A stretch of 64,000 nt of DNA from Acidobacteriota bacterium (lineage in GTDB: Bacteria; Acidobacteriota; Blastocatellia; RBC074): positions 1,570 through 65,569 of the forward strand of contig JAEUQP010000041.1 in the NCBI GenBank assembly GCA_016789645.1, in the 5' to 3' direction. How positions within the stretch are numbered: position 1 is the first letter of the stretch; every line of letters begins with the position of its first letter. This document shows, one piece after another, positions 1-64,000 of this stretch. The notes below the pieces were generated by a model. That model saw only the letters and a program-made list of their open reading frames with translations, was not told where the DNA came from and searched no databases. The position numbers and the translations under genes were made by a program.

Positions 1-1464
1 TCGTTGCCGACGATCATTCAAGCGTTCAAGTCCGGCTTGAAGGATTTTACCGGCGGAAGCAGCGGCGCGGAACGCACCGAACGCGACATTCCGATTGGAT
101 ATGCCATGGGCGGAGTCGTGTTATTGCTGATCGCCATCACCGTCATTCCGCAATACGAAATCAATTGGATTTCATCGTTGCTGATTCTGGTCTTCGGGTT
201 TTTCTTCGTCACCGTCTCGTCGCGTATCTGCGGCCAGATTGGGTCAACTTCCAACCCGATTTCGGGGATGACGATTGCCACGTTGTTGTTCACGTCGCTG
301 ATCTTTTTGTTGATGGGCCGTATGCAACCGCATGACCGCGTTATTGCCTTGACCGTCGGCGCGATTGTTTGTGTTGCCGCCGCCAATGCGGGAAACACTT
401 CGCAAGATTTGAAAACCGGTTTTCTGGTCGGAGCCACGCCCAAACATCAGCAGGTGGCGTTGCTGGTGGGTGCGCTGACTTCGGCGATGGTCATTGGCTG
501 GACGCTGGATTTTCTGAATCGTTCGGCAATCAACATTCTGCCGGTGAATTATCCCGGCTTTACGGTTCCCGCGGACGCGATCAAAGGGACGTATGCCGAA
601 AGTCCCGCTGCTCCCGATGGGAAAACGTATCGCTACGCGCAATTCGCCGTCGAGGTTGAAGCCGATGGCGGCAAAACGCGCATCGCCGCGGGCAAATATC
701 TGGTCGGCGAAGACAACCAGATTCATTATCTGGTCAATCCCGGCGTTGGCGGCATTCGACAAGGTTTGACGGCGACATTGCCGTCAGCAGTGCAAGGCAA
801 GACCTTCGCGGATCAACTCAGTAACGGAGTGGATGCGCGCGGCTTGGACGACAAGCTGTACAAACGCATCAACGTCAAAGAAGGCGGCGTCGAACACACT
901 TTGCTGGTAGACGAAAACGGCGCGCCGAAATTTTCCGTCGAAGAGTTCACCGGCAAACTCGACGCTCCGAAAGCGGCATTGATGGGCGTGTTGGTGGATG
1001 GCGTGTTGACGCAAAAACTGCCGTGGTCGTTGATCCTGATCGGCGCAGTGATTTCGTTGATGCTGGAAATCATCGGTGTCAGTGCGCTGCCGGTCGCAGT
1101 GGGAATTTACTTGCCGATTTCGACTTCGGCGACGATCTTCGCCGGAGGTTTGATTCGTGCGCTGGTGCAGAAACTGAAAGACGGCAACCATAAGGAATCG
1201 CTGGCCGAAGAAGAAACCGGTAAAGGCGTTTTGCTCAGTTCCGGCTTGATCGCGGGCGGAGCCATCGGCGGATTGTTGATCGCTGGTTCGCGCGCGATTT
1301 ACGGTTGGATGAACAACGTGCCGACTTCTATCGCCGAAGAAAAAATCGGCATCGGCGGTCACTGGGCAATCACCAGCGGCCCGTGGTCGAATATCATCGG
1401 CCTGCTGATTTTCGCCGGTCTGGCCTATTTCCTGTTCAACGTGGCGCGTAAACGCAGCGCATAA
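1..1464 (+). CDS. OPT-family oligopeptide transporter, C-terminal portion (5' end outside window)
   Basis: Multi-TM protein with OPT-type motif [24 protein letters not shown]; the ORF runs to the window edge. Confidence 0.7.
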
Positions 1465-1582
1465 TCTGAGTCGCGCAGGTTTTCGAACCTGCGCTTGCTT
1501 GCACAGGAAGTCCTTATTCAACCAGCAGGCATTGCTGGCAACACCTTGAGCAGGTTGAAAAACCTGCTCAACTTTTTTCTTT

Positions 1583-2767
1583 ATGAACTTACCACTAGCT
1601 GGAATCAGAGTGTTGGATTTTGGCCGCTACATCGCCGGGCCGTATTGCGCGATGCTGCTGGCCGATATGGGCGCAGAAGTCATTCGCATCGAACGTCGTG
1701 AAGGCGGGGAAGACCGCAACGTTTCGCCTATCACGGAAACTGGCGAAGGCCCAATGTTCATCGGCTTCAACCGCAACAAAAAGGGAATCACGCTCGATCC
1801 GGCGCATCCGGATTCGCGTGAAATCAAACGGCGTTTGATTGCCTCGGCGGATGTCGTCATCGCCAACTTGCCGCTGGATGTGTTGGCAAAACTCGAACTC
1901 GATTACGATTCGCTGAAAGCCATCAAGCCGGACGTGATTTTCGGGCGCGTTTCGACTTACGGCCACGAAGGCCCGTATGCCAATCGCGTCGGTTTCGACC
2001 CCGTAATTCAGGCGATGTCTGGCGCGATGACCCTGACCGGAACGCCCGGCGTGCCGATTCGCAGCGTCGTTCCGTTCGAAGATTTCGGCACGGCCTTGCA
2101 CACAGCTTTTGGCGTGATGGTCGCGCTGTTCAACCGGCAGAAAACCGGGCAAGGTCAGATTGTGGATGGTTCGTTGCTGGCGACCGGAATGATGTTCATG
2201 CAGTCGCTGCTGGCCGAACGATACGTGCTGGACATCATTCGCCAGCAACAGGGAAATACGGGGTACACGGCTGCGCCGTCAGATTGTTACAAAACCAAAG
2301 ACGGTTGGGTGATGGTCGCCGTCATCGGACAGCCGATGTTCAAACGCTGGGCGCGATTGGTTGGCCGAACCGATTTGATTGACGATCCGCGCTGCATGGA
2401 CGATCTGGCGCGCGGCAACAACTCCGAATTGATCAACGCTGCGATGGACGCTTGGATTTCCAAACTGACGACTGAAGAGGCGATCCAACAACTGGAAGCG
2501 GCGCGCGTGCCGTGCGGTAAAGTGTTTCAGCTTGGTGAAGTGTTTGATGATCCTCAGGTGCAGACGCGCGGGTTGTTCCAATTTCTGGATTATCCCGGCA
2601 GCCCGAAGCTGATTCCCATTCCGAATACCCCCGTGCAATTGTCGGAAACGCCGGGTGGGGTTCGTCATCGAGCACCAATGCTGGGCGAACATACAAACGA
2701 TGTGTTGATGGGGTTAGGATTCGACGAGGTGGAAATCGAACAGTATCGGCAACGCGGAATCATTTGA
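1583..2767 (+). CDS. CoA-transferase family III (CaiB/BaiF-like)
   Basis: N-terminal [31 protein letters not shown] signature; conserved fold length of 394 aa. Confidence 0.8.
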
Positions 2768-4754
2768 GCAGTGCCAGATAACGCGGTTCTTGGCGAACGG
2801 TGTCAAAAAACTGATCTACTTGCATCAAGCCCAGCGAATATCTGCCGCGATTGGTTTCCAGCAAATGAAATGCCTTGTTCTGATCGCCGAGCACAATGTA
2901 CAGCGCCGCCAGATAATAAGGATGGCTTTCGCCGTTGCGCTCTTTTTCCAGCAATTGTTGCAAGACCTTTAACGCTTCCTGACGACGACCGGCCAACGCA
3001 TACGCCCGCCCAAGCGAAGCCAGCGCGAGAAATCCGCCGTTCGAAGCTTGCAATGCCAATTGATGTTCCGTAATCGCGTCGTTGTATCGGCCAAGCTGTT
3101 CGTATGCCAATCCCAATCCCCAATGAGCGCGGATATTGTCCGGGTCTAGTTCCAGCGTCTTTTTGAATTGGTCAATGGCTTCCTGAGGCCGTCGCAAACG
3201 ACACAGTAACATCCCATACGTGGCATTGGCGGGAACGGAAATCGGATCAAGTTGGCGCGCCTTGACTGCGTACTGCAACGCATCTCCCAACCGAGCCGCC
3301 CCCACCAAATCCAGGGCATAAAACACATACACGGCGGGGTAATTCGGATTGAGTTGGATGGCTCTGTCGAAGGCTCGATGCGCTTCGGCGCGGTTTGCGT
3401 TGAAACTGGCTGCGGTAGCGGCTCCCAGCGAAGCATATGCTTCCGCCAGCATTGGATCGAGTTCCAGCGCTTTGCGCGCGGCGGCTTTCGCGTCTTCCCA
3501 AAATTGCGGGGTTCGCTGACCGCCCAACATCACCTGAGGCGTGCCCAGCACCACATACGAATCAGAGATTCCGACATAAGCCAGCGCAAAATTCGGATCG
3601 AGCGCGATTGCTTGACGAAACAATTCGACTGCCTTGTTCGCTCCTTCCGGCGTTCGCTTGTTGAGGAAGTATCGCCCTTTCAAGTAAAGCTCGAAGGCCT
3701 GAGTGTTGTCGGTGTATTTTTTGTTGAGCAGTTGTCGTTCAGGTTCGGTCAGTTTCAATGTCAGCGCGCGCGCCACCTTTTCCGAAATGATGTTTTGGAC
3801 AGTCAGAATGTTGGTGAATTGTTCGTCGAAACTGTCTCCCCAAATCGCTTCGCCATTGGAAGCTCGCAAAAACTGAACGGTAATGCGAATACGGTCGCCG
3901 ACGCGTTGGACTCTGCCGTCGAGCAGAGCATCCACTTCCAATTCCTTCGCCGCCTTCATCAAATCCTGGTCTGGCTTGGAATAATTGATGATGGCGCTGG
4001 TCGGGCGAACGACGATTTTGCCCGTGTTGCTCAATCGGGTGATCAGCGCGTCAGCCAATCCCAGTCCCAGAGATTCATCTCCCGCAGTAGCAGCCGCCAA
4101 CGGCTTGAAGGGGAGCACCGCCAGAGAACGGATTTCCTCGTTGCCGATTGGCAGCAGATTCTGTCGCCACAATGCGGCCCCCACAAAGATGAGCAAGAGC
4201 ATCACCCCGGCAAGAATCCCATAGAGTTTCCGCAACTGCCGATGTGGCTTGATTGAATCGTCCCGGACGTTGGTCAGGTGTGTAAATCCGTTGGTGAGCG
4301 AGTGGATGACAGGGGGGAGAATTGGGGCAGTCGTTTGCGTTTGGAGCAGTGCGAACTCATCGGCTGGAATCAAAAACGATGTCTCGCGGGAGTTTTCAGG
4401 CGGCGACGAGAGAGCTTCTTCCACTCTGGCGACAAATCTGTATCCGCGTCGCGGAATCGTTTCGATGAATTTGACACCGTCTTTTCCGTCGCCAAGCACT
4501 TTTCGCAACACGGACATGGAAACCGTCAGGTTATTTTCTTCGACGATGGTGTCCGGCCAGAGCAGATTCATCAATTCTTCTTTTTCAACCACCGTCCCGG
4601 AACGTTCGACCAGAATCCGCAACAGGTCAAACACCTTTGGCGGGATCGGAACGGTTTCCATCCCCCGCAAAAGCAACTTATTGCTGGCATCCAGTCGAAA
4701 ATCTTCAAACCGATATATTTGCTTGACTGCAATGGACATAACTCGCCTTAGCAA
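2760..4754 (-). CDS. Transcriptional regulator: OmpR/CadC-type winged helix + TM segment + TPR repeats
   Basis: N-terminal wHTH (YRFEDFRLD...LLLRG...[22 protein letters not shown]), a hydrophobic TM stretch ([19 protein letters not shown]), and C-terminal TPR-like repeats (AxxxxxxALxLDP). Confidence 0.75.
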
Positions 4755-5422
4755 CTCCCTAGCAATAAATTAAAGCGAAATTTTCCGCGTCTTTAAGGAT
4801 TTGGCGGGGCAAAATCCGCAAACTGTGTTCGGTACTGAGTGAGGTCTAAAACCTTACTTGCCGGCGGGGAAACTTCTTTTCTCGCCGGATTGATTTGAGC
4901 GCGATGCGCAACATTTCTTTTCTGACTTTCAGAGTTCTTCGGGGATGATACGAGCTTGGTAGTTTTCGCCGGATCACAGGTGATGTCCGCAGAGAAACCG
5001 ATTCGGTTTCAAGAAGAATGGTGGCCAATTCAGGCACGGTGTCGGGCGGACCATAACCGTCGAAATCTTAGCCAGAAGAGAAAGGTTTGCGTATCGCGTA
5101 TTTTTAACGCAAAAGCGATCAGGAAAATCCTGCCCAGTGAACATTCCCATCCAAGCCAAACGCTTGATTGCGCTTAATTCCCTCCACTCATAACACGTTC
5201 GGCGAAGGTTTTGAAGCCATCTTTTTATTCACCGAACTGTTTATTTTGAATTTTTGAGCCGCGCTCGGTGCAATGGCCAGCCGCAAGCCCAGACACACGG
5301 CATCAGGCGCTTGAACATATAGAATGGCTCTTTCTTGTTTTCCAGAAGTGTGACAGGATCGTCATGATCGCGCACAATCTAGCCGCTCATCGCGCCATCG
5401 TCCAAAGCAGGTCGGCTGCGCC

Positions 5423-5764
5423 TCAATTTGGTGAGGCAATTTCCACCACAGATTCCCCATCGTTAAGCAGGTCAAGCGCTTTTGACAAAGTGAAGGCAAG
5501 GATTTGTTTTAACCGTGCGTTTGAAGTGTTGCCACAAGTCAGCCAGATCACCTGTGGCGGCGAACCGTAGCGGCTAATCAGTTCGATGAAATCGCTGTCT
5601 TTGGTCATGACAACGACACCGGCTTGCTTGGCAGCTTCAAAGATTTGCCGGTCGGTGGAATCCCTCAAGCCAAGCTCTTTTAGCGGTTTGGCCTGAACAG
5701 AAAAATTCTCATTGACCCATTTGGCTATGGCTGGGGAAAGTTGTGCGTCAATCCAGATAATCAT
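5423..5764 (-). CDS. DUF5615-family PIN-like putative toxin
   Basis: 113 aa, directly downstream of the DUF433 gene with a 10-nt gap; typical DUF433/DUF5615 pairing. Confidence 0.5.
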   Translation of the reverse strand: MIIWIDAQLSPAIAKWVNENFSVQAKPLKELGLRDSTDRQIFEAAKQAGVVVMTKDSDFIELISRYGSPPQVIWLTCGNTSNARLKQILAFTLSKALDLLNDGESVVEIASPN

Positions 5765-5774
5765 GGCCAGAGCG

Positions 5775-6017
5775 TCAGGCAGCTAAACGAGGGTGATCCA
5801 ATCGAATTGCCGCGTATTGAAGCGCGGCTTGAATATCCTCGGCTTCCAGATCAGGCAATTCCTCAAGCACTTCACTGTTCGACAATCCGGCAGCCAGTAA
5901 ATCCAACACGTCAATGACACGAATTCGCATTCCGCGAATACAGGGACGCCCACCACATTGCTCGGGGTTGATGGTGATTCGATTCAAGAGTTCTGGCACT
6001 TCAATTTCTCCTTTCAC
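5775..6017 (-). CDS. DUF433-family antitoxin-like protein
   Basis: 80 aa with the GGRPCIRGMRIRV motif characteristic of DUF433. Confidence 0.6.
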   Translation of the reverse strand: MKGEIEVPELLNRITINPEQCGGRPCIRGMRIRVIDVLDLLAAGLSNSEVLEELPDLEAEDIQAALQYAAIRLDHPRLAA

Positions 6018-6132
6018 GGCGAATTATAGCCTTGCTGGCTTGAAAGGCTACTCAAGCCCGACTTGCTTTCGCCGCCAGCACTTTTACTTCGCTTTCAAGC
6101 CGTCCTCCAATCTGTCCTTTTCCACCTCCAGA

Positions 6133-6393
6133 TTACTCTGTTGCTCTGTTCGCGCGACTTGCCACTTTGCCAAGCAACTCAGCGCAAACACCAAATAATA
6201 TGCCGATGACAATTCCTCTGCCGATAGTAGACCAATGAAACCCATTTCCTAAAAATACAGAAACGACGGCCACGATCAAGCCACCAATGAATCCGAAGGT
6301 AATTCCACCCCAGACAGAATTAGGCCCTCGCCAATAAATAACCAAAGAGATAGCAGCTATGACCGTCAGAATAATCCACATAGTTTCCTCCAT
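6133..6393 (-). CDS. Small integral membrane protein
   Basis: 86 aa with two to three hydrophobic helices. Confidence 0.4.
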   Translation of the reverse strand: MEETMWIILTVIAAISLVIYWRGPNSVWGGITFGFIGGLIVAVVSVFLGNGFHWSTIGRGIVIGILFGVCAELLGKVASRANRATE

Positions 6394-6418
6394 TGTTTAG
6401 CGTTGCAATTGCTCAGCT

Positions 6419-8329
6419 TCAATTCATTGCCTTCGTCTTCTCTTCGTACCGCAAGATCATTCCGCGGTCGCCGACGGCCCAGCCTTTGTAAGGAGACAGG
6501 AAGAAGATGCTGCGGATGCGGCTGCCTTTGGCAGTGAAGTCGTTTTGCCAGGATTGGCCTCCGTTGTCGGTGCGCATCAGCGAAGTGTCGTAGACGACGG
6601 CTTCGGCGCTGCCTTCACGCGGAGCGAAGGCGGCCATCCAGCCGTTGGTCGGGTCTAGGAATTGGGTGCTGTGCGTGGCTCGGCTGGGAGTGCGGTGCTG
6701 TTCCCAGGTTTTGCCTCCGTCGCGGGTGTGCAGCGCGAAGAAGAAGCGGTTTTCGCCGTCGCGCATTTCGCCGGTGACTGATCCGGTGTTTTCGTCCGTG
6801 AATCGAACCGAATGCAGCAAACCTGGCGTGAAGCGGCCTGAAACGTGCTGAGTTTGGAAAGTCAGAGGCAATCGTTTCCAAGTGTTGCCTCCGTCGGAGG
6901 TGACGAACAATCCGCCGATGTTGCTCTGTGCGCGTCCGTAAAAGTTGCCGATCAGCCAGCCGTGATTCGCGTCAAGAAAGTACACATCCCGAAATCCAAA
7001 ATTGTAATTGGACGATTCGACTGGCAAGCCGATGACGCTCCGGATTTCTTCGACGGGTTTCCAGTCATTGCCGCCGTTTGTGGTTCGCAAGACAGTGGCG
7101 TTACGACCCACTGCCCAGCCATTTTGCAGGTCGGAAAAATGCACGCTCAGCAGATTCGGAATCTTCTGGATCATCCAGGTGCGACCGCCGTTGATCGTGC
7201 TGAGCAACACAGTCTCGCCGTCATCGTCTTTGCCAAGCGAATCGCCGATCATCCAGCCGTGATTCCAGTCCAGGAAATAGACGAAATTGATGTTGGCCGA
7301 AACTCCGCTGAGTAACGGTTTCCAGGTACGTCCGCCATCGGTAGTGCGATACACGGCTCCGGCGTCGCCTGCCGCCCAACCGGTCATCGAATCCACGAAA
7401 TGAACCGCGCGAAGATTTTTGTCGGTTTCAGCAGTGCGGCGAACCATGCGCCAATTGGTTTTGGAAAGACTGGCTTCAGTCAACGCTTCCGCCAAGATCG
7501 GAGAGGCAATTTTCGGTTCGGCGTCCGCGGAAGACGTCACCGACTCTTCCGGCTCGGCAACTTTTTCTTCCAATTTCAAATCCTGTTTTGGGCTTGGTTT
7601 CGATTCGACGGCAGTTTCTGCTTCGGTTTTCTCTTTGTCGGCCTCCATAGGTTCTTTCGCCCGAGCAGGTTTCGGCTCAGGCGTAACAGTGGCAACCGAT
7701 TCCGTCTTAGGTTCAATTGGCTTGGGTTCAGCCGGTTTTTCTGCGGAATTGGTGGTAACCGCGTTGGATTCGACGGGCTTGGCCTGCTCAACCGATTTGG
7801 TTTCAACCGCTTTAGGTTCTTCCGCGGGTTTTGCCGCAATCCGGGTTTCTTCAGCAGAACTCGTTTCTGTTTTGACAGGTTCGGTAACGGCGGTTGGCTT
7901 CGTTTCCGGTTTGGCGACCGATTGGGTTGGGGCTGGTTTTGCTTCGCGGCGCGCAGTCAGCGGAGCCATTGCCGGTTCGTACGGCATGACGACGAATTCC
8001 TGAATTGCGCCTTTAGCGACCAGTTCGCCCGCAGCAGTTTTGGCAATCGGCATCGAAGCGAATTTGCCGATGCGTACGCGATAGCGTATGCCTTTGCCGG
8101 GAACTTCGGATTTGACCAGATAAGCGTCAACGCCTTTGGTTTTCAAGTCGGCGATGGTGGTTTGAGCTTCGGATTCGCTTTCGGCGGACGCGATTTGGAT
8201 GGAGAAGCTGCGGCTTTGCGCCTGGACGATATTTGAGCCGTAAAAAAGATTGGGTGAAACAAAAACTGTCATGGCCATGAAGAAGACCAACATCAACGCG
8301 CTCAGGAGAGAAAATTTCAAGAGTTTCAT
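6419..8329 (-). CDS. SPOR-domain protein fused to a BNR-repeat beta-propeller (Ycf48/sialidase-like)
   Basis: Signal/TM at the N-terminus, SPOR-like segment (KGVDAYLVKSEVPGKGIRYRVRIGKF), a long PEKT-rich low-complexity linker, and six BNR motifs (TTDGGRTW, INGGRTW, TNGGNDW, SDGGNTW, RDGGKTW, DNGGQSW). Confidence 0.65.
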   Translation of the reverse strand: MKLLKFSLLSALMLVFFMAMTVFVSPNLFYGSNIVQAQSRSFSIQIASAESESEAQTTIADLKTKGVDAYLVKSEVPGKGIRYRVRIGKFASMPIAKTAAGELVAKGAIQEFVVMPYEPAMAPLTARREAKPAPTQSVAKPETKPTAVTEPVKTETSSAEETRIAAKPAEEPKAVETKSVEQAKPVESNAVTTNSAEKPAEPKPIEPKTESVATVTPEPKPARAKEPMEADKEKTEAETAVESKPSPKQDLKLEEKVAEPEESVTSSADAEPKIASPILAEALTEASLSKTNWRMVRRTAETDKNLRAVHFVDSMTGWAAGDAGAVYRTTDGGRTWKPLLSGVSANINFVYFLDWNHGWMIGDSLGKDDDGETVLLSTINGGRTWMIQKIPNLLSVHFSDLQNGWAVGRNATVLRTTNGGNDWKPVEEIRSVIGLPVESSNYNFGFRDVYFLDANHGWLIGNFYGRAQSNIGGLFVTSDGGNTWKRLPLTFQTQHVSGRFTPGLLHSVRFTDENTGSVTGEMRDGENRFFFALHTRDGGKTWEQHRTPSRATHSTQFLDPTNGWMAAFAPREGSAEAVVYDTSLMRTDNGGQSWQNDFTAKGSRIRSIFFLSPYKGWAVGDRGMILRYEEKTKAMN

Positions 8330-8572
8330 AACGATCTGGACTGGTTGGGAAAGCGGGGCGGTTGGAATGCGGGGTTAATGACAGATGCGTGCGCATCATA
8401 GCACCGGGTTAATAATTTGTCCCGTTTTTTGTCGAAATCTTTGCTGGCCAACTTCGCCAGCCATCGGTACAATGGCTGCGATGCGGAACTCGTCCGAGAG
8501 ATTTACGCTGAGAATCAGTTATCATTTGAATTTATCTTTGTAATCTTTGCATTTCTACTTTTTGAGGACTCG

Positions 8573-8944
8573 ATGAATCAAACCCTTATGCGTTCATCCG
8601 TTTCTTGTAGTGTGAGCGGTTTGCTGCTGATTGTGTTGCTATTTGCGGGATGTAATTCTCCGGCGTCACATACTTCACATACCGATCATTCGACGTCGAA
8701 TCAGGCAGGGACTAAACCGACGCCCCGAATCCCGGCCTTTTTTGATAGCCTGGACCGAGCCAGACCGTTGCCTGCGGTGCTTGATCCGAAACAGTTTTCT
8801 GATGCAGTTGTTGCAAAAGCCTACAGTTATGCACAACAGAATCCGGAAATTTTCGCGCAACAGCCTTGTTACTGTTACTGCGACGCCGGTGAAGGGCATA
8901 AAAGTCTGCTGGATTGTTATGCCACGACTCACAGTGTTGGCTGA
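8573..8944 (+). CDS. Lipoprotein with a PCYCGC-type cysteine motif
   Basis: Lipobox LLFAGC after the signal peptide; C-terminal PCYCYCDAGEGHKSLLDCY; GAGGA ribosome-binding site before the ATG at 8573. Confidence 0.5.
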   Translation: MNQTLMRSSVSCSVSGLLLIVLLFAGCNSPASHTSHTDHSTSNQAGTKPTPRIPAFFDSLDRARPLPAVLDPKQFSDAVVAKAYSYAQQNPEIFAQQPCYCYCDAGEGHKSLLDCYATTHSVG

Positions 8945-9126
8945 CAGCTTTGTCTCAAGGAGGGTCTCCTTGTTCATAAGCTGATAGGCGAAGGCAAAAA
9001 CGCGATTGAAATTCGTGACCTGATCATTCAAGGTGACTGGAAAGATGTGAAGCTTCAGTAGGTCATCAACTCAGTCGTCGTTGCGGCCCCGATTAACCAA
9101 TTCAATTCATAAACGAAGTTGAAGCT

Positions 9127-9867
9127 ATGCGTACTGTTTTTTTCGTGGGATTGCTTCTGCTTGTCTGCCATGGGGCATCGGCTCAAACCATTACGGTCAG
9201 CAATTTTCTGAATCCTGACGCGCCGATTTCGCGAGAATCGTTTGCCGCCATTGACGGCCAAAACTTTACAGATACCCAATTAGTGGAACCATTTTTCCCG
9301 CCGACTTCGCTGGGCGGTGTGACGGTGACTGTAGATGGCGTTCCACAGCGAATTCGTTCGGTTTCACCGACGCGAGTCGTGATTATTGTGGACGCTCCAG
9401 GACCTTCGCAGCGGTCGTTGGAGCTAAAAACCAAAACCAACGTCATCCACCGCACGGCTTTGAGGTTGGCGACGTATTGGCCAAGCGTATTTGTGCAAAG
9501 CAGCGGCGAAGACAGCGAGGCGTTTTATCCCTCCGGATTGTGGACGATAGATGGCCTGACATTTCTTCCCTTGACCAGTGCCGCCATTCCCGTTGGCACT
9601 GCAACTCGCCCGACGCTGGTGGTACTTCAAGGCTCTGGATGGAGGTTGAATGCCTCTTTTGTGCAAGTTCGATTGAATGGAACTCCATGTGTCGTTGTGG
9701 CGGCACGTCCGTCGGCTTTATTCGCCGGGCAGGATGAATTGGTGTTTCAGGTTCCGCATTATCTGGCTGGGCGTGGAGTGTTGGATTTGACGGTTTCACT
9801 GGCCGGGCGCGATTCCAATTTTGCGCGAATCAATTTAGGAGACTCTGCAAGTTTCGCGGCCAGGTAA
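9127..9867 (+). CDS. Secreted protein, TIGR03437-like (Solibacter-type C-terminal domain)
   Basis: Signal peptide; VTVDGVPQRIRSVSPTRVVIIVDAPG...ELVFQVP pattern; paralog of the prophage gene at 49142-50218. Confidence 0.5.
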   Translation: MRTVFFVGLLLLVCHGASAQTITVSNFLNPDAPISRESFAAIDGQNFTDTQLVEPFFPPTSLGGVTVTVDGVPQRIRSVSPTRVVIIVDAPGPSQRSLELKTKTNVIHRTALRLATYWPSVFVQSSGEDSEAFYPSGLWTIDGLTFLPLTSAAIPVGTATRPTLVVLQGSGWRLNASFVQVRLNGTPCVVVAARPSALFAGQDELVFQVPHYLAGRGVLDLTVSLAGRDSNFARINLGDSASFAAR

Positions 9868-9993
9868 TTCCAACAAAAGTCAGGACGCCGAATTTGCCGA
9901 TTGCTCAACCGCCACGTATAATTCGCACCAGCCGTAAGTAAACCTTTGGTAAAGATTCAATGCTTTACCTGAAAACAGACAAACTGGAAAAGA

Positions 9994-10395
9994 ATGACCA
10001 AGGACTCACTCGGAATTGTTAAGCGCCCTCAAGTGGGCGGAGATGTCGAAACCCGTTGCGGAAAATGCAAAGAAAACCGCGCACACGTCATTGTCGCTCT
10101 GAAAGACGATGGAGAAATTGCGCGCGTGCAATGTGGGTTTTGCGGAAGTAACCACATTTACCGACCGGGCAAAACAACAACCAAAACCTCTTCAACCCGT
10201 ACGACGAGTCGCAGCAAAAAAGAATCGTCCGAACCGTCCGGTCCGCCGCGTCCTTATTCGATGCAGGATCGGTTCGCCGCCGGGGATCAAATCGAACATC
10301 CGAAATTTGGCAAAGGAACTGTGGTCGAAGTCCGTTCCGGCAAAATTGATGTGAAGTTCGGCAGGGAACTGAAGACGTTGATTCACGCCGCATAA
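9994..10395 (+). CDS. Zinc-ribbon hypothetical protein
   Basis: Two CxxC pairs (CGKCKE..CGFCG), a Ser/Thr/Lys-rich linker, and a conserved C-terminal GDxVEHPKFGKGTV segment. Confidence 0.4.
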   Translation: MTKDSLGIVKRPQVGGDVETRCGKCKENRAHVIVALKDDGEIARVQCGFCGSNHIYRPGKTTTKTSSTRTTSRSKKESSEPSGPPRPYSMQDRFAAGDQIEHPKFGKGTVVEVRSGKIDVKFGRELKTLIHAA

Positions 10396-10411
10396 CCTCG
10401 GCGTGAATCAT

Positions 10412-11020
10412 TTATGACGGAAAACTCTTCAGCCATTCGGCCAGGAATTGGCGAGCCTGAAACAGGGCTATGCCGCGATGGCTGCGCGGGGCTTTTTCTT
10501 CGCGCGTCAATTCGGCGAAGGTTCGCCCAAGCTCTGCATCAATAAAGATCGGATCATACCCAAAGCCGTGATCGCCACGTGGTTCGTGAGCAATCAATCC
10601 TTCGCAACGGCCTTCAAACATCTGATTCAATCCGTCGCCCAACAACGCAATGTTGCACACAAAACGTGCCGTGCGCTGATGGTCGGGAACGTCTTTCATT
10701 TCGCCAAGCAACAAGTGAATCTGTTCGGCGCTCGACAATTGATCGCCGCCATACCGTGCGGAATACACGCCCGGCCTTCCGTCCAGTGCATCCACCTCCA
10801 ACCCGGAATCATCTGCCAGCGCAGGCAATCCCGTCAGCCGATGATAATGCTCCGCTTTGAGCAGGGCATTTTCGGCAAAGGTCAGTCCGGTTTCTTCGAC
10901 AATGGCAGGAGTTTCCGGCAAGTCGGCAAATCCGATGACGCGACAATTCAAGCCTTCCAACATTGCGGCAAGTTCAGCCACTTTGCCGGGGTTTGAGGTA
11001 GCGATCAGCAAAGTTGTCAT
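10412..11020 (-). CDS. rdgB: Non-canonical purine NTP pyrophosphatase (RdgB/HAM1)
   Basis: Full-length Ham1 motifs: LIATSNPGK, DDSGLEVDAL, GFGYDPIF. Confidence 0.85.
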   Translation of the reverse strand: MTTLLIATSNPGKVAELAAMLEGLNCRVIGFADLPETPAIVEETGLTFAENALLKAEHYHRLTGLPALADDSGLEVDALDGRPGVYSARYGGDQLSSAEQIHLLLGEMKDVPDHQRTARFVCNIALLGDGLNQMFEGRCEGLIAHEPRGDHGFGYDPIFIDAELGRTFAELTREEKAPRSHRGIALFQARQFLAEWLKSFPS

Positions 11021-11029
11021 AAGGGAAAA

Positions 11030-11812
11030 TCAGAAGGTGAGAGTGATATCTGTGCCGATGCGCGCAATGGCGACCGTGATGTTGTCATTGCCGCCGCGTT
11101 CGATGGCCAGGGCGACCAGAGCTTCGCAGGCGTGGGCGACTGGCGCGCATTGCGCCAGTCGGAAGATTTCTTCATCGCGCACCAGATTGGTCAATCCGTC
11201 CGTGCTGACAATGAACGTATCGCCTTCGATCAAGGAAATTGGTTGCGGCAACACATCGGGCAAAATCTGAGACCTCAGTCCGAGGGCGCGATCCAGCCAA
11301 TTGCGGTCGGGGTGATTGGCGGCTTCTTCTTCGGTAATCAGCCCGTCGTCGAGCATGCGCTGAGCGCGCGAATGGTCGCGCGTGAGCTGGCGAATGCGGT
11401 TGTCACGAACCAGGTACACCCGACTGTCGCCGACGTGAGCCACAAAGGCATTGTCATCGTTGATCGCCAACACCGCGCAGGTCGAACCCATTCCTTTGCA
11501 GTGGCGATCACGTTCCGACCGATTAAAGATCAACCGATTGGCTTCGGCGACGGCCAACGCCAGCCGGTCGTTGATCGAAAAGCCCGAACTCGCCGTGCTG
11601 AAAAAACTTTGGCGAATGGTCTGGACGGCCAGTTGACTGGCGATTTGCCCGCAAGCGACTCCGCCCAGCCCGTCGGCAACAATAATCAAATTGCAACCGT
11701 GGGTTTCGTCGCTGACGCAGGTGATCGAATCCTCGTTGTTTTTTCGCTCAAGTCCTATGTCTGTGCGATGAGCGATATTGATCTGGCGACGCATAGGAAA
11801 ATCAAAAGGCAA
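11030..11812 (-). CDS. PP2C-family Ser/Thr protein phosphatase
   Basis: Metal-binding motifs in PP2C order: DIGLERKNNEDS, VADGLGG, STDGL. Confidence 0.8.
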   Translation of the reverse strand: MPFDFPMRRQINIAHRTDIGLERKNNEDSITCVSDETHGCNLIIVADGLGGVACGQIASQLAVQTIRQSFFSTASSGFSINDRLALAVAEANRLIFNRSERDRHCKGMGSTCAVLAINDDNAFVAHVGDSRVYLVRDNRIRQLTRDHSRAQRMLDDGLITEEEAANHPDRNWLDRALGLRSQILPDVLPQPISLIEGDTFIVSTDGLTNLVRDEEIFRLAQCAPVAHACEALVALAIERGGNDNITVAIARIGTDITLTF

Positions 11813-11886
11813 CCATCAAAATCTTGACGAGGTTCCGGGCGGGCATCGGTTTGAGTGTTCGACGATTGCCTTTTGCTGGTTGATTG

Positions 11887-12945
11887 TTACCCGATGCGCT
11901 GTGCGGAAATGAAGGTCAGGATTGTGTTTCCCAACCGCACAGCGTCATAACTTTGAAGCGGATGAGCTTCGCTGATTTCGCGGCCATTGACGAAGGTGCC
12001 ATTGCGCGACAAATCATCTTTGATCAGAAAACGGCCATCGCGGTAAACGATGATTGCGTGCGATCCGCTGACAGTTTCGTCGTCAATCACAATGTCACAA
12101 ACGGGATTGGCTCCGATGCGGTTGTATCCGGCATGGATTCGAAAATCTTCGCCGTCAGGATTGCGATTGTACGAAACCAGCCATCCGACCAGTTTGCCTT
12201 TGCTGGAACGCTGCAGCCCAGCTTCATCGGCGACCAGAATTGTGCGCCGTTCCTCGTCACGGTTGACAGATACCGGAGTGGGAATCGGAGGCGCTGCGTA
12301 AGGGGGGAAATCTGCCGCATCATTGGAAATGACAGTTGCCGCCTGAGCCAACGGCGGTGGCGGTGGAGGAGGAGCCACCTGTTCCAGTGTTTCAGATTTG
12401 GCTTGAATGGTGATTGCCGGCATTTCAGCGATGGTGGTTTCAGCCAGATGAGAAATCATTTCCGTGGGGGCGGAGGTCTGTGTCGGCACGGATTTCGGCG
12501 TGTCCTGCTGGCCAAGCACTTCGGACAGGTCTATGCCGCCAATTTTGGTTTCAAACGCTTCCGGCCCGCTGCTCAATGGTTCAAAAGCCTGAGCCGCGCC
12601 CACTCGTGTTTCGAAGTTGGTGGCAAATGGTTCGGCATTGGTGGAGAAATCAGGAGCCACACTGGGTGTCGAAGCCACAACGACCGGATGCGCATTGGGA
12701 GGTTCGAAGGCTGTCACAGGCTCTTCGATGCGAGTGGCGAAATCGTTTGGAATTTCCTGTGCCGCCGCCGATTCCGGTTGCGGACAATAGGGGCAGTATT
12801 GGTAAACGGCGCTGTAGACGTGTCCCTGTGGACAGTTAATTAGCGAAGAAGTCGGCATCGAAGGGCGCGGAAAGGGGTTTCCGCAATTGCCACAAAACTT
12901 GGCTGTGTCCATGTTCTGGCTACGGCATACTGGGCAGCTCAGCAT
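11887..12945 (-). CDS. Zinc-ribbon + FHA-domain protein
   Basis: N-terminal CPVCRSQN...CGNCG zinc ribbon, a Pro-rich linker, and a C-terminal FHA domain (RIGANPVCDIVIDDETVSGSHAII...GRFLIKDDLSRNGTFVNG). Confidence 0.75.
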   Translation of the reverse strand: MLSCPVCRSQNMDTAKFCGNCGNPFPRPSMPTSSLINCPQGHVYSAVYQYCPYCPQPESAAAQEIPNDFATRIEEPVTAFEPPNAHPVVVASTPSVAPDFSTNAEPFATNFETRVGAAQAFEPLSSGPEAFETKIGGIDLSEVLGQQDTPKSVPTQTSAPTEMISHLAETTIAEMPAITIQAKSETLEQVAPPPPPPPLAQAATVISNDAADFPPYAAPPIPTPVSVNRDEERRTILVADEAGLQRSSKGKLVGWLVSYNRNPDGEDFRIHAGYNRIGANPVCDIVIDDETVSGSHAIIVYRDGRFLIKDDLSRNGTFVNGREISEAHPLQSYDAVRLGNTILTFISAQRIG

Positions 12946-13636
12946 TTGAATCGTCCTCCTAGAAACTCAATTATCATTATTGCTTCAACATTATTGCTTC
13001 AACTGACAACCAAAACGTGCCTGCCCATCCAAAAGTAAAGCCGCAGTCCAAGGTAACAATATTGGTCGGGGGATCAAGCACGAATGGGCGCATCTTAGCA
13101 TGAGCAAAGCAGTTTGCGAGCACAGTTTCTGGCTCACAAGGGAGCTCATCGTCTGTTTATCCGGGCTAAAAAAGCCATTGATCGCAGGAAAGAGCGTTTC
13201 GCCAATGACCGGTGCGATTCGATCACGTGTTCTGTGTGCGGAAAAGAGATTCAAGTTGACGGTAATCAGGGCTTTAAGTACACTCGCGACCGCCAGTGAA
13301 CGCTACTCACACCGGCATTGATTTCAACGAATCTCCTCACTTCAGCAGCAGTTTTTTGTGAATTTCGCTGCGGATACGTTGGAAAGCGTCGCTGACATTT
13401 TGAGCTTCTCGACTGAAATACGCGGTGGGAATTGACAGCCAATCGGGCTTGATTTCCCTGCTGTTTTTGAACCACGACGCTGGGCCTCATATACAAATTC
13501 GCCCCTGACGATCGTCAAGATCAACGTGCTTCGCGTTTGCAGACGCCAGGCGGCATCCTCAACATATAAATTTTCAATTTCGTTATTGCCAGGGCGACCA
13601 GAGAAAATACCCTGATCCAGGAGAGACATTTTTGAC

Positions 13637-16600
13637 ATGCCGATTTCACTTTTACCCTCACTCAAAGCCCGAACCAACTCTGCTGCTCGCATCATCATTG
13701 CCGTGTCATTGATTCTGATTTTTGGCTTTCCGTTGTTTGCGGTCTGGAAAACAACGCGCGCCGCCAAAGAAAATGGTCAGAGGGAGCAGTCGGCATCTCG
13801 CAGTGGGGCTGGCGAACGCCCGGCTACGGGTTATCGCAGTGCAAGCGGCAAACACAAACTTCGCGTGACCGACCCACAGCAAGCACGGGAATTGAAACGG
13901 CTGGGGGCGAAATTGGTGGCGGATTATGGCTCGTTTCAGGTGTTCACCGCCGACGAAACAATCGTTCGGACGATGAGCAAAGCTCGTGAGCTGATCTTTT
14001 CCGATGAAGACAATCTGGTTTTGCTCAATGTCGGGGCATTGGACACCACCAAGGAGGAACTCCAGCGACAGCGTGGCCGAGCCGCCAATCTGTCCGGCAG
14101 CGAAGCATCACTGCATCTGGTGCAATTTGCCGGGCCGATCAAACCGAATTGGATTGAGGAACTGGAAGCGACCGGCGTAGAAATCATCAATTACATCCCA
14201 AACAACGCCTACCTGGTGTTGGGGCTGGAACATCAACTCGCGCGACTTTCAGATTGGGCTGCCCGCGCCGAATATGTGCAATGGGATGGCGAGTACAAAA
14301 GCGAATACAAGATCGCTCCGGCAACCGCGGCTCAACTCCGCGACACACAATTGTTGCAAGACAACAACCAGCTTTTTGCCGTGCAACTGGCCAACGACGG
14401 AGCGGGCAATCAACTGACGCTCAGCACCATCAACAACCTCAAAACAGACCAGATTCGCAGCCAATACAGCGTGCTGAAATTCATCAACATCATTGTTCAA
14501 TTGCCGGTGTTGTCGGTTGACCGGCAACTGGCGGCGCGCCCGGACGTCATTTCGATTGCGAAGTACGTTGTGCCGGAAAAATTCGATGAGCGACAGAATG
14601 TCATCATGACGGGCAATCTGACGGGAAATTCGCCCACGCCGAGCAATTATCTGACCTTCCTGACCAATCAAGGGTTCAATCAGACTCAGTTCAACACGTC
14701 GGGATTTGCGGTGAACGTGGTTGACAGCGGCATTGATAACGCAACGATTTCGCCAAATCACTTCGCCTTGTACACGGGCGGACTGACGACCAACCCCAGC
14801 CGCGTGGTGTTCAATCGTCTGGAAGGGACTCCGAATGGAGCCAACAGCACATTGCTGGGATGTGATGGCCACGGAAACATCAATGCGCACATCATCGGCG
14901 GATTTATTCCGGATGGTTCGCCCTTCAACGCCTTTCCGCACGCAGATGCCAGCGGATTTCGTTACGGGCTGGGCGTCGCTCCGTTTGTTCGGCTTGGCTC
15001 GACGGTGATTTTCGATCCGAACGTGTATACCTTTCCCAACCTGACGGCGATTGAATCGCGCGCATACAACGACAATGCCCGCATCAGCAGCAACAGTTGG
15101 GGATCGAATGTCGGCGGAGCTTATACGATTGATTCGCAGACGTATGACGCGTTGGTGCGCGATTCGCAGCCGACCGGAGCGCCATTCACCCAGGCTGGCA
15201 ATCAGGAAATGGTGATTGTGTTTTCGGCGGGGAATCAGGGTCCGTCTTCCAGTTCAATTGGATCACCGGGAACAGCCAAAAACGTCATCACCGTCGGCGC
15301 AGCGGAGAATGTGCAAGCGATTGGCGGAGCCGATGGATGTAACATTTCCGATACCGGCGCGGACAACGCGAACGACATCATCAGCTTTTCCAGCCGAGGT
15401 CCGACCACAGACGGACGCCGTAAACCGGAAATTGTCGCTCCGGGAACGCACATCACCGGCGGAGTCGCGCAGGCCAGCAATCCCGCAGCCACCGGAACAG
15501 CGAATCCCTGTTACACCGGCAACGGAATTTGCGGAGGAGTTTCTGGCGCCAATTTTTTCCCCAGCGGCCAACAGTTTTATTCGGCGTCGTCGGGAACCAG
15601 TCATTCGGCTCCGGCTGTGGCTGGAGCGGCGGCATTGGTGCGGCAACGGTTCATCAATGCCAGTTTGTCAGCGCCAAGCCCTGCCATGACCAAAGCCGTG
15701 CTGATGAATTCGGCCCGATATATGACCGGCGCTGGCGCAAACGATTCGTTGTGGTCTTTTGTGCAAGGCATGGGCGAAGTGAATCTGACGACGGCGATGG
15801 AACTGTTTTCGACTCCATCGGTTTTGCGCGATCAAAACGCCGGAGACATGTTCACGGCGACAGGGCAATCCCGAACCTTCACCGGCACGGTTTCCAGTCC
15901 CGGCCAACCGTTTCGCGTCACGCTGGCCTGGACGGATGCGCCGGGCTCGACGACTGGCAACGCATTCGTCAACAACCTGGATTTGGAAGTCACTGTCGGC
16001 GGGCAAACATACAAAGGCAACGTGTTCAACGGCGCGAATTCCACAACGGGCGGCGTGGCCGATCCGCGGAATAATGCCGAAAGCGTGTTTATTCCGGCGG
16101 GCGTCAGCGGGACATATACCGTCCGGGTGATAGCCGCAAACATCGCCGGAGACGGCGTGCCGAATGTCGGCGGAGCGCTCGATCAGGATTTTGCGTTGGT
16201 TATCAGCAACGCCACTTCAAGTCCATTGCCGGTCATTTCGCCGGCCAGTTTGGCGATTACGGCGGAAAGTTGTGGAACCGGCAATAACGCTGTGGATCCT
16301 GGCGAAACCGTGACGGTGAATCTGGCGCTGCAAAACGTCGGGAACGCCGACACGACCAATCTGGTCGCCACATTGCAAACCGGCGGAGGCGTCATCAATC
16401 CCAGCGCTGCACAAAATTACGGCGCGATGATCGCCGGAGGGACCAGCGTGTCGCGGCCTTTTACGTTCACTGCTTCGGGAACCTGCGGCGGAACGATCTC
16501 GGCGACGCTGGATTTGCAGGACGGCGCAACAAATTTGGGAACGGTGACATACACATTCAGGTTGGGAGCGATTTTGGAAAGTACGATGTCGTTTTCCAAC

Positions 16601-18826
16601 ACCGGCTCGATCATGATTCCGAATGGAGCGCCCGGTTCGACTTCAGGCAATGCCTTGCCTTACCCGTCGCAAATTACGGTGTCAGGAATGACCGGCACGA
16701 TCGCCAAAGTCACGGTTACGTTCAACGGACTCAATCACACGTTCCCGGACGATATGGATGTTTTGCTGGTCAGCCCCGGAGGACAAGCCGTGATGCTGAT
16801 GTCCGACGCCGGAGGGCCAACCGACATCATCAATGCCAACATTACGTTTGATGACACTGCGGCGGCGGTTCCGGACTCGACGGCCATCACAACCGGAACG
16901 TACGCTCCGGCGGATTACGGCGGAACTACTGATATGTTCGCTTCCCCGGCGCCGATTGGGCCCTATTCGGCTTCGCTGTCGGCGTTCAACGGTTTTTCGG
17001 GCAATGGCGTTTGGTCGCTGTACATTGTGGACGATGCCGACAGTGAAAGCGGCAGCATCACAGGTGGCTGGACATTGAACATCACAACAGGAATTCCTGC
17101 TTGTTGTGCGCCAACCTGTCCGACGATCACGGTCAATCCGCCGACGCTGAACAGCGCGCCGCAGGGAGTTCCTTATTCCCAGACCTTCACGCAGAACGGT
17201 GGCGTGGCTCCGGTGTCCTTTGGCATTACGGGAACAATTCCCCCGGGATTGAGTTTTTCCGGCGCAACGCTGAGCGGGACGCCGACCGTGATGGGAACGT
17301 ACAACTTTACGATTTCGGCGGTGGACGCCAATGGTTGTGTGGGCGGCACCACTTATTCGCTGATGATTACCTGCCCAACGATCACATTGAATCCGCCGAC
17401 ATTGCCAAACGGAATCGTCGGCAAAGTGTACAGCCAGCAATTGAGCCAGACCGGAGGAACAACTCCGGTTACGTTCTCGCAAATTTCAGGTACCTTGCCG
17501 ACCGGCGTGACGCTCAGCAACTCCGGATTGTTATCCGGGACCCCGACGGCCAGTGGCACGTTCAATTTCACACTTCAGGTCACGGATGCAACCAACTGTC
17601 CCGGCACGCGAGCCTATTCGGTGACGATTTCACGGTTGCAGTTTTATCCCTTGGCTTCGCCGATTCGATTGCTGGATACGCGCGTTGGCGAACCCGGATG
17701 CGATTCGCCCGGCGCGAAGATTCCCGGCGGGACTTCGCGTACACAAACTGCGCGACGCACTTGTAGCGGCCAGACGATCCCGGCCAACGCCATGGCAATC
17801 ACTGGAAACATCACGACGGTGGAATCCGGCGGTGGATTCCTGACGCTGTATCCCAGCGACGTGAGCCAGCCGACCGTGGCCAATTCCAATTTTCTGCCGA
17901 ACGAAATCATCAACAACGTCTTCACCGTCGGTTTGGGCGAACCGGATGGCGCGTTCAAGATTTTTGTCACTTCGAACACGGACGTAGTGATTGATGTCAC
18001 GGGGTATTACGCTCCGCCGGGAACGGGCGGGTTGTATTTCCATCCGCTGCCGAAACCGCTGCGATTGCTGGAAACGCGGCAGAGCTTCAACGGATGCAAT
18101 ACGCCGGCAACGCCGATTCCTGCTGGCACGGACGTTACGCAACTGGCTCCGATCACTTGCGATGGGGTGACCATTCCGGCGACGGCTACGGCGATCGTCG
18201 GCAATGCCACTGTGGTCAACAATGTCAGCGGTGGGTTCCTGACCTTGTTCCCGGCCAACGTCACCCGGCCCTTGGTGGCCAATTCCAATTTCACGCCGGG
18301 GCAAATCATGAATGCGCCGTTTACGGTGGGATTGTCGCCGACAGGACAATTCAAGATTTATTCGACGACGGTGACGGATTTGGTGATTGATGTGTTGGGG
18401 TATTACAGCACCGATGCCACGGACGTGAACGGTGCAGGTCTCAGCTTTACCTCGTTGCCGCGTCCCGTGCGATTGCTCGAAACACGACCGACATATTCGG
18501 GCTGCACATCGCTGGGCGCGCCAATTCCATCCATGGGAATGCTGACGCAGGTAGCGCGCGGAACGTGTGACGGCATGGTGGTTGCCAACTCTGCATTGGC
18601 GATTGTTGGCAATGCGACGGTGGTTGATCCGGGGGGAATCGGCTTTTTGACCTTCTGGCCGGGCAATGTGCTGCAACCCACCGTTGCCACGTCGAATTTC
18701 ACAACCGGCCAGATTTTCAATCGCCACTTTATTGTTGGTCTGGGATCGTCAGACGGCGCCTTCAAGATTTTCTCGTCCGTGACGACCCATCTGGTGGTGG
18801 ATGTTTCCGGCTATTTTGCGCCGTGA
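13637..18826 (+). CDS. Giant secreted subtilisin-like (S8) serine protease with P-domain, Ig-like domains and three tandem ~130-aa C-terminal repeats
   Basis: N-terminal TM/signal; S8 catalytic motifs (VVDSGID; GCDGHGNINAHIIGG; SGTSHSAPAVAGAAALV); a proprotein-convertase-like P-domain (LNHTFPDDMDVLLVSPGGQAVMLMSDAGG); two putative Ig domains (LP.G..LS..GLLSGTPT); three repeats each containing RLLDTR. Confidence 0.85.
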   Translation: MPISLLPSLKARTNSAARIIIAVSLILIFGFPLFAVWKTTRAAKENGQREQSASRSGAGERPATGYRSASGKHKLRVTDPQQARELKRLGAKLVADYGSFQVFTADETIVRTMSKARELIFSDEDNLVLLNVGALDTTKEELQRQRGRAANLSGSEASLHLVQFAGPIKPNWIEELEATGVEIINYIPNNAYLVLGLEHQLARLSDWAARAEYVQWDGEYKSEYKIAPATAAQLRDTQLLQDNNQLFAVQLANDGAGNQLTLSTINNLKTDQIRSQYSVLKFINIIVQLPVLSVDRQLAARPDVISIAKYVVPEKFDERQNVIMTGNLTGNSPTPSNYLTFLTNQGFNQTQFNTSGFAVNVVDSGIDNATISPNHFALYTGGLTTNPSRVVFNRLEGTPNGANSTLLGCDGHGNINAHIIGGFIPDGSPFNAFPHADASGFRYGLGVAPFVRLGSTVIFDPNVYTFPNLTAIESRAYNDNARISSNSWGSNVGGAYTIDSQTYDALVRDSQPTGAPFTQAGNQEMVIVFSAGNQGPSSSSIGSPGTAKNVITVGAAENVQAIGGADGCNISDTGADNANDIISFSSRGPTTDGRRKPEIVAPGTHITGGVAQASNPAATGTANPCYTGNGICGGVSGANFFPSGQQFYSASSGTSHSAPAVAGAAALVRQRFINASLSAPSPAMTKAVLMNSARYMTGAGANDSLWSFVQGMGEVNLTTAMELFSTPSVLRDQNAGDMFTATGQSRTFTGTVSSPGQPFRVTLAWTDAPGSTTGNAFVNNLDLEVTVGGQTYKGNVFNGANSTTGGVADPRNNAESVFIPAGVSGTYTVRVIAANIAGDGVPNVGGALDQDFALVISNATSSPLPVISPASLAITAESCGTGNNAVDPGETVTVNLALQNVGNADTTNLVATLQTGGGVINPSAAQNYGAMIAGGTSVSRPFTFTASGTCGGTISATLDLQDGATNLGTVTYTFRLGAILESTMSFSNTGSIMIPNGAPGSTSGNALPYPSQITVSGMTGTIAKVTVTFNGLNHTFPDDMDVLLVSPGGQAVMLMSDAGGPTDIINANITFDDTAAAVPDSTAITTGTYAPADYGGTTDMFASPAPIGPYSASLSAFNGFSGNGVWSLYIVDDADSESGSITGGWTLNITTGIPACCAPTCPTITVNPPTLNSAPQGVPYSQTFTQNGGVAPVSFGITGTIPPGLSFSGATLSGTPTVMGTYNFTISAVDANGCVGGTTYSLMITCPTITLNPPTLPNGIVGKVYSQQLSQTGGTTPVTFSQISGTLPTGVTLSNSGLLSGTPTASGTFNFTLQVTDATNCPGTRAYSVTISRLQFYPLASPIRLLDTRVGEPGCDSPGAKIPGGTSRTQTARRTCSGQTIPANAMAITGNITTVESGGGFLTLYPSDVSQPTVANSNFLPNEIINNVFTVGLGEPDGAFKIFVTSNTDVVIDVTGYYAPPGTGGLYFHPLPKPLRLLETRQSFNGCNTPATPIPAGTDVTQLAPITCDGVTIPATATAIVGNATVVNNVSGGFLTLFPANVTRPLVANSNFTPGQIMNAPFTVGLSPTGQFKIYSTTVTDLVIDVLGYYSTDATDVNGAGLSFTSLPRPVRLLETRPTYSGCTSLGAPIPSMGMLTQVARGTCDGMVVANSALAIVGNATVVDPGGIGFLTFWPGNVLQPTVATSNFTTGQIFNRHFIVGLGSSDGAFKIFSSVTTHLVVDVSGYFAP
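17630..18823 (+). repeat. Three tandem ~390-bp coding repeats (~130-aa RLLDTR/RLLETR...GYY domain) at the 3' end of the S8 protease gene
   Basis: Protein-level repeats FYPLASPIRLLDTR...VIDVTGYYAP / YFHPLPKPLRLLETR...VIDVLGYYS / SFTSLPRPVRLLETR...VVDVSGYFAP; each has two conserved Cys and a GGFLT(L/F) motif. Confidence 0.7.
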
Positions 18827-18849
18827 GGCGGCAATCAATTCGCACATGC

Positions 18850-18902
18850 AAAACCGGCCTCCATCAGGATTTTGATCAATCCTGATGGAGGCCGGTTTTT
18901 TT
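18850..18902. terminator. Bidirectional rho-independent terminator
   Basis: Perfect ~21-bp stem AAAACCGGCCTCCATCAGGATT with loop TTGATCA, flanked by A-run and T-run; sits between the convergent protease gene and the glycan operon. Confidence 0.7.
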
Positions 18903-18921
18903 GAACTCTGAAGCTTGGCAG

Positions 18922-19509
18922 TTAAAACGGAGCCAGCAGCCGGTGCAATCGGGCGCGAACTTTGTGTTTGAGTTTTCCTCGCCATCCGTGAATCGGTTTG
19001 CGAAACACGCCGACCGTATCGCCCCAAGCGGCGCTCGCCTGATCTTCGTGGAGGCCCCAATCCGTGCCGGATTCGATCAATTCCAGCTTGGCGTATTTGG
19101 CCAGTGCGCGAAATCCATCGGGATAATAGCGCCAGCAATCCACCGGATATCCGTGTTCCGGTCCGCGCGACGGCGCGATCAAGAACACGTAACCGCCGGG
19201 TTTTAACACGCGCTCGATTTCGATCCAGGTCAGCCAGAAAAATTCGATGTGTTCAAAGGCCTGCCCGGAAATGACCACATCGGCGTGTTCATCCGGCAAT
19301 GGCAATTGGTAAGGCGAACTCAGCACCAGATCAACATTCGGCCCGGCGGCCAAATCTATTCCGGTGTAGCTCCATTTCGGAGAAGTCAGCAGCGATTGGT
19401 AACTGCCATTCACGTCGTAACTGCCGATGTCCAAAATCGTCAGTTCGGTGTCGTGAACCAGATACTGTTGAATCAGTCGCTCCATGTGCTGCATGGAACT
19501 GAAATGCAT
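18922..19509 (-). CDS. Class I SAM-dependent methyltransferase
   Basis: Rossmann motif ILDIGSYDVNG and motif LKPGGYVFLIAP; 195 aa. Confidence 0.7.
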   Translation of the reverse strand: MHFSSMQHMERLIQQYLVHDTELTILDIGSYDVNGSYQSLLTSPKWSYTGIDLAAGPNVDLVLSSPYQLPLPDEHADVVISGQAFEHIEFFWLTWIEIERVLKPGGYVFLIAPSRGPEHGYPVDCWRYYPDGFRALAKYAKLELIESGTDWGLHEDQASAAWGDTVGVFRKPIHGWRGKLKHKVRARLHRLLAPF

Positions 19510-19560
19510 GTCTTGGGTCTCCTGTTGTTGCTTGCCTTGTGGACTGCCGCGCCTGACTGC

Positions 19561-20517
19561 TCAACCTCGGAGAGAGCTTTTGATCTGCCAGAATCGTTCG
19601 ACGAATTTCCAGGCTTTGCTGTTGACGAGGCTGTCGAGTTGCGCGGTTAAGTTGCCAATCGTCGCTTCGGCGGTTTCGTTGGCTTTTTCAAGTTCGATGA
19701 TTCTGGCCTGCTGATTCGCCAGTGTCTGGTTGAGCGTCTGCGATTGGGTGACGGCTTCGTTCAATCGGAAGTTCAAATCGTGGATGCTGTCTTCCAGCCG
19801 TTTGATGTGGCCTTGGTTAAACACGCGCCGTCCCAATTGAAAGAAAAACTCACGCACAATGGCCTGCTCTTCTGGCGTCGCCCGAAAGAGCGCCTGCAGA
19901 TCGGCGGATTCGACTTCGCCAACGGCCAGCACGCCCAATCCGTGTCCGTGCAAAAATTCAAAGCTGGGATAAGCAACTTTGAGTTCCGCCCACAACCGAT
20001 ACACGCCGAAATCCGCTTCGCGGACATTGGTATCGTGAAACAGCACAATGCCTCGCGGGCTGAGTTTCGGCAGCCAGCTTTCAAAATCGTGCCGAACCGC
20101 TTCGTACGTATGCAGTCCGTCAATGTGCAGCAAATCCGTCGAACCATCGGGAATTTGCGCCAACGCTTCGTCGAAGGTGCAGCGTAACAATCGTGAAAAC
20201 CCGCTGTACCGCGGATCGTGATGCTCGCGAAGATTCGCCAGAATGTCTTCGCCATAAAACCCGCTGTGTTTGTCGCCCTGCCACGTGTCCACGGCATAAC
20301 ACTGCGCTTCCAGCCCCAGAGTTTTGATCGTCTGGCAAAACGCGCAATACGAATCGCCCAGGTAACTGCCCAGTTCGACCACAAACCGCGGCTTGTGTGC
20401 GCTGACCATGAACATCGCAAACGGAATATGTTCCTGCCAGGAGGTGACGCTTGATATTCGTTCCGGAGTGGCAAAGCACAGCGGATGATTCATTGGGTTG
20501 AAGGAAAAGCTCATAAG
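19561..20517 (-). CDS. Class I SAM-dependent methyltransferase (Methyltransf_24/CmcI-like) with C-terminal coiled coil
   Basis: VVELGSYLGDS...LLHIDGLHTYEAV...IVLFHDT motifs; start taken at the internal ATG (MSFSFNP) to avoid a 67-nt overlap with the upstream GT2. Confidence 0.6.
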   Translation of the reverse strand, partial: LMSFSFNPMNHPLCFATPERISSVTSWQEHIPFAMFMVSAHKPRFVVELGSYLGDSYCAFCQTIKTLGLEAQCYAVDTWQGDKHSGFYGEDILANLREHHDPRYSGFSRLLRCTFDEALAQIPDGSTDLLHIDGLHTYEAVRHDFESWLPKLSPRGIVLFHDTNVREADFGVYRLWAELKVAYPSFEFLHGHGLGVLAVGEVESADLQALFRATPEEQAIVREFFFQLGRRVFNQGHIKRLEDSIHDLNFRLNEAVTQSQTLNQTLANQQARIIELEKANETAEATIGNLTAQLDSLVNSKAWKFVERFWQIKSSLRG

Positions 20518-20525
20518 TGTGGTTT

Positions 20526-21596
20526 TCAAAGGGAAGCAATCGGTCGTTTGGCGGCAAGCCAGCACTTGAATCGTGAGAGAAAACGCCAACAAATTCCTAG
20601 CAGGACATGAAACTCAGCGCCGCCTGTCAGGTTTGCGGAGTCTCCGCGCTTTACTCCGCTTATTGTTAGCCAGATCGCTGAGAGCGGGGAAGCATCCAGC
20701 TTGGCCATCCGGCGAATCGCAAATCGTTTTTGTCTTGCCAGCGTTTTTCCGCAGCGAACTTCCAGGACTCGCGCCAAACCGGCGATTTTCAAGACTTGAT
20801 TGAAATAAATCTGTCTTGCCATCTCCCATCCTTCGGCGGTTTTCAGCCTGGGTAAATCGTTATAAAACGTTGTCAGCGAAAGAGGGCGCGCCCCCACAGG
20901 CTCACCAAATCCCGTGACATTTTGATCGTGTTGAATGTAATCGTAGAGCGGACGATTGACCCACTTCAATTTTCCGGCGGCCAACGCCACACAGGCAATC
21001 CAATGATCGTGATGCAAGTCGCCAATTCTATTTGGCAGCGGCAACGCAAGCTCCAGGACGCTACGTCTGAAAACGGCGCTCGCGCCGGTAACGGAGTTGG
21101 TCAACAGCATTGCCGCCAGATCAGTGCAATTATGCAGTCGCTGAACCCAGAAGGTTTCGGAAATTGTTTTGCCCGCTGCGTTCACGATTCGCATATCACT
21201 GTAAACCAGCGTGGTCTCATCGTCGAAATTCGAGAGCAGAGTTTCCAGCTTGTCCGAATACCAAAAATCATCCTGGTCAGCCAACGCCACGTATTCGGCT
21301 TCTTCCGGGATAAGTGATAACGCGCGCTCAAAATTGTAGTAAAAGCCCAGCCGTTGCGGTGCAACCGAAAGAACGAAACGATTATCCGCCCTGATGATCT
21401 TTTTCATTTCGGCCAGCGTTTCGCCCGCTGAGCAGTCGTCGCTGATCACGCAACGCCAATTGCGATAGCTTTGCGCTTTGAGCGATTCGATTTGCGAGGC
21501 AAAGGCAGGTATTCCGGGATTGTAAGTCGCCATTGCCACCGCAATCAGCGGCTGAATCGGTTTAGCCAGTGATGAGTTCTCTGCAGTGTTCATCAA
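20526..21596 (-). CDS. Glycosyltransferase family 2
   Basis: GT-A motifs: IAVAMATYNPG, ISDDCSAGET, DQDD. Confidence 0.75.
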   Translation of the reverse strand: MMNTAENSSLAKPIQPLIAVAMATYNPGIPAFASQIESLKAQSYRNWRCVISDDCSAGETLAEMKKIIRADNRFVLSVAPQRLGFYYNFERALSLIPEEAEYVALADQDDFWYSDKLETLLSNFDDETTLVYSDMRIVNAAGKTISETFWVQRLHNCTDLAAMLLTNSVTGASAVFRRSVLELALPLPNRIGDLHHDHWIACVALAAGKLKWVNRPLYDYIQHDQNVTGFGEPVGARPLSLTTFYNDLPRLKTAEGWEMARQIYFNQVLKIAGLARVLEVRCGKTLARQKRFAIRRMAKLDASPLSAIWLTISGVKRGDSANLTGGAEFHVLLGICWRFLSRFKCWLAAKRPIASL

Positions 21597-22834
21597 AAAA
21601 CAACGTTGCGCCGTTTGCTGGGAAACGCCGCCTGGTATTCCCGTTCGTAAGCCAGTGCGACCTGCTCTACAGACAAAATGAACTGTCCTTTGAGATTGTC
21701 TTTGTAACCGTTGAGCACTTGGGGATCCTGAATCAGCGATTGCAAAATATCGCGCAATTGCAGGACATCGCCAATGGGGAAAGTCCGCCCGCTGACGCCA
21801 TTTTTGACAACCTCCGTCATTCCCCCCAAATCAGTGACAACGGCGGGCACGTTCGACGCCAAGGCTTCCAGCAGGATAATCGGGGTGTTTTCATACCAGA
21901 TCGAAGGAACTATGGCGACGTCTACCTGCCCAAGCACCTCTCCAATTTGGTCAGCTGAGAACACGCCGCACAGCTTGATGCGCGGGTCGTTTTCGGCGGC
22001 TTGCGTTAACACATGCTCGTATTGGCCGGAACCGTAAATTTTCAACTCTACGTCTCCTTTCACCCATTTGAACGCCTGCGCCAGGATGTGAACGCCTTTG
22101 TGCCGGATGAAAGAGCCCCCATAAAAAAATGTCAGTTTGTCGCCCGGCTTGTATCGCCGAAGATTTCTGCGAATTCTGGAATAACTGATGCCATATCCAA
22201 TCTCGCGCAAATTCAAATCGCCGTACTCTTTGCGAAACATCTCCCCAAGAAATTTGGACGGCGCAATCACGCGGTGGGCCTGGCGAAGGAACTCGCTTGT
22301 GATTTCCAATCGCCGCCGAATCTCAGCATTAGGGATTTCGCTGCACAATTGGTTGCAAGCCGTGCCCTGTTCCGGTCCCGCGCACAGGCTGTTGCGTGAA
22401 GTCATCAGCGTAACTTTCGGGCAGAGCAAGAAGAAATCTGTCAGCGTCAACATATAAGGAATACCAGCTTCGCGCGCGGCATAAATGAAATCATGAACGC
22501 CCATCATATGCGCGGCATGGATGATGTCCGGCTTTTCCTTTGCCAGCATGCGCCGAGCGAAGTCCAGCATTTCCCCTTGTCCCAGATTGTATTGCTGGTC
22601 GGCAGGTTCATAAGGCAGCCTCACAAATGTGACCGGAACGCTCCCGTAAAGGAACTCCCGCACCAGCACACCGGCTTCCTCGTGACTGAAGCTGGAGTGT
22701 TGGCGAAATGAATATGAGACGACCTTGACGCGATGCCCAATTCGCTGAGCGCCCTTTGCCAGTTCCAGCAGGAATTTTTCCGTTCCGGTGTAATGATCGG
22801 GATAAAACTGATGAACCAGGTACAGTATCTTCAT
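21593..22834 (-). CDS. Glycosyltransferase family 4 (GT-B)
   Basis: MKILYLVHQFYPDHYTGTEKF N-terminus and a C-terminal E-x7-E-type motif region (ENTPIILLEALASNVPAVVTDLGG); 4-nt overlap with the downstream GT2 indicates translational coupling. Confidence 0.8.
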   Translation of the reverse strand: MKILYLVHQFYPDHYTGTEKFLLELAKGAQRIGHRVKVVSYSFRQHSSFSHEEAGVLVREFLYGSVPVTFVRLPYEPADQQYNLGQGEMLDFARRMLAKEKPDIIHAAHMMGVHDFIYAAREAGIPYMLTLTDFFLLCPKVTLMTSRNSLCAGPEQGTACNQLCSEIPNAEIRRRLEITSEFLRQAHRVIAPSKFLGEMFRKEYGDLNLREIGYGISYSRIRRNLRRYKPGDKLTFFYGGSFIRHKGVHILAQAFKWVKGDVELKIYGSGQYEHVLTQAAENDPRIKLCGVFSADQIGEVLGQVDVAIVPSIWYENTPIILLEALASNVPAVVTDLGGMTEVVKNGVSGRTFPIGDVLQLRDILQSLIQDPQVLNGYKDNLKGQFILSVEQVALAYEREYQAAFPSKRRNVVF

Positions 22835-22837
22835 TGG

Positions 22838-24574
22838 CTAAACTCCCTGCCTCAATTCCAGTTCGAGTCTGGCAGTTGCGTCATCGTTTGCTGGCGAAGA
22901 GAGGAAATAGCTTGCCAGGATCACGCCTGCAGCCATGGCGTGCGATTTGAAGACGGCCTGTTTGAACTCTGTGAACAGTGCCTGATCCACAATCTCGTAA
23001 ACAGAATTCAGATGGTTCTTGATCCGCCAAACCATATCGTTCACGGTGGCTGTGATCGCTTTGTCATCGGCCACGTCTTTTTCCGGCGCGGAAAAGTCCG
23101 CTGCCAGTCGGGTTAAAAACTCCCGGTAGCGATCATCAACATCAAATGTTTCAATAGTATTTGTCGCCGGAGTCGGGCCGTTCCAGCGTTTTTCAATTGC
23201 CGCGAGAAATTGAATTGTCGAACAGGGAAACTGAAGTTCGCTTTCCAGAGAGTTGAGAGCACGGCTCAGGTTCTGGTAGGAGGACAACATCCCTTGGCTC
23301 AAGGCGGGCAAATCGGTGGTCGGCAGAATCGGAAAGTCGGTGAAGGTCTTTGCCATAGAAACCGTTTCCACAAACCCACGCCGCAAATGGTAATAAGCCG
23401 GACGATTGTGCGAATGAATGACGCGCGTTGAACTCAAGAGAACCAATTTGTGACCATCAGCAGTGAGCCGCAGGCCTAAGTCCAGATCTTCGGCATAATC
23501 GCTCCGGAAACGATACTGTGTGAAGACTCCACGTTCGATCAAACACGCGACGTTGTTCAATTGGCAATGTCTTCTCACGGTTTCGTAATCCGAACTCGGC
23601 GGAGCACCGGTCACGCGGTCGCCGCCATCCAGTTTAAGGAAGCGGATATGGTTGTGGGAGTTGACGCAATAGAACAGATCAACGTCTTCGCGCGGTGATT
23701 CGGCTGGACTCACGGCAACAGCGCCCGAAGTGCGAGCCGCTTGGATCATCTCGTATAAAAAGCGGCGAGACCCGGGTAGCGCATCCTGGGTCATAAAGAG
23801 CAGGTAATCGCCTGTGGCGGCATCCGCTCCCAGATTGCGCGCCGCTGAATGTGAAAAATCCTTCGGTGCAATTTCGATGACTTTGGCTCCGTAGGCGCGA
23901 CTCAACTCGACCGTATCATCCCGGCTGCCGGAATCTACGACAATGATTTCCACATTTTCGCAACCTTCTTGTGATTTAAGCGAAGAAAGCAGCGTGGGAA
24001 GCTCATCGCCGGGATTAAGCGTTGGAATGACGACGGAGACCGACGATCGTTCCAGCGTCGAGCAATCGTTCGACCAGGCACTGGAGAAATCGAAAGTTGG
24101 AACCGAGATTTTGTGCCTATGCATGTGGGCGACTTTGATCCGTCTCCTGATTTCAGCTCTGTTGCCTGCGGTGTCCCGCACCCGAACCAAAATCTGACAC
24201 TCCTCCGAATCTCGCTTTTCGTCCAGGAGGAAGGTTCCGCCGAATCCCACCTGAGATGAGCCTAGTTCAGGTAGCGCGTCCAACACGTCGGGGCGTTCAA
24301 GTCCATATTTGATATCGCCTATCAATTTGTCGTCAATAAAAGCTTCAATCCGTTCCACCCTTGCCGACAATGAAACCGCCCACCCGTAAATTTCTAACTC
24401 TAGTTCGTGCAATTTGTCCGGAGTTGGGTAGTCAAGGCTATACAGAAATGGCGACGGAGGGTTGGAACGCAAACGCCGGTAGATGCGACCGGCAACCGAC
24501 ACCGCTCCTTCTGTCTGCCAGAATTCTGCCATGCGCAGAATTTTTTGTTTGATGTCATTTATCATTGGCAACAT
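22838..24574 (-). CDS. Multidomain glycosyltransferase (central GT2 domain)
   Basis: Central VSVVIPTLNPGDELPTLL...VVDSGSRDDT...DALP GT-A motifs flanked by N- and C-terminal extensions. Confidence 0.7.
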   Translation of the reverse strand: MLPMINDIKQKILRMAEFWQTEGAVSVAGRIYRRLRSNPPSPFLYSLDYPTPDKLHELELEIYGWAVSLSARVERIEAFIDDKLIGDIKYGLERPDVLDALPELGSSQVGFGGTFLLDEKRDSEECQILVRVRDTAGNRAEIRRRIKVAHMHRHKISVPTFDFSSAWSNDCSTLERSSVSVVIPTLNPGDELPTLLSSLKSQEGCENVEIIVVDSGSRDDTVELSRAYGAKVIEIAPKDFSHSAARNLGADAATGDYLLFMTQDALPGSRRFLYEMIQAARTSGAVAVSPAESPREDVDLFYCVNSHNHIRFLKLDGGDRVTGAPPSSDYETVRRHCQLNNVACLIERGVFTQYRFRSDYAEDLDLGLRLTADGHKLVLLSSTRVIHSHNRPAYYHLRRGFVETVSMAKTFTDFPILPTTDLPALSQGMLSSYQNLSRALNSLESELQFPCSTIQFLAAIEKRWNGPTPATNTIETFDVDDRYREFLTRLAADFSAPEKDVADDKAITATVNDMVWRIKNHLNSVYEIVDQALFTEFKQAVFKSHAMAAGVILASYFLSSPANDDATARLELELRQGV

Positions 24575-26109
24575 AAACTACTAAGTCCTTGAGTAATCTG
24601 GCCAGCAACCAACAGGCTGCCAAACTCAGCGCCAGGCAACAGGCACAAAGGATACGCAGCATCTGAAATGTACGATATGAAATTGAAATTGTCGGTCGCC
24701 AACTCTGTGCCAGCATCGGTTGCGGTGTGGCGAATTCACGCAAATCCACCGGTTTTTCCTGAGGCGCATCCTCCGGTTTAACAAACCACCAATGCGACGG
24801 CGCTGGCCACCAAACGGCTTGCGCATCGCCACGAATCCGGAGTTTGAGCAACTGCCAGTTGAATCGAATGTGATTCCAGCGCAAATCGTGTTGGATATGT
24901 TCCAGCGTGGATTGCGTGCTTTGGATTGCCGCGCGGTGAAGCGCAACGTATGGAAACAGGCTTCCCAGCAGCGACACCCAAAACCCGATGGCCAACAATG
25001 CGAGCAGCAAGAGTTCTTTTCGCCAGACGAATTCGACGGATGATTTCGACGCCGCCAGACACAACAGCAACGGCGCAATGGCGACGTGCAAATAACGCGG
25101 CCCCCAGGTTTCTTCCGCCCACATGCGTATGATCGAAAATCCAGCGATCATTCCGCCCAAGGTCAGCAAGGCAAAAACAACGAGTTTTGGTTGCCGCCGA
25201 TACGCTTTGCCAAGCGCCAACAAACTCAACCCCAGAACCGGACAATACACCAACAAACTTTTGTTGGCAGAACCCAGGTACGAAAACGCCTGCAACACGG
25301 CCATCGCCAGATCGTCCACCAGCAACTGCCGAAAGTAACTTAAGCCGGCGTCGCCTTCCGCCCAGTAATTCGACTTGGCGAAGTAATTCGCGAATTGAGC
25401 GATTCCGGTCAGCGCCACCACTGAAACCAGCTTGAACCAGTCCAAGCGTTCCAAAGGGAGTTCGTTCGCTGGGCGGAAATAGTGAAAAACCAGATAGCTC
25501 GTCGCTGGCAGCAGGAAAATTCCGTTTTGTTTGACCGTTACCGCAATGGCGCAGAGCAATCCCAGCAGCAGAACTTCCGCCCAGGTTCGCGTTGGAATTC
25601 GCCCCAGCGCCAGAAATGCCACAGCAAACAGCGCCAACGATTGCGTGGTTTCCAGCCCGATGTAGGCATACGGCCAGAGCATTGTTCCCAGCGCGCCACA
25701 AGTTGCCAGCAACACCGCCCAGCGAAAATCCTTTGTCAGCCGGTAGCACCAGATCAGCAGCAATGTGCAAAGCAACGAGGTCGCCAGAATCGGTTGCAGG
25801 ATTGCCAATCGTCCCAGCCATTTCACCGAATCGCCAAAGACCGCTCGATTGACCAGCGCGAGCGGCAGATGCAACAGCGGTTCGAGAAAGCCATGCCGCG
25901 ACCATTGCACACGAACCAGCGGACGACCATTGACGGCGTTGACCAGATTCGTGGCCAGTTGATTGGCGGCAATCAGGTTTTCCTGGTTGTAGCCTTGTCC
26001 TTCAATCGTGCCCGGCGTCAGCGCCAGATAAAACAGCGTCAGCGCCAGAAAAAACAACCGGCAAACCTGCCAGAACTTTTTATGATTCGGCGCGATCAGG
26101 TGTTCCATC
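24555..26109 (-). CDS. Polytopic membrane protein, putative GT-C (ArnT/PMT-like) glycosyltransferase or polymerase
   Basis: About 12 predicted TM helices; start placed at the internal ATG (MEHLIAP), because the first ~110 codons of the long ORF look non-coding. Confidence 0.45.
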
Positions 26110-26172
26110 GTTTCAGCCTTAACCGCAGAGGCGCAGAGACCGCAAAGCCAGCGCAGAGAAATTTCCGGAAGG

Positions 26173-28560
26173 TTAATTCGCCCTCTGCGGAACCTCAGCG
26201 TTCTCTGCGCCTCTGCGGTGAGCTTTTGACAGTTGTTTGTGAATTTCCAGCTTGAGCGGAACGTTTTGATGCGGTTGCCAGGCAGTTTGCCATTTGGCTT
26301 CGTACCGGCGCTGGTTTTCTTCAAAAATGCGGTCGTAATCGCCGGATTTGATGAGTTTGCCAAACGCCGCTTGCCCGAAATGATGGACGAACACATCCGC
26401 CGCGCAGACCAAACGATAACCTGCCTGTTTGACACGAACAGAATAATCGTCGTCTTCGAACATGCCTATGCCAAAGCGTTCATCCAGCGGCCCGATTTGC
26501 TGAAAAACTTCGCGGCGCAGAGCAACGCAGAACATCGCCAGCATATGAATATCCGACACCAGCAAATCGTTTGCCCAGGTGTGTTCCACCGCAAACTGTT
26601 CCATCTCTTGCCACGTCGCATAAGGAACTTCGATTTTGGCTTCGTTGCCGACAAAGTTCGTCACCGGGCCGACCATGCCGACTTGCGGATCGTTCAAATG
26701 ACGCAACAACCGGCTCAACCAGCCGGGCGGCACAATTGTGTCGTTGTTCAACAAGACGATGAATTCGCCCGTCGCCACTTCGATGCCCTGATTGTTCGCT
26801 TTGGCAAAGCCGAAATTCTGATCGTTCAAAATCACCTTTACCGAAGGTTCCAGTTCCGCCAATTGACGCAAATAATCGGGCGTGCCGTCTTTCGACAGGT
26901 TGTCCACGATGATGATTTCAACGTTCGGGTATTCCGTGTTGCGCAACACGCTTTCCAGGCACAATCGCGTCAACGCCAGATTGTTATAGGTGACGATGAT
27001 GATGCTGGCGCGCGGAACCGATTGCCGGAGTTCGGCTTCAATCCGGTCGTAACGGTTTTTCCACGTATGTTGGCGAGCCAGCGTGCGGCGCTGTTCGGCC
27101 AAGTGCGGATCGCTTTCGGCAATCGCCGAATCGAGTTTGGCAACGAATTCTTCAGCAGTTTCAGCCAGATACACGTGTTCGCGGTACTGCTGCAACTCCG
27201 ACATGTTCGTTGCGACGACGGGTTTGCCGCCGCTCCAGTATTCGTACAGCTTGACCGGGTCGGTCGCTTCGGTAATCGGATTGATCTTAAAGGGAATCGT
27301 GCAAACGTCGAAATGATGCAGATACTGCGGCATGGTTTCGTACGGTTGCTGGCCGAGCAGTTTGACGTTCGACAAAGCTTGCAGTCTCGAAACGTCCACG
27401 TCGAACACTCCGCCGAGCAAGACGAACGAATAATTCGGACGTTGCCGCGCGGCTTCGGCCAGCAGATCAATATCGAACCAATCGGCGATGGCTCCGAAAT
27501 AGCCCGCGATTGGGTGTGGAATGTCTGCCAGCAGAGGATTCGGCTGGCAACGTTGAACGTAAAAATCGTAATCCGCCGCGTTGCGCGCCAACACGACAGG
27601 ATTGCCCGCTTCGCTACGCCAGCGCCATTTTTGGGCCAGCCGCTCAGCCGTCACCACCAGCAAATCACATTCATTTACCAACTGATGTTCGGCTTCCAAG
27701 CTGGCAGGTTTGATGCCGGGGAAGTTTTCCCATTCGTCCATGCAATCGTAAACCACCTGCCAATCCCAACGCCGCCGGGTTTCAAGCGCCGTCTGGCTCC
27801 ACGAAGGAATCATCACGTAACTGATCGCTTGATTGATGGAAAATTCGCGGCGCAAATCGTCCAGCGCGCCCAGCGCCAGTTCCAGGTCTTTGCCTTCGAT
27901 GACTTCGTGAAAAATATCCAGCGGATAGCGCGCGGCCAATTCCACTTCGTAAATGTTTTCGGCAATTGGCGACACGGCAAATTTCGGACGAGCGTAACGG
28001 CTGCGAAACTTCGACACGCTCAGGTAAAACACGCGGTGCCCGTTGGCGGCGAATTGCGACATCAATTGTTGCGGTCGTTGAAACCGAAACGACCAGTCAA
28101 TGATCGAAAAACAAATCACGTCAGGTTTGGCGCGTGTGGTGGCCGCCAACGGTCGGTTGAGAATCGCTTCCACGTCCGGCTTGGGCAAATGCGGCAGCAA
28201 TGTCACCGACCGGTAAAAATCATTGCCGGTGGAATCGTTCAGCGATACGCGAAGTCGTTTTTGGGTCAGAACGTAATCCGTAATCAGATTGCCGAGCGGC
28301 AGCAAGCCAAATCGGCTGCGCACCAGTTGTACGGCTCGGCGGCGCAACGGATGCGGAATCATCACGCGCATTGCTGCGCGCAGCGCACGGTATGGCCCGT
28401 TCGGCAATTCCTGACGAACAGCCAAACGCGCACGTTGAAACAGATTGAATTGAGCATCAGCGCCTGGCTGACCAAGGGGTTCCGGCATAGCGATAATTTC
28501 GGGCAACCGACTCAAGATGGGGCGAGAACGATTGAAATCCAACCGGTGAGGTTCCCGCAA
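26173..28560 (-). CDS. Bifunctional glycosyltransferase (N-terminal GT-B/GT4-like + C-terminal GT2)
   Basis: C-terminal GT2 motifs (ASIIIVTYNNLALT, IVDNLSKDGT, LLNNDTIV) and an N-terminal ~450-aa GT-B-like region. Confidence 0.7.
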   Translation of the reverse strand: MREPHRLDFNRSRPILSRLPEIIAMPEPLGQPGADAQFNLFQRARLAVRQELPNGPYRALRAAMRVMIPHPLRRRAVQLVRSRFGLLPLGNLITDYVLTQKRLRVSLNDSTGNDFYRSVTLLPHLPKPDVEAILNRPLAATTRAKPDVICFSIIDWSFRFQRPQQLMSQFAANGHRVFYLSVSKFRSRYARPKFAVSPIAENIYEVELAARYPLDIFHEVIEGKDLELALGALDDLRREFSINQAISYVMIPSWSQTALETRRRWDWQVVYDCMDEWENFPGIKPASLEAEHQLVNECDLLVVTAERLAQKWRWRSEAGNPVVLARNAADYDFYVQRCQPNPLLADIPHPIAGYFGAIADWFDIDLLAEAARQRPNYSFVLLGGVFDVDVSRLQALSNVKLLGQQPYETMPQYLHHFDVCTIPFKINPITEATDPVKLYEYWSGGKPVVATNMSELQQYREHVYLAETAEEFVAKLDSAIAESDPHLAEQRRTLARQHTWKNRYDRIEAELRQSVPRASIIIVTYNNLALTRLCLESVLRNTEYPNVEIIIVDNLSKDGTPDYLRQLAELEPSVKVILNDQNFGFAKANNQGIEVATGEFIVLLNNDTIVPPGWLSRLLRHLNDPQVGMVGPVTNFVGNEAKIEVPYATWQEMEQFAVEHTWANDLLVSDIHMLAMFCVALRREVFQQIGPLDERFGIGMFEDDDYSVRVKQAGYRLVCAADVFVHHFGQAAFGKLIKSGDYDRIFEENQRRYEAKWQTAWQPHQNVPLKLEIHKQLSKAHRRGAENAEVPQRAN

Positions 28561-28763
28561 AAACGAGGCGCACTATACAACAGCGATGCAGGCACGACCA
28601 AACGCGGCCAGCTAAATGATGACAAATGATGACAAAACACTGAATTGACTAAACGGCGACCGTCACCTATAACTTTGGCGGCGTCGGCACAGCGGTTCAT
28701 AGTTCAATTTGCTGGCGCGAAGGCTTTCACCCGGCCCCAAATTCGTTTATCACCAGGCAAACC

Positions 28764-29627
28764 ATGTCCACACCAACCGACAAGATCAGTTTTTCAGCGC
28801 GGCAGTCTGCCAACTCACCGGTTTACGATTCGGCATTGCTGGGCAATCCGGCCGTTTCGGAAATGAAGGATTTGTGGCAATACCGCGATCTGCTGTGGCA
28901 ATTGATCGCGCGCAATATCAAAACCCGTTACAAACGGTCGGTGTTGGGCATCTTGTGGACGATGTTGAATCCGTTGCTGATGATGTTGGTGCTGACCTTT
29001 GTCTTTTCGAACATCTTTCGGTTTCAGCAGCCGCATTATGCCGCGTATGCGTTGGCGGGATTGGCGCTGTGGAATTTCTTCGCACAAACGACGACCGGCG
29101 CAATGAGCGAATTGATCTGGGGCGGCAGTTTGATGAACAAGATTTATTTGCCGCGTTCGATTTTTGCCGTCACGGCGCTGGGAACCTCGCTCGTCAATTT
29201 GTTGCTGACGCTGATTCCGTTGTTCGTGGTCATGATCATCACGGGAGTTCCGCTGCGTCCGGCATTGCTGATTTTGCCGTTGCCGATTGTGATGACGGCG
29301 ATGTTCGCGCTTGGCGTAGCGTTGGTATTGTCTCGCGTGGCGGCGTATTTCGCCGACGTGTTGGAGATGTACCAGATTTTTTTGATGGCCTGGATGTATC
29401 TGACGCCGATCATTTATCCCAAAGAAATCATTCCACGGCATCTGCAATGGATGTTCGATCTGAATCCGATGTACCACCTGATCGAAATTTTTCGCGCGCC
29501 GCTGTTGATTGGCTGGCTGGCCGGACCGAAGACGGTGCTGGCTTCGGTCGTCGCGGCGTTTGTCACACTGGCGTTTGGCTGGTGGTATTTTTCCAGGAAA
29601 GCCGATGAGCTTGCTTACCGAATCTGA
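28764..29627 (+). CDS. wzm: ABC-2 type polysaccharide export permease (Wzm/KpsM/TagG-like)
   Basis: Six TM helices and an ABC-2 signature; directly followed by the overlapping ATPase gene. Confidence 0.75.
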   Translation: MSTPTDKISFSARQSANSPVYDSALLGNPAVSEMKDLWQYRDLLWQLIARNIKTRYKRSVLGILWTMLNPLLMMLVLTFVFSNIFRFQQPHYAAYALAGLALWNFFAQTTTGAMSELIWGGSLMNKIYLPRSIFAVTALGTSLVNLLLTLIPLFVVMIITGVPLRPALLILPLPIVMTAMFALGVALVLSRVAAYFADVLEMYQIFLMAWMYLTPIIYPKEIIPRHLQWMFDLNPMYHLIEIFRAPLLIGWLAGPKTVLASVVAAFVTLAFGWWYFSRKADELAYRI

Positions 29628-31299
29628 AAATCCGAGACCCAAAGACAAGCGAATCGAAACTGCCGCGAACGATGCTGACGTGGTCATTCGGCTGGAAAAC
29701 GTGTCGGTGGTGTATCGCGCGCCGCGCGAACGAATCAAAACGTTCAAGGAATATGTCATTCGCAAGGTCAAACGACAGGTCGAACATCAGCAGTTCAATG
29801 CGTTGCGCGACGCCAGCCTGGAATTGCGCCGCGGCGAAGTATTTGGATTGATCGGCCACAACGGCGCAGGCAAAAGCACCATGCTGAAACTCGTGTCGCG
29901 CGTGATGAAGCCGACTCGCGGGCGCGTCTGGGTGAAAGGGAAGATCGCTCCGTTGCTGGAACTCGGCGCAGGGTTTCATCCCGAACTGAGCGGGCGGGAA
30001 AACATTTTTCTCAACGGAACGCTGTTGGGATATTCGCGCGCCGAAATGGCGAAGCTGTTTGACAGCATCGTGGAGTTTGCCGAAATCGAAGATTTCATAG
30101 ATGCGCCGCTTCGCACGTATTCCACGGGAATGGCCGGACGATTGGGATTTGCCGTGGCGACGGCGACGCGTCCGGACATTTTGATCGTGGATGAAGTGTT
30201 GTCCGTTGGCGACGAACAGTTTCAGGAAAAATGCGCCGAACGCATTACGGAATTTCGCCGACAAGGGACGACCATTTTGCTGGTGACGCATTCGTCCGAA
30301 TTGGTGCAGCGCATTTGCGACCGAGCCGCCTGGCTGGATCACGGCCAGATTTGCAGTGTGGGACAGCCTGCGGAAATCGTTCGTCAATATCACGACCGTT
30401 ATCATCTCGCTTCGCCTGTTTCCGAACCGGAACCCGTCGAGGGTTCAGAACCCGTTCCGGAGGAGCCGAAAGTTCCGAAGATCATTGTCACCGAGCAGTT
30501 GGAGGAGGCCGAGCCGCTGGCGGGAGAGAGTGCCGTCAGCGATGAAGTGCGAGCGCTGGAACAGCGTGCGCTGCAAAAAGCGTGGTTTTATCCGTTTGCG
30601 TTGCCCAGCGGCAGACGCGTCGAATGTTATTTGCCTCCGCACGTTGCTGTGATTCACGCCAATCGGCTGGCCATGGTGGAATCGGCGCTGAAAACGACTT
30701 TCGGCTCAGATTGGTCGCAGCTTGATTGCCTGGACGTTGGCAGCAATCAGGGCTTTTTTTCAGTCAAGCTGGCACAGCGCGGTTGCCGAAACGTCGTTGG
30801 TCTGGAAGCTCGACCGCAAAACATCGAAGACGCCGAGCTGATTCGAAAGATGTACGATCTGAACAACCTCAGTTTTCGGAACGGCGATGTGACCAAACTC
30901 AACCCGGCGGACTGGCCGCAATTCGACGTAACAATCATGTTGAGCGTGTTGTTTTGGCTGGAAAATCCGATTGGCGTGTTGCGCACGCTCAAGGCGCTGA
31001 CCCGGCATTTGTTGATTCTTGAAACGCCTGTTGCGCCAGAAATCTTTGGCGAGATGGATTGGGGAAGCCGTGATGTACGCAAACAGTTGCAAGGATCATT
31101 TGCCTTACTCGATTTGACTGAAGAATCAAAAATGCATGTGGGTAGTTTGACTGAACTGTCATTTTGTCCAGGGCGTGAATCTCTGATCTGGTTGCTGCGA
31201 AAGCTGGGATTTTCCAGCGTCGAAATTGTCGCACCTTTACCGGAGGCTTACGAGCAATTGGTGTCCGGTAGTAGGGTCATGGTTGTTGCGCGAGTTTGA
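29605..31299 (+). CDS. wzt: ABC transporter ATP-binding protein (Wzt/TagH-like) with a C-terminal class I methyltransferase-like domain
   Basis: Walker A GHNGAGKST, signature YSTGMAGRLGFA, Walker B ILIVDE; the C-terminal ~250 aa contains LDVGSNQGFFSVKLAQRGC...DVTIML, a SAM-MTase-like Rossmann fold. Start at ATG 29605 inside the larger ORF. Confidence 0.75.
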   Translation: MSLLTESENPRPKDKRIETAANDADVVIRLENVSVVYRAPRERIKTFKEYVIRKVKRQVEHQQFNALRDASLELRRGEVFGLIGHNGAGKSTMLKLVSRVMKPTRGRVWVKGKIAPLLELGAGFHPELSGRENIFLNGTLLGYSRAEMAKLFDSIVEFAEIEDFIDAPLRTYSTGMAGRLGFAVATATRPDILIVDEVLSVGDEQFQEKCAERITEFRRQGTTILLVTHSSELVQRICDRAAWLDHGQICSVGQPAEIVRQYHDRYHLASPVSEPEPVEGSEPVPEEPKVPKIIVTEQLEEAEPLAGESAVSDEVRALEQRALQKAWFYPFALPSGRRVECYLPPHVAVIHANRLAMVESALKTTFGSDWSQLDCLDVGSNQGFFSVKLAQRGCRNVVGLEARPQNIEDAELIRKMYDLNNLSFRNGDVTKLNPADWPQFDVTIMLSVLFWLENPIGVLRTLKALTRHLLILETPVAPEIFGEMDWGSRDVRKQLQGSFALLDLTEESKMHVGSLTELSFCPGRESLIWLLRKLGFSSVEIVAPLPEAYEQLVSGSRVMVVARV

Positions 31300-31498
31300 C
31301 CAATGAATTTCTGGTCGAATACCAAGTTGGTGGACAGGATTTGCGACTTCGCTCATCGGCGCAAAGGAGTGATTTCGGTTCTGGTGTTCTGCGCTCGCCA
31401 AGCCAGAAAGCTGTTGACGGCGTTTCGCAAATCAAGTGAAGCCAAAGACGTTCGCGCGTAAAAGTGAGGCTCTGGCAGCGTCGCAAGAGACACGAGCA

Positions 31499-32605
31499 AT
31501 GAAAGTTTTCTCCATTTTCGGCACTCGCCCCGAAGCCATCAAAATGGCTCCAGTGGTGAAAGAACTCGGCAAACATTCGGAAATTGAAAGTGTCGTGTGC
31601 GTCACGGCTCAGCATCGTCAGATGCTGGATCAGGTGCTGGAACTGTTCGGCATTCCGCCAGATTACGATTTGAACTTGATGCAGCCCAATCAGTCGTTGG
31701 CTCAATTGACGGCGAAAGCGTTGGTCGAACTGGATGTCGTGCTGGCAAAAGAACAGCCCGATTGGGTGCTGACGCAAGGCGACACGACCACGGCCATGGT
31801 TGGCGCGTTGGCCGGATTTTACCGCCGCATCAAAGTCGGCCACGTCGAAGCCGGTTTGAGAACCTGGGACAAGTTCCAGCCCTTTCCTGAAGAAATCAAT
31901 CGCAAAATCGCCGATGCCGTGTGCGATTTGCACTTTGCCCCGACTGAGCAATCCCGCGACAACTTGCTGCGCGAATCGGTTCATTCGTCCAGCATCATCG
32001 TCACCGGCAACACCGTCATTGACGCGCTGCTGGAAGTCGCCTCTAAAAATTACGACTGGAGCTCTGGCGAACTGGCGGCAGTCCCGCGTGACAAACGAAT
32101 CTTGCTGGTGACGGCGCATCGCCGCGAAAACTTCGGCCAGCCGCTGGTGGAAATTTGTCAGGCATTGAAAGAAATTGCGGCTCGCTTTGCTGATGTTCAG
32201 GTCGTTTATCCGGTTCATCTGAATCCGAACGTCCAGCAAGTCGTTCAAGCGGAACTTGGCGACATTGCCAATATCACTTTGCTAGCGCCACTCGATTATT
32301 TGCCGCTGGTGCAATTGATGAAGGCTTCGTATTTGGTGCTGACTGATTCCGGTGGGCTGCAAGAAGAAGCGCCGGGGCTTGGCAAGCCTGTCTTGGTGCT
32401 GCGCGAAGTCACTGAACGCCCGGAAGGCGTCGCAGCTGGAACCGTCCAATTGGTGGGCACAAATAAAGACCGCATCGTCGCTGCGACGATGCGTCTGCTG
32501 ACTGATGCCGCCGAATACAACCGCATGGCTCAGGCTGTCAATCCGTACGGCGACGGCAAGGCCAGCCAACGCATTGTCGAAAGCCTGCTATCGTTTCAAA
32601 AATAA
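31499..32605 (+). CDS. wecB: UDP-N-acetylglucosamine 2-epimerase (non-hydrolysing)
   Basis: MKVFSIFGTRPEAIKMAPV...HVEAGLRT...full-length Epimerase_2 signature; start at ATG 31499. Confidence 0.85.
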   Translation: MKVFSIFGTRPEAIKMAPVVKELGKHSEIESVVCVTAQHRQMLDQVLELFGIPPDYDLNLMQPNQSLAQLTAKALVELDVVLAKEQPDWVLTQGDTTTAMVGALAGFYRRIKVGHVEAGLRTWDKFQPFPEEINRKIADAVCDLHFAPTEQSRDNLLRESVHSSSIIVTGNTVIDALLEVASKNYDWSSGELAAVPRDKRILLVTAHRRENFGQPLVEICQALKEIAARFADVQVVYPVHLNPNVQQVVQAELGDIANITLLAPLDYLPLVQLMKASYLVLTDSGGLQEEAPGLGKPVLVLREVTERPEGVAAGTVQLVGTNKDRIVAATMRLLTDAAEYNRMAQAVNPYGDGKASQRIVESLLSFQK

Positions 32606-32659
32606 AGCTCGACCGCTTGCAAGATGAAAACCTGAAACGTAGACTCTGCGCCGTCTTTA

Positions 32660-32745
32660 GCCGGGGTGGTGGAACTGGTAGACACACAGGACTTAAAATC
32701 CTGAGACTCGAAAGGGTCGTGCGGGTTCGATTCCCGCCCTCGGCA
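32660..32745 (+). tRNA. tRNA-Leu (anticodon TAA), type II with long variable arm
   Basis: Acceptor stem GCCGGGG/CCTCGGC, anticodon loop CTTAAAA, long extra arm, T-loop GGTTCGATTCC. Confidence 0.8.
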
Positions 32746-32766
32746 TCAAGTCGCGCTGTAAGTGAT

Positions 32767-33990
32767 TTACTTGCAGCGCGACTTGTCGTTTCTGTCCACG
32801 GATTGGCCAATCTGCGCCAGAGTTTGCGCTGCGCGGCCCATCGCCCCCGGCGTGTGATGCAGATAATGCGCAATCAATTCCTTGGCCGTGTGCCCGGTGA
32901 TTTGCCCGATGGTGTCAAAATCCATGCCGGCATTTGCCAATCGCGTCGTCACGGTGTGTCGAGTGGTATGGAGCACAACTCCGTCGGCGGTGCGCTTGCC
33001 ATACGGAATTTCGCATTGTTCACATGCCGTTTTCAGAATTCGATAAAATTTGGGATAGATTTTTCCACTGGCGCCAAACACAAACGCGCCGCGCTTTCCC
33101 TGCTCCGCTTCGGCCAGCACGTCGCGCATCGGTTCCGTAATCGGGATCTGCTTGTAACGGTCTGTTTTGGCCTGGTAGATCAACACCCGCCCATTGTCGC
33201 GGTCAATATCCGTCCACCGCAATCCAACGATTTCCGAATGACGCGCGCCGCTGAGCATGGCGAATTGCAAAATCCAGCCAACCCGGACGCGAGCCTGGTG
33301 CGCGTTGTGGCGATTTTGCGCCCGCGCGTCGCCGTCCAGGGCATCCGGCGGACGGCGAAGCCAGGTCAACAGCCGGACATACTCTTCTTCGCTGAGAATT
33401 CGTTCGCGGCGAGATTTTTTAACTTTTAATCGAGGAATGCGCGGCGGTCGCCAAGAATTTAATTCCGGAAAAAAACTGGCGGCGGCGTTCAGGGTTGCCG
33501 CGATCACGTTCAGTTCCCGGTTGACACTCGACGCGGCCTGTCCCTGCTCAGTCCTGAGCGTGGCGTATTGGCGAATCTGAGGCGTTTCCAGCCCCTCCAC
33601 CGTCACCGGCGATTGATACCCTCCGACAGGGCAAAATCGTTCGTCTAGCGTCACCAGCGGGTCCAGCAACCGCAACCAGGTAAACAGCACTCGCCGGGCG
33701 CGAGACCGTTCGGCAGTCGGCGTGATGGTGGCCAGCCGGAGGGTGATCAGTTGCTGCAACCGAGGCCGGTCTTTGGCCAGCGCAAATCCGTATCTGGCTG
33801 CCCGCTCGGTTTCCCGGATGGCGGCAATGGCGCGCTCCGCTTCCGCGCGCGAAGTGAATCCCTTGGTTCGAACCCGCCGGCGTGGCTTCCCTGCTCCCTG
33901 AGAAATGCGAATATCAATTTCCCAGACCGGGTTCCCGGCTTCGTCGAAGAGTGGTTTTTTGTCCAGTCCTTTTGCTCGTTTAATGGCCAT
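32767..33990 (-). CDS. int: Tyrosine-type site-specific integrase
   Basis: C-terminal catalytic region HTTRHTVTTRLANAGMDFDTIGQITGHTAKELIAHYLH (R..H..R..Y type); adjacent to the tRNA 3' end; start at ATG 33990 (MAIKRAKG). Confidence 0.85.
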   Translation of the reverse strand: MAIKRAKGLDKKPLFDEAGNPVWEIDIRISQGAGKPRRRVRTKGFTSRAEAERAIAAIRETERAARYGFALAKDRPRLQQLITLRLATITPTAERSRARRVLFTWLRLLDPLVTLDERFCPVGGYQSPVTVEGLETPQIRQYATLRTEQGQAASSVNRELNVIAATLNAAASFFPELNSWRPPRIPRLKVKKSRRERILSEEEYVRLLTWLRRPPDALDGDARAQNRHNAHQARVRVGWILQFAMLSGARHSEIVGLRWTDIDRDNGRVLIYQAKTDRYKQIPITEPMRDVLAEAEQGKRGAFVFGASGKIYPKFYRILKTACEQCEIPYGKRTADGVVLHTTRHTVTTRLANAGMDFDTIGQITGHTAKELIAHYLHHTPGAMGRAAQTLAQIGQSVDRNDKSRCK

Positions 33991-34000
33991 AAAACACAGC

Positions 34001-34045
34001 AAAAACCAGTACTGATTTCAGTCAAAAAATCAGTACTGGTTTTTT
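34001..34045. promoter_or_regulatory. Palindrome (17-bp arms, 10-nt spacer) with ATCAGTACTG core, upstream of int
   Basis: AAAAACCAGTACTGATT-tcagtcaaaa-AATCAGTACTGGTTTTT; shares its core with the 61-bp palindrome at 34468-34528. Confidence 0.5.
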
Positions 34046-34049
34046 GAGG

Positions 34050-34373
34050 TTAAACAATTGAAACGGCGGCAGTTGTCCGCCATTCTAAAACACGGCCTAA
34101 AACCTTCAGTTTTGCGCGCTGGCAACAGATGATTCTGGCCGCCTGGAGTAGCCAGTCGCAGCCCGCCACGTTGGGAAACCAGCGGCCTACAACCAGAACC
34201 CCATTGATCAGTGCCAGTACGAGATCGCCCGCCTGGGCAGTCACGTGCCGGGTTACGGTGAAAAGTTTTCCGACGGCAATCTGGGAACCGTCGGCGATGG
34301 TCTCAAAGAGCACACACCCGGCGACAATGGCCGGGTCCAGGGTAACGAGCATACAAGCAGACTCCTGTTGCAC
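34050..34373 (-). CDS. Hypothetical protein (weak resemblance to S24/UmuD-like fold)
   Basis: 107 aa; GDLVLALINGVLVVGRW resembles an S24 beta-strand region, but the catalytic Ser/Lys are not evident. Confidence 0.3.
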   Translation of the reverse strand: MQQESACMLVTLDPAIVAGCVLFETIADGSQIAVGKLFTVTRHVTAQAGDLVLALINGVLVVGRWFPNVAGCDWLLQAARIICCQRAKLKVLGRVLEWRTTAAVSIV

Positions 34374-34467
34374 CTCACAGCAGCCCGCAAGTGTGGGTTT
34401 TGGGATGGTGGTTTTTGTCCTGAGTCTTCCCTGAAAAGCGGACCGAAGCCCGGCTGTTTTCAGAGTC

Positions 34468-34528
34468 GAAACTTGACCGCAAATTATCAGTACTGAGGAT
34501 CAGTACTGATAATTTGCGGTCAAGTTTC
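34468..34528. promoter_or_regulatory. Perfect 61-bp palindrome (29-bp arms, 3-nt spacer)
   Basis: GAAACTTGACCGCAAATTATCAGTACTGA-gga-TCAGTACTGATAATTTGCGGTCAAGTTTC; intergenic, between prophage early genes. Confidence 0.6.
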
Positions 34529-34741
34529 TGAAACGATTCGAGTTACGTACACCTGCAAAACAGGGGTAAAAGAAGTGGAAAATGGCGTGTGTGTCAGTCG
34601 TTTTTTGCGTGATTTATTAGGAGATTCAGGCGCGCGACCATCGGTGATTCCGAGACGTCACGGGCGGCCAGGCCGTTGCCGATTCGTCGGGGTGGCAAGC
34701 GCGCCTGAAACGGGCCGTCTGCAAAATTTGCAGCCGGCGAT

Positions 34742-34944
34742 TTATCGTTGGAGATTGGTTTGCAGTCCGGTCAGGAAAACAGCCAGCAACCAGTACAGCA
34801 GGCCGATTACGATCGAAACGATGATGGCCGCCGGAATTGCCGCCAGGGTCGCTTTGACCATAAACCGAACCATTGAGCCGAACGGCATGTTGATGTCGGT
34901 AATGACAACCTTTCCGTCAATCTGTTGTGTATTTAATTCAAGCA
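34742..34944 (-). CDS. Small membrane protein (MPFGSMVRFMVK family)
   Basis: 67 aa (MLELNTQQIDGKVVITDINMPFGSMVRFMVKATLAAIPAAIIVSIVIGLLYWLL); one TM helix. Confidence 0.45.
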
Positions 34945-34967
34945 TGCGGCTAATTCCTTTCCGAAAA

Positions 34968-35594
34968 TTATGGGCACGGAACCTTGCGTCCGTTTTCATA
35001 GCATTTGCGCTGACCTGGTTCGACCTGGGTCGAGGCCGGGCCGGGCGCTGCTTTGGATTCAATTGCCAGGACGCCGGAAACCTCGGTTTCTTCAGAGACG
35101 GCCACTTGAAAAATTTGCCCGGCGGGAATCGCTGCCTGTTTGCCCTTCTTAAATCCCCAGAGCAGTCCAAGCGGCCCTAAAAAGAACGATGTCACCGCAA
35201 CGCCAGTCAGCATCGTTCCGCGCGCATTGTCACCTTTTGCTGTGGAAGTGAAGGCCAAGGGGACGCGTGTGCCGTCAGTTGCGGTCGTCCCGTCAATTGT
35301 CCAAATGAGCTGACCACCTTTCCCCCACGAACCGGCTTTTTTGGCTTTTTCGACGCGCGCAATCGCTGCGGCTCCGCGATCAATTACGATAATCCCTTTG
35401 ACCCTGACCGGCTCGACAACATTGAAAACAACCTGACTGCCTTCTTTGACCTGATCAGAGCGCACCTCCGAAGCCAATGCAATTTGAACGATGGTTCCCT
35501 GTGCAATTTTGACGGCAACCGGCTGCTGCTGTTGCGCAATAGTCGCATGCGTCAAACTGAAAATCAGAAAAATGGTAACAAACAACTTCTTCAT
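34968..35594 (-). CDS. Secreted hypothetical protein (prophage moron)
   Basis: Signal peptide MKKLFVTIFLIFSLTHATIAQQ; 208 aa; no recognisable domain. Confidence 0.5.
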   Translation of the reverse strand: MKKLFVTIFLIFSLTHATIAQQQQPVAVKIAQGTIVQIALASEVRSDQVKEGSQVVFNVVEPVRVKGIIVIDRGAAAIARVEKAKKAGSWGKGGQLIWTIDGTTATDGTRVPLAFTSTAKGDNARGTMLTGVAVTSFFLGPLGLLWGFKKGKQAAIPAGQIFQVAVSEETEVSGVLAIESKAAPGPASTQVEPGQRKCYENGRKVPCP

Positions 35595-35627
35595 CGGCTG
35601 AACCCTTTCCGGGGCTGTAAGTAAAGA

Positions 35628-35963
35628 TTACGGGGCAGATGTGCCTACGATCAGACACCGGCATCCATAAAAACACGTGCAATTGGAATGCGGTAGCGCT
35701 GGCGGACGATCAAAACTGAACTCTCGCTGGTTATCCAGAAAACAAGCCGGACACGCATCTGCTGGAACTATCACTTTTGCTGCGCTAAAAATATCCGTGT
35801 TTTCTAAAATTTGTTTCCAGTCTCGCCTTTGAGCTTCTGCGTTTCGAATGGTTGCCAAAAGTCGCTTTTGATTGGTCTTTATTGGCAGTTTCTTGCCGCA
35901 CTGGTCGCAATACTGCCAATCAACGTTGACCTCCAGGTCGCATCGAGGACACTCAAATTTCAC
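35628..35963 (-). CDS. Zinc-ribbon hypothetical protein
   Basis: CPRCDLEV...CDQCGKK zinc ribbon; 111 aa. Confidence 0.4.
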   Translation of the reverse strand: MKFECPRCDLEVNVDWQYCDQCGKKLPIKTNQKRLLATIRNAEAQRRDWKQILENTDIFSAAKVIVPADACPACFLDNQREFSFDRPPALPHSNCTCFYGCRCLIVGTSAP

Positions 35964-35968
35964 ACGGT

Positions 35969-36304
35969 TTAACCTTTGCGAGGCTTTGCAGAAGCCACAG
36001 GCCGAACTTCGTCTTCCACCAGGCTTTCTGCCATCACAATCGGTAATTTGCCGAACTGGGACAATAGTTCGGCGGTCGCGGGGTCGGGGCGCAGGGATGT
36101 GGCAGATTCTTCAGGTTCATCCAGTAAGCCATCGCGCCGGTAGGCAGCTAGGCCGCGCGCAATCAATTTTCTCGCAATCTGACTTCGCGATCTGTCGGTG
36201 CCTATTGCTAATTTTTCAATAACATCTGCGGTCGCCGACGGAACTTTACAAGGAACCTCTACCAGCATTTCACTACGATCTTTTTTAGGTCTGCCCACAG
36301 CCAT
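35969..36304 (-). CDS. Ribbon-helix-helix DNA-binding protein (candidate prophage repressor)
   Basis: MAVGRPKKDRSEMLVEVPCKV...RSRSQIARKLIARGL RHH pattern; divergent from the RHH gene at 36387. Confidence 0.5.
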   Translation of the reverse strand: MAVGRPKKDRSEMLVEVPCKVPSATADVIEKLAIGTDRSRSQIARKLIARGLAAYRRDGLLDEPEESATSLRPDPATAELLSQFGKLPIVMAESLVEDEVRPVASAKPRKG

Positions 36305-36386
36305 TTTGTACCTCAAAAACTTTTTTAGCAGTATAAACTTTTTTCGCTTGCAAAAGGATTTTCGCTAGCGTAAATTCCCGCTCGCA

Positions 36387-36599
36387 ATGGAACACGAAAC
36401 TGATAACAACAAAGCGCAAAGAAAAGCTGTTTCAGCGGTCACGCTCGACCCTCAAGTTCAACAGCGCCTTCTCGCAATCGCTGCCGAAAAAGATTGGAGT
36501 GCTGCCAAAACTGGCGGCTGGCTGATCAAGCTCGGACTGGAAAAACTGGACGCTGAACAGCAGTCTCGCTCAACCCAAGAAATAGCAGTCGCGGCATAA
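36387..36599 (+). CDS. Ribbon-helix-helix (CopG-like) DNA-binding protein (candidate Cro-like)
   Basis: VTLDPQVQQRLLAIAAEKDWSAAKTGGWLIKLGLEKL RHH pattern. Confidence 0.5.
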   Translation: MEHETDNNKAQRKAVSAVTLDPQVQQRLLAIAAEKDWSAAKTGGWLIKLGLEKLDAEQQSRSTQEIAVAA

Positions 36600-36613
36600 C
36601 AGCCCCCGATCTG

Positions 36614-37366
36614 TTGCCCCAGAACGGAACCACAATGGCGAAATGCTTCATTTGCAGCAAAGACCTGACCAACCCGGAACACGCGGCACGCGGTTACGGA
36701 GAGGATTGCCAGCGCAAATACCAGACCTACCTGGCCAGCGCCGGCACTTCCGAAGCGGAACTGGCCGAACTGGACGCCACGGGCGACGAAGCCGTGTTGC
36801 GCCGGGTGCGGAATTTCCGGCAGTCGCTCGGATCGGGACGCCGGCGCGAGATTGAACAGACCCTGGCGGCGGCCCGGCGCGAAGCCGGACACCTGGAAGC
36901 CACTCAACTGGGACTGACCGAGCGGGAATACTTTGATTACGTGGACCGGCGAGCGGCAGGCGAACCTGCCGCCGAACTGAAGGCCGAAGTCGAAACCGCC
37001 AATCAGGCAATCGCACTGGAGCGCGAGCGGTATCTGGCCGAAGGCGCGATCAAGATCGTGCATGCACTGATGGAGCAGGTGAATCACGAAGTGACGCGAA
37101 TCAAAGACCGCGATTTTATCGCCGGACATTCGACCGACACTCGAAACATGGCGACAGGACTGCAAACCGCGCTGGTGATCGCCATTGCGCACACGGATTT
37201 GCCGACCGACGAATTGATCGCGGTTGCGGACCGGCAGGGATGGTTGACGACCGAACGATTTTTGCAACAAAGCGCGATCCGGATTCACCAGGAGCGCACG
37301 TTCCGACAAGGCATTGAACGCCGATTGCTGGCCGATGCGCCGGCGGAACTGAAGCGCGCGGCTTAA
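36614..37366 (+). CDS. Hypothetical phage protein with N-terminal Cys motif (DUF6011-like)
   Basis: CFICSKDLTNPEHAARGYGEDC resembles the CxxC...G.G..C zinc motif found in phage early proteins. Confidence 0.45.
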   Translation: MPQNGTTMAKCFICSKDLTNPEHAARGYGEDCQRKYQTYLASAGTSEAELAELDATGDEAVLRRVRNFRQSLGSGRRREIEQTLAAARREAGHLEATQLGLTEREYFDYVDRRAAGEPAAELKAEVETANQAIALERERYLAEGAIKIVHALMEQVNHEVTRIKDRDFIAGHSTDTRNMATGLQTALVIAIAHTDLPTDELIAVADRQGWLTTERFLQQSAIRIHQERTFRQGIERRLLADAPAELKRAA

Positions 37367-37713
37367 CTCCCCCGCGGTGCCCCAGGCCGGGAACGGCGCG
37401 AGGTTTACCTCCGCCTCACTGGGCGTCGTTCCCGGCACGTTGAACAGGTTTTTGAATTGAGACACAGACACAGACGACACAAATCTCCCCTGTAGGGTTT
37501 GGGTTTGTCTGCGATGTCATTAGGAATCGTAGGCAGGGGCGGAGCGGACAGCAGGAAATGGTGCCCCGGCTGTCCGTTTCGCTGAAAGTTGCACAGTTCG
37601 ACGACCGGTAAATGCGCCGGTTTGCCGAAACCAGTAACGGCGACGGGAAAGCGTCGTTGCTGAACCGCGAGCGGGTCAAATCCACTTTACCCGCTCGCGA
37701 CATTAAAAATTGT

Positions 37714-38046
37714 ATGCCGAAAACAATCGAACAAGCAAATGACTGGATCGGGCTGAAAGCAGCAGCGGCATACATGCACGTGAACGAGAAAACGCTGCGA
37801 CAGCGCGTGCCGGGCACGAATCGCTGGTTGCATTATCCGCAACTGACCCGGATTCAACTGGTCGAAAAGGGAAATATCTATTTTCTGCGGTCGGAGCTGG
37901 CTGCCTGGAAACAGCAGGTCGAGGAACAGGCGCGAGCCGCTCGGCCCATCGAATTCGCCGGCACGCCGGAAAATCCGTTTACCCGGCTCCGCGACAGATT
38001 GGCGGCTTATCCTGACCTGTTGCGCCAGCTCGGCGTTGAGGGGTGA
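37714..38046 (+). CDS. Excisionase/MerR-like HTH DNA-binding protein
   Basis: WIGLKAAAAYMHVNEKTLRQ...IYFLRSELAAW HTH pattern; start at ATG 37714. Confidence 0.5.
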   Translation: MPKTIEQANDWIGLKAAAAYMHVNEKTLRQRVPGTNRWLHYPQLTRIQLVEKGNIYFLRSELAAWKQQVEEQARAARPIEFAGTPENPFTRLRDRLAAYPDLLRQLGVEG

Positions 38047-38049
38047 CAC

Positions 38050-38301
38050 ATGGAAATCTGGATCGCAATCGGAATCCCATTGTTTTTTTTGGGTGGCGCC
38101 GGAATCGGCTACCTGTTCGGCAGGCTGGATCAACGGAACTGGCTGGCAGAGCAATACAAAGTGGCTTGCTGGCAGCGTGACCAGGCGATTCAACAGCGCG
38201 ATCGCGCACGCGCCGAACGCATGACGCTCTACGCTCAGGTGCATCACCTCCAGAGCGAAGTAAACCGGATTTGGAACGCCGAAAATCATCCGACAAATTG
38301 A
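38050..38301 (+). CDS. Small membrane-anchored coiled-coil protein
   Basis: N-terminal TM helix (IAIGIPLFFLGGAGIGYLFG) followed by a charged helix. Confidence 0.35.
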   Translation: MEIWIAIGIPLFFLGGAGIGYLFGRLDQRNWLAEQYKVACWQRDQAIQQRDRARAERMTLYAQVHHLQSEVNRIWNAENHPTN

Positions 38302-38785
38302 ATTTGATCTTCCCGGCAAACGGTTGGCCGTTGACGTTGCCGGGACCTGTCGCAACGGTCGGCTTTTAGTGAAGCGACACTACCTTACGTCTTGCTTGGC
38401 CGGTGCGGTCTTCATCCCACTGCACCGGCGCTTTTCCCGCACACACCATGCTTCGAAATCTGCTGGCACTTGAATGCATCGGCAATCGGCACTGGCCGGG
38501 GCATCGCGTCGCCGTAACGGAAATCGGCGCGATGGCAACCGTGCCGGAATTAAGCGAGGTTCAGCAAGCGCGCCAGGTGCGAATTCATCGTCAGGGCGCT
38601 GCGCTGGTGCGCGGCGGTCGCGCAACCGCTCGACTGGAATCACGCGCTACCGGCGCACTGACCGAGCGTCAGGATCAACAACTGCGGCTGGCGTTGCAGG
38701 TGGCCGAAGAAGCTCGATTGAGAACGGTTGTGCAAAATTTTCAAACCCGACAAGACGCGCTTCGAATGGCAGCATAGGAGAAAGA

Positions 38786-39628
38786 ATGAAGTTCAGTCAT
38801 CAGGTAAAAATCGGAGAATCCGTCATCACTATTGAAGACTCTGCTGAATCTATTGCCGAGGTCTGGCAGAAAATTGCCTTTTGGCACTCGCTGCCGCAAC
38901 GCGCACCAAAGGGCGCAACCGATCTGCGATTGGAATTCCGCACTCCCAAAGACAAGTCTGGCAGTCCGGTGGAATATTATTCCATCGTGTGCCTTTCAGA
39001 ACGAAAGGAATTTAAGCTTGGCCAGCGGCGAGGCAATGCCGGCAGTCTATTTCCAAAGCAATGGGAGGATTGGAAACCAGGGAAAGACGAGGACTTCGAC
39101 GAGGAAGAGGCCGGTCAACAGCCGCCAACAACCAACAACCAGCTACCGCCCACCAAGTCCGACAACGTTTCGCCATTTGTAGCGAAACCGTTGACGGAAG
39201 ACGAACTGAAATTTCGCGCGCAGCGACTGGTCACAGAAGGCCGCGTCACGTTCGACGCGGCCAGCAAAACCTACACCGTGCAGGTCAACGACAAAATCAG
39301 CTACCAAGTAAAACCAGGGCCGACTTGCGACTGCGAACGGTTCAGATCTGCCCCCGAATCCAATTTTCGCTGCGAACACATTCGCGCGGTGGCGCTGTTT
39401 ACCAGCGGGCCGCTGAAACCGGCGCAGCGCGACGAGTTGAAGCTGCTGGTTGCCGATCTGCTCGAAGCCGGCGTGCCGGACACGGAAATTGACGCCGCCA
39501 TCGCAAAGGTCTGTGACGGGTTGTACGTGGTGGAAGAGTTATCACCTGAGCAGATTGCGAAAGCGATTCGCACGTTGCAGGGAAAACTAAACGTACTGGC
39601 TGTCACTCGATACTCGGAGGTGGCATGA
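38786..39628 (+). CDS. SWIM zinc-finger protein
   Basis: CDCERFRSAPESNFRCEHIRAV, i.e. a CxC...CxH SWIM motif; AGGAG ribosome-binding site before ATG 38786. Confidence 0.5.
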   Translation: MKFSHQVKIGESVITIEDSAESIAEVWQKIAFWHSLPQRAPKGATDLRLEFRTPKDKSGSPVEYYSIVCLSERKEFKLGQRRGNAGSLFPKQWEDWKPGKDEDFDEEEAGQQPPTTNNQLPPTKSDNVSPFVAKPLTEDELKFRAQRLVTEGRVTFDAASKTYTVQVNDKISYQVKPGPTCDCERFRSAPESNFRCEHIRAVALFTSGPLKPAQRDELKLLVADLLEAGVPDTEIDAAIAKVCDGLYVVEELSPEQIAKAIRTLQGKLNVLAVTRYSEVA

Positions 39629-40203
39629 ACTGGCAAGAAGTCGAGCCGCGGATTCAGGCGCTAAAGCCGGGCATTGGCCTGGTCGAGACGAGGATCCTCG
39701 GCGTGCTGTGCGCAGCGTACAAAGTCGGAGCCGACGTGCAGCGCATAGCTGATTTAACCGGTTACAAGACTGGGGATGTTCACGACGCGCTGACAGAGTT
39801 GCGCAACAAAATGCTGGTCATGAACAAACTGGTCGCCGAGCGTGACGTACTCCGCGCCTTGCCGGGCGCCGAACCCCTATTGAAAGGATTGCTGGTGGAT
39901 CAGTTGCCGGCAATCGAGGCTTTGTCACAACCCAACCCATCACCGGAGAACAAGCAAATGGAACAAGAATTTTGTAAATGCGGCAGACCTGCGCGTCATC
40001 GCGGTTACTGCAAAGGAAGCCGGGGCAAGGCTTCCCGCAACAGCACTACCACCCAACACGCGCCGGCGGCAACCATCGAGGTCAGCGGCGTATCGTTCCG
40101 GGTGTATTGCGAGACCGACGGACAGAAATACGAGGCCTCCGGCTCGTCGCTGCCGCAATTCAACGCAGCGATGAGCGTCGTTGAACGAATGCTAGGAGCG
40201 TGA
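39625..40203 (+). CDS. Hypothetical protein (wHTH-like N-terminus, C-terminal Cys cluster)
   Basis: 192 aa; CKCGRPARHRGYCKG cluster; start overlaps the upstream stop (translational coupling). Confidence 0.4.
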   Translation: MNWQEVEPRIQALKPGIGLVETRILGVLCAAYKVGADVQRIADLTGYKTGDVHDALTELRNKMLVMNKLVAERDVLRALPGAEPLLKGLLVDQLPAIEALSQPNPSPENKQMEQEFCKCGRPARHRGYCKGSRGKASRNSTTTQHAPAATIEVSGVSFRVYCETDGQKYEASGSSLPQFNAAMSVVERMLGA

Positions 40204-40204
40204 A

Positions 40205-40915
40205 ATGCCTGTTGAATACACAGTCGCTGAATCGGTTCGGGATTTTGCCGATCAGCTCATCAAGAATCATCACCCGCACCTGACAAACGTCAAAATCGAA
40301 TACGTGTTTCGATCTCAAGCGGCGACCAAAAACGGCAAGGCGATTTGGGGCAGGGCAAAACTGGTAACCGGTTTGAATGCTTGGTTGGCGACGCCGATGA
40401 TTCAGCGATGGAACCGGCCAGAACCGTTCTTTTGTCTCGAAATTGCTCGCGATATTTGGAGCCGGCTTAACGAGAACCAGCAAAAAGCACTTGTAGACCA
40501 TGAACTGAGTCACTGCGACCGCGATCTGGATTCCGGCGATTTGACGATCGTCGGTCATGACCTGGAAGAGTTTGCGCATATTTTGCGCCGGCATGGTCTC
40601 TGGCATAGCGACGTAGAGATGTTTGCAAAGACAGGCGCTGAGCAATTGTCACTACTCTCAATCATTGAACAACGCGCCGAAACCGCCGATCTGGCCGAAA
40701 CGGTGACCATCCAGCGACTAAACGGGCAGTCGCTGACACTGTCACGGGAAGAATTACTGAGCGCGTTTTACAAACTGGAGGCTGAATCCAAACTCGGCAT
40801 TGTGCTGGACTCCAAACTCGGCACTGTGCTGGACAAGGTCACAGAGCGCATCAATAGCGGCTCACTGGATAGTGACAGTGTGACCGTCACTGCAAAGCGA
40901 ACTACTTCAAACTGA
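40205..40915 (+). CDS. Putative phage metallopeptidase (HExxH)
   Basis: VDHELSHC contains HExxH; architecture typical of phage 'putative metallopeptidase' proteins. Confidence 0.55.
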   Translation: MPVEYTVAESVRDFADQLIKNHHPHLTNVKIEYVFRSQAATKNGKAIWGRAKLVTGLNAWLATPMIQRWNRPEPFFCLEIARDIWSRLNENQQKALVDHELSHCDRDLDSGDLTIVGHDLEEFAHILRRHGLWHSDVEMFAKTGAEQLSLLSIIEQRAETADLAETVTIQRLNGQSLTLSREELLSAFYKLEAESKLGIVLDSKLGTVLDKVTERINSGSLDSDSVTVTAKRTTSN

Positions 40916-40929
40916 CAAGGAGTCCCTTT

Positions 40930-41448
40930 ATGAAAAGCTTGTTTTACTTATCCGAAGAGATTCAGGCACTGGAAGCTGAACTGGAGCGCGAAGACATAAC
41001 CGACGAGCAGCGCGTTGCATTTGTTGACGCCTGGCTGGCAACCCAGGGCGACCTGATTGTCAAGCTGGACAATTACGCGGCTTACATAAAGCAACTGGAA
41101 GCTCTGTCGGCTGCACGGGAAGAGGAAGCGCGCCGCTTGGCCGTGATGGCCGCAGCCAATCAAAACCGCGCCAATTCGCTTCGGGCACGACTGAAAACCT
41201 TTTTGGAAACACATGGCTACACCCGGTTTGAAACAGTTCGCTTCAAGCTGGCCGTGCAGATGAACGGCGGAAAAGTTCCGATCATTGTTCCGCCGGAATG
41301 GGAAACAGATCCGGCCAGCGCTCCGGAAGCCTTTCAGCGCCGGGAAATTCGCCTGGACAAAAACGCCATCCGAACGGCCATCGAAAACAGCGACGAGACC
41401 TACGGCGCACGACTGGGCGAACGAGAAACATCGGTCAGGATTCGATAA
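40930..41448 (+). CDS. Siphovirus Gp157-like protein
   Basis: N-terminal LYxLSEEIQALEAELE coiled coil plus a conserved C-terminal segment, as in the Sipho_Gp157 family. Confidence 0.55.
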   Translation: MKSLFYLSEEIQALEAELEREDITDEQRVAFVDAWLATQGDLIVKLDNYAAYIKQLEALSAAREEEARRLAVMAAANQNRANSLRARLKTFLETHGYTRFETVRFKLAVQMNGGKVPIIVPPEWETDPASAPEAFQRREIRLDKNAIRTAIENSDETYGARLGERETSVRIR

Positions 41449-41578
41449 AGAGCGGTTTTTCCGCGCGTGGAAGGCAGGTGTCTTGGCAGGTCTCATAAGC
41501 CCGCTTCAGGCCGGTTCAAGTCCGGCACGCGCAATCGAGACTGGATGACTTGGTTGAGCTTCAAGACGGTCTCCAAAA

Positions 41579-42550
41579 ATGTCCACGAACTCAACTGACA
41601 GCCAGGAAAGACTGGCACTCTTTGATCTAGCCAGGCCGACGGCCATTCGCTGTCAGCAGGCTTGCGACGCGCGTTTCAGTCTCCGGCGCGCGTCGCCTTC
41701 ACAAAACCTCACGGAGACGGTGCATGAGATGGGGAAACTTCCCGCAATACAATTTTACCCAGCGGATTGGCGCAAAGACCCAGGCGTTCAGTCGCTTTCC
41801 TTCCACGATCGTGGTGTTTGGTTAGAGATCATTTGCCTTATGCATGAATCGGAGCAGCGGGGCAGGTTACTTTTGAACGGCAAACCAATGCCGGATGAAG
41901 CCCTTGCGCGGTTGCTCGGTTTGGATAAGCAAATCGTAACCAAGACCATAAGCACACTTCTGGAATACGGAGTGGCCAGCATTGACCCGGAAACCGGGGC
42001 GCTGATGAATCGGCGGATGGTTCGAGACGAAAACCTTCGGGCTGTTCGGCAGGCGGCAGGGAAAATGGGCGGAAATCCGGCTTTGCTTAAGCAAAAAGAA
42101 ACCACCGGGGTTAAGCAAAAAGAAACCACCGGGGTTAAGCAAAACCTAACCCCTTCATCTTCATCTTCATCTGCATTTTCAATTACACAGACAGCAGGCG
42201 CGCACGAAGCTCCATTTTCGCCGGAATTTTCACCAGACGCAGAGCAGCAGACAGCGGCAATTGATGAAATCGCCAAACTCCTGTGCGATCTGCACGAAAT
42301 TCAGGACGGTTCCGGCTGGCTGCTTCGAGATAAATTTCAGGGACTGGCGGCGGAGCTGCATGGCGTGCAGGCGAACACACAGACAATTCGCGCATTCTGG
42401 AGTCATCGCCGCGTAAAACCACAGATCCAGTATTTTGTGCAGGATTTTATCGCCTGGCGCGCGGGTCAGAAAGGAAACCCCAATGGAAGCAATAAAAACG
42501 GCAATAGCAAACCTGCCGGTGACCGCTGGAAATCCGGCACGCAGTTGTGA
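41579..42550 (+). CDS. DUF1376-like phage replication protein with internal 8-aa tandem repeat
   Basis: FYPADWRKDPGVQSLSFHDRGVWLEIICLM matches the DUF1376 fYvgDW..d...L pattern; KQKETTGV x2 encoded by a 24-bp tandem repeat; alternative start at ATG 41729. Confidence 0.5.
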   Translation: MSTNSTDSQERLALFDLARPTAIRCQQACDARFSLRRASPSQNLTETVHEMGKLPAIQFYPADWRKDPGVQSLSFHDRGVWLEIICLMHESEQRGRLLLNGKPMPDEALARLLGLDKQIVTKTISTLLEYGVASIDPETGALMNRRMVRDENLRAVRQAAGKMGGNPALLKQKETTGVKQKETTGVKQNLTPSSSSSSAFSITQTAGAHEAPFSPEFSPDAEQQTAAIDEIAKLLCDLHEIQDGSGWLLRDKFQGLAAELHGVQANTQTIRAFWSHRRVKPQIQYFVQDFIAWRAGQKGNPNGSNKNGNSKPAGDRWKSGTQL

Positions 42551-43235
42551 CGTGTGCGGTGATTGCCAGGGAACCGGCTGGACGGTCGTCGTCGGCAAGG
42601 GGGCACGGCTTTGCGTCTGTCCGCTTGGCGAAGCGATTCGTTCCAAGCGAATCGTTGCTGCGCGGGAATTGCCGGTGAATACGCCGCCGCGCATGTTTGA
42701 GCGGTTTCGGATCGAAACCATGCTGCCGGACCCGGCGCGCCACGAAAAGCAGGTTGAACTGCTGGCACTACTGAAAACGAATCCGCGCCGCAGTGTGGTG
42801 ATGTTTGGGGCAAATTCGTTCGGGGTCGGAAAATCGGCGATTGGCTGGGCGCTCTACAACTCGGCAGTGCAAGCCGGTCGTCAGGCCGCTGGCGGCAAAT
42901 TGTCTTCCTTCGTGCGCATGATGCAGGCCTGGGAGATTGACGGCGTTGAGCCGGTCGTCAGGCCGTCCGATTTGCGATTGTGGGATTGCGGACTGCTCTG
43001 GTTGGACGAATTCGGCAAGGTGAAACCGAGCGAGTTCGCCACGCGCCAGGTATTTGATCTGATTGATGTGGCCTACGAAGAGCAACAGCAAATCGTTGTT
43101 GCCACCAATCTAAGCCGGGACGAGTTGAAAGAGTTTTGGGATTCACAAGGGACGCAGTACGGCGAAGCGATTCGCCGGCGGCTGTTTGATCGTTCCGATG
43201 TGATTGCCGTGGATTTTGGAGAGGAGAACGCATGA
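42483..43235 (+). CDS. DnaC/IstB-like AAA+ ATPase (helicase loader)
   Basis: Walker A GANSFGVGKS and Walker B LLWLDEFG; N-terminal Cys cluster. Confidence 0.7.
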   Translation: MEAIKTAIANLPVTAGNPARSCDVCGDCQGTGWTVVVGKGARLCVCPLGEAIRSKRIVAARELPVNTPPRMFERFRIETMLPDPARHEKQVELLALLKTNPRRSVVMFGANSFGVGKSAIGWALYNSAVQAGRQAAGGKLSSFVRMMQAWEIDGVEPVVRPSDLRLWDCGLLWLDEFGKVKPSEFATRQVFDLIDVAYEEQQQIVVATNLSRDELKEFWDSQGTQYGEAIRRRLFDRSDVIAVDFGEENA

Positions 43236-44137
43236 GTACTGAACTACAGGCTACTTTGTTTGATTACTCAAAGCTGGACGCGGAATCGCGCATTGTGATT
43301 CAGCAGCGCGCCGGCGAGATTAAGACGCTGGCCAAGCGAGTTGCCGGGGACATTGTCGAGATCGGCGGCAAATTGGCCGATGTGAAGGATCGGCTCGGCG
43401 GCAATGGCCGGTTCAGCGCCTGGCTGCAAGCGGAGCTGGGTTGGTCGGAGCGCACTGCCTACAACTTCATAGCCGTGCATGAAAAATTTGGCGCTGCAAA
43501 TTTTGCAATCGAAAACGTCGCGCCCTCTGCGTTGTATCTGTTGGTTGCTCCCGCGACGCCGGAACCGGCACGCCAGGCAGTGATTCAGATGGCCAACCAG
43601 GGCCAGAAAGTGACGCACAAAACCGCCAAGGTAATCGTCGAGGCGGCCAAAGAGGCCGAACCGAAGACGGCGGAAATGTTTCCGGAATCAGACGAGGCGC
43701 TGGATCCAGACGAAGCGAACGGGCAGGTTACAGCGGAGGAATTAAAGCCGGACGAAACCAGTCCTGTCTTGACTCCAGACCGGGTCGCAGAGCCGGAGCC
43801 ACAGCCAAAGCCGAAGGCGAAACCAGCCTCTGAAGCAGTAAGACCAGTCGCGACCAGCCAGACGCCATGGTCGAGTCAGCAGATCGTGATCGGCGTCACG
43901 TTGATGCCTGCTGATGGTGACCCTCGCGGTCGGCAGGCGATTGTTTCGATTCGCGCTGGCGACGGTTCGCCGACCATCCAGTCCAAGCGTTTACCAGATG
44001 CGCCTGGTCAATGGCCGCGCCCGATTGACGAAATGATCGAAACCTTCGCGTTTCAGTTGGCGGCAAAGCCGGAACCTAAAAAGCCGGCCAGCAAAAAGCC
44101 GGTCAGTAAAACCATGAAGAAAGGAGCAAAGAAATAA
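43232..44137 (+). CDS. DUF3102-domain phage protein
   Basis: LADVKDRLGGNGRFSAWLQAELGWSERTAYNFIAV matches the DUF3102 core; Pro/Lys-rich C-terminus. Confidence 0.55.
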   Translation: MSTELQATLFDYSKLDAESRIVIQQRAGEIKTLAKRVAGDIVEIGGKLADVKDRLGGNGRFSAWLQAELGWSERTAYNFIAVHEKFGAANFAIENVAPSALYLLVAPATPEPARQAVIQMANQGQKVTHKTAKVIVEAAKEAEPKTAEMFPESDEALDPDEANGQVTAEELKPDETSPVLTPDRVAEPEPQPKPKAKPASEAVRPVATSQTPWSSQQIVIGVTLMPADGDPRGRQAIVSIRAGDGSPTIQSKRLPDAPGQWPRPIDEMIETFAFQLAAKPEPKKPASKKPVSKTMKKGAKK

Positions 44138-44569
44138 ATGGCTACGATCAAAATGCCCGACAACCAAAGCTTTGAACTTGATGACGAAATCGCCGGCGAC
44201 GACGTGCAATTGCGCGCGGCGCTCTCTGCGGCGTATCCGGACGCGGCCAATGCGACATTTGAACGCTCCGGCGGCAAAGACAGCAAGCCGCTGGTGGTCA
44301 AAGTCGTGAAAAAAGCCGGAACCAAGGGGCTGCATGCTGCGATTTCGGAACTGCTGGCTGCGCCGGAGTATCAGAATCCAGCGGTGGCGATGCAGTGTCG
44401 AATCGCCGAGCGGGGCAGTCTTTCACATCTGGAAATGCTGGCGTTGAAGCCGGAAATCGAAAACGCCATAAAGACTGCCGAGGCTGATTTGCGACTTGCG
44501 GGCGACGCCGAGCGGGTGCTGGCCACGGCCCCTGCCGCAACCAGTGGTGCGATCCCGCTGGGATTTTAA
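44138..44569 (+). CDS. Hypothetical protein (possible beta-grasp/Ubl-like partner of the downstream cassette)
   Basis: 143 aa with strong ribosome-binding site AAAGGAG; N-terminal IKMPDNQSFELDD...VQLRAALSAAYPD...ATFERSGG resembles a beta-grasp. The Ubl assignment is speculative. Confidence 0.4.
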   Translation: MATIKMPDNQSFELDDEIAGDDVQLRAALSAAYPDAANATFERSGGKDSKPLVVKVVKKAGTKGLHAAISELLAAPEYQNPAVAMQCRIAERGSLSHLEMLALKPEIENAIKTAEADLRLAGDAERVLATAPAATSGAIPLGF

Positions 44570-44686
44570 CGAGCTTACGGGGCGTGGCTGGCTGGCCCGC
44601 ATTGCCGGTGGGTATATCACTTGCACTACTTGAACTGCACCAATCAGCCGCCGGCAAACAGTCGCGCCCTGTGAGGATTTACCAGA

Positions 44687-45502
44687 ATGAGCAACGCCGC
44701 GAACGCAATTCGATTTTTGGAAAGCCAAACAATGACGGCACATGCCGCCGTCGCGCGTCTGCGCGACACGCTGGGAGCGCTGACGCCGTTAAGCCTGTTT
44801 CAATATTACTTCCCAAAGGAATTCGCCATGCAACAAGTTTCCTGGCAAACCGGCGCGGGCGTGCGGGAAGCCTGTACTCGATTTGCCGAATTGGTGGATC
44901 TCCGATTGTTTCCGTGTTGCAGTCACTGGGACATTGACGAGGGCTGGGATGAATACAGCGGCGACATCGTATTTCTGGCTCCGTTTCCGGCCTGGTATGA
45001 CGAAGGTCGCGATCCGACGGAGCTGGGCCGATTGGAAGAGTTAGTTTTACTCCAGCTTGGTTACCTGGAGCGCCGCGGCGAAGAGATCGAGCACGTTGTT
45101 GACCCGGCGCGCAGCAAGCCAATCAATTTGGAGTATCTGGAGCAGTTATGCGACCGGAAGCGCAAGCCGGTGTGCTGGTTGCCCCTGGCTGTCAAATTCT
45201 TCCTGAAAACCACCCGAAATACCTGGTGCGACATAACCCAGGAGGAACTCGACAATTGCGCAGAATGGCCGACCTGGTCACTGGAAACAACCGAATGGCT
45301 GCGCAAGGAATGGGCAGAGGCGCAGGTGATTTCCAGTCGCGTCGCTCTCGTCGAAGAGTGGCTGGGCCAAAAGCCGGGCAATCAGCAAATCATCGAAACT
45401 CTGCTGCGCCAGGCGACCAACCTGCCCAAGGAAAAGCGCCAGCGCGTTCGGGTCACAAACGCGCCATTGATGAACGTGATGGAGGAGTTTTTTGATGAGT
45501 AA
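44687..45502 (+). CDS. Hypothetical Cys/Trp-rich protein, first gene of the coupled E2-like/JAB/E1 operon
   Basis: 271 aa; GAGGA ribosome-binding site; stop overlaps the next start (ATGAGTAA); no recognisable domain. Confidence 0.45.
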   Translation: MSNAANAIRFLESQTMTAHAAVARLRDTLGALTPLSLFQYYFPKEFAMQQVSWQTGAGVREACTRFAELVDLRLFPCCSHWDIDEGWDEYSGDIVFLAPFPAWYDEGRDPTELGRLEELVLLQLGYLERRGEEIEHVVDPARSKPINLEYLEQLCDRKRKPVCWLPLAVKFFLKTTRNTWCDITQEELDNCAEWPTWSLETTEWLRKEWAEAQVISSRVALVEEWLGQKPGNQQIIETLLRQATNLPKEKRQRVRVTNAPLMNVMEEFFDE

Positions 45503-46190
45503 GCATGCCAATCCAATTCGACCCGCAATTCTGGCTCCGATGGGATTGCGAGCCGACGCCGCGTTGTTTTTCGTTGAAAACGAAGTTGTGTTTCAAGGAG
45601 TCGGCGACGATGGCGTCGAGCAAATCAAATTCATCTCGCCGGCGACGCTGCGCGAGGCCTTCGCGAAAGAGCCGATGGATTCGGGCTGGCTGCCGCCGGG
45701 CGTGAACCGCTGCGGCAGCAGTGCAAAGGGCGATTGGATGTTGCGCTGGCACGAACCGGCAATTTACACGGTGCGACTGGAAGGTCGAAAACAGCCGCTG
45801 CGCGTGCCGATGCCGTCACTGATCTGGTTTGGCATCAAGCACAATTACTACATCTTTGCCGCGCGCGAAGCGAAATTCACGCCAAAAGCGGCGTTGTACG
45901 CCGCGCCGGTGGCCAATGTCAGCAGTCCTGGCCTGATTTGCTTTGGCAAGAATGCGCATCCGGATGTCGCCAAGGGAGGTTTTGAAAAAGCCTGGCGCAC
46001 GTTCTGGCAAGCGCCGTTTAATAACGATCACGACGACGGAAAATCAAAAACCTTTCCCAATGCCATTAACCAGCAGCTCCAGAAGCTCGCCAAAGAAAAA
46101 ACGAAAATCTATCCCGTGAAGGATTTGGTTTCGATGGGAATCACTCTGGAAGCTGCAATTCAACGCTTAACCCGGAGGGAACGATCATGA
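45495..46190 (+). CDS. Candidate ubiquitin-conjugating (E2-like) protein
   Basis: Assignment from operon position only (immediately upstream of JAB and E1, all start/stops overlapping); single plausible active-site Cys in GLICFGKNAHPD; GGAGGAG ribosome-binding site. Confidence 0.35.
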   Translation: MSKHANPIRPAILAPMGLRADAALFFVENEVVFQGVGDDGVEQIKFISPATLREAFAKEPMDSGWLPPGVNRCGSSAKGDWMLRWHEPAIYTVRLEGRKQPLRVPMPSLIWFGIKHNYYIFAAREAKFTPKAALYAAPVANVSSPGLICFGKNAHPDVAKGGFEKAWRTFWQAPFNNDHDDGKSKTFPNAINQQLQKLAKEKTKIYPVKDLVSMGITLEAAIQRLTRRERS

Positions 46191-46852
46191 CCCCACAAGT
46201 CGCCACGCAAAGAACTTTTTGTCCGACACAGTTAATTGAATACAAGACTGCCCGGCTGACTTCACAACCGCCGGAATGCAGCGGAGGGCTATTCGATTAC
46301 GTGTTCGCCGGTGATGGCGTGTACGTCCACGCAGCCCGGCCTGAACTGGAGGTTTGTTTTTGTGTCGAGCGGGCAACAGTGCGCGGGTTGCCGCCACTGT
46401 TGCCCGTGTTTGACTTCCGGCTGCCAAGAATTCCCGAAAGTTTTGTTTGTTCGATGATTCGCGACGCCAACGTCTGGGCAGAGCAGGGACTCGAAACCCT
46501 GTTTCACTTGTGCTGGTCGGACTTGGCGCTGATGGATGATGGCTGGGTCGGTTATGAGCCGGAGCAGGCGCGCACGGCGAAAAGTTGCCGACCATTTCAA
46601 GACGGCGGCAGTCATGATCGAGCCATCGTCGAGGTGCACTCGCATCATTCAATGGCTGCAAAATTTTCTCCGCAAGATGATGCCGACGAAACCGGTTTTC
46701 GGTTGTATGCCGTGATCGGCAGATTGCCGAACGCGCCGGAGATTCGCGTGCGTGTCGGGGTCTATGGGTATTTCTGGGAGATTCCGGCGTCCTGGGTGAT
46801 GGATTTGCCGGATGGCGTGCGGGGCTGTGAAATACAGGAGGTGGTGCTATGA
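46187..46852 (+). CDS. JAB/MPN+ (JAMM) metalloprotease, deubiquitinase-like
   Basis: Exact JAMM motif E...HSHHSMAAKFSPQD (HxHx7Sx2D); GGAGGGA ribosome-binding site; ATGA overlaps with both neighbours. Confidence 0.7.
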   Translation: MTPQVATQRTFCPTQLIEYKTARLTSQPPECSGGLFDYVFAGDGVYVHAARPELEVCFCVERATVRGLPPLLPVFDFRLPRIPESFVCSMIRDANVWAEQGLETLFHLCWSDLALMDDGWVGYEPEQARTAKSCRPFQDGGSHDRAIVEVHSHHSMAAKFSPQDDADETGFRLYAVIGRLPNAPEIRVRVGVYGYFWEIPASWVMDLPDGVRGCEIQEVVL

Positions 46853-47718
46853 GCGCAAAGCAAATTGATCTTTCGTTTGTTCACGCCGCAACTCTAATGC
46901 TGCCGGCCACCAACACCTGGAACATTGTTCTGGTCGGCTGTGGCGGCACGGGCAGTTGGCTGGCTCCCTCGATCGCCAGGATTGCGCGTGTACTCCAGGA
47001 GCAGGGTAAAACCGCCAATCTCTGGTTTGTGGATCCTGACACCGTCGAAGAGAAAAACATTCCCCGCCAAAATTTCTGCCAGGCGGAACTGGGGCAGAAC
47101 AAAGCGGCGACGCTGGCCGGCCGGTTGAGCGCGGCATGGGGCGTGGATATTCGCATCAGCCGGGAGCGATTCAATCCCGCCAGGATCAGCGGTTCGCAGT
47201 GGATCGGCTGGGATAGCGTGACGGTGGTGGTTGGCTGCGTGGACAACGCAGCAGGGCGCAATGAGCTGGCAAAGTCGCTTCAATACAACCGCGCAGGTGC
47301 TGCGCATCGCATCTGGTGGCTGGATTGCGGTAATGCCGAACATTCCGGCCAGGTGCTGTTCGGCTCAGCCGCGCAGTCGCGGCAACTGGCCGACGCCCTG
47401 GTGTCTCGCAAAATTTGCAAAGCGCTGCCGGCTCCAAACTTGGTCGCGCCGGATTTGCTGAAGGCTCGCCCGGAAGAATTAAAAACCAACCTGAGCTGCG
47501 CGGAAATCCAGCTTGCCAACGCGCAATCGCTGGCCGTGAATCAAATGGTCGCTGCCGTGGCGACTGATTACCTGACGCGCGTGGTTTTCGGGGGATTGCG
47601 CCGGTTTGCGACTTATTTTGATCTTGAAAGCGGCTCGATGCGGTCGCTGTTCAATACCGCCGACACTATCGGCCAATACACTAAACGCAGAGCGAAAGCA
47701 GAGCCGACACGAGTCTAA
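46849..47718 (+). CDS. ThiF/MoeB-family E1-like activating enzyme
   Basis: Rossmann motif VLVGCGGTGSWLA, ThiF motif DPDTVEEKNIPRQNF, Cys-containing motifs CVDNAAG and DCGNAEHSG. Confidence 0.75.
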   Translation: MSAKQIDLSFVHAATLMLPATNTWNIVLVGCGGTGSWLAPSIARIARVLQEQGKTANLWFVDPDTVEEKNIPRQNFCQAELGQNKAATLAGRLSAAWGVDIRISRERFNPARISGSQWIGWDSVTVVVGCVDNAAGRNELAKSLQYNRAGAAHRIWWLDCGNAEHSGQVLFGSAAQSRQLADALVSRKICKALPAPNLVAPDLLKARPEELKTNLSCAEIQLANAQSLAVNQMVAAVATDYLTRVVFGGLRRFATYFDLESGSMRSLFNTADTIGQYTKRRAKAEPTRV

Positions 47719-47733
47719 GCGGCTCTGCTTTTT
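47698..47733 (+). terminator. Rho-independent terminator closing the E1 operon
   Basis: GCAGAGCCG-acacgagtctaa-gCGGCTCTGC followed by TTTTT; the loop contains the E1 stop codon. Confidence 0.6.
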
Positions 47734-47741
47734 GAGGAGTT

Positions 47742-48161
47742 ATGGAAGCAATTATGGCACGAAGGGGCACATCGGTTCGGGTTTTGGGTTTGTCAAAATC
47801 CTTGCAAGTGAAATACCGGCGGGCGGTCGCGCTCAGTGGCGCCCGCTCGCAGTCGCAGCACCTGCTGAGCATGATTCGGCGCGCGATTTTGGAGGCGGAG
47901 CAGAAACATGGCGATTTACTGCACGCCTTGACGCCGGAAGAGCAGGATGTTTTGGGAGTGATCGAAGCCGGCGCGGCGGAAGTGTCACAAATCGCCGAGG
48001 AAACGCTTTTGACAGTGCGCCGCGTCGAACAGGTGCTTGATGAACTGATTGGGCGTGGCCTGGTGGAATCCCGGCGCAAAGGTGGAAAAACCGAAAGCGC
48101 ACGCGGCGCTGTCATTAAGCTGTATTTCCTAGCCGAAAATAAAACGATTCGATTGATATAG
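47742..48161 (+). CDS. Putative DNA-binding regulator (RHH-like N-terminus + wHTH-like C-terminus)
   Basis: 139 aa; LTPEEQDVLGVIEAGAAEVSQIAEETLLTVRRVEQVLDELIGRGLVE resembles a MarR/wHTH; own ribosome-binding site GAGGAG. Confidence 0.4.
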   Translation: MEAIMARRGTSVRVLGLSKSLQVKYRRAVALSGARSQSQHLLSMIRRAILEAEQKHGDLLHALTPEEQDVLGVIEAGAAEVSQIAEETLLTVRRVEQVLDELIGRGLVESRRKGGKTESARGAVIKLYFLAENKTIRLI

Positions 48162-48376
48162 TCAGGCCGCTTCAGCTCAGCCACCTCCAAGGAAGAAGCG
48201 TTGATGATCGAACACACGGATGCCGGTGAAGCGGCATTCGTGTGTTTAACACCTCGCCAAAAATAATCCAGCGAAAAAACCTACCCTTTAACGGTTGAGA
48301 CCCGATAGGCGTCGGGCTTTGGGCAATGGCTGTGCCGGGCTGTTGCGAAACAATTTCCCCCGCTCAGGTGTGAGCA

Positions 48377-48670
48377 ATGCAAATAACGGGTGGCAGGGCA
48401 ATGGAAGTTGGGCCGCATGATTGGCTGATTAAAACTGCGACCGGTGCAGTGTTGGGCGCAATTTTGATGCGTTTGTATGACGCTTTGAAAATGGTAAGCC
48501 GTGAAGACTTAAGCAAAGCCTTGGAAGACTTTTCAAAAAACCAAATTGCGCCGATGAAAGAGCGACAAAGCAAGTTTGATCTTACGTTGCAGGACATGCA
48601 GAGAGCTATTACGCAAACCAAAGAGATTGTCGTGCGTATCGCAACCAAACTGGAAGTGTCTCACGAATGA
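48377..48670 (+). CDS. Hypothetical protein (low-GC islet, gene 1)
   Basis: 97 aa; stop overlaps the start of the next gene; local GC is markedly below the window average. Confidence 0.35.
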   Translation: MQITGGRAMEVGPHDWLIKTATGAVLGAILMRLYDALKMVSREDLSKALEDFSKNQIAPMKERQSKFDLTLQDMQRAITQTKEIVVRIATKLEVSHE

Positions 48671-49176
48671 GTTTTGAAACCTGGCAAATTCTTGTTGGAT
48701 TACTGCTGGTCGTTGGCTTGTTTGTTGCCGTCTGGTTGGTGCAATCCGGGCGACTCGATGGACTTTTCGCGACCAGTGCGCTGACCCGGATCGAACGAGA
48801 CATCATTCGCAAGCTGGACGAAATTGCGACCGCCGAAAGCCGACAAAGCGCCGATCAAAAAGCCAAGCAGCGAGCGATCAACAAAATCGAGGTCAAAATC
48901 ATTGACCTGAAAAAAGAGCGATTGCTTTTGTTGCGCGAAATTGAAGAAGCAACTCGCCGCGACAAAGTTCGGCTTTCTGAATTGGAAGAGGAATTGCGAG
49001 AACTGCGAACCAGAGAGGCGTCGCTGATTAACAATACAACTGTCGAAATTCCCGTCAATGGTTTGGTTGAAATTCGACACAATGGACAGACAGCAGATGA
49101 AACCGTGATGGAATTTACGCCGGGGAGATTCAAAGCAAACAATGAACCAACAACAGAAGATTCAAGCGAAACGTAG
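48667..49176 (+). CDS. Membrane-anchored coiled-coil protein (low-GC islet, gene 2)
   Basis: N-terminal TM helix WQILVGLLLVVGLFVAVWLV followed by a long charged coiled coil. Confidence 0.4.
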   Translation: MSFETWQILVGLLLVVGLFVAVWLVQSGRLDGLFATSALTRIERDIIRKLDEIATAESRQSADQKAKQRAINKIEVKIIDLKKERLLLLREIEEATRRDKVRLSELEEELRELRTREASLINNTTVEIPVNGLVEIRHNGQTADETVMEFTPGRFKANNEPTTEDSSET

Positions 49177-50218
49177 CGTGTTGACCATCGCAGCCGTTGT
49201 GATGGTGTTGTGGTTGGCAACGACGGCGCACGCGCAAACGTGCAGCAGCATTTTGAAAAAATCTGCTTCAATTGGCGGATGCGACAACGTGTATTTTGCC
49301 TGGATTTACACCGGACAAAGCCCGGTTGTTTCGCAGCGTTTGACCTATGGCGATGGATTCAGCCCGCCGATTGATAAAACGGTGCGTCATTATTCGCGGA
49401 TGGGCGTCGGTTGCGGTTACAGCGTAAGCGTGACAGTCACGCAAACTTACGCCAACGGTCAAACGTGCTTTGTAACCGAAGGCGACAATCACAACCGGCC
49501 ATGTAGTCAGTGCGGAGCCAATGGGGGTGGCAATCAGACAACTATCGTGTCTGCGGCCAACTTTCGCCCGTTTGTCGCCCGCAATTCCGTTGCCAGCATC
49601 TTCCCTGATCCCGGCACAAGCTTCACGGATCGAAGCGAAACCGCGTTCTCTCTGCCTCTGCCAACCACGCTCGCGGGCGTTACGGTCGAGATTGACGGCC
49701 AACTGTGTCCGCTCTTTGCGGTCACGCCGGGGCAAATCAATTTTCTTCTGCCCGAATGGTTGGCAGAAGGCCCCACCGAAGTAATGGCGACGATCCGCAC
49801 CACGCGCGGCAGTGTGGGGCAGTTTTTCGGACGGCCTCAGTTGAATCCCAATGCGCCGGGAGTGTTCACGCTGAGTTCGACAGGGACAGGTCCGGCGGCG
49901 AGTAATTGGCTGGTCGTCAAGCCAAGCGGCCAACAGGTGTATTACGCGCCAGGGACACTGCGGTTCGATCCTGGTGATGTGATCGTGCTGATCCTCTACG
50001 GAACCGGCATCAATGATAACCAGTGTGATTTGATCCTGAGCAATGGCCAGACACATCGCGCCAAATACTGCGGCGCGTCATGGATGCCTGGTGTCCAGCA
50101 GATGAATTTTCTGCTGGATCCTGCTCAAGTTTGGACAGGGCAAATATCAGGTTTTGTGCGCGTTCATCGTGCCGGAGTCGGCTGGTGGGATTCGCAGGGA
50201 TTTGATTTGCGGAGATAA
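49142..50218 (+). CDS. Secreted TIGR03437-like protein (prophage-borne paralog of the gene at 9127-9867)
   Basis: Signal peptide; TLAGVTVEIDGQLCPLFAVTPGQINFLLP...PNAPGVFTL...GDVIVLILYGTG pattern typical of the Solibacter C-terminal domain family. Confidence 0.55.
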   Translation: MNQQQKIQAKRSVLTIAAVVMVLWLATTAHAQTCSSILKKSASIGGCDNVYFAWIYTGQSPVVSQRLTYGDGFSPPIDKTVRHYSRMGVGCGYSVSVTVTQTYANGQTCFVTEGDNHNRPCSQCGANGGGNQTTIVSAANFRPFVARNSVASIFPDPGTSFTDRSETAFSLPLPTTLAGVTVEIDGQLCPLFAVTPGQINFLLPEWLAEGPTEVMATIRTTRGSVGQFFGRPQLNPNAPGVFTLSSTGTGPAASNWLVVKPSGQQVYYAPGTLRFDPGDVIVLILYGTGINDNQCDLILSNGQTHRAKYCGASWMPGVQQMNFLLDPAQVWTGQISGFVRVHRAGVGWWDSQGFDLRR

Positions 50219-50478
50219 CAAGCTTTGGCCGCTGCTCGCTCTTTGACTGGCTGGGGTCGAAAGAGTGATGAGTGATTGTGGTTCAACACCGCAGCGGCCA
50301 AAGGTTTCAAGAGGATTATGTTTCGAGTGCTTTTGTGTTTGCTGTTTCATCGAAGCCATTGGCAAGACAGCAGTCTGACCACAATGGAAGGTGACCTTGA
50401 ATTCGTTCGCTACTGCACGAAATGTAAAACGATTCACCTGTCTGAACGCGACTGGCTTGAACCGAAGGAAGAGACACT

Positions 50479-51027
50479 GTGAAAACAATCATCGTCTGCG
50501 CCGGGCATAGCGACCAACAAAGTGGCGCGGTATCGCCAGACGGAAAATACAAAGAAGAAGACCTTGCTCAGCGGCTCCGCAATCGGGTGGCGACGCTGTT
50601 GCGCGCGGATGGCCAGTTCCGCGTGTTGACCGATGGCGGCGACAGGGAAAACAAACCGCTCCGCGATGCGGTGCAACTTGTGAAAGCAAATCCCGGCGCA
50701 CTGGCGATTGAGATCCATTTCAACGCTGCCAGCCAGCCGTCGGTGAAAGGCGTCGAAGTGCTGAGCAAGCCCCAGCATAAACTGCTCGCTCAGCAGTTGG
50801 CGTTTTCGATTGCAGAAATTACCGGCTCGCCCTTGCGAGGTGTGCTCGGTTGGAGGGCCGACAATGCCGGGCAGCACCACCGGCTGGCCTTTTGCGAAGT
50901 GGGCGGGGCGATCGTCGAGGTTGAATTCCTTTCAAACCCGGACGCGCTGACCCAGTATTTAACCCTTGAAAGCGAAGTGGCTATTTCGCTTGCAAACGCG
51001 CTGCGCGATGCAGCGAAAGGAGTGTGA
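50479..51027 (+). CDS. N-acetylmuramoyl-L-alanine amidase (Amidase_3), candidate endolysin
   Basis: IIVCAGHSD...LAIEIHFNA...AIVEVEFLSNP motifs of the Amidase_3 family. Confidence 0.7.
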   Translation: MKTIIVCAGHSDQQSGAVSPDGKYKEEDLAQRLRNRVATLLRADGQFRVLTDGGDRENKPLRDAVQLVKANPGALAIEIHFNAASQPSVKGVEVLSKPQHKLLAQQLAFSIAEITGSPLRGVLGWRADNAGQHHRLAFCEVGGAIVEVEFLSNPDALTQYLTLESEVAISLANALRDAAKGV

Positions 51028-51031
51028 TCCA

Positions 51032-51346
51032 GTGCCGAACCTTAAACCAAAGCCGAAACGCAAACCGGCGACTATTGAACAGACAATTGCTGCCTATGTC
51101 GCGGAAAATCAACGAGCAGTCATTGAAAGCGCCGCACCAATCAAAAAACAGGGAATCTCGCCGGAAAAACTTCGCGCGATCATTGGTGCAGGAGCGTTCG
51201 GCGTGATGTTCGCGGCGCAGTCGCTTTCCAGTAAAGACCCGGACAATGCCGGGATCGAAGATTATTTCGCGCGCAAATTGCAGGGCATTGCCTTCGACAT
51301 GCAGGCGTATGCGATGACCGGACAATTACCGCAAGATTTTCAATGA
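51032..51346 (+). CDS. Hypothetical small protein after the endolysin (holin/spanin candidate)
   Basis: GTG start with AAGGAG ribosome-binding site; hydrophobic stretch AIIGAGAFGVMFAAQSL. Confidence 0.3.
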   Translation: MPNLKPKPKRKPATIEQTIAAYVAENQRAVIESAAPIKKQGISPEKLRAIIGAGAFGVMFAAQSLSSKDPDNAGIEDYFARKLQGIAFDMQAYAMTGQLPQDFQ

Positions 51347-51505
51347 CATTTCGGCCTCTGACTAACCGGCAAAGGATTCGGGGTGCTTTTCCTTGCGGGT
51401 TAGCGGACACAGAGGCCGACCAGATTGGCTGCCGGCTAAACCAAAGCTTTTCGGGGCAACGAGAGCTTGTTAGAGTGGGGTTAGTCGGCGGCCAATACCT
51501 GTTTT

Positions 51506-52174
51506 ATGGCAACCCCCCATGCTAAATCCAAATCCGCCAAACCTGATGCTGCTGCCAGTCGCACGTGTGGCGCGCGACTGAAACGCAAACCCGGCGCCAA
51601 CTGCTCCAAAACGGCCGGTTGGCGAACCGATCACCCAGGCCAGGGGCGCTGTTATTTGCACGGCGGCGCGACGCCGATCAAGCACGGACGCTACTCCAGC
51701 GTGCAGCGGATAGATTTTCGCGAACGCATCGCCAAATTCGAAGCCGACCCCGACCCGCTCAATCTCGCGCCGGAAGTGGCGTTGCTGCGCGCCTTCGTCG
51801 AAGATTTCGTGGATCGCTGGGAAGCGATTTACGGCCCCACTGGCGCTTTGCTCGCCTGGCACGAATCCTTTCACACCGGCGAAGCGCCGGCAAAACCCAA
51901 GCAGTTGCCGGACTTCAGCGCTTTAACTGCCCTGGTGGATCGCGTCGGCAAAATGGTCGAGCGCATCCATAAAATGAAAAACGAAGGCGCGATCACCCTC
52001 CAGACCTTGAATCGCGTCGTCGAGCAGATGGGCGCGGATCTCGTTGCAGCAATCCATGAGACAGCAATCCCTCAAGATCAAGCTGACCGGCTTCTCGAAA
52101 ACGTCGAACGCCGGTGGCAATCCATCAAACTTGACACCCGGCCAGTTGGCGGTGCAGGGACTTCGGCGAGCTAA
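51506..52174 (+). CDS. Putative terminase small subunit (assigned by position)
   Basis: Immediately upstream of and overlapping the large terminase; N-terminal Cys/His cluster CGARLKRKPGANCSKTAGWRTDHPGQGRCYLHGG. Confidence 0.4.
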   Translation: MATPHAKSKSAKPDAAASRTCGARLKRKPGANCSKTAGWRTDHPGQGRCYLHGGATPIKHGRYSSVQRIDFRERIAKFEADPDPLNLAPEVALLRAFVEDFVDRWEAIYGPTGALLAWHESFHTGEAPAKPKQLPDFSALTALVDRVGKMVERIHKMKNEGAITLQTLNRVVEQMGADLVAAIHETAIPQDQADRLLENVERRWQSIKLDTRPVGGAGTSAS

Positions 52175-53600
52175 ACACGCCAACGTGCGCCTGGAATCTA
52201 TTTGGACGCCGCAGCCCGGCCCGCAATTGCAGGCGTATGACAGCGACGCAGACGTGATTGGGTATGGCGGAGCGGCAGGCGGAGGAAAGACCGATTTACT
52301 GATTGGGTTGGCATCTACCCGGCACCGACGAGCCATCATCTTTCGGCGTGTTTTTCCCAACGCCCGTGCCATTATCGAACGATCCCGTGAAATCTTTGGC
52401 GACGAGCCAACCTTCCGATACAACGAAACTTTGCATCTGTGGCGACTAGGCCAGGGACACATGCTGGAAATCGGCGCGATGCAATACGAAGACGATAAAA
52501 AGAATCACCAAGGCCAGGCGCGTGACTTTATTGGCTTCGATGAAGCAACCGAATTCACGGAGACTCAAGTGCGATTTGTGATGGGCTGGAATCGTTCGAC
52601 GGTGCCGGGGCAAAAGTGCCGTGTGGTGATGACGTTTAATCCACCAATGGATGAACAGGGGGATTGGGTTACTCGTTTTTTTGGGCCGTGGTTGGATTCG
52701 GTTCATCCGAACCCTGCTGCCGACGGCGAAGTGCGCTGGTTTGCCACAGTGGACGGAAAGGAAATCGAAACCGGTTCTGAGCCTTTTGAGCACAACGGAG
52801 AGACGATTACACCGAAATCGCGCACTTTTTTTCACGCAAAACTCAGCGACAACCCTATCCTGGAAGCAACTGGCTACGCCGCAACGATTGACGCGATGCC
52901 GGAGCCGTTGCGCAGCTTGCTGAAAGGGAATTTTGATGCGGCCCGAGCAGCGGATTCCCGGCAATTGATTCCGACGGATTGGATTAAGGCGGCGCAGCAA
53001 CGCTGGCGAGAGCAGATCAAACCGGAGACGCGGTGCGACGCATTAGGTGTGGACGTGGCGCGCGGTGGAGCCGACCAGACCGTCATTGCTAAGCGGTACG
53101 GCAACTGGGTTGCCAATTTGATTAAGGTGCCCGGAAAGGCCACACCGGACGGGCCATCTGTCGCCTCGCTTACGCTTCAGCATTACGAAGCCGGTGCAAA
53201 AATCTATCTTGATGCCATTGGAGTCGGGACGTCACCTCTCGACATTTTGCAGGCCAATGGTGCGCCAGTGATTCCGATCGTTAACTCCGAACGTTCGATA
53301 GCGATGGACAAGAGCCGCAAGTTGAAATTTCGCAACCTGCGCGCCGAAATTTGGTGGAAACTGCGCGAAGCTCTTGACCCGGCCAACGGTGACAATCTCG
53401 CGTTGCCGCCGGATAGGGAACTGCTTGCCGATCTAGCTGCGCCACGTTGGTCTATTACGATCAATGGCGTGCTGATCGAAAGCAAAGACGATATTAAAGA
53501 CCGGATTGGCCGGTCGCCGGATTGTGGCGATGCTGTTGCTATGGCGTGCTGGTTAGATCATCGCAATGCAGACTGGGGACAATTTGACTGGATTCGTTAA
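52044..53600 (+). CDS. terL: Terminase large subunit
   Basis: Walker A-like GYGGAAGGGKTDLL ATPase plus a C-terminal nuclease region; start uncertain (possibly GTG 52185). Confidence 0.8.
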   Translation: MQQSMRQQSLKIKLTGFSKTSNAGGNPSNLTPGQLAVQGLRRAKHANVRLESIWTPQPGPQLQAYDSDADVIGYGGAAGGGKTDLLIGLASTRHRRAIIFRRVFPNARAIIERSREIFGDEPTFRYNETLHLWRLGQGHMLEIGAMQYEDDKKNHQGQARDFIGFDEATEFTETQVRFVMGWNRSTVPGQKCRVVMTFNPPMDEQGDWVTRFFGPWLDSVHPNPAADGEVRWFATVDGKEIETGSEPFEHNGETITPKSRTFFHAKLSDNPILEATGYAATIDAMPEPLRSLLKGNFDAARAADSRQLIPTDWIKAAQQRWREQIKPETRCDALGVDVARGGADQTVIAKRYGNWVANLIKVPGKATPDGPSVASLTLQHYEAGAKIYLDAIGVGTSPLDILQANGAPVIPIVNSERSIAMDKSRKLKFRNLRAEIWWKLREALDPANGDNLALPPDRELLADLAAPRWSITINGVLIESKDDIKDRIGRSPDCGDAVAMACWLDHRNADWGQFDWIR

Positions 53601-53841
53601 ATCCTATTTCTGTAAGCCAACCGAGATCAAGTGTAACGCCGTAGTCATACCAGCCCTTACTTAACCACTTGCGGAGAATGAACCACGCTCGCTTATGGTG
53701 CAATGGAAAGTCGGGTGAATTGATGATCTCGCGGGGCGATTCGCGTCTAACGCATCCGCTCGACGTGTGATAGGTGCAACGGGCGAGCATTAACTGTAAG
53801 AACTGAATCTCATCCGATTTCATATATTTCAATTTTAGCAT
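53539..53841 (-). CDS. Reverse-oriented small ORF in the low-GC terL-portal spacer (possible moron)
   Basis: 100 aa, Trp/Lys-rich; only open frame in a ~370-bp AT-richer spacer; no homology recognisable by eye. Confidence 0.3.
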   Translation of the reverse strand: MLKLKYMKSDEIQFLQLMLARCTYHTSSGCVRRESPREIINSPDFPLHHKRAWFILRKWLSKGWYDYGVTLDLGWLTEIGFNESSQIVPSLHCDDLTSTP

Positions 53842-53972
53842 AATGGCTTGAAGGGATTCGCTGAAAATAAAATTTCACCCTCGCCGATACTCTCGGCACG
53901 GGTGAACCTCCTGAAAGGCGGTCACGAAAGAAGCGCTGAGAGCTTCTGCAATTGTGACCGCCGTTTGTTTCT

Positions 53973-55472
53973 ATGGCCGAAAATGCGCACAACCAGCCGG
54001 ATTTTGTTTGCAATGCGCGCCAGAAGATGGCGCGCCAGTGGACAATTGTCCGTGACGTTGCCGACGGAACCCTGCGATTGCGCGAAGTCGGCGCGCAATA
54101 CCTGCCTGCTGAAAAAGCGGAAAAAAGCGAAGCTTACGCCATTCGGCTCAGCCGGGCGATTTTATTCAACGCGCTGGATCGCACCCTGCACAGTCTGGTC
54201 GGCATGGTGTTTCGGAAGCCGCCGACACTCAATTCCGACGTGCCAGACGTGATGCGCGGACGCGCCGCCAGTGACGATGTCGCCGGCATGGAAGGCCTGC
54301 TGGAAGATGCCGACCTGGCCGGCAATCACTGGACAGTCGTCGCCAAAGAGCTGTTCACGGATGCAATGCGTGACGGCCATGCGTTTTTGATGGTGGACGC
54401 TCCGCCGTATCCCAAACGCGACGACGGGCAGCCGGCCACCTTGCAAGATTTGGAGCGAGAGCGATGGCGTCCGTATCTGGTGCGGTATCGCGCCGACCAG
54501 GCGATCAACTGGCGCACGGACAGCAAAGGACGATTGCTGCAAATCACGTTCGAAGAGAAAACCTGGGAAGCCGACGGCGAATTTGGCGAACAGGAAGTGT
54601 GCCGGTATCGCGTGCTTCGACCGGGGAGTTGGCAGGTCTGGCGAAAAATCAAGGATCCTAAAGGCGAAACAGAAACGCTGGTGCTGGACACGCTACCCAA
54701 CGGCCAGCCGGCGCGAGGGATCACGCCGTTGACGGAAATTCCGGTCGCGGTGGTGTACAGCCGGAGAACCGGCCCGCTGACCAGTCGTCCGCCGCTGCTC
54801 GATCTGGCGCTGGTAAACATTGCCCACTGGCAAAAGTATTCGGATTATTCCATCGGCCTGCATTTGACGATTCCGATTTTGGGATTGAAAGGCGGCAATG
54901 CGGATCAGAAAGTGCAAGCCATCGGCCATTACGTGGTGTTTCGGATTCCGCCCGATGGTGACCTGAAATATGTCGAACCCACCGGCGCAGGACTGGAGCC
55001 GCAACGCACCGACCTGATTGATTTGGAAGACAAAATGGCCGTGCTGGGCGCGGCAATGCTCAGCAAACGCACGCCGACACCCAAAACCGCGACCGAGGAA
55101 TTGCTGAGCCACGTCAAGGAAGAGTCCGATTTGGCGACTGCTGCGCGCAGCTTGCAGGACTGCCTGGAGCTGGCGCTGAGCTTTTTCGCAAAATACCTTC
55201 GGCTGTCGTCCGGCGGCTCTGTGACACTCGGCGCAACCGTCGAAGAGTTGACCTTGTCACCGGAGAAAGTGCGTGCGTTCGGGGAATTGGTAACCCTCCG
55301 CGTTGTCAGCAAGCAGACCGTGCGCGAGATTCTGGGGCAGGCCAACGAATTGCCGGACGATTTTGACGAGCAGCGCGAATTGCAGCGACTGGACCGGGAA
55401 GCTGCCGACGAAGAGGTGCGGCAACAGAATCTGGGAGCGGCGGCGCTGGCCGCCTTTGACCGCGGGCAATAA
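53973..55472 (+). CDS. Putative portal protein
   Basis: 499 aa, directly after the terminase and before the MuF gene; acidic C-terminus; assigned by position and size. Confidence 0.5.
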   Translation: MAENAHNQPDFVCNARQKMARQWTIVRDVADGTLRLREVGAQYLPAEKAEKSEAYAIRLSRAILFNALDRTLHSLVGMVFRKPPTLNSDVPDVMRGRAASDDVAGMEGLLEDADLAGNHWTVVAKELFTDAMRDGHAFLMVDAPPYPKRDDGQPATLQDLERERWRPYLVRYRADQAINWRTDSKGRLLQITFEEKTWEADGEFGEQEVCRYRVLRPGSWQVWRKIKDPKGETETLVLDTLPNGQPARGITPLTEIPVAVVYSRRTGPLTSRPPLLDLALVNIAHWQKYSDYSIGLHLTIPILGLKGGNADQKVQAIGHYVVFRIPPDGDLKYVEPTGAGLEPQRTDLIDLEDKMAVLGAAMLSKRTPTPKTATEELLSHVKEESDLATAARSLQDCLELALSFFAKYLRLSSGGSVTLGATVEELTLSPEKVRAFGELVTLRVVSKQTVREILGQANELPDDFDEQRELQRLDREAADEEVRQQNLGAAALAAFDRGQ

Positions 55473-55673
55473 TCGTGAAACGAACCCGGCGTCATCAATG
55501 TCAACGTAAGCAACAGCATTCGAGCAAGGGCGCGGCGGAGGCTCACTTGCGGTCTTTGGTGAAACGCTTCGATCTGCCTGCCGATCAGTTGAACGTCTAT
55601 TGCTGTGGCTGGTGCCGAAAGTGGCACGTCGGCCACACGCCAAAGCAATTGAAACGCAAACAATTGAAACGCA

Positions 55674-57389
55674 ATGCCGACCATTTATGACTTTGCCGAA
55701 CGATTTCGCGCTGCGTTGTTGGCGCGGGATCAATCCTCTGCCCGGCAATTGATTCAGGCCTACGGATTGGCCTTTACTCGGCTGCAAACCCAACTTTCTC
55801 AACTCACCACCCGAATCCAAAACGCACGCGCCGCCGGCGAGGAAATCACTCCGGCCTGGCTCCAGCGCGAAGAGCGATTCAAGGCCTTGATGCAGCAGGT
55901 TGGCGCGGAAATCGGCCAACTTGCAAATTTTGCAAACGATCTGATCTCTCTGGCCCAACAAGCCGAAGTCGAGCGCGCGTTGCGCGACAGCGGAACATTG
56001 CTGACTGCCGCGGCAGCAGACGCCGGCATTGTGGCCACGTTCAATCAGGTGAATCCGGGCGCGGTCGCCAGTCTGGTTGGCGCGCTGGGTGATGGGTCGC
56101 CGCTGCGGCGACTGCTCCAGCAATTGCCGGGGGATGGCCGCCGAGAGATTGAGCGTGCGCTGATTGAGGGCGTGACGCTTGGCGAAAATCCGCGCAAGGT
56201 GGCCCGCCGGATGCGTGACGCGCTCGGTGGAAACCTGACCCGCGCGCTGCGGATTGCGCGCACAGAACAGATTCGGGCGTATCGCGAAGCCAGCCGGGCG
56301 ACGTATCGGGAAAATTCCGATCTGGTGACGGGCTGGCAGTGGCTGAGCGCCCGACAAACGCGCACGTGTGCGAGCTGCTGGGCGATGGACGGGCAAATCT
56401 TCCCGGTCGAAACGCCGTTAGGGAGTCACCCGCAGTGTAGGTGTTCGATGATCCCCGTGCTGGAAAGCGCGCCACTCCGCGAAACCGGCGAACAGGCCTT
56501 TGCGCGATTGCCGGAAGCGCAGCAGCGCGAGATTTTGGGCGACGCCAAATATACAGCGTACCGAAATGGGGAAATTTCGCTGCGTTCCCTGGTCGGGTAT
56601 CGCAATGACCGGCGCTGGGGCGAAACCCGCTGGGAACGTGGCTTGAAAGACGCTCTCAGAGGGGAAATTGACGCACGATGGGGAACCGTGCCCGGCTTGG
56701 CCGAGCCGATTGCGACTGCACCGGCGGGACCGGCAGGCAAACCCATCGCTCCGGCGTTGAAACTGCCGGCGCGTGGCAACCTGGCGCGATTGGGGCGAAA
56801 CGTGCTGGGCATCATTGATCGCATTCATGGCGATGGCGATTTGCCGCTGTTGCCGGTTCGCGCAGTTTCCAACCGGCGATTTTTTGGCGCGTATTCGTTT
56901 TCCTTCAGCGGTCGCGCCGGAGAGATCATGATCAGCCGACAGGGCGATCATCCGGAACTGACACTGGCGCACGAAATCGGCCATTTCCTGGACCATCAAG
57001 GCGTACAAAAGGGAACTCACATGTCGGCTCGCTCTGACGTCTTTGCGGAGTTCCGGCAAGCAGCCGAACAGAGCCGGGCGATTCAGGAGATTCGACGGCT
57101 GGCCGCCACGCGCACGGTGTCAGTGACACTGGGCGAAGGCGATCCCATTGAATATCCGATTGACCGGGTTTATTTGAGTTATCTGCTCAAGCCGGAAGAG
57201 ATTTGGGCGCGGGCGTATGCGCAGTACATTGCCGTTCGCTCGGACGATCCGACGATGCGCGAACAATTAAATCAATTGCGACAGCGATTGGGCCAGGTGT
57301 ACTATCCGGCTCAATGGGACGATGATGAGTTCGAACCTATCGCCGAGGCGATGGATCGGCTGATGCTTCGTCTAGGATGGCGAAAATGA
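55674..57389 (+). CDS. Phage head morphogenesis protein (Mu F / SPP1 gp7 family) with C-terminal HExxH zincin-like domain
   Basis: MuF motif RIARTEQIRAYREA...TCASCWAMDGQIFPVETPLGSHPQCRCSMIP; the C-terminal ~250 aa contains TLAHEIGHFLDHQG (HExxH). Confidence 0.7.
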   Translation: MPTIYDFAERFRAALLARDQSSARQLIQAYGLAFTRLQTQLSQLTTRIQNARAAGEEITPAWLQREERFKALMQQVGAEIGQLANFANDLISLAQQAEVERALRDSGTLLTAAAADAGIVATFNQVNPGAVASLVGALGDGSPLRRLLQQLPGDGRREIERALIEGVTLGENPRKVARRMRDALGGNLTRALRIARTEQIRAYREASRATYRENSDLVTGWQWLSARQTRTCASCWAMDGQIFPVETPLGSHPQCRCSMIPVLESAPLRETGEQAFARLPEAQQREILGDAKYTAYRNGEISLRSLVGYRNDRRWGETRWERGLKDALRGEIDARWGTVPGLAEPIATAPAGPAGKPIAPALKLPARGNLARLGRNVLGIIDRIHGDGDLPLLPVRAVSNRRFFGAYSFSFSGRAGEIMISRQGDHPELTLAHEIGHFLDHQGVQKGTHMSARSDVFAEFRQAAEQSRAIQEIRRLAATRTVSVTLGEGDPIEYPIDRVYLSYLLKPEEIWARAYAQYIAVRSDDPTMREQLNQLRQRLGQVYYPAQWDDDEFEPIAEAMDRLMLRLGWRK

Positions 57390-57671
57390 TTGAAGGCAAA
57401 ACCGAACAAGAAACCGTCGAATTGACCGCGCGAGTGCTGGGCGTCAGCGAAGCCCAGGCGCGCATCATTATCGCCATCGAAACCGGCCAGATCGAAGGCG
57501 ACGAACTTCCCGCTGAAAAATAAACCTTGCCTGTTTGCTACTTTCCCGCTTGGACAACGAAAGGGTTTTTCCTTTACTGCAACTGGCCGCTGCGTCTGCA
57601 ATCAAACTCTTCTGAGTCGTGAACCCAGAGGCGGGCGCAGTGGTCAGTGTTTTTTTCTTTCCGAGGTTACG

Positions 57672-60600
57672 ATGAAAGTTCAACGCGCAATCGTCTTGTG
57701 TGTGTTGCTGCTGATGCCCCTGCTGGCGATGGCGCAACCTTCGCTCTGCACCATCAGCGGCACGCTGTACGACTCGACGGGGTCGGCCTGCTCCAACTGC
57801 AAGGTCACCATCAGCAAAGCCCGTCAGGGTTCCACGCCGCTAAACGCGCCGCCCATCGAAAAGCGCACCGACAGCAATGGCGCGGTCAGCTTCACGGCAG
57901 TGCAAGGATCGTTCATTACGATCACGGGAACGTTTTCGATTGGCCGGTATAACTTTGCAACCGGCCTGGAAATGTATGTGCCGCTGCAAAGCACGGCGAC
58001 CCTGGCCACGCTGCAAACGGCGGAAGACGCGCTCAATGCGTTGATTTCTTCGACCACGTATGCACCAGCAGACATTCCCGTTATCACGAAAACGGCCAGC
58101 GCCAGCCTGTCGAACGAATTCGCGCTCGGCTCGTTGGCAACCGGCCTACTGAAAAACACCACAACGACCGGCGTCCCGACGATTGCCGTCGCCGGGACGG
58201 ATTATGTTGCGCCGGGGGCGATCACCGGCGGCGGTCAGACAATGGCGACGGCGCGGATTCTGGGACGCTCGACCGCATCCACGGGCGCAATCGAGGAAAT
58301 CAGTATCGGCTCCGGCCTGAGCCTGAGCGGCGGCACGCTCAGCGCATCGGGTGGCGGCGCGGTGTCGTCTGTGTTTGGACGCTCTGGGGCGGTCGTCGCG
58401 GCGCAGGACGACTACACATTCGCGCAACTTGCCAGCAAGCCGACGACGTTGGCGGGATACGGGATTGCGGATGCCCAGCCGTTGGACGCCGACTTAACGG
58501 CGATTGCGGCACTCGGCCCCTCGAACGACGACATCATTCAGCGGAAGGCCGGAGTCTGGACGAATCGCACCGTCGCGCAGTTCAAAACCGATTTGGGGTT
58601 GGCCACGATTGCCACCAGCGGCAGCGCGTCAGATTTGAGCGCCGGGACTGTGCCGTTGGCTCGATTGGCAGGAATCACGAACACTGAAATCAGTAACAGC
58701 GCGGCCATCGCCTACAGCAAATTAAATCTGACCGGCGCGATCCTGAACGCCGATCTGGCTGGTTCGATTGCTAATGCGAAGCTGGCGAATTCCGCGATCA
58801 CGATTGCCGGGAGCAGTACCAGCCTGGGCGGTGCAATCACACTCGACACGATCACCGGCCTTTCAACGACCGGCGTCGTCAAGCGCACGGGCGCAAACAC
58901 ACTGGCGATTGCAACGGTAGATTTGACCAGCGAAGTGACCGGCGACTTGCCCTTTGCGAATTTCGTGCAGGCAGGAAGCGCGGGTTTCGTTGGCGCAACC
59001 GGCGCGGGCGATTACAGCCATCGAACGCCAACGCAGGTTACGGCGGCGCTGGATGCGTTCGTCGGCGATTCGGGCAGCGGTGGAACGAAGGGACTTGTAC
59101 CTGCGCCAACGGCGGGCGATGCGGCGGCGAATAAATACCTCAAGGCAGACGGCACTTGGGCGACGGTTTCAGGCAGCTCCGGCATTACCGTTGGCACAAC
59201 CACAATCACCAGTGGCACGTCTGGTCGCGTTGGTTACAACAATGCGGGCGTCTACGGTGAATATCCCGTAACGGGAACGGCGGGGAATGTGGTGCTGAGC
59301 GCGTCGCCGACGTTGACAGGGACGGTCGCAATGGCCGCGCAGACAAACAGCGGGACAATTGTGCAGACCAGCGCGAGCGCGACTGCGTTTGTGAGCGGGG
59401 CAAGTGGCTCAACGAATCCGGCTTTTGTGATTGACAACTCCACAGCAAGTCAGGCCAGCGGTTTGAAAGTCATAGGCAAAGCAGATGGAACCGCGCCAGA
59501 AATTGCAGCTATCAGCCGCACGCAAATCACCACTGCCCTTGCCGGAAATGGCTTGGCAATTACAGCAGACCCGGCCATCGCGGGCAGTTCCGTTGCGGGC
59601 GCGGCGGCTGGCGGCAGTGTGACGATTACGGCTGGGGCGGCGGCGCGGAACACAAGCGGGAATGCCGCAGGTGGGTCAATAAATCTCGCGCCTGGAACAG
59701 GAATTGGAACAGGTGCAGCCGGTGATGTGATTTTGACTCGCGGGAATCTAATTTTTGGTGCAGCAACTTCTGGGAACATATATCTCAGAAACACAGGTTC
59801 TGGCCCTTCTCTGTTCATCGGCTCAGCGGATGGAGCGGCAAATAATGCAGGCGTGTGGGTACAGCAAGTGTCATTCACGCAGTTGACATCTGACAGCGGA
59901 GTAGTAGTTGGAATACAAGCGGCGGGCAGCACCGGGATGTTTTTAGGTTCTGGTGTACCTGTTTATTGGAGCACTAATGCATCTAGTTCCACGACTGGAT
60001 TAAGAGACGCTCCATCTGTTGGATTTTTACCAAAAGCCGCAGGTGTACTTCGGCTGACCAACGGCTCCACCGGCGCAGGCTCGCTCGTTCTCGGCACATC
60101 CACAGTCGGCAGCATTGGCACATCCGGCGTTGGAGTCTTGGCGATTGCCAACGGCACAGCCCCGACCAGTAGTCCTGCCGATGAATTTCAACTTTACTCC
60201 GCCGACTCCGCAGCCGGTGACGCCAACGCATTCGCCCGCAACGAGGCGGGCGAAGTGAACCGCTTGACCGGGCTTTCCGCGCGCGTCTCTACGCAATTTG
60301 ACAAAACCAGCGACACCACGCTGGCCAACGTGACCGGCCTTTCCCGCAACGTGGAAGCCGGGCGCACCTACGCCTTTACAGCTGTCCTCTATACCACCTC
60401 CAATGTGGCAGGCGGCGTCAAGGCGGCCATCGGCGGCACGGCAACCGCAACCTCGATTATCTATCAAGCGGACGTGCTCGATGGTTCAACACAGGCCACA
60501 GTTGGAACCGCTCGCGCAACCGCACTGGCAACCACTGTCGGCGATGTGACAGCGGTTACGGCGGCGCGAATTACCATTACGGGAGCAATCGTTGTTAATG

Positions 60601-60701
60601 CTGCCGGTACGCTCACCGTCCAATTCGCGCAAAACGCCAGCAATGGCAGCGCGTCCAGCGTGCTGGTCAATTCCAGTTTTCAATTGATTCCGATTAGCTA
60701 A
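57672..60701 (+). CDS. Large secreted Gly/Ala/Thr-rich fibre-like protein (tail-fibre/adhesin-like)
   Basis: Signal peptide; 1009 aa; segments resembling tail-fibre motifs (VSSVFGRSGAVVAAQDDYTFAQL...LAGYGIADA); low-complexity G/A/T/S beta-helix-like repeats. Confidence 0.5.
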   Translation: MKVQRAIVLCVLLLMPLLAMAQPSLCTISGTLYDSTGSACSNCKVTISKARQGSTPLNAPPIEKRTDSNGAVSFTAVQGSFITITGTFSIGRYNFATGLEMYVPLQSTATLATLQTAEDALNALISSTTYAPADIPVITKTASASLSNEFALGSLATGLLKNTTTTGVPTIAVAGTDYVAPGAITGGGQTMATARILGRSTASTGAIEEISIGSGLSLSGGTLSASGGGAVSSVFGRSGAVVAAQDDYTFAQLASKPTTLAGYGIADAQPLDADLTAIAALGPSNDDIIQRKAGVWTNRTVAQFKTDLGLATIATSGSASDLSAGTVPLARLAGITNTEISNSAAIAYSKLNLTGAILNADLAGSIANAKLANSAITIAGSSTSLGGAITLDTITGLSTTGVVKRTGANTLAIATVDLTSEVTGDLPFANFVQAGSAGFVGATGAGDYSHRTPTQVTAALDAFVGDSGSGGTKGLVPAPTAGDAAANKYLKADGTWATVSGSSGITVGTTTITSGTSGRVGYNNAGVYGEYPVTGTAGNVVLSASPTLTGTVAMAAQTNSGTIVQTSASATAFVSGASGSTNPAFVIDNSTASQASGLKVIGKADGTAPEIAAISRTQITTALAGNGLAITADPAIAGSSVAGAAAGGSVTITAGAAARNTSGNAAGGSINLAPGTGIGTGAAGDVILTRGNLIFGAATSGNIYLRNTGSGPSLFIGSADGAANNAGVWVQQVSFTQLTSDSGVVVGIQAAGSTGMFLGSGVPVYWSTNASSSTTGLRDAPSVGFLPKAAGVLRLTNGSTGAGSLVLGTSTVGSIGTSGVGVLAIANGTAPTSSPADEFQLYSADSAAGDANAFARNEAGEVNRLTGLSARVSTQFDKTSDTTLANVTGLSRNVEAGRTYAFTAVLYTTSNVAGGVKAAIGGTATATSIIYQADVLDGSTQATVGTARATALATTVGDVTAVTAARITITGAIVVNAAGTLTVQFAQNASNGSASSVLVNSSFQLIPIS

Positions 60702-60750
60702 GGAGATTAAAGCCGGACACGTCCGACTTACCATAAAGAAGGAAGTTTCC

Positions 60751-61110
60751 ATGATCCAAACACGAAGACTCTTATTCGCAATTTTTCTGATCGCCTTTTC
60801 CGGCGGTTGCTGGCTGGCTGCGAACGCGCAACAGCCGACCGTCACTGTTCGGGACGGCGAAACGGTTCATGACGCGCTGAAGCGAGACGCATTGACCGGC
60901 AAATCTACGCTGGAATTTAAGAAGGAAACAGTTGAATCTGTCGTGATGGTTGATGGGCGGCTGGAAATCGTAAAACGATCCATCAGTTATTCGTCTGCTA
61001 TTCCGGCGCTGAACTGTTGGCCGTCGCCGTGCGATTGGTCGCGCCGTCGTGTCTGGAAGGAAATCTACGGCGTGAAAGATCGAAGGCAAAATCATTCCCA
61101 CGCAAGCTGA
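60751..61110 (+). CDS. Small secreted protein
   Basis: Signal peptide ending ANAQQP; 119 aa. Confidence 0.4.
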   Translation: MIQTRRLLFAIFLIAFSGGCWLAANAQQPTVTVRDGETVHDALKRDALTGKSTLEFKKETVESVVMVDGRLEIVKRSISYSSAIPALNCWPSPCDWSRRRVWKEIYGVKDRRQNHSHAS

Positions 61111-61119
61111 GCGCGTCGA

Positions 61120-61542
61120 ATGGCCGAAAAAGGAGACTCCATGAACCCTGTCCGAACTCTGACCTTGATCCTACTGATTACCTTTGCGGGCGCGTATGTT
61201 CTCTCCGCGAACGCGCAACAGCCCTCAAATGAGAAGGCAGAAGACGACTTTGCGCTGCCAAGAAGACTCACGCCCGAGCAGATCAAACGCTGGGGCGAAC
61301 TGGCCGACTTCGAGAAAGCCCAAGCCGAGCGCCACGCGCAAGCCATCGGGGCCGCCGTCAACACGCCGGTTGGCGAACTCAGCAGGGAAGTCCATGCCGC
61401 CGTGCAATCCACCTGGCTGGCGCTGAATCTGGCGCGCAGTCAAAAGGCCGAATGGCTGGCCAATCTCCGCGCGGAAGCCGGTTGTCCGCGCTGTGTAATC
61501 GTCGGCGATACGCTGACTTTGCCGGCTCCGCCAACCCCGTAA
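61120..61542 (+). CDS. Small secreted protein (signal-peptide paralog of the previous gene)
   Basis: Signal peptide ending ANAQQP; 140 aa; followed by a hairpin terminator. Confidence 0.4.
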   Translation: MAEKGDSMNPVRTLTLILLITFAGAYVLSANAQQPSNEKAEDDFALPRRLTPEQIKRWGELADFEKAQAERHAQAIGAAVNTPVGELSREVHAAVQSTWLALNLARSQKAEWLANLRAEAGCPRCVIVGDTLTLPAPPTP

Positions 61543-61578
61543 AAAGTTTCATTCTCCTATCTCCAATCACCTCCTCTG

Positions 61579-61610
61579 GCCGTGGTCGCAAGATCACGGC
61601 CCTTTTGTTC
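61579..61610 (+). terminator. Rho-independent terminator
   Basis: GGCCGTG-gtcgcaagat-CACGGCC followed by CTTTTGTT. Confidence 0.55.
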
Positions 61611-61698
61611 TCCCCAAAAAAATAAACAACCCTGGTTTGGCACAATCCTCGCCGTCGCAGCGGGAAGCTGCAAATTTTGCAAAGTCGAGGGATTCGAT

Positions 61699-62493
61699 AT
61701 GCCAGTCAAGCAGACATTTGACAAAAAAGAAGACGCGCCGGAATGGCTCCGGCCAATGCTGCTCGAAGACAACGGGAAGTTTGTTTTCGAAGCGGAAACC
61801 ACGGTGGAAACCGCCGGATTGAAAAAAGCGCTGGAAGCCGAACGCAAAGCCAAGGCGGATTTTGAAAAGGCTCTGAAAGCGGTCGAAGGAATTGACCCGG
61901 AAGAGCACAAGCGGCTCAAGGCGGAATTCGAAAAGGCCGAGGCCGAGAAATTGAAATCCAAGGGCGATTGGGACACCCGCGAAAAGCAGTTGCGGGAGCA
62001 ATTGGCCAAGGATCTGTCCGGGCGCGAACAGCAATACCAGGCCGAACTGACCAAACGGGATGAACGGCTGAAAAAACTGGAAGCGTCGCTGCACCGGGAA
62101 TTGGTGACAGCAAAACTTTCAGCGGAGATTGCGAAGCACACGCCCAACGTGGCGCCGTTACTGCTCGGCGCAGCGCCGTTTCTGAAGGTCGTTGAAACCG
62201 GCGATGAATTCGCCGTGCAGGTGGTGGACGACAAGGGCAATCCACGGTTCGCCAATGTCAAAGGCGACCCGTTTTCGATTGAGCACCTGGTCGAAGAGTT
62301 CAAGGCCAAGCCGGAATGGAAAGGTCTGTTTCCGGCTCCCGGCAGTGGTGGCGGCGGCGCGCCGTCTCAAAGCGCGGGCAGTGGCGGAGGAACCATCACG
62401 CTGACGCGCGAACAGGCAAAAGACCCGAACGCGTACCGGCAAGCCAAAGAAGCGGCAGCAAAGTCCGGCGCGCAAGTTGTAATTTCCGAATAA
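61699..62493 (+). CDS. Putative scaffolding protein
   Basis: Highly charged coiled coil (KALEAERKAKADFEKALKAVEG...) immediately upstream of the capsid gene; ATG 61699 with GAGGG ribosome-binding site. Confidence 0.5.
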   Translation: MPVKQTFDKKEDAPEWLRPMLLEDNGKFVFEAETTVETAGLKKALEAERKAKADFEKALKAVEGIDPEEHKRLKAEFEKAEAEKLKSKGDWDTREKQLREQLAKDLSGREQQYQAELTKRDERLKKLEASLHRELVTAKLSAEIAKHTPNVAPLLLGAAPFLKVVETGDEFAVQVVDDKGNPRFANVKGDPFSIEHLVEEFKAKPEWKGLFPAPGSGGGGAPSQSAGSGGGTITLTREQAKDPNAYRQAKEAAAKSGAQVVISE

Positions 62494-62539
62494 CCGCTCA
62501 CGCGGTGTTTCCTGCGTGAGAAAAACAGGAGCAAGTTAG

Positions 62540-63670
62540 ATGGCCAACACATTAGGGGTTTACGATCCGATTTTTTATGCGCAGGAAGCGTTGATTTGGT
62601 TGCAAAACGCATTGGGAATGGCGACGCGAGTCCACCGCGGACACGACAAGGAACCGCAGCAAAAAGGCTCCGTGATTTCCATCTCTCGACCGTCCACCTT
62701 CACGGTTCAGGATGCCCCTTCGACGGCGCAAGACCTGAACACCGGTTCCGTCAATATCACGCTCGATAAATGGAAAGAAGTGAAGTTCAAGCTGACCGAC
62801 AAAGAGCTGAGCTTCACAACTGAAAAAATTATCGAAGACCATATTATGCCGGCGGCTTATGCGCTGGCTGATGATATTGACGCAAAACTGTGCGCGCTTT
62901 ACAAAGATATTCCCTGGTATCAGTCGGCCTCTTCGCCTGCCGCTGTTGCCGACCTGACGGCGCTCCAGCGGATTATGTTTACCAACAAAGTGCCAAATCG
63001 CAATCGCAGCCTGATGCTGTCTGGTGTGTTGCGAGAAGAGTTTTTGAACATTTCTGCTTTCAGCCAATGGCAAGGTGCAGGAACCGACGGTGTCAACACC
63101 CAGAAAGAGGGCGATCTGGGGATGAAGTACGGATTTGACACTTTCGCGAATCAGAATGCTCAAACTCATACGCAAGGCGTTGCGGCGGACGCAACCGGCG
63201 CGCTCAATGGTGCTGTGCTCAAAGGCGGAACAACTATTGCGTTTGATGGGGTCACCGCTGGTGGCACGTTCAAAGCGGGCGACACCTTTGTGCTGGCCGG
63301 AAACACGCAACGTTACAGCTTCACAGCCGATGTGACCGCCGATGGCGGCGGCGCTGTTGCCAGCGCGAGCATTACTCCGGCTCTGGTGCAGGATTACGCC
63401 GACAACGTCGTTATGACGATCAACCTGGTTGGCGGCGTCCAGTCTCTGGCTTTCCATAAAAATGCTTTTGCGCTCGCGATGGCTCCTTTGTCCGAAATGG
63501 GCAATCAGTTGGGCGCGCGCATTGCCACCATCACCGACCCGATCACCAGTCTGTCTCTCCGGTCACGCATTTACTACGTGGGCAACAGCTCCGAAGTGCA
63601 TGTAGCGCTTGACTGCCTGTATGGCGTCAAGACGCTGGATCCGAATCTGGCATGCCGGTTGGTTGACTAA
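62540..63670 (+). CDS. Putative major capsid protein
   Basis: 376 aa, directly after the scaffold gene; assigned by position, size and general coat-protein-like composition. Confidence 0.5.
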   Translation: MANTLGVYDPIFYAQEALIWLQNALGMATRVHRGHDKEPQQKGSVISISRPSTFTVQDAPSTAQDLNTGSVNITLDKWKEVKFKLTDKELSFTTEKIIEDHIMPAAYALADDIDAKLCALYKDIPWYQSASSPAAVADLTALQRIMFTNKVPNRNRSLMLSGVLREEFLNISAFSQWQGAGTDGVNTQKEGDLGMKYGFDTFANQNAQTHTQGVAADATGALNGAVLKGGTTIAFDGVTAGGTFKAGDTFVLAGNTQRYSFTADVTADGGGAVASASITPALVQDYADNVVMTINLVGGVQSLAFHKNAFALAMAPLSEMGNQLGARIATITDPITSLSLRSRIYYVGNSSEVHVALDCLYGVKTLDPNLACRLVD

Positions 63671-64000
63671 GCCAACGCAAACCCAGGGAGACGCCAGGCT
63701 GACTCCCTGGGTTTCATTACAAACATTGCAGGAGATTCAATGGAAACGATCACGGTTTTTTGGAAAGGCAAGTTCGACGGCGCGGCGGTTTCGATCAATG
63801 CGCTGGACTTCAATCCGGCTATCCACCGGCGCGAAGCCGACGGCCCTTGGCCGGTCGAAGAAACCAAGGACGATGACAAGGCCGACGACACCGGGAATAA
63901 AAAGAAAAAGTAGCCAATGCCTGACTCTCCCACAATTGACGCCACGATCGGTGGCACGGCAGCGAACAGCTACCAGGAACTGACTGTCGCTGACAGTTAT

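Follow-up and report, generated by a model that had tools for sequence, protein, structure and literature searches.

The closest described systems are O-polysaccharide loci of the ABC transporter-dependent Wzm/Wzt pathway. In Escherichia coli O8 and O9a (Klebsiella O5 and O3), a multi-domain glycosyltransferase polymerises the chain, WbdD is a protein separate from Wzt, and Wzt carries a C-terminal carbohydrate-binding module. Wzt proteins without a binding module are known from non-terminated systems, for example Klebsiella O2a, and stop after the ATPase domain. A recent paper states that every terminated O-polysaccharide example has, attached to the ATPase, a carbohydrate-binding module that reads the cap, and in Klebsiella O12 WbbB and O7 ORF6 a methyltransferase-kinase, a coiled coil and two glycosyltransferases are joined in one protein (PMC11231755). 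The TET operon of the Pseudomonas syringae CPA has the gene order wzm-wzt-methyltransferase (‘wbdD’)-bifunctional glycosyltransferase (‘wbdA’); its methyltransferase is assigned to termination, and methyltransferase-glycosyltransferase fusions occur in some P. syringae isolates (PMC7820976).

The locus analysed here lies in a window of 64 kb (the whole stretch of DNA under analysis) and resembles that of E. coli O8/O9a in its ABC-dependent Wzm/Wzt pathway and multi-domain candidate polymerase. It differs in that the methyltransferase is part of the ATPase polypeptide and that Wzt has no carbohydrate-binding module. A wzt-MTase fusion gene (29605..31299, + strand) encodes a Wzt ATPase, a linker and a SAM methyltransferase in a single product of 564 aa plus stop. 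Its ATG at 29605 sits inside the open reading frame 29509..31299 (+), and its start overlaps the 3′ end of wzm (28764..29627, +) by 23 nt. The wzm/wzt-MTase overlap was called identically in a relative with 48% identity (L001), and the N-terminus MSLLTESE is kept across the fusion family. The protein has three parts, an ATPase domain (residues ~25–265), a disordered and unconserved linker (~266–312) and a class I SAM methyltransferase (313–564).

The identical NCBI entry is MBL8186542.1, from an Acidobacteria MAG, and fusion proteins are at present annotated merely as “ATP-binding cassette domain-containing protein”. A survey of Wzt homologues, proposed in the preliminary description of this DNA, recovered ~90 further protein clusters (45–87% identity) with the same architecture, and the fusion was present in 23 species-level genomes. 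Because the architecture recurs in these clusters, from independent samples, and in the 23 species-representative genomes, a frameshift or assembly artefact was ruled out. The Wzt-methyltransferase fusion suggested in that description is thus real and conserved. All carriers with a taxon name were Acidobacteriota, except a few MAGs labelled Heliomicrobium/Heliobacteriaceae, and every fusion-carrying genome found was a metagenome-assembled genome. The fusion clade consists of soil Acidobacteria. In a full-text literature search, a Wzt ATPase-methyltransferase fusion was undescribed; the terminator/binding-module census of Mann, Kimber and Whitfield (Glycobiology 2019) lay outside that search and may list such fusions.

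The N-terminal part, expected to be a canonical ABC ATPase, is a Wzt/TagH-type nucleotide-binding domain (residues ~25–265; 29677..30399, +), as indicated by Pfam, NCBIfam and motifs. Pfam ABC_tran covered residues 67–198 of the fusion protein (E 2.9e-20), and the ATPase motifs were Walker A GHNGAGKST (84–92), signature YSTGM (172–176), Walker B ILIVDE (192–197) and H-loop VTHS (227–230). In NCBIfam, residues 46–264 aligned to the Wzt/RfbE and TagH ATPases (galactan Wzt/RfbE, 4e-63; TagH, 3e-57 and 8e-53); these matches all lay under the equivalog cut-offs and therefore indicate membership of the Wzt/TagH class, not orthology. The motifs, the best similarity and the adjoining ABC-2 permease in a glycan locus place the domain in the Wzt/polysaccharide-export class. 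The Ala/Glu/Ser/Pro-rich linker (residues ~266–312; 30400..30540, +) forms a flexible tether of low pLDDT and low conservation. In the full-length model (pTM 0.49), pLDDT was <50 over residues 269–307, and the spacer from Y262 to W327 ranged from 32 to 77 aa across the family. Among 48 homologues, mean column identity was 0.80 in the ATPase domain and 0.45 in the linker. The dN/dS ratios, approximate for all domains because dS mostly approached or exceeded 1, were 0.07–0.14 for the ATPase domain, 0.12–0.19 for the C-terminal domain, akin to the ATPase domain, and 0.18, 0.76 and 1.08 in the three computable comparisons of the linker, above both flanking domains. The C-terminal domain is under purifying selection. 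Its divergence outpaces that of the other core components, with 36% identity vs 64% for the ATPase in L001.

The last ~250 aa (C-domain; residues 313–564; 30541..31296, +) are a class I SAM-dependent methyltransferase domain by AF2, Foldseek, Pfam, profile and conservation, and they open with an N-terminal WFYPF hairpin. Five Pfam class I methyltransferase models exceeded their gathering thresholds on the fusion protein; Methyltransf_31 matched residues 373–467 (42 bits vs a cut-off of 27) and Methyltransf_23 residues 369–539. The structure prediction called for in the preliminary description gave a Rossmann alpha/beta methyltransferase, not a beta-sandwich (AF2; pLDDT 95.6, pTM 0.92). Foldseek against the PDB returned 1628 matches at E ≤ 0.001, and the 50 of these 1628 that were listed all had the SAM-methyltransferase fold. 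The best was EvdMO1, crystallised with SAH and D-fucose (E 2e-14, TM 0.71–0.77), followed by ToxA and CmoB. The two strings quoted earlier for this domain, LDVGSNQGFF and FDVTIML, were located at residues 376–385 and 440–446. Motif I is L376-D377-x-G379-x-x-x-G383, in which L376, G379 and G383 were invariant in 48 homologues, as were E473 and, within the motif E453-N-P455, E453 and P455. D/E377, G379, G383, D/E401 and D/E441 were conserved in 48/48 and D428 in 43/48; E401 is the ribose-binding acidic residue, and D428, D441 and E473 are further key residues. With its SAM site intact in alignment and model, the C-domain looks catalytically competent. The fold and the conserved SAM residues therefore set it apart from a beta-sandwich carbohydrate-binding module or a domain lacking SAM-binding residues, the two outcomes named earlier as counting against a methyltransferase.

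The N-terminal domain of EvdMO1, an everninomicin sugar O-methyltransferase (PDB 5T38/5T39), was the best match to the C-domain in both structure and sequence, and the family profile matched it at 1.9e-12. EvdMO1 differs in having only ~21% identity, in belonging to secondary metabolism, in its fusion partner, which is an oxidase and not an ATPase, and in its acceptor. WbdD is likewise a class I SAM methyltransferase, with motif I LDLGCAQGFF vs LDVGSNQGFF here. The family profile matched its methyltransferase domain at 1.2e-9 over a span of only ~100 residues around the SAM site, a comparison that covered the SAM contacts. Acceptor-site residues of O9a WbdD are H132, H133 and R203. We know of no structure for comparison of an O8-type WbdD, which methylates a hydroxyl group. 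The SAM-contacting residues R36 and D82 of WbdD (PMC3482155) align with R354 (invariant in 48/48) and D/E401 (acidic in 48/48), respectively. Unlike WbdD, the fusion protein has no kinase domain, coiled-coil ruler or membrane-anchoring tail: in the full-length model it ends with the methyltransferase fold, and the linker is its only non-globular segment.

The proposal that the methyltransferase stands in place of a glycan-binding module held for both the protein and the window. Wzt_C (PF14524) gave no Pfam match in the fusion protein even at E up to 1, and a six-frame search of the 64-kb window with an HMM built from the relatives’ binding-module tails found none (best E 1.2; positive control, E 4.7e-10), which ruled out a hidden binding module in either. 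The closest ATPase relatives outside the clade (60–67% identical) end in Wzt_C/PF14524 and formed the sister group of the fusion clade in a rough neighbour-joining tree; the C-domain takes the position held by their Wzt_C module. The fusion protein thus resembles the Klebsiella O2a-type Wzt in being an ATPase without a carbohydrate-binding module and differs in that a 250-aa enzyme follows the ATPase and that its nearest ATPase relatives bear the module. In one sister Wzt (P0110), a 63%-identical ATPase is joined to a Methyltransf_23-type domain unrelated to the C-domain, indicating an independent fusion. Wzt-WecB fusions also occur in the same clade, from which it follows that fusion to a downstream gene can arise without an obvious mechanistic reason. 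A further candidate, an ATPase with an RmlC-like domain (PF00908; P0112), was not counted as a fusion, since its N-terminus is a Wzm tail and it looks mis-called or frameshifted.

Upstream of the fusion gene, wzm encodes an ABC-2 polysaccharide-export permease (Pfam ABC2_membrane, E 2e-24) and was 62–90% identical and syntenic in every related locus with DNA upstream of the ATPase gene. The downstream gene wecB (31436..32605, +; Epimerase_2, E 5e-125), for the UDP-GlcNAc 2-epimerase that supplies UDP-ManNAc, directly follows the fusion gene in most relatives. Divergent from wzm lies a bifunctional glycosyltransferase (26173..28560, −) with a GT-B/GT4-like and a GT2 part (Pfam Glyco_trans_1_4 at residues 351–478 and Glycos_transf_2 at 518–688), a candidate polymerase; most related loci have it too, at 55–87% identity and likewise divergent from wzm. 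The conserved core across fusion loci therefore consists of this dual glycosyltransferase facing wzm, wzt-MTase and usually wecB, and the minimal locus comprises just these four genes. In L001, L022, L028, L030 and L057, no second methyltransferase was found in the locus DNA examined, up to 8–10 kb each side, which leaves the fused domain as their sole tailoring enzyme; minimal loci with the fused domain as their only methyltransferase favour the idea of a capping fusion put forward in the preliminary description.

The remaining glycan genes are accessory. Three glycosyltransferases assigned by Pfam, a GT2 (22838..24574, −), a GT4 (21593..22834, −) and a second GT2 (20526..21596, −), are missing from minimal loci. 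A polytopic membrane protein with many hydrophobic spans (24555..26435, −; likely start near 26108) gave no Pfam match and is shared by some relatives only; perhaps it modifies the glycan extracytoplasmically, like a GT-C enzyme. To delimit a neighbouring island, further copies of the tRNA-Leu 3′ end were sought, and none of at least 18 nt turned up.

Two stand-alone methyltransferases had been reported at the locus, and both were confirmed by Pfam. The smaller (18922..19509, −; Methyltransf_11, E 1.9e-11) is accessory and occurs in few relatives only. The other (19561..20517, −; Methyltransf_24, E 1.7e-27) has a C-terminal coiled-coil tail of ~70 aa that had been overlooked, with matches to coiled-coil families at residues 258–322. 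A C-terminal coiled coil is a hallmark of ruler-type terminators, so this protein, which resembles them by architecture, is an alternative candidate for the capping enzyme of the locus. Full-length homologues were found in ~12 of the 22 fusion loci.

Among related loci, L002 has up to seven methyltransferase modules, and there GT2 proteins begin with the Methyltransf_24 module of the coiled-coil protein, which aligns from end to end. In L052 the Wzt belongs to the clade but has no methyltransferase domain and is fused to WecB, the polymerase has two methyltransferase modules, and a PMT_2 protein is encoded on the far side of the polymerase and methyltransferase genes. The L052 polymerase and the Methyltransf_24-GT2 proteins of L002 are fusions in the style of Klebsiella O7/O12.

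Stand-alone homologues of the C-domain were also found. One, 34–36% identical, lies on six independent contigs in an operon of the order RMNT_CmcI-homologue-methyltransferase-Wzt; RMNT_CmcI is a rhamnosyl O-methyltransferase, and the Wzt of the L027 operon carries Wzt_C (Pfam). Elsewhere in the subfamily, members occur in fusion with RMNT_CmcI, Methyltransf_24 or a glycosyltransferase. One homologue (40% identity) is located between queA and tgt, and another, in Wenzhouxiangella, beside a RIO-type kinase and phospholipid genes. Since both glycan and non-glycan contexts occur, acceptor specificity is not uniform in the subfamily, and the acceptor read from these mixed contexts is only suggestive.

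Set beside the described systems, the minimal core has the same modules as the TET operon (permease, ATPase, methyltransferase and dual glycosyltransferase), and in both the methyltransferase sequence comes directly after wzt. In TET, however, the methyltransferase is separate and Wzt keeps its glycan-binding domain, whereas here there is one gene and the binding domain is gone; phylum and sugars also differ (rhamnan in TET). Klebsiella O7/O12 resemble the arrangement proposed here in that a capping enzyme is physically joined to another assembly component. Their partner is the polymerase, with the ruler and the Wzt binding module kept, whereas the fusion described here joins the methyltransferase to the exporter ATPase and contains neither ruler nor binding module.

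We tentatively propose, at somewhat short of an even chance, that the protein is the Wzt of a Wzm/Wzt exporter of a lipid-linked cell-surface glycan in which the binding module has been replaced by an active, tethered sugar O-methyltransferase, joining capping and placement for export. WecB would provide UDP-ManNAc, and the dual glycosyltransferase would build the glycan chain on undecaprenyl diphosphate, on the cytoplasmic side. The methyltransferase, tethered at the transporter mouth, would bind the non-reducing chain end and methylate it, which would block extension and simultaneously set the finished chain at the exporter. A single polypeptide would thereby cover the jobs of terminator (WbdD) and reader (the Wzt binding module) that are split in classical systems. 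We infer the exported glycan to be the acceptor, the methyl group to be placed terminally, and chain length and export to be under the control of this methylation. Capping coupled to export, as the fusion was first interpreted, is partly supported by these comparisons of sequences and gene order. Speaking for the proposal are the closeness of the C-domain in fold and sequence to EvdMO1, a sugar O-methyltransferase, and to WbdD, a terminator of O-antigen chains, the occurrence of its homologues in Wzt operons as an independent link of this methyltransferase type to glycan export, and the second, independent fusion in P0110, which points to selection for the arrangement. So do the TET operon, a precedent in gene order with a methyltransferase assigned to termination (PMC7820976), and L052, where the domain is lost from Wzt and methyltransferases sit on the polymerase, resembling the terminator-polymerase fusions of Klebsiella O7/O12 (PMC11231755). 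Against it stand the coiled-coil Methyltransf_24 protein, which is present here and in about half of the related loci and would be the terminator in the classical scheme, together with the missing ruler in the fusion, the faster divergence of the C-domain, the non-glycan contexts of homologues and the Wzt-WecB fusions.

The same tethered enzyme might instead O-methylate internal residues, in each or some repeat units, while the chain is synthesised or fed to the exporter; chain length would then come from obligatory coupling of polymerisation and export, or from the coiled-coil Methyltransf_24 protein where present. All evidence for an active glycan methyltransferase fits such decoration equally, the absence of a ruler from the fusion agrees with it, the methyltransferase-rich loci suggest heavily methylated glycans, and the coiled-coil protein is the better architectural match to known terminators. 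A stoichiometric modifier would, however, be expected with the polymerase rather than the exporter, the nearest ATPase relatives carry binding modules and so are of the terminated type, and wherever a methyltransferase module is known to be fused to ABC-pathway machinery, it is a terminator (PMC11231755, PMC7820976). We regard decoration as rather unlikely, though a serious alternative.

Two further readings appear much less probable. The methyltransferase fold could serve mainly for recognition, binding a chain end that another enzyme has capped (here this would be the coiled-coil protein); SAM or SAH would then be a structural ligand, and catalysis slight or absent. The C-domain sits exactly where relatives have their binding module, and the window holds a terminator-like protein but no binding module; if the classical checkpoint logic applies, recognition of the chain must then fall to another component. 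Yet the SAM-contact and motif residues all show the conservation expected of an enzyme, minimal loci have no second methyltransferase to write the mark, and we know of no precedent for a methyltransferase-fold domain acting as a reader instead of a writer, which makes this the least probable reading. Hardly more probable is that the acceptor is a lipid, nucleotide sugar, small molecule, RNA or protein, or that gene order brought about the fusion by chance in this lineage, without mechanistic coupling. Stand-alone homologues flanked by queA and tgt or located next to genes of phospholipid synthesis, the structural neighbours CmoB (tRNA) and ToxA (small molecule), and the Wzt-WecB fusions, which show that read-through fusions happen in this clade, would all fit. 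Purifying selection nevertheless maintains the fusion across ~90 clusters and 23 species-level genomes, an unrelated methyltransferase was joined to a Wzt on a separate occasion, and the fusion sits without exception within the glycan core locus.

The capping proposal can be carried further, although this stronger form is doubtful: the tethered methyltransferase would be both the terminator and the exporter’s recognition element, and three proteins would polymerise, cap and export the chain without ruler or binding module, its length being set by encounters between chain end and enzyme and perhaps tuned by the tether. If true, this would be a third mode of ABC-dependent glycan assembly, beside “terminator plus binding module” and “no terminator, no binding module”. 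That relatives’ Wzt C-termini bear two unrelated methyltransferases and WecB suggests that modules of glycan pathways can in general dock at this end of the protein. An exporter that itself bears a capping-type enzyme would mean a simpler and different build of the termination-export checkpoint, and the fusion would offer a compact, testable system for the coupling of termination, chain length and export.

The wzt-MTase gene occupies an open reading frame at 29509..31299 on the forward strand and, from the ATG at 29605, encodes a 564-aa protein. From this ATG the gene shares its first 23 nt with the end of wzm (28764..29627, +), the ABC-2 permease gene that precedes it. Because an identical overlap is annotated in L001, a locus from another genome with a 48%-identical relative, and the N-terminus MSLLTESE is kept across the family, the start at 29605 is sound. 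These first eight residues are encoded within the overlap itself (29605–29627), at the 3′ end of wzm, and some 15 variable, disordered residues come after them; given the overlap, dual coding or translational coupling may be a cause of the MSLLTESE conservation. Pfam placed ABC_tran at residues 67–198 (E 2.9e-20); across residues 369–539, five of its class I methyltransferase models passed the gathering threshold. NCBIfam aligned residues 46–264 to Wzt/RfbE and TagH ATPases. The protein belongs to the Wzt class and to the class I methyltransferases, in agreement with the preliminary description, which had read it as an ABC ATPase followed by a methyltransferase-like domain and had quoted strings that are present at residues 376–385 and 440–446. 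An identical protein from an Acidobacteria MAG is deposited at NCBI as MBL8186542.1 (“ATP-binding cassette domain-containing protein”).

The C-terminal domain was modelled over residues 310–564 with a 25-sequence alignment (pLDDT 95.6, pTM 0.92). The modelled fold was that of a class I methyltransferase and not of the carbohydrate-binding beta-sandwich usual on Wzt. The best Foldseek matches in the PDB were to the N-terminal sugar O-methyltransferase domain of EvdMO1 (E 2e-14, TM 0.71–0.77), whose structures 5T38/5T39 come from crystals with SAH and with SAH plus D-fucose, followed by ToxA and CmoB. In sequence searches, the family profile reached E 1.9e-12 against EvdMO1 and 1.2e-9 against the WbdD methyltransferase domain; WbdD is an O-antigen terminator. 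The SAM contacts of WbdD, R36 and D82 (PMC3482155), aligned with R354 and residue 401 of the fusion protein. Among 48 family members with 45–87% identity, R354, L376, G379, G383, E453, P455 and E473 were invariant (48/48), positions 377, 401 and 441 were Asp or Glu in all, and D428 was kept in 43, so the SAM-binding residues whose absence would have counted against a methyltransferase are in place. The dN/dS ratios, approximate because dS is near saturation, were 0.12–0.19 for the methyltransferase domain (vs five relatives), 0.07–0.14 for the ATPase domain, and 0.18, 0.76 and 1.08 for the linker in the three computable comparisons.

The full-length model showed two well-folded domains separated by residues 269–307 at pLDDT <50; its pTM of 0.49 indicates no defined orientation between ATPase and methyltransferase. 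Y262 and W327, both invariant, enclose a spacer of 32–77 aa across the family; Ala, Glu, Ser and Pro abound in it, and its column identity is 0.45, compared with 0.80 in the ATPase and 0.60 in the methyltransferase. The low-confidence segment and the variable, poorly conserved spacer show that the methyltransferase is flexibly tethered to the ATPase. We built an HMM from the binding-module tails (13 in all) of sister Wzt proteins; it found no binding module in the window translated in six frames (best E 1.2), and the same HMM matched the Wzt of L027, the positive control, at 4.7e-10. It is firmly supported that the protein is a Wzt ATPase in which a tethered class I methyltransferase, its predicted SAM site intact, has taken the place of the glycan-binding module.

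Divergent from wzm lies the gene for a dual glycosyltransferase (GT-B plus GT2; 26173–28560, −), followed by that of a polytopic membrane protein without a Pfam match (24555–26435, −; ~517 aa from the likely start 26108), genes for GT2, GT4 and GT2 glycosyltransferases (−), and the two stand-alone methyltransferase genes already noted in the preliminary description, encoding a Methyltransf_24 protein with a coiled-coil tail (19561–20517, −) and a small Methyltransf_11 protein (18922–19509, −). On the other side, wzt-MTase is followed by wecB (31436–32605, +). Because the corresponding gene cluster of L052 contains a PMT_2 protein, the membrane protein could be a GT-C-like enzyme that modifies the glycan once it is exported. 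We compared 30 related loci by tblastn using the window proteins, with gene calls for L001 and L002. The conserved core consisted of the dual glycosyltransferase gene divergent from wzm and wzt-MTase, usually with wecB. The window also shares with L001, L022 and L030 a syntenic backbone (6419–12945) encoding a SPOR/BNR protein, a Ham1 NTPase, a PP2C phosphatase and a zinc-ribbon FHA protein. In those three loci the FHA and PP2C genes directly abut the core at the dual glycosyltransferase gene, whereas in the window they lie 13 kb more distant, which argues that an accessory block with an S8 protease gene, two methyltransferase genes, three glycosyltransferase genes and the membrane-protein gene was inserted in the window's lineage. 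The protease is a 1729-aa subtilase (13637–18826, +) with Peptidase_S8, P-domain and He_PIG Ig-like repeats, located between the FHA/PP2C and glycan genes. In L002 and L009, too, the locus is flanked by giant proteases of this kind; the subtilase might be a glycosylated surface protein or just a neighbour.

Immediately downstream of wecB is a tRNA-Leu gene (32660–32745), and 22 nt past it a tyrosine integrase gene (32767–34002, −). Beyond the integrase, ~8 kb of ORFs mostly without a family match, among them a phage-type metallopeptidase (40205–40915), reach about 41534 (tRNA-Met). This region is probably an integrated element. A search for an attachment-site repeat gave none of at least 18 nt. 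Two perfect or near-perfect 24-nt tandem duplications (42087–42134 and 40784–40831) lie inside the putative island region.

In a protein database search, about 90 clusters (90% level) joined an ABC ATPase to a methyltransferase, and all taxon-named clusters with the fusion were Acidobacteria, Blastocatellia or Blastocatellales. Among 185,579 species-representative genomes we found 27 loci whose match took in the methyltransferase domain wholly or for the most part; 23 of these carried the ATPase in the same open frame, and L008 was cut by a contig end. Each of the 23 fusion genomes is a MAG; their labels read Acidobacteriota or Blastocatellia, save for a few Heliomicrobium/Heliobacteriaceae labels that we take to be wrong. 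That the arrangement is conserved and under selection is firmly supported. The closest ATPases outside the fusion clade (60–67% identical) carry a C-terminal Wzt_C (PF14524) and, in a rough neighbour-joining tree made without bootstrapping, came out as its sister group. P0110 (L053 2875–4281; 468 aa), with a 63%-identical ATPase and the same MSLLT N-terminus, is fused to a Methyltransf_23-type methyltransferase with no detectable similarity to the window's methyltransferase domain; it grouped with binding-module-bearing Wzt proteins, and here a methyltransferase appears to have joined the exporter ATPase independently. Nested inside the fusion clade, P0097 (L052 10001–12028) and P0098 are Wzt proteins without a methyltransferase, fused directly to the UDP-GlcNAc 2-epimerase WecB, which points to loss of the methyltransferase domain. 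The P0097 locus encodes a 1393-aa polymerase with two other methyltransferase modules N-terminal to its dual-glycosyltransferase part. Taken as a whole, this group has shuffled its methyl-transfer modules between exporter and polymerase.

We searched 1.84 billion cluster representatives with the methyltransferase profile and obtained 120 matches at E<=1e-30, most of them stand-alone proteins of about 250 aa; only three were ATPase fusions. Partners in multi-domain members were other methyltransferases, RMNT_CmcI (rhamnosyl O-methyltransferase), Methyltransf_24 or a glycosyltransferase. The gene order RMNT_CmcI, stand-alone homologue (34–36% identical), methyltransferase, Wzt occurred on six independent contigs, and in L027 the Wzt of such an operon carries Wzt_C (Pfam). 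This arrangement holds the parts of the fusion with the methyltransferase separate and the binding module retained.

We propose that the fused enzyme acts at the transporter on the lipid-linked glycan, which it would methylate, probably at the non-reducing end, so that, much as the preliminary description had suggested, chain termination and hand-over to the exporter would be joined in a single polypeptide. Capping in cis is the reading we favour, tentatively and at somewhat short of an even chance, because the fusion descends from a binding-module-bearing Wzt, i.e. the terminated type, because its methyltransferase domain resembles WbdD and EvdMO1, and because minimal loci have no tailoring enzyme besides the fused domain: no second methyltransferase was found within DNA examined up to 8–10 kb on each side in L001, L022, L028, L030 and L057. 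It is also favoured by the P. syringae TET operon, in which the methyltransferase assigned to termination is encoded directly after wzt (PMC7820976), and by the habit of terminators of fusing to components of the machinery (PMC11231755). Two observations speak against capping. The fusion protein has no ruler, and the coiled-coil Methyltransf_24 protein of the window has the look of a classical terminator: its methyltransferase plus ~70-aa C-terminal coiled coil is the architecture of ruler-type chain terminators, and in L002 the same module, aligned from end to end, makes up the N-terminal part of two GT2 proteins (of 805 and 904 aa), which strengthens the resemblance. About half of the related loci encode a full-length homologue. 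Should this protein cap the chain, the fused domain could place a second methyl group, methylate internal residues or read the cap.

Export-coupled methylation of internal residues by the fused enzyme, to which the same two observations would lend weight, is a real but rather unlikely alternative. An unrelated substrate or an accidental fusion is improbable; the subfamily is not confined to glycan loci, since stand-alone homologues occur between the queuosine genes queA and tgt (L054 8001–8753, 40% identical) and, in Wenzhouxiangella (L023 9992–10744, 39–40%), beside genes for a RIO-type kinase and for phospholipid synthesis (CDP-alcohol phosphatidyltransferase, CdsA and an acyltransferase), and the fusion itself is a conserved arrangement. 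That the domain is a reader or pseudoenzyme seems about as improbable, set beside its conserved SAM site.

The window's system would work like the terminator-dependent branch of the ABC-transporter pathway. Unlike that branch as described, its Wzt has no binding module and its candidate terminator, the fused methyltransferase, has no coiled coil; in a 2024 paper, every terminated example has the binding module attached to the ATPase (PMC11231755). Our full-text searches turned up no description of an ATPase-methyltransferase fusion; an earlier mention may exist. The Wzt-methyltransferase fusion, to date known solely from uncultured Acidobacteria, is a clear, conserved departure from the accepted scheme and offers a compact test system.

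Follow-up and report, generated by a model that had tools for sequence, protein, structure and literature searches.

On its sequence, the gene cassette described here represents a branch of the PRTRC / Iyer-Aravind '6d' class that is diverged and as yet unnamed, and we consider it probable that it forms a ubiquitin-like protein (Ubl) conjugation system of this class within the replication module of a temperate phage. The cassette lies in a 64,000-nucleotide stretch of DNA from an Acidobacteriota bacterium, the whole of which is referred to as the window. Four components are homologous to known families, every catalytic residue is conserved and the cassette is under purifying selection. The relevant features of the window are the following:

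32660-32745: tRNA-Leu, adjoining the tyrosine integrase gene
32767-34002, minus strand: tyrosine integrase
43232..44137, plus strand: 301-aa partner protein in the ParB/PRTRC_E slot (DUF3102 at 7e-7)
44138..44569, plus strand: predicted Ubl precursor, 143 aa (AF2 model, hhalign, family motif)
44570..44686, plus strand: intergenic RNA with secondary structure, separating the Ubl gene from the enzyme genes (computed folding)
44687..45502, plus strand: 271-aa all-helical fifth component in the PRTRC_F/alpha-hel2 position
45495..46190, plus strand: E2 (Prok-E2_D/PRTRC_B-like), 231 aa from ATG, initially called the 232-aa protein (Pfam PF14460)
46187..46852, plus strand: JAB/JAMM metallopeptidase (PRTRC_A-like), 221 aa (TIGR03735, Prok-JAB)
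46849..47718, plus strand: E1 (ThiF-fold adenylating enzyme, PRTRC_ThiF-like), 289 aa (TIGR03736, ThiF Pfam)
47694..47737, plus strand: intrinsic-terminator-like hairpin and U-tract with a 13-bp stem, read from the sequence
47742..48161, plus strand: 139-aa wHTH protein, not a conserved component

Cassette genes, junctions and RNA structures

The cassette ORFs are genuine genes and not chance ORFs, because dN/dS is low (0.05-0.29 for the cassette genes, calculated against two relatives) and because the five-gene order Ubl-helical-E2-JAB-E1 recurs in independent loci (27 of the 32 with enough upstream sequence). All six ORFs of the initial annotation were recovered at the same coordinates, along with the overlaps ATGAGTAA, ATGA and ATGA, the terminator hairpin and the motifs GCGGTGS, DPDTVEEKNIPRQNF, HSHHSMAAKFSPQD and GLICFGKNAHPD as previously written. 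The 271-aa gene runs into the E2 gene with an 8-nt overlap (context ...GATGAGTAA), while ATGA overlaps connect the E2 and JAB genes (46187-46190) and the JAB and E1 genes (46849-46852). At the upstream end, no gap separates the TAA stop codon of the 301-aa gene (44135-44137) from the ATG with which the 143-aa gene begins (44138). The E2 gene in fact starts with ATG at 45495 and not with TTG at 45492, and each start has a GGAGG-type ribosome-binding site 7-12 nt upstream.

The terminator-like hairpin (47694-47732) holds the TAA stop codon of the E1 gene inside its loop and is followed by UUUUU; its folding energy is -21.1 kcal/mol (z = -2.8), with 2 of 200 shuffles equally stable. The intergenic RNA folds with -52 kcal/mol (z -3.75), a stability that none of 200 shuffles attained, and the 3' arm of its long stem overlaps the ribosome-binding site of the 271-aa gene. 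The intergenic RNA of the syntenic phage L006, the closest relative, takes the same fold, and other loci have hairpins at the equivalent position; no match to the window's RNA was found in Rfam. The small regulator gene that had been read as following the operon turned out not to belong to the cassette. Its 139-aa product gave weak MarR_2/TrmB-type wHTH matches, all below cut-off, and the gene is kept solely in L006 (59% identity), a different gene being found downstream of the cassette in all other loci.

Predicted Ubl precursor and conjugation enzymes

The beta-grasp character suspected for the 143-aa protein was supported by profile-profile comparison, in which its N-domain appeared homologous to Prok_Ub: hhalign against 122 PRTRC_C N-domains gave a probability of 92% and an E-value of 6e-7, with the alignment stopping at GTKG. 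A direct HMM search yielded no Pfam/Prok_Ub (PF14454) match, even at E<=10. The Prok_Ub-like beta-grasp domain comprises residues 1-64 (44138-44329) and terminates in KKAGTKG, the codon of Gly64 being 44327-44329; a flexible linker and a helical C-domain (~residues 67-143) ending in IPLGF follow, the latter being separable as a 79-aa unit. In the AF2 model, a bb-a-bb fold is followed by a disordered stretch at residues 61-64 (pLDDT < 50) and then by helices. Foldseek ranked ubiquitin, NEDD8 and Rad23-UBL as the top matches of the Ubl, none of them significant.

The GTKG motif occurs in 118 of 120 canonical PRTRC_C proteins, of which three end exactly at this motif and the others carry tails of 1-139 aa. 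Likewise, the N-domain ends in x-K-G in 36 Ubls of the window type. In L006 and a second relative (L007), the reading frame continues after G64 into an HNH endonuclease and the C-domain is kept as an ORF of its own, with purifying selection acting on both halves of the split Ubl. The finished plasmid pPg_04 encodes a 70-aa Ubl ORF (...GTKGTT, then the stop codon) and a separate 83-aa C-domain ORF. At the level of sequence, these comparisons show the boundary of the predicted Ubl domain to be the KG motif.

The 232-aa protein, put forward earlier as an E2 with a single candidate catalytic Cys, was confirmed as such. It matches PF14460 Prok-E2_D at 1.1e-25 and, as this match exceeds the Pfam gathering score, its homology to the PRTRC E2 is clear, although TIGR03737 (PRTRC protein B) was matched with 65.8 bits and its cut-off of 131.45 was not reached. 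The catalytic Cys149 (codon 45939-45941) is invariant in 52 of 52 relatives and is also present in the PRTRC_B proteins of the phages Dina and BgVeeders33. The JAB protein matched TIGR03735 (PRTRC protein A) at 1e-9 (38.2 bits, below the cut-off of 101.8) and Prok-JAB at 9e-5, and it can be aligned with PRTRC_A of Dina. Its JAMM residues E103, H151, H153, S161 and D164, including the key motif H151-S-H153 (H151 codon 46637-46639), are all invariant in 59 of 59 relatives.

The E1 displays the ATP loop GCGGTGS, R73/Q74, D132 and a candidate catalytic cysteine, Cys217 (codon 47497-47499). By far its best match was TIGR03736 (9.5e-41, 139.7 bits, marginally under the cut-off of 144.75); ThiF Pfam was matched at 8.5e-15. 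The glycine loop, R73, D132 and C217 are invariant in 74 of 74 relatives. Since a second cysteine, C190, is likewise invariant within the subfamily, Cys217 was chosen solely for its conservation in canonical PRTRC E1s.

We rejected as scarcely credible the reading that the cassette performs no conjugation and forms a sulfur-carrier pathway of the ThiF/MoeB type, or some other adenylation pathway, with the small protein as a ThiS/MoaD-like thiocarboxylate carrier. The NCBI label of the E1 reads just 'ThiF family adenylyltransferase' and there are weak NCBIfam matches to ThiF and MoeB models, but these reach 19-41 bits where the cut-offs are 152-376 (PRTRC_ThiF, 140 bits). The closest PDB relatives of the E1 profile are UBA6, UBA5 and UBA1 with ThiF and MoeB behind, the E1 is obligately accompanied by a JAMM peptidase and by an E2 whose Cys is invariant, the Ubl has a KG end with a long extension behind it and not a free GG, and no thiamine, Moco or sulfurtransferase genes lie nearby.

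Partner proteins, replication setting and predicted function

The 271-aa protein had been considered as a possible E2- or Ubl-like protein and is neither. It belongs to a separate family of 317 clusters and is the helical fifth component of the cassette. Searches returned no Pfam match, no fold match in the PDB or among viral structures and no HMM match to PRTRC_F (hhalign E 0.27 and 0.5); with PRTRC_F it shares only position and helical character. We regard it as a candidate adaptor or E3-like specificity subunit.

The DUF3102/E-like protein of 301 aa is a conserved sixth component, which the earlier four-gene reading had omitted. It consists of an N-terminal DUF3102 domain, an 'E-like' domain of ~70 aa (~residues 205-285, 43844-44086 of the window) and a Lys-rich tail. 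In 41 loci, the gene directly 5' of that for the Ubl encodes an E-like domain. Three relatives (L077, L078 and L105) have ParB_N+HTH_ParB fused to the E-like domain in this slot, and E-like proteins of other relatives end in the beta-clamp-binding-like sequence QL[ST]LF (QLxLF); such C-termini are strongly enriched on E-like proteins. The window's own 301-aa protein has neither ParB nor the clamp motif, so the link to the replisome rests on the relatives. Comparison of the E-like protein with PRTRC_E gave no HMM match (hhalign E 0.099), the two sharing only position and the arrangement of a small domain with a low-complexity tail.

The temperate-phage setting was borne out by the tRNA-Leu and tyrosine integrase, by replication genes upstream of the cassette (Gam, a replisome organiser and a DnaC-like loader) and by lysis, packaging and structural genes downstream (endolysin, TerL, portal, MuF-like protein and major capsid protein). 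The prophage location given initially holds, but the cassette is no accessory island. It lies behind the genes for the replisome organiser and the DnaC-like loader, which share its strand, is stop/start coupled to the gene before it and forms the end of the replication module, not a moron or defence slot. Its relatives also sit in replication and partition modules of plasmids and phages and not in defence islands; their neighbours include ParB, ParA, sliding clamp, integrase and portal genes, and Anabaena pANACY.02 has the cassette flanked by PrimPol on one side and dnaN + Pol III gamma/tau on the other.

Cleavage, relay of the thioester, the part played by the helical protein, the target and the benefit to the phage are all inferred. 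In the mechanism that we propose, the 143-aa protein would be a precursor. The JAMM peptidase would cut it after Gly64 (the last residue of ...AGTKG), yielding the beta-grasp Ubl (64 residues) and a helical fragment (79 residues) that, once freed, may act on its own. Precedent for the maturation of a Ubl precursor by a JAB protein comes from BubAB/BubCD (PMC11601596). The E1 would adenylate Gly64, bind the Ubl through a thioester at Cys217 and hand it to Cys149 of the E2, which would transfer it to target lysines. In this last step the 271-aa helical protein would probably act as a partner of the E2 or confer specificity; the JAMM peptidase could remove the Ubl as well. The E-like domain is joined to a putative DNA- or replisome-tethering module, namely DUF3102 and the Lys-rich tail here and ParB or the beta-clamp-binding-like peptide in relatives, and the E-like protein may be the substrate or an adaptor directing the reaction to the DNA or replisome of the element.

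It is also conceivable, though unlikely in our judgement, that the cassette serves counter-defence, the Ubl machinery or JAB of the element inactivating host immune proteins early or stripping Bil/CBASS-type Ubl tags added by the host. The location in early/replication gene blocks of phages and conjugative plasmids would suit this function, as would the restriction of the family to mobile elements and the capacity of a JAB peptidase to undo host conjugation. However, the full E1-E2-Ubl set exceeds what deconjugation needs, a survey of anti-defence genes in plasmid leading regions mentions neither PRTRC nor ThiF (0 occurrences of ThiF), and the conserved link to ParB, the clamp motif and the DNA-binding tail points to the DNA transactions of the element itself.

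Still less probable is an anti-phage function of the prophage, in which Bil-like Ubl tagging of incoming phage proteins would protect the lysogen. Type II CBASS, Bil and Bub are E1/E2-type systems described as shown or proposed to act against phages (PMC11601596), defence genes are common prophage cargo, the order Ubl...E2-JAB-E1 resembles bilABCD, and the E1 gave weak PADLOC matches to CBASS E1-E2 models. Against this, no PADLOC defence model matches the E2, the JAB or the helical protein (for E2, JAB and Ubl the search returned nothing except an unrelated CRISPR-accessory label), the relatives accompany ParB, PrimPol and dnaN, the E1 is a single domain of 289 aa unlike the IAD-AAD-CYS layout of BilD, and phage genomes such as Dina also carry canonical PRTRC. 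The coupling to same-strand replication genes, in place of a separately transcribed moron, weakens the superinfection exclusion proposed in the initial annotation; its hedged alternative, modification of phage or host proteins by the phage, is still the better fit. The reading that we prefer remains a conjugation system of the replication module.

Relation to CBASS, Bub, Bil and PRTRC systems

The cassette resembles type II CBASS Cap2/Cap3 in its predicted E1/E2 chemistry, in the JAB antagonist and in a weak match of the E1 profile to the Cap2 E1 domain. Cap2, however, is an E1-E2 fusion that conjugates the C-terminus of a CD-NTase, whereas this locus has a dedicated Ubl and no CD-NTase or effector.

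A Bil/Bub-like identity had been suggested and was not upheld; no PADLOC Bil or Bub match and no DUF6527 were found. Bub (6E/DUF6527) systems are defined by E1 and E2 proteins that lack the catalytic Cys and use oxyester chemistry, together with a DUF6527 serine protease (PMC11601596). Both kinds of operon are mobile and have a JAB that cleaves, or here is predicted to cleave, a Ubl-containing precursor to active Ubl (BubCD on BubAB). Bub was rejected, since Cys149 of the E2 and Cys217 of the E1 are invariant here in place of the Tyr and Ser oxyesters, and the locus has neither the serine protease nor fused Ubl-E2 or JAB-E1 proteins. Bil shares the gene order Ubl, E2, JAB, E1, the cysteine-based E1 and E2 and the lack of an E3 gene, and its JAB, acting as maturase and deconjugase, may be counted as a further likeness. 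Membership in Bil was rejected on account of the single adenylation domain of the E1 and the missing Bil-type PADLOC matches; the absence of Pfam cross-matches, the extra helical and E-like proteins and the replication context differ from Bil as well, whose setting is defence and whose target is a phage tail protein.

PRTRC (ParB-Related, ThiF-Related Cassette; NCBIfam TIGR03734-03742) was predicted in 2006 and is the same as the 6d operon type of Iyer, Burroughs and Aravind (PMC1779556). The literature searched contained no test of any PRTRC/6d cassette by biochemistry or genetics (PMC13366799). The E2 and JAB described here are not equivalogs, and E2, JAB and E1 all fall short of the NCBIfam cut-offs (66/38/140 bits against 131/102/145). 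Further differences are the Ubl missed by the Prok_Ub HMM, its distinct tail domain of ~80 aa ending in (I/V)PxGF, the helical and upstream proteins without detectable homology to PRTRC_F (alpha-hel2) and PRTRC_E, and the DUF3102 protein that fills the slot of ParB, no ParB being found beside the cassette in the window. The 6d class is known mainly from beta- and delta/epsilon-proteobacteria and some Bacillus, cyanobacteria and Bacteroides (PMC1779556); the members found in this analysis reside in an Acidobacteria prophage and in cyanobacterial plasmids.

The suggested PRTRC / Iyer-Aravind type is nevertheless well founded. PRTRC_B, PRTRC_A and PRTRC_ThiF are the best NCBIfam matches, and a mobile element carries co-linear genes for a Ubl, an alpha-helical protein, an E2 (Prok-E2_D) with conserved Cys, a JAB with N-terminal alpha+beta domain and an E1, which corresponds to row 6d in Table 1 of PMC1779556. 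Common to both are the GTKG end of the Ubl followed by a C-terminal extension, the E2 Cys, the JAMM residues and the E1 'SC' cysteine, a preceding gene for a small domain with low-complexity tail, the association with ParB, and carriage on plasmids, ICEs and phages. In Ralstonia phage Dina, the PRTRC cassette is annotated (gp02-gp07) and reads E-C-F-B-A-ThiF, the same order as here.

Layout of the cassette and its prophage setting

The cassette lies in a prophage. A tyrosine integrase gene adjoining a tRNA-Leu is followed by a series encoding a phage metallopeptidase, Gam, a replisome organiser, a DnaC-like loader and a 301-aa DUF3102 protein, which leads into the cassette; endolysin, TerL, portal, a MuF-like protein and the major capsid protein are encoded on its 3′ side. 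The initial annotation had proposed a prophage-borne ubiquitin-like (Ubl) conjugation cassette here, and every open reading frame that it listed was recovered from the sequence of the window.

32660–32745, tRNA-Leu, adjoining the integrase gene
32767–34002, minus strand, tyrosine integrase
44138–44569, Ubl gene, 143 aa
44687–45502, helical-protein gene, 271 aa
45495–46190, E2 gene, 231 aa, starting with the ATG at 45495
46187–46852, JAB (metallopeptidase) gene, 221 aa
46849–47718, E1 gene, 289 aa
47742–48161, gene following the cassette, 139 aa

The gene junctions described as overlapping indeed read ATGAGTAA, ATGA and ATGA, with a GGAGG-type ribosome-binding site before each, and the TAA of the 301-aa gene (44135–44137) directly abuts the start codon of the Ubl gene. 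A 13-bp hairpin followed by UUUUU holds the E1 stop codon in its loop (−21.1 kcal/mol, z = −2.8). Between the Ubl gene and the 271-aa gene, the 117 nt at 44570–44686 gave a long, very stable RNA fold (−52 kcal/mol, z −3.75) whose 3′ arm overlaps the ribosome-binding site of the 271-aa gene. The same fold is kept in a related phage (locus L006), and two further loci (L075, L041) carry a hairpin at the equivalent place, while Rfam gave no match within 43900–48500. This structure may determine how much Ubl is made relative to the enzymes. Scans for sigma-70 promoters near the cassette returned nothing useful; Acidobacterial promoters may deviate from that consensus.

The source contig belongs to an Acidobacteria MAG (locus tags from JNK38_01070 on), in which NCBI names E2 and JAB 'hypothetical' and E1 'ThiF family adenylyltransferase'. 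E2, JAB and E1 of this MAG are present in a collection of 15 billion proteins, from which the exact 271-, 301- and 139-aa sequences are absent; public annotation may have used other starts or missed these genes. Elsewhere in the prophage, a tRNA-Met (anticodon CAT, 41462–41534) sits within the replication module, with the Gam-like gene on one side and the replisome-organiser gene on the other, and a 1009-aa ORF of the virion module (57672–60701) matched no PHROG or Pfam family at E ≤ 1e-3.

Enzymes, helical protein and the predicted mature end of the Ubl

The 231-aa protein is an E2 of the Prok-E2_D family (PF14460, 1.1e-25, above the gathering score), and its top NCBIfam match is PRTRC_B, a protein of the ParB-Related, ThiF-Related Cassette (PRTRC; Iyer-Aravind operon type 6d). 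The 221-aa protein has PRTRC_A as its top match and carries an exact JAMM motif, and the E1 scored 139.7 bits with PRTRC_ThiF, just below the cut-off of 144.75. In profile comparisons, the eukaryotic enzymes UBA6, UBA5 and UBA1 (6e-7) matched the E1 better than ThiF, Cap2, BubCD or MoeB. The following residues were invariant: C149 of the E2 (52/52 relatives), E103, H151, S152, H153, S161 and D164 of the JAB (59/59), and D62, R73, Q74, K85, D132, C190 and C217 of the E1 (74/74), the glycines of its G-loop being kept in 73 of 74. Of the invariant E1 cysteines, only C217, which lies in an 'SC' motif, is invariant among canonical PRTRC E1s too. Every cassette gene showed a dN/dS of 0.05–0.29 against two relatives. 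None of the five core proteins had a PHROG family, and the PDB contains no sequence relative of the E2, the JAB or the helical protein.

The 271-aa protein was modelled by AF2 as mostly helical (pLDDT 91, pTM 0.85) and represents a family of 317 clusters at 50% identity (E ≤ 1e-3); no relevant Pfam family, alpha-hel2 included, was matched by any of 148 members. With only P76 and D182 conserved at ≥93%, the protein looks more like a scaffold or adaptor than an enzyme. Even far relatives are encoded between a gene for a Ubl of about 145 aa and a Prok-E2_D gene.

The 143-aa protein matched no Pfam, NCBIfam or PHROG family. Its AF2 model (pLDDT 74) comprises a beta-beta-alpha-beta-beta fold at residues 1–56 and a helical domain at 67–130, joined by a low-confidence KKAGTKG segment (residues 61–64 below pLDDT 50). 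Foldseek ranked ubiquitin, NEDD8 and the Rad23 UBL on top, none of them significantly, and Pfam scans of single sequences (E ≤ 10) found neither Prok_Ub in the Ubl N-domains nor PRTRC_E in the 'E-like' domains encoded directly upstream. A profile of 28 window-type N-domains aligned with one of 122 canonical N-domains over 52 columns (Prob 92%, E 6e-7), with GTKG as the end on both sides. Of 120 canonical PRTRC_C proteins, 118 have GTKG and two GRKG near position 69; three terminate exactly there, and the remainder extend 1–139 residues further. In 36 distinct window-type Ubls, x-K-G closes the N-domain, and a tail domain of about 80 aa ends in (I/V)PxGF.

Natural splits of the gene also fall at the KG boundary. 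The syntenic phage L006/L007 has an in-frame fusion to an HNH homing endonuclease right after G64, and its C-domain forms a separate 79-aa ORF, both halves being under purifying selection (dN/dS 0.08 and 0.17). Likewise, the finished plasmid pPg_04 of Pseudanabaena galeata encodes a 70-aa Ubl (...GTKGTT*) and then a separate 83-aa C-domain, and some other variants continue with unrelated sequence after KG.

L006:8866–9881 plus L007, split Ubl gene, HNH-interrupted after the GTKG motif
L155 (NZ_CP112878.1):4764–5224, split Ubl gene on the Pseudanabaena plasmid

We conclude that the Ubl, when mature and competent for conjugation, ends at Gly64. The tail would have to be cut off, and the JAB is the most plausible enzyme for this; we infer this cleavage by analogy with BubCD, which processes the BubAB precursor (PMC11601596).

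Relatives of the cassette and their replication genes

When window-type E1 sequences were used for a pattern scan, at least 286 relatives were recovered in JGI metagenomes, 80 of which were fetched as loci, along with four window-type viral contigs in IMG/VR. Among the 32 loci whose sequence reaches 3.6 kb or more 5′ of the E1 gene, 27 had Ubl, helical protein, E2, JAB and E1 in co-linear order, and one further case was an ORF-calling artefact. A tblastn search located the E2 on 43 plasmids, most of them cyanobacterial; 25 of the 43 were typed as conjugative. Phages in GenBank and INPHARED contained neither the 271-aa family nor a window-type E2. An earlier pattern scan for close 271-aa relatives, an insensitive method, had yielded a single short contig among GTDB genomes and nothing in IMG/VR; the E1-based scan run after it recovered many relatives. 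The cassette defines a large, unnamed branch of the PRTRC/6d class, present in metagenomes, plasmids and viral contigs. Several loci show insertions: about 2.4 kb splits the E1 gene in L064:7294–10804, about 1.5 kb separates JAB from E1 in L029:8457–9995 and L028:1164–2587, and an additional 84-aa ORF lies between the helical-protein and E2 genes in L006:10828–11082. Inteins occur in TerL of L006 and ThyX of L011.

The gene directly 5′ of the Ubl gene always encodes an E-like domain of about 70 aa (41 loci), which in the window spans roughly residues 205–285 of the 301-aa DUF3102 protein. The domain is combined with DUF3102 and a Lys/Ala-rich tail in the window, L006 and L027, with ParB_N and HTH_ParB in L077, L078 and L105, and at other loci with a Ser/Thr/Pro/Gln-rich linker that ends in QISLF, QLTLF or QLSLF(T).

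L045, L051–L053, L056, L062, L064, L065, L080, L082: E-like protein with C-terminal QISLF, QLTLF or QLSLF
L087, L093, L095, L096, L099; L156:4208–4675: the same

The bacterial beta-clamp-binding consensus is QL[SD]LF, and these C-termini resemble such a sliding-clamp-binding motif. All fetched loci together contain 3,889 ORFs of 100 aa or more; a clamp-like C-terminus occurs in 22, and 17 of these were the E-like gene. Several of the elements with such E-like proteins encode a dnaN of their own. For instance, plasmid pANACY.02 of Anabaena cylindrica PCC 7122 (L156) reads PrimPol, E-like protein (...NQLTLF*), Ubl, helical protein, E2, JAB and ThiF, followed by two small ORFs, dnaN and Pol III gamma/tau. 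PHROG neighbours of relative cassettes include ParB-like proteins, sliding clamp, integrase, portal and ParA. Given these neighbours and fusions, the cassette belongs to replication and partition modules, and in the window it is a co-directional continuation of the replication genes.

The Ubl also matched the PADLOC model PDLC01077 ('C3a152, Type III-C specific', 2e-8), which derives from a three-member cluster (Cylst_6373; Shah et al. 2018). Because the cassette of pANACY.02 adjoins a type III CRISPR module, the label probably reflects a coincidence of neighbourhood on cyanobacterial plasmids, not function.

Proposed mechanism and comparison with known systems

The identities of the components, their catalytic residues, the Ubl boundary, the gene order, the selection on the genes and their context are established by the data; the mechanism built on them is a proposal. 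In it, the JAB would cleave the Ubl precursor after G64, and the E1 would adenylate the Ubl and bind it as a thioester on C217 before handing it on to C149 of the E2. Lysines of the target would then receive the Ubl with the helical protein as a partner, the E-like protein acting as substrate or as an adaptor tethered to DNA or the replisome, and the JAB could reverse conjugation. The reading that we prefer is a role in replication, partition or establishment of the element itself. A more specific but rather unlikely version is a Ubl system of phages and plasmids tethered to the replisome or partition complex. Its target would be the sliding clamp or some other protein bound to DNA, in analogy to the ubiquitination and SUMOylation of PCNA, and the system would thereby govern replication, copy number or the switch between lysis and lysogeny. 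Here the E-like partner would bring E2~Ubl to the element's DNA through a ParB clamp, a DUF3102/Lys-rich DNA-binding module or a QLxLF peptide that binds the beta clamp.

Bacterial Ubl conjugation has so far been demonstrated for CBASS, Bil and Bub, which are described as shown or proposed antiphage systems (PMC11601596). The present cassette is linked to ParB, the beta clamp and replication genes and not to immunity, an unexpected association. Counter-defence by the element appears doubtful, and defence of the lysogen unlikely. Sulfur transfer is highly improbable: ThiF and MoeB models reached only 19–41 bits for the E1, and a sulfur-carrier assignment was rejected. If the link to replication is true, a mobile element would tag its own replication or partition machinery, extending the known roles of prokaryotic ubiquitin-like systems. 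Testable predictions are the mature end at Gly64 (GTKG), precursor processing by the JAB, and the roles of Cys217 in E1 and Cys149 in E2; Ralstonia phage Dina and pANACY.02 of A. cylindrica PCC 7122 offer cultivable carriers.

Assignment to the other E1/E2-type systems was likewise rejected: the Bil E1 differs in architecture and no Bil model matched within the cassette, Bub is without the cysteines and has DUF6527, and CBASS was discarded as well. PRTRC has already been noted in phages, namely by the RefSeq annotation of Dina (NC_055026) and in the Burkholderia gladioli prophage AB2, where the function of the cassette 'has not been studied' (PMC13366799); the literature searched contained no experiments on the PRTRC/6d class, which was predicted in 2006. 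Dina carries the order E-C-F-B-A-ThiF, with Prok_Ub in C (residues 2–64 of 129), alpha-hel2 in F, Prok-E2_D in B, and DUF2016 and Prok-JAB in A. BLASTP of the 143-, 271- and 301-aa proteins against Dina C, F and E gave nothing significant. By hhalign, the 271-aa family showed no similarity to PRTRC_F (5, then 9 sequences) and the E-like domain no homology to PRTRC_E, the canonical alignments being shallow, so that very remote homology may have been missed. The cassette of the window falls below the NCBIfam equivalog cut-offs, and two of its components have been replaced or have diverged past recognition; yet its gene order is identical to that of PRTRC in Dina, four of its proteins have homologues in PRTRC, and it would be expected to work like the PRTRC/6d systems.

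Follow-up and report, generated by a model that had tools for sequence, protein, structure and literature searches.

The window analysed here, a stretch of 64,000 nucleotides from an Acidobacteriota contig, contains a head-morphogenesis gene of the MuF family whose product continues into a C-terminal region with an HExxH motif. To our knowledge, MuF-borne effectors are thought to be injected by temperate phages together with their DNA, and almost none has been characterised. The locus raises the question of whether this C-terminal region is a structural element of the head protein or an enzymatic effector carried by it, and of whether the small ORF that follows belongs to the same unit.

Prophage setting and layout of the fusion protein

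Phage genes extend from about 32.7 kb to the end of the window (Table 1). They begin next to a tRNA-Leu gene, upstream of which lie host genes for an epimerase and an ABC transporter, and from this arrangement we read the locus as a prophage integrated at tRNA-Leu. The gene order is TerS-like, TerL, portal, a 71-aa ORF and MuF, followed further downstream by scaffold and major capsid; given the proximity of the portal, the MuF gene sits in a canonical head module. A megablast search of nucleotides 52000–60700 against GenBank phages gave no match.

Table 1. Positions of the features discussed in the text (window numbering)
Feature	Position	Strand	Remarks
tRNA-Leu, left boundary of the prophage	32660-32745	+	ARAGORN
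Tyrosine integrase gene	32767-34002	-	Pfam Phage_integrase, E 3e-21; adjoins tRNA-Leu
Endolysin, separate	50479-51027		
Large terminase subunit (TerL)	52044..53600	+	phrog_979, phrog_2
Portal protein gene	53973..55472	+	phrog_145, E 9e-100; Pfam DUF4055
MuF-zincin fusion gene	55674..57389	+	open ORF, 571 aa
MuF N-terminal carrier module, aa 1-330	55674..56663	+	Pfam and NCBIfam matches
Pro/Ala-rich inter-domain linker, aa 331-352	56664..56729	+	flexible; low pLDDT
C-terminal zincin-like (gluzincin-type) metallopeptidase domain, aa 353-571	56730..57386	+	AF2 topology, conserved residues
Small acidic partner ORF	57377..57523	+	48 aa from ATG 57377; 45 aa from ATG 57386
Scaffolding protein	61582-62493	+	phrog_206, E 5e-31
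Major capsid protein	62540-63670	+	phrog_283, E 5e-68

The fusion protein is 100% identical over its full length to a 'minor capsid protein' of an Acidobacteria MAG (P0088). It is composed of three parts: the MuF module, a Pro/Ala linker and the C-terminal domain. The first-pass annotation had set the domain boundary at about residue 330, and this is correct, since residues 342–351 of the linker fall below a pLDDT of 50 in the full-length AlphaFold model (pTM 0.44) and separate two well-folded parts. When orthologs that are tail-less or carry another tail are aligned by BLAST, the alignments likewise stop at about residues 328–340. Searched as a whole against PDB sequences with phmmer, the protein returned only chance matches to de novo TIM barrels.

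The N-terminal ~330 residues had been attributed to the Mu F/SPP1 gp7 family, and two profiles above their curated cut-offs agree with this. Phage_Mu_F (PF04233) matches residues 158–260 (nt 56145–56453) with an E value of 1.2e-15 and 58.7 bits against a cut-off of 29.6, and TIGR01641 (phageSPP1_gp7, NCBIfam) matches with an E value of 4.7e-17 and 62.3 bits against a cut-off of 39.65. Many PHROG 'minor head / head morphogenesis' families also match this part. The CxxC...H...C motif, distributed over CASCWAMDG (aa 232–240) and HPQCRCS (aa 252–258), is invariant in 35 full-length relatives at C232, C235, H252 and C257. The MuF module is common to 118 relatives at 31–100% identity, whichever tail they carry.

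The C-terminal metallopeptidase-like domain

We then consider the C-terminal region, which had been described as a separate module of ~250 residues with an HExxH motif. Modelled alone, the domain is confidently folded (AF2, pLDDT 90.9), and the model has a zincin-type topology: an N-terminal helix and three strands precede the HExxH helix, and a further helix bearing a conserved glutamate comes after it. In domain numbering, the helix at 39–54 is followed by strands at 63–68, 75–79 and 85–91 and by a helix at 97–113 with HEIGH at 103–107; the HExxH helix thus comes after an N-terminal helix and a three-stranded sheet, as expected of a zincin-like metallopeptidase. A conserved P-V/I-S-x-A-L segment, likewise modelled confidently, opens the domain.

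The motif is located in TLAHEIGHFLDHQG (aa 430–443), with HEIGH itself at residues 433–437 (nt 56970–56984). Each of 87 homologs of the C-terminal part (87/87) contains one HExxH, and the motif is therefore not due to chance. Among the 35 full-length relatives, H433, E434, G436, H437, R513 and Q517 are invariant, the motif taking the form HExGH, and D440, three residues past HExxH, and Y515 are nearly invariant. E509, on the helix at 177–193 of the domain model, is invariant, or almost, across the alignments and begins the segment E509-x-WARAYAQ (nt 57198–57224; family pattern E-x-WAR-x-YAQ). This glutamate is the presumed third metal ligand. Judged from the alignments, the conservation of H433, E434, H437 and E509 in so large a family is the pattern of an active enzyme.

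Profile and structure searches, which had been suggested for this region, point to the zincin fold class, in agreement with the AF2 topology. Against the PDB, the zincin-family profile matched metalloprotease active-site helices only (ADAMTS-5, E 4e-4). The best Foldseek matches are weak and comprise Zmp1/PPEP, Certhrax and anthrax lethal factor (E 0.09–0.3, TM 0.35–0.41), and the top BFVD matches are other MuF 'head morphogenesis' proteins (E 1e-19). In Pfam, no match to MPTase-PolyVal, which we take to be PF18818, is listed for the fusion protein at E <= 0.1, and the protein therefore lies outside that family. The Ct_MAD of Jamet et al. was considered as the identity of the tail and set aside; it is tied to the C-terminal region of COG2369 (PMC5576092), and we take it instead for the Mu gpF C-terminal (MuF-C) domain.

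One Pfam family does touch the domain. LPD1 (PF18796) matches residues 503–567 of the fusion protein at 18–20 bits, below the cut-off of 27 (E 7e-4), and 14 of 30 relatives match it, the best with an E value of 5e-7. By these scores the protein is only distantly related to the LPD1 family or stands at its edge. The last ~70 residues of the zincin domain correspond to LPD1, which indicates that LPD1 is a portion of a metallopeptidase domain and not an independent helical domain. Whereas the defining paper handled LPD1 as a domain of unknown function (PMC5512222), here it makes up the C-terminal portion of the zincin domain and bears the presumed third metal ligand.

Exchange of the tail and the small downstream partner

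The first-pass annotation had named conservation of the tail across MuF orthologs as the observation that would speak against an effector; such conservation was not found. The C-terminus is variable. Among the 118 MuF relatives there are 71 tails of at least 90 residues, which form more than 20 unrelated clusters: 37 are this zincin, 8 belong to a second HExxH type and 2 to a third, and the single ones include ATLF and Zeta toxin. About 40 of the relatives are essentially tail-less. Close MuF orthologs, at 38–66% identity, either end in tails that are unrelated (other zincins, ATLF, Zeta toxin) or have none. The exchange is seen most directly in a syntenic relative, L166, in which TerL (69%), portal (46%) and MuF residues 1–340 (60% identity) are shared, as are the next gene downstream (57%) and the scaffold (49%), and the tail and the small ORF are both unrelated. 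On this comparison, tail and small ORF are replaced as one cassette.

The zincin family reaches beyond MuF proteins. It comprises 3,475 cluster representatives at 50% identity in metagenomes and has 335 matches in IMG/VR. In sequenced phage isolates it occurs in 2 of 50,697 records, both of them Akkermansia phages; the family is thus abundant in metagenomes and almost absent from isolates. The N-terminal partners of the domain seen in this analysis are MuF, Phage_min_cap2, a Mu-type portal or none; no toxin-delivery family such as T6SS, Rhs or CDI was among them. Some relatives contain two or three zincin copies in tandem, a protein of 3,154 aa contains two copies, and free-standing copies are 210–250 aa long.

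Regarding the small ORF, 45 codons overlapping the MuF stop had been proposed to encode a cognate partner or immunity protein. The ORF is present, with 48 codons from its first ATG. A further ATG in the same frame, at 57386, starts the 45-codon version, shares the sequence ATGA with the MuF stop (57386–57389) and has AGGA 9 nt to its 5' side. An ATG as fourth codon, overlapping the stop in this way, is found in the window and in the relatives whose sequences were inspected, and in 59 of 88 loci the start of the longest ORF precedes the end of the stop codon by 12 nt. A scan for terminators and promoters around the cassette remained at background level.

Of 160 zincin loci, 103 matched the profile of the partner family, in every case directly 3' of the zincin domain, with no other match in 35,906 six-frame segments of those loci. 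The family was also not found 3' of MuF orthologs with another tail or none. As a conserved family exclusive to the zincin domain, the small ORF qualifies as its cognate partner. Zincin genes that stand alone are paired in this way too, in surroundings of bacterial housekeeping genes without neighbouring phage genes, and in one protein (P0247) zincin and partner are naturally fused in frame; a further homolog search for such fusions gave one match, which was irrelevant. In Capsulimonadaceae the free-standing pairs keep a conserved chromosomal position adjoining the class II RNR, and the module therefore has some phage-independent function. About one-third of the zincin loci are without a recognisable member of the partner family and have other small ORFs in its place.

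The partner is predicted to form a helical hairpin with the conserved motif G-x-x-x-G-D (G37, G41, D42) at its end. It has no matches in Pfam, PHROG or NCBIfam; UBA, Jag_N and HTH were dropped as identities, the matches being weak, scattered and mutually inconsistent. In its profile the partner is similar to one HEAT-like/alphaRep helical hairpin (E 1e-9), so the conserved G-D may be a structural turn and not a metal-binding residue. We also compared the trees of the two families. The mirror-tree (Mantel) correlation is 0.42 between zincin and partner and 0.48 between zincin and the MuF N-terminus, which points to shared phylogeny and gives no signal of specific co-evolution.

Functional readings and comparison with known systems

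Our preferred explanation, to which we assign a probability of about 0.6, is that the MuF protein of a temperate phage serves as the carrier of an exchangeable gluzincin-like effector, which makes up a cassette of two genes together with a small partner whose translation is coupled to it. As far as computation goes, the tail polymorphism and the partner linkage support the modular effector with cognate partner that the first-pass annotation had suggested. By analogy with SPP1 gp7 and 80alpha gp44, the MuF module (aa 1–330) would bring the protein into the procapsid beside the portal, with the flexible linker tethering a zincin that would have the full catalytic set of H433, E434, H437 and E509, and D440, R513 and Y515 nearby. 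The protease would then enter with the DNA and cleave a protein of the newly infected cell. Two observations are in keeping with such delivery: 80alpha gp44, of the MuF family, is an ejection protein (PMC12323379), and virions of phage phi24B contain large amounts of an LPD1-bearing protein (bioRxiv 10.64898/2026.04.10.717836). In the producing cell or lysogen, the acidic hairpin partner of 45–48 aa, made by coupled translation, would bind the zincin and keep it inactive in the manner of an immunity protein or inhibitor. Counting against this explanation are the conservation of the partner across phyla, seldom seen in immunity proteins, the free-standing chromosomal pairs and the third of zincin loci with other small ORFs.

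A broader reading, which we offer tentatively and consider less likely than not, makes zincin and partner an autonomous module. The partner, of 45–60 aa, would be a trans-acting latency factor whose invariant Gly-Asp caps the zinc in an astacin-like manner; phages would repeatedly have captured the module onto MuF, loading an inhibited protease that is freed only after ejection, and Armatimonadota and Chloroflexota would keep domesticated copies. LPD1 would then be the metal-ligand half of an unrecognised peptidase family of ~3,500 clusters (50% identity).

It is unlikely that the zincin is a self-processing peptidase which cuts its own chain at or near the linker, releasing or activating MuF or itself, with no host target. 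Such a general role has been put forward for the MPTases of polyvalent proteins (PMC5512222), and the flexible Pro/Ala linker, the conserved segment at the start of the domain and the relatives with several zincin copies, including the 3,154-aa protein, would suit it. However, the two-domain protein has no other cargo to release, the free-standing copies have no cis substrate, and a dedicated conserved partner is better explained by the control of a trans-acting activity.

Quite unlikely, too, is a role in assembly or maturation, in which the zincin would process scaffold, capsid or MuF in the procapsid in place of a missing prohead protease. No HK97-type or ClpP-type prohead protease is seen between the portal and capsid genes, some PHROGs hit by the MuF module bear the label 'head maturation protease', and MPTase domains have been proposed to process proteins before or after packaging (PMC5512222). 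Against this stand the ~40 close MuF orthologs without a tail, the syntenic head modules that have a Zeta-toxin kinase or unrelated tails beside the same scaffold and capsid families, and the occurrence of zincin and partner among housekeeping genes away from any phage genes.

An ejected zincin that cleaves peptidoglycan peptide stems or an envelope protein, and so aids DNA entry, is very unlikely, although this role was suggested for the metallopeptidase of the LPD1-bearing polyvalent virion protein of phi24B (bioRxiv 10.64898/2026.04.10.717836). The domain has no similarity to the peptidoglycan peptidases M15, M23 or NlpC in Pfam, PHROG or NCBIfam, the prophage has an endolysin of its own, and an envelope target fits poorly with a cytoplasmic partner or inhibitor and with free-standing cytoplasmic copies that have no signal peptides. 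Lastly, a non-catalytic structural extension of MuF with HExxH as a relic, for which the reportedly inactive C-terminal domain of phage Mu gpF would be a precedent, is highly improbable in view of the HExxH in every homolog, the invariance of H433, E434 and H437 and the 3,475 cluster representatives.

We compared the carrier–effector cassette that we prefer with known systems. Among the MuF polymorphic toxins, surveyed mostly in Firmicutes and Proteobacteria, metallopeptidases make up 20% (Jamet et al. 2017, PMC5576092). As in that group, a MuF N-terminus beside the portal of a prophage is joined to a variable, putatively enzymatic C-terminus, and a small ORF (<150 aa) lies directly 3' and is swapped along with the tail. 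Unlike in the survey, the host is an Acidobacterium, the tail belongs to a zincin family without a full Pfam model, and the partner is a single family kept across phyla.

The domain also resembles the MPTases of polyvalent proteins (Iyer et al. 2017, PMC5512222), in which MuF is a hub domain. They share the N-terminal helix, three-stranded sheet, HExxH helix and later Glu helix, the variable inserts between the two last-named helices and, with the widespread phage-type clade, the Asp three residues past HExxH. As with polyvalent proteins, relatives of the window protein include multi-copy proteins, one of 3,154 aa. The window protein itself has two domains only, and the processing role proposed for multi-domain proteins therefore has little substrate here.

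With SPP1 gp7, Mu gpF and 80alpha gp44 the protein shares the family of its N-terminal 330 residues and the position of the gene after the portal. As far as is known, members of that group lack a C-terminal extension, end in an RNase-like one that is inactive (Mu) or bind DNA ends (80alpha), and we know of no zincin on any of the three. Anthrax lethal factor and Zmp1-PPEP (MEROPS M34), the weak best structural matches, have the same arrangement of HExxH and downstream Glu, and the polyvalent MPTases have been tied to lethal factor by profile comparison (PMC5512222); unlike members of that group, the present domain has no sequence-level match to them, the relation being one of fold class only.

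The partner recalls the aspartate-switch enzymes astacins, fragilysin and karilysin. Its G-D, the best-conserved residues of the partner, lies in E/D-x-G-D-V/I (IEGDEL in the window), similar to F-E-G-D-I in the pro-peptide of astacins, a motif in which the Asp binds the zinc of the active site (PMC9629494). In those enzymes, however, inhibition comes from an N-terminal pro-peptide on the enzyme's own chain, whereas here it would come from a separate gene product, and the likeness is that of a short motif only.

In summary, MuF–metallopeptidase fusions with small downstream ORFs are already described (PMC5576092, PMC5512222), so the design of MuF carrier and effector is not new. From Acidobacteria, a phylum that has been little studied, the locus adds a clear case with just two domains. 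Its most interesting contribution is a conserved partner family that had gone unremarked: the exclusive linkage of this family to the zincin offers a testable candidate protease–inhibitor (immunity) pair, and the family gives a means of annotating small ORFs now called 'hypothetical', which number in the thousands.

Head-module context and the exchangeable tail

The window contains the left portion of a prophage that has integrated at tRNA-Leu, since the tyrosine integrase abuts this tRNA gene and ordinary bacterial genes lie beyond it; the junction is likely the attachment site and prophage boundary. The endolysin and replication genes lie upstream of the head module, which runs from a TerS-like gene through TerL and portal to the MuF-zincin gene, and then through the small ORF, a 1009-aa ORF, two further small ORFs, scaffold and major capsid. 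The MuF gene therefore has its canonical position, after the portal gene. A Cys-rich ORF in the portal-MuF interval overlaps the MuF start by 17 nt.

Features of the prophage around the MuF-zincin gene (window positions)
Feature	Position	Strand	Remarks
tRNA-Leu	32660-32745		ordinary bacterial genes beyond
Tyrosine integrase	32767-34002	-	adjoins tRNA-Leu
Second metallopeptidase gene	40205-40915	+	early region; unrelated; Pfam PhageMetallopep PF18894, E 7e-29
tRNA-Met	41462-41534		prophage's own
Endolysin	start 50479		5' of head module
TerS-like	start 51506		first in MuF-region gene order
TerL	start 52044		after TerS-like
Portal	start 53973		after TerL
71-aa Cys-rich ORF (CCGWCRKWH)	55475-55690	+	phrog_14788, E 1e-10
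MuF-zincin	55674-57389	+	open, 571 aa
LPD1 match	57180-57374		aa 503-567; begins just 5' of the conserved E-x-WAR-x-YAQ helix
Small ORF	57377-57523	+	second in-frame ATG at 57386
1009-aa ORF	57672-60701	+	between MuF cassette and scaffold/capsid; N-terminal signal peptide; Gly/Ala/Ser/Thr-rich
Scaffold	start 61582		
Major capsid	start 62540		

The first-pass annotation had placed the N-terminus in the Mu F/SPP1 gp7 family, and the profiles agree: aa 158-260 match Pfam Phage_Mu_F above the cut-off (E 1.2e-15), NCBIfam TIGR01641 (phageSPP1_gp7) gives E 4.7e-17, and over 15 PHROG families labelled 'minor head / head morphogenesis' align to the N-terminal half. Each motif that the annotation quoted is found in the protein: CASCWAMDG spans aa 232-240, HPQCRCS aa 252-258 and TLAHEIGHFLDHQG aa 430-443. 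An identical protein (P0088, 100%) is the 'minor capsid protein' of an Acidobacteria MAG. In the full-length model (pLDDT 77.6, pTM 0.44), a Pro/Ala linker modelled with low confidence (aa 342-351) separates two folded parts.

The full-length protein, used as query, retrieved 150 relatives, 118 of which were analysed for tails, the part that follows the N-terminal module. In these 118, the alignment spans the whole of the N-terminal 330 aa at 31-100% identity. Among 71 tails of at least 90 aa, 37 are of the window zincin type, eight belong to a second HExxH type and two to a third, which is a distant homolog of the window zincin (hhalign 87%, 125 columns). Single tails include an ATLF-like zincin (PF07737), a Zeta-toxin kinase (PF06414) and about 15 other unrelated kinds, and about 40 of the 118 orthologs are essentially tail-less. 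Another tail is found in some relatives that are among the closest by N-terminal identity (66% and 60%), while more distant ones (35-45%) carry that of the window. Conservation of the C-terminus in all MuF orthologs, which the first-pass annotation had named as an observation that would refute it, is thus not seen.

The syntenic locus L166 illustrates this exchange. Compared with the window, identity is 69% for TerL, 46% for the portal and 60% for MuF aa 1-340; the tail and small ORF are unrelated, and similarity resumes in the next large gene (57%) and the scaffold (49%). The tail and small ORF therefore behave as a cassette.

Other features of these loci may be recorded here. Several MuF orthologs (P0094, P0097, P0117, P0155 and P0175) contain an intein (PF14890), and their alignment to the window protein ends at about residue 232-255, just before HPQ-C-RC (Cys257); TerL of L168, the locus of an 82%-identical ortholog, likewise contains an intein (L168:3706-6234). 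The 1009-aa ORF has no match in Pfam, PHROG or NCBIfam. Over its first ~300 aa it shares 57% identity with an 876-aa gene that occupies the equivalent place in L166, and its L168 counterpart is a 1716-aa gene with a weak DUF5907 match. The inside of a head module is an odd location for such a secreted-looking giant protein.

The predicted zincin domain and its distribution

AlphaFold2 predicts aa 331-571 confidently from 30 homologs (pLDDT 90.9, pTM 0.88). In domain numbering, a helix (39-54) is followed by three strands (63-68, 75-79 and 85-91), a helix with HEIGH (97-113), an insert of short helices and a β-hairpin, and a helix with E-x-WARAYAQ (177-193). This is the core described for the zincin-like MPTases of polyvalent proteins, namely an N-terminal helix, a three-stranded sheet, the HExxH helix and a later Glu helix, with variable inserts (PMC5512222). 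The widespread phage-type clade in that study carries an Asp three residues past HExxH, for which the window equivalent is D440. The HExxH motif noted at first reading occurs exactly once in every one of the 87 homologs that the C-terminal part retrieved. Three independent alignments show H433, E434, G436, H437, E509, R513 and Q517 to be invariant or nearly so, as are D440, Y515 and an upstream V-H-G-D-G motif (H385, D387).

Against the PDB, the family profile matches metalloproteases only, with the match limited to the active-site helix: ADAMTS-5 (E 4e-4), then fragilysin-like proteins, snake-venom MPs, MMP-12, serralysin and ulilysin. Foldseek matches to the PDB are weak (E 0.09-0.3, TM 0.35-0.41) though coherent, the top ones being Zmp1/PPEP, Certhrax, anthrax lethal factor and IgA peptidase. 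On this evidence, aa 353-571 is predicted to be a metallopeptidase domain of the gluzincin type whose catalytic set is intact. No full Pfam model covers it. The sole Pfam signal is LPD1 ('large polyvalent protein-associated domain 1', of unknown function) over the last ~70 aa, which is sub-threshold in the window protein and present in 14 of 30 relatives; LPD1 thus seems to correspond to the helical C-terminal portion of the zincin domain, including the presumed third ligand.

The domain profile, run against 1.84 billion cluster representatives, matches 3,475 of them with E <= 1e-3, including 1,454 with E <= 1e-30; the domain is almost always at the extreme C-terminus. A few proteins have two or three tandem copies (P0206, P0207, P0209, P0337, P0247 and the 3,154-aa P0215, which has two). 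Pattern scans identified 335 IMG/VR loci and 160 loci in GTDB (one genome per species), spanning many phyla. By contrast, only two of 50,697 GenBank phage records have the domain, those of the Akkermansia phages Chantilly and Chambord, where the label is 'head morphogenesis'. In 80 viral loci, an N-terminal extension of 180-700 aa nearly always precedes the zincin, the exceptions being genes cut by contig ends. Of 127 viral and genomic extensions, 82 match Phage_Mu_F, four Phage_min_cap2 and three a Mu-type portal; MuF motifs are visible in the alignment consensus.

Of 80 bacterial-genome loci, 26 scored as free-standing zincin genes (~210-250 aa), though contig ends cut a few of these short. 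Their hosts are mostly Armatimonadota (Capsulimonadaceae) and Chloroflexota, sometimes with several copies per genome, and their neighbours are housekeeping genes for class II ribonucleotide reductase, EPSP synthase and aminoacyl-tRNA synthetase. In three Capsulimonadaceae genomes (L021, L032, L054), a zincin gene and its small partner lie directly 3' of the reductase gene. One Chloroflexota MAG has five zincin-partner copies (L044, L045, L046, L053, L083), and a Thermomicrobiales MAG has three to four (L011, L049, L070), two in tandem in L070. This distribution suggests domesticated or independently mobile modules.

The small partner ORF

The small ORF was reported to overlap the MuF stop codon, and it does: the ATG at 57386 gives ATGA, with AGGA 9 nt upstream. 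In 59 of 88 loci, the start of the longest downstream ORF lies 12 nt short of where the stop codon ends. Its fourth codon, in the window and the relatives whose sequences were read, is an ATG overlapping that stop as ATGA, an arrangement that suggests translational coupling with the zincin gene.

An iterated profile of eight downstream ORFs was run against 35,906 six-frame segments (2.67 million residues) from 164 related loci and the window. All 106 matching segments lie on the same strand, directly 3' of a zincin gene, including free-standing chromosomal ones; among loci with enough downstream sequence, 103 of 160 have the partner. It follows the L168 ortholog, and the profile finds no match after the L166 MuF, with its different zincin tail, or the tail-less L167 MuF. 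P0247 carries the motif as an in-frame fusion, flanked by two zincin domains. The suggestion of a cognate partner is thereby supported.

At loci with no partner match, 17 downstream ORFs form one cluster (the eight listed are each from a different locus) whose ending (...I-x-I-x-x-G-G-D-V) repeats the theme of the partner, with a few other types besides. The type-B zincin tail of L166 has its own overlapping 77-aa ORF (7874-8107), unrelated to the partner and ending ...DLGGEIL.... Other tail types and some divergent zincins likewise have unrelated stop-overlapping small ORFs (L003:11185-11424, L081, L127), one kind being the MADE..DSDYSGRP family. These are possible alternative partner families.

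The partner consensus is ...E-x-x-I-x-x-x-M-x-x-x-G-x-x-x-x-x-A-x-F-x-x-A-I-E-x-G-E-x-x-G-D-V... with an acidic tail after it. No variation is seen at G37 or D42, and almost none at G41. Pfam, PHROG and NCBIfam give no match. By profile comparison the family is similar to one HEAT-like (alphaRep) helical hairpin (E 1e-9), so the partner is probably a two-helix hairpin, in which G-D may be a structural turn. In astacin, the Asp of the pro-peptide motif F-E-G-D-I caps the catalytic zinc (PMC9629494), and the IEGDEL context of the partner recalls this motif; that the partner G-D might act similarly is a lead only.

Function and relation to known systems

The protein joins a MuF carrier, a flexible linker and a predicted, catalytically complete zincin; the tail-partner cassette is exchanged between related prophages, and the partner is strictly linked to the zincin. 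The MuF proteins SPP1 gp7 and 80alpha gp44 are minor head or ejection proteins at the portal, released with the DNA (PMC5512222; PMC12323379), and a phi24B protein with LPD1 is abundant in virions (bioRxiv 10.64898/2026.04.10.717836). By extension, the capsid would take in the zincin as cargo, and the zincin would reach the next host and cleave a protein target there, while in the producing cell the partner would hold it inactive. We give this modular MuF-borne effector with a cognate partner a probability of roughly 60%; within it, the odds that the partner is an inhibitor or immunity protein are about even.

An assembly protease is disfavoured, because tail-less and other-tail orthologs exist in the same head module and free-standing chromosomal pairs occur. 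A peptidase serving purely self-processing is also disfavoured, because MuF-zincin has no other cargo to release. A muralytic enzyme has no family support, and a non-catalytic relic is contradicted by the conservation pattern.

In the full-text literature, covered to a limited extent, we found no description of the conserved partner family tied to this zincin, of autonomous chromosomal zincin-partner pairs or of a reading in which LPD1 belongs to a metallopeptidase. A class of MuF toxins that have metallopeptidase tails and small ORFs after them has been described (PMC5576092). The MuF-zincin architecture is a member of this MuF polymorphic-toxin and polyvalent-protein theme, and the finding is thus not new in kind.
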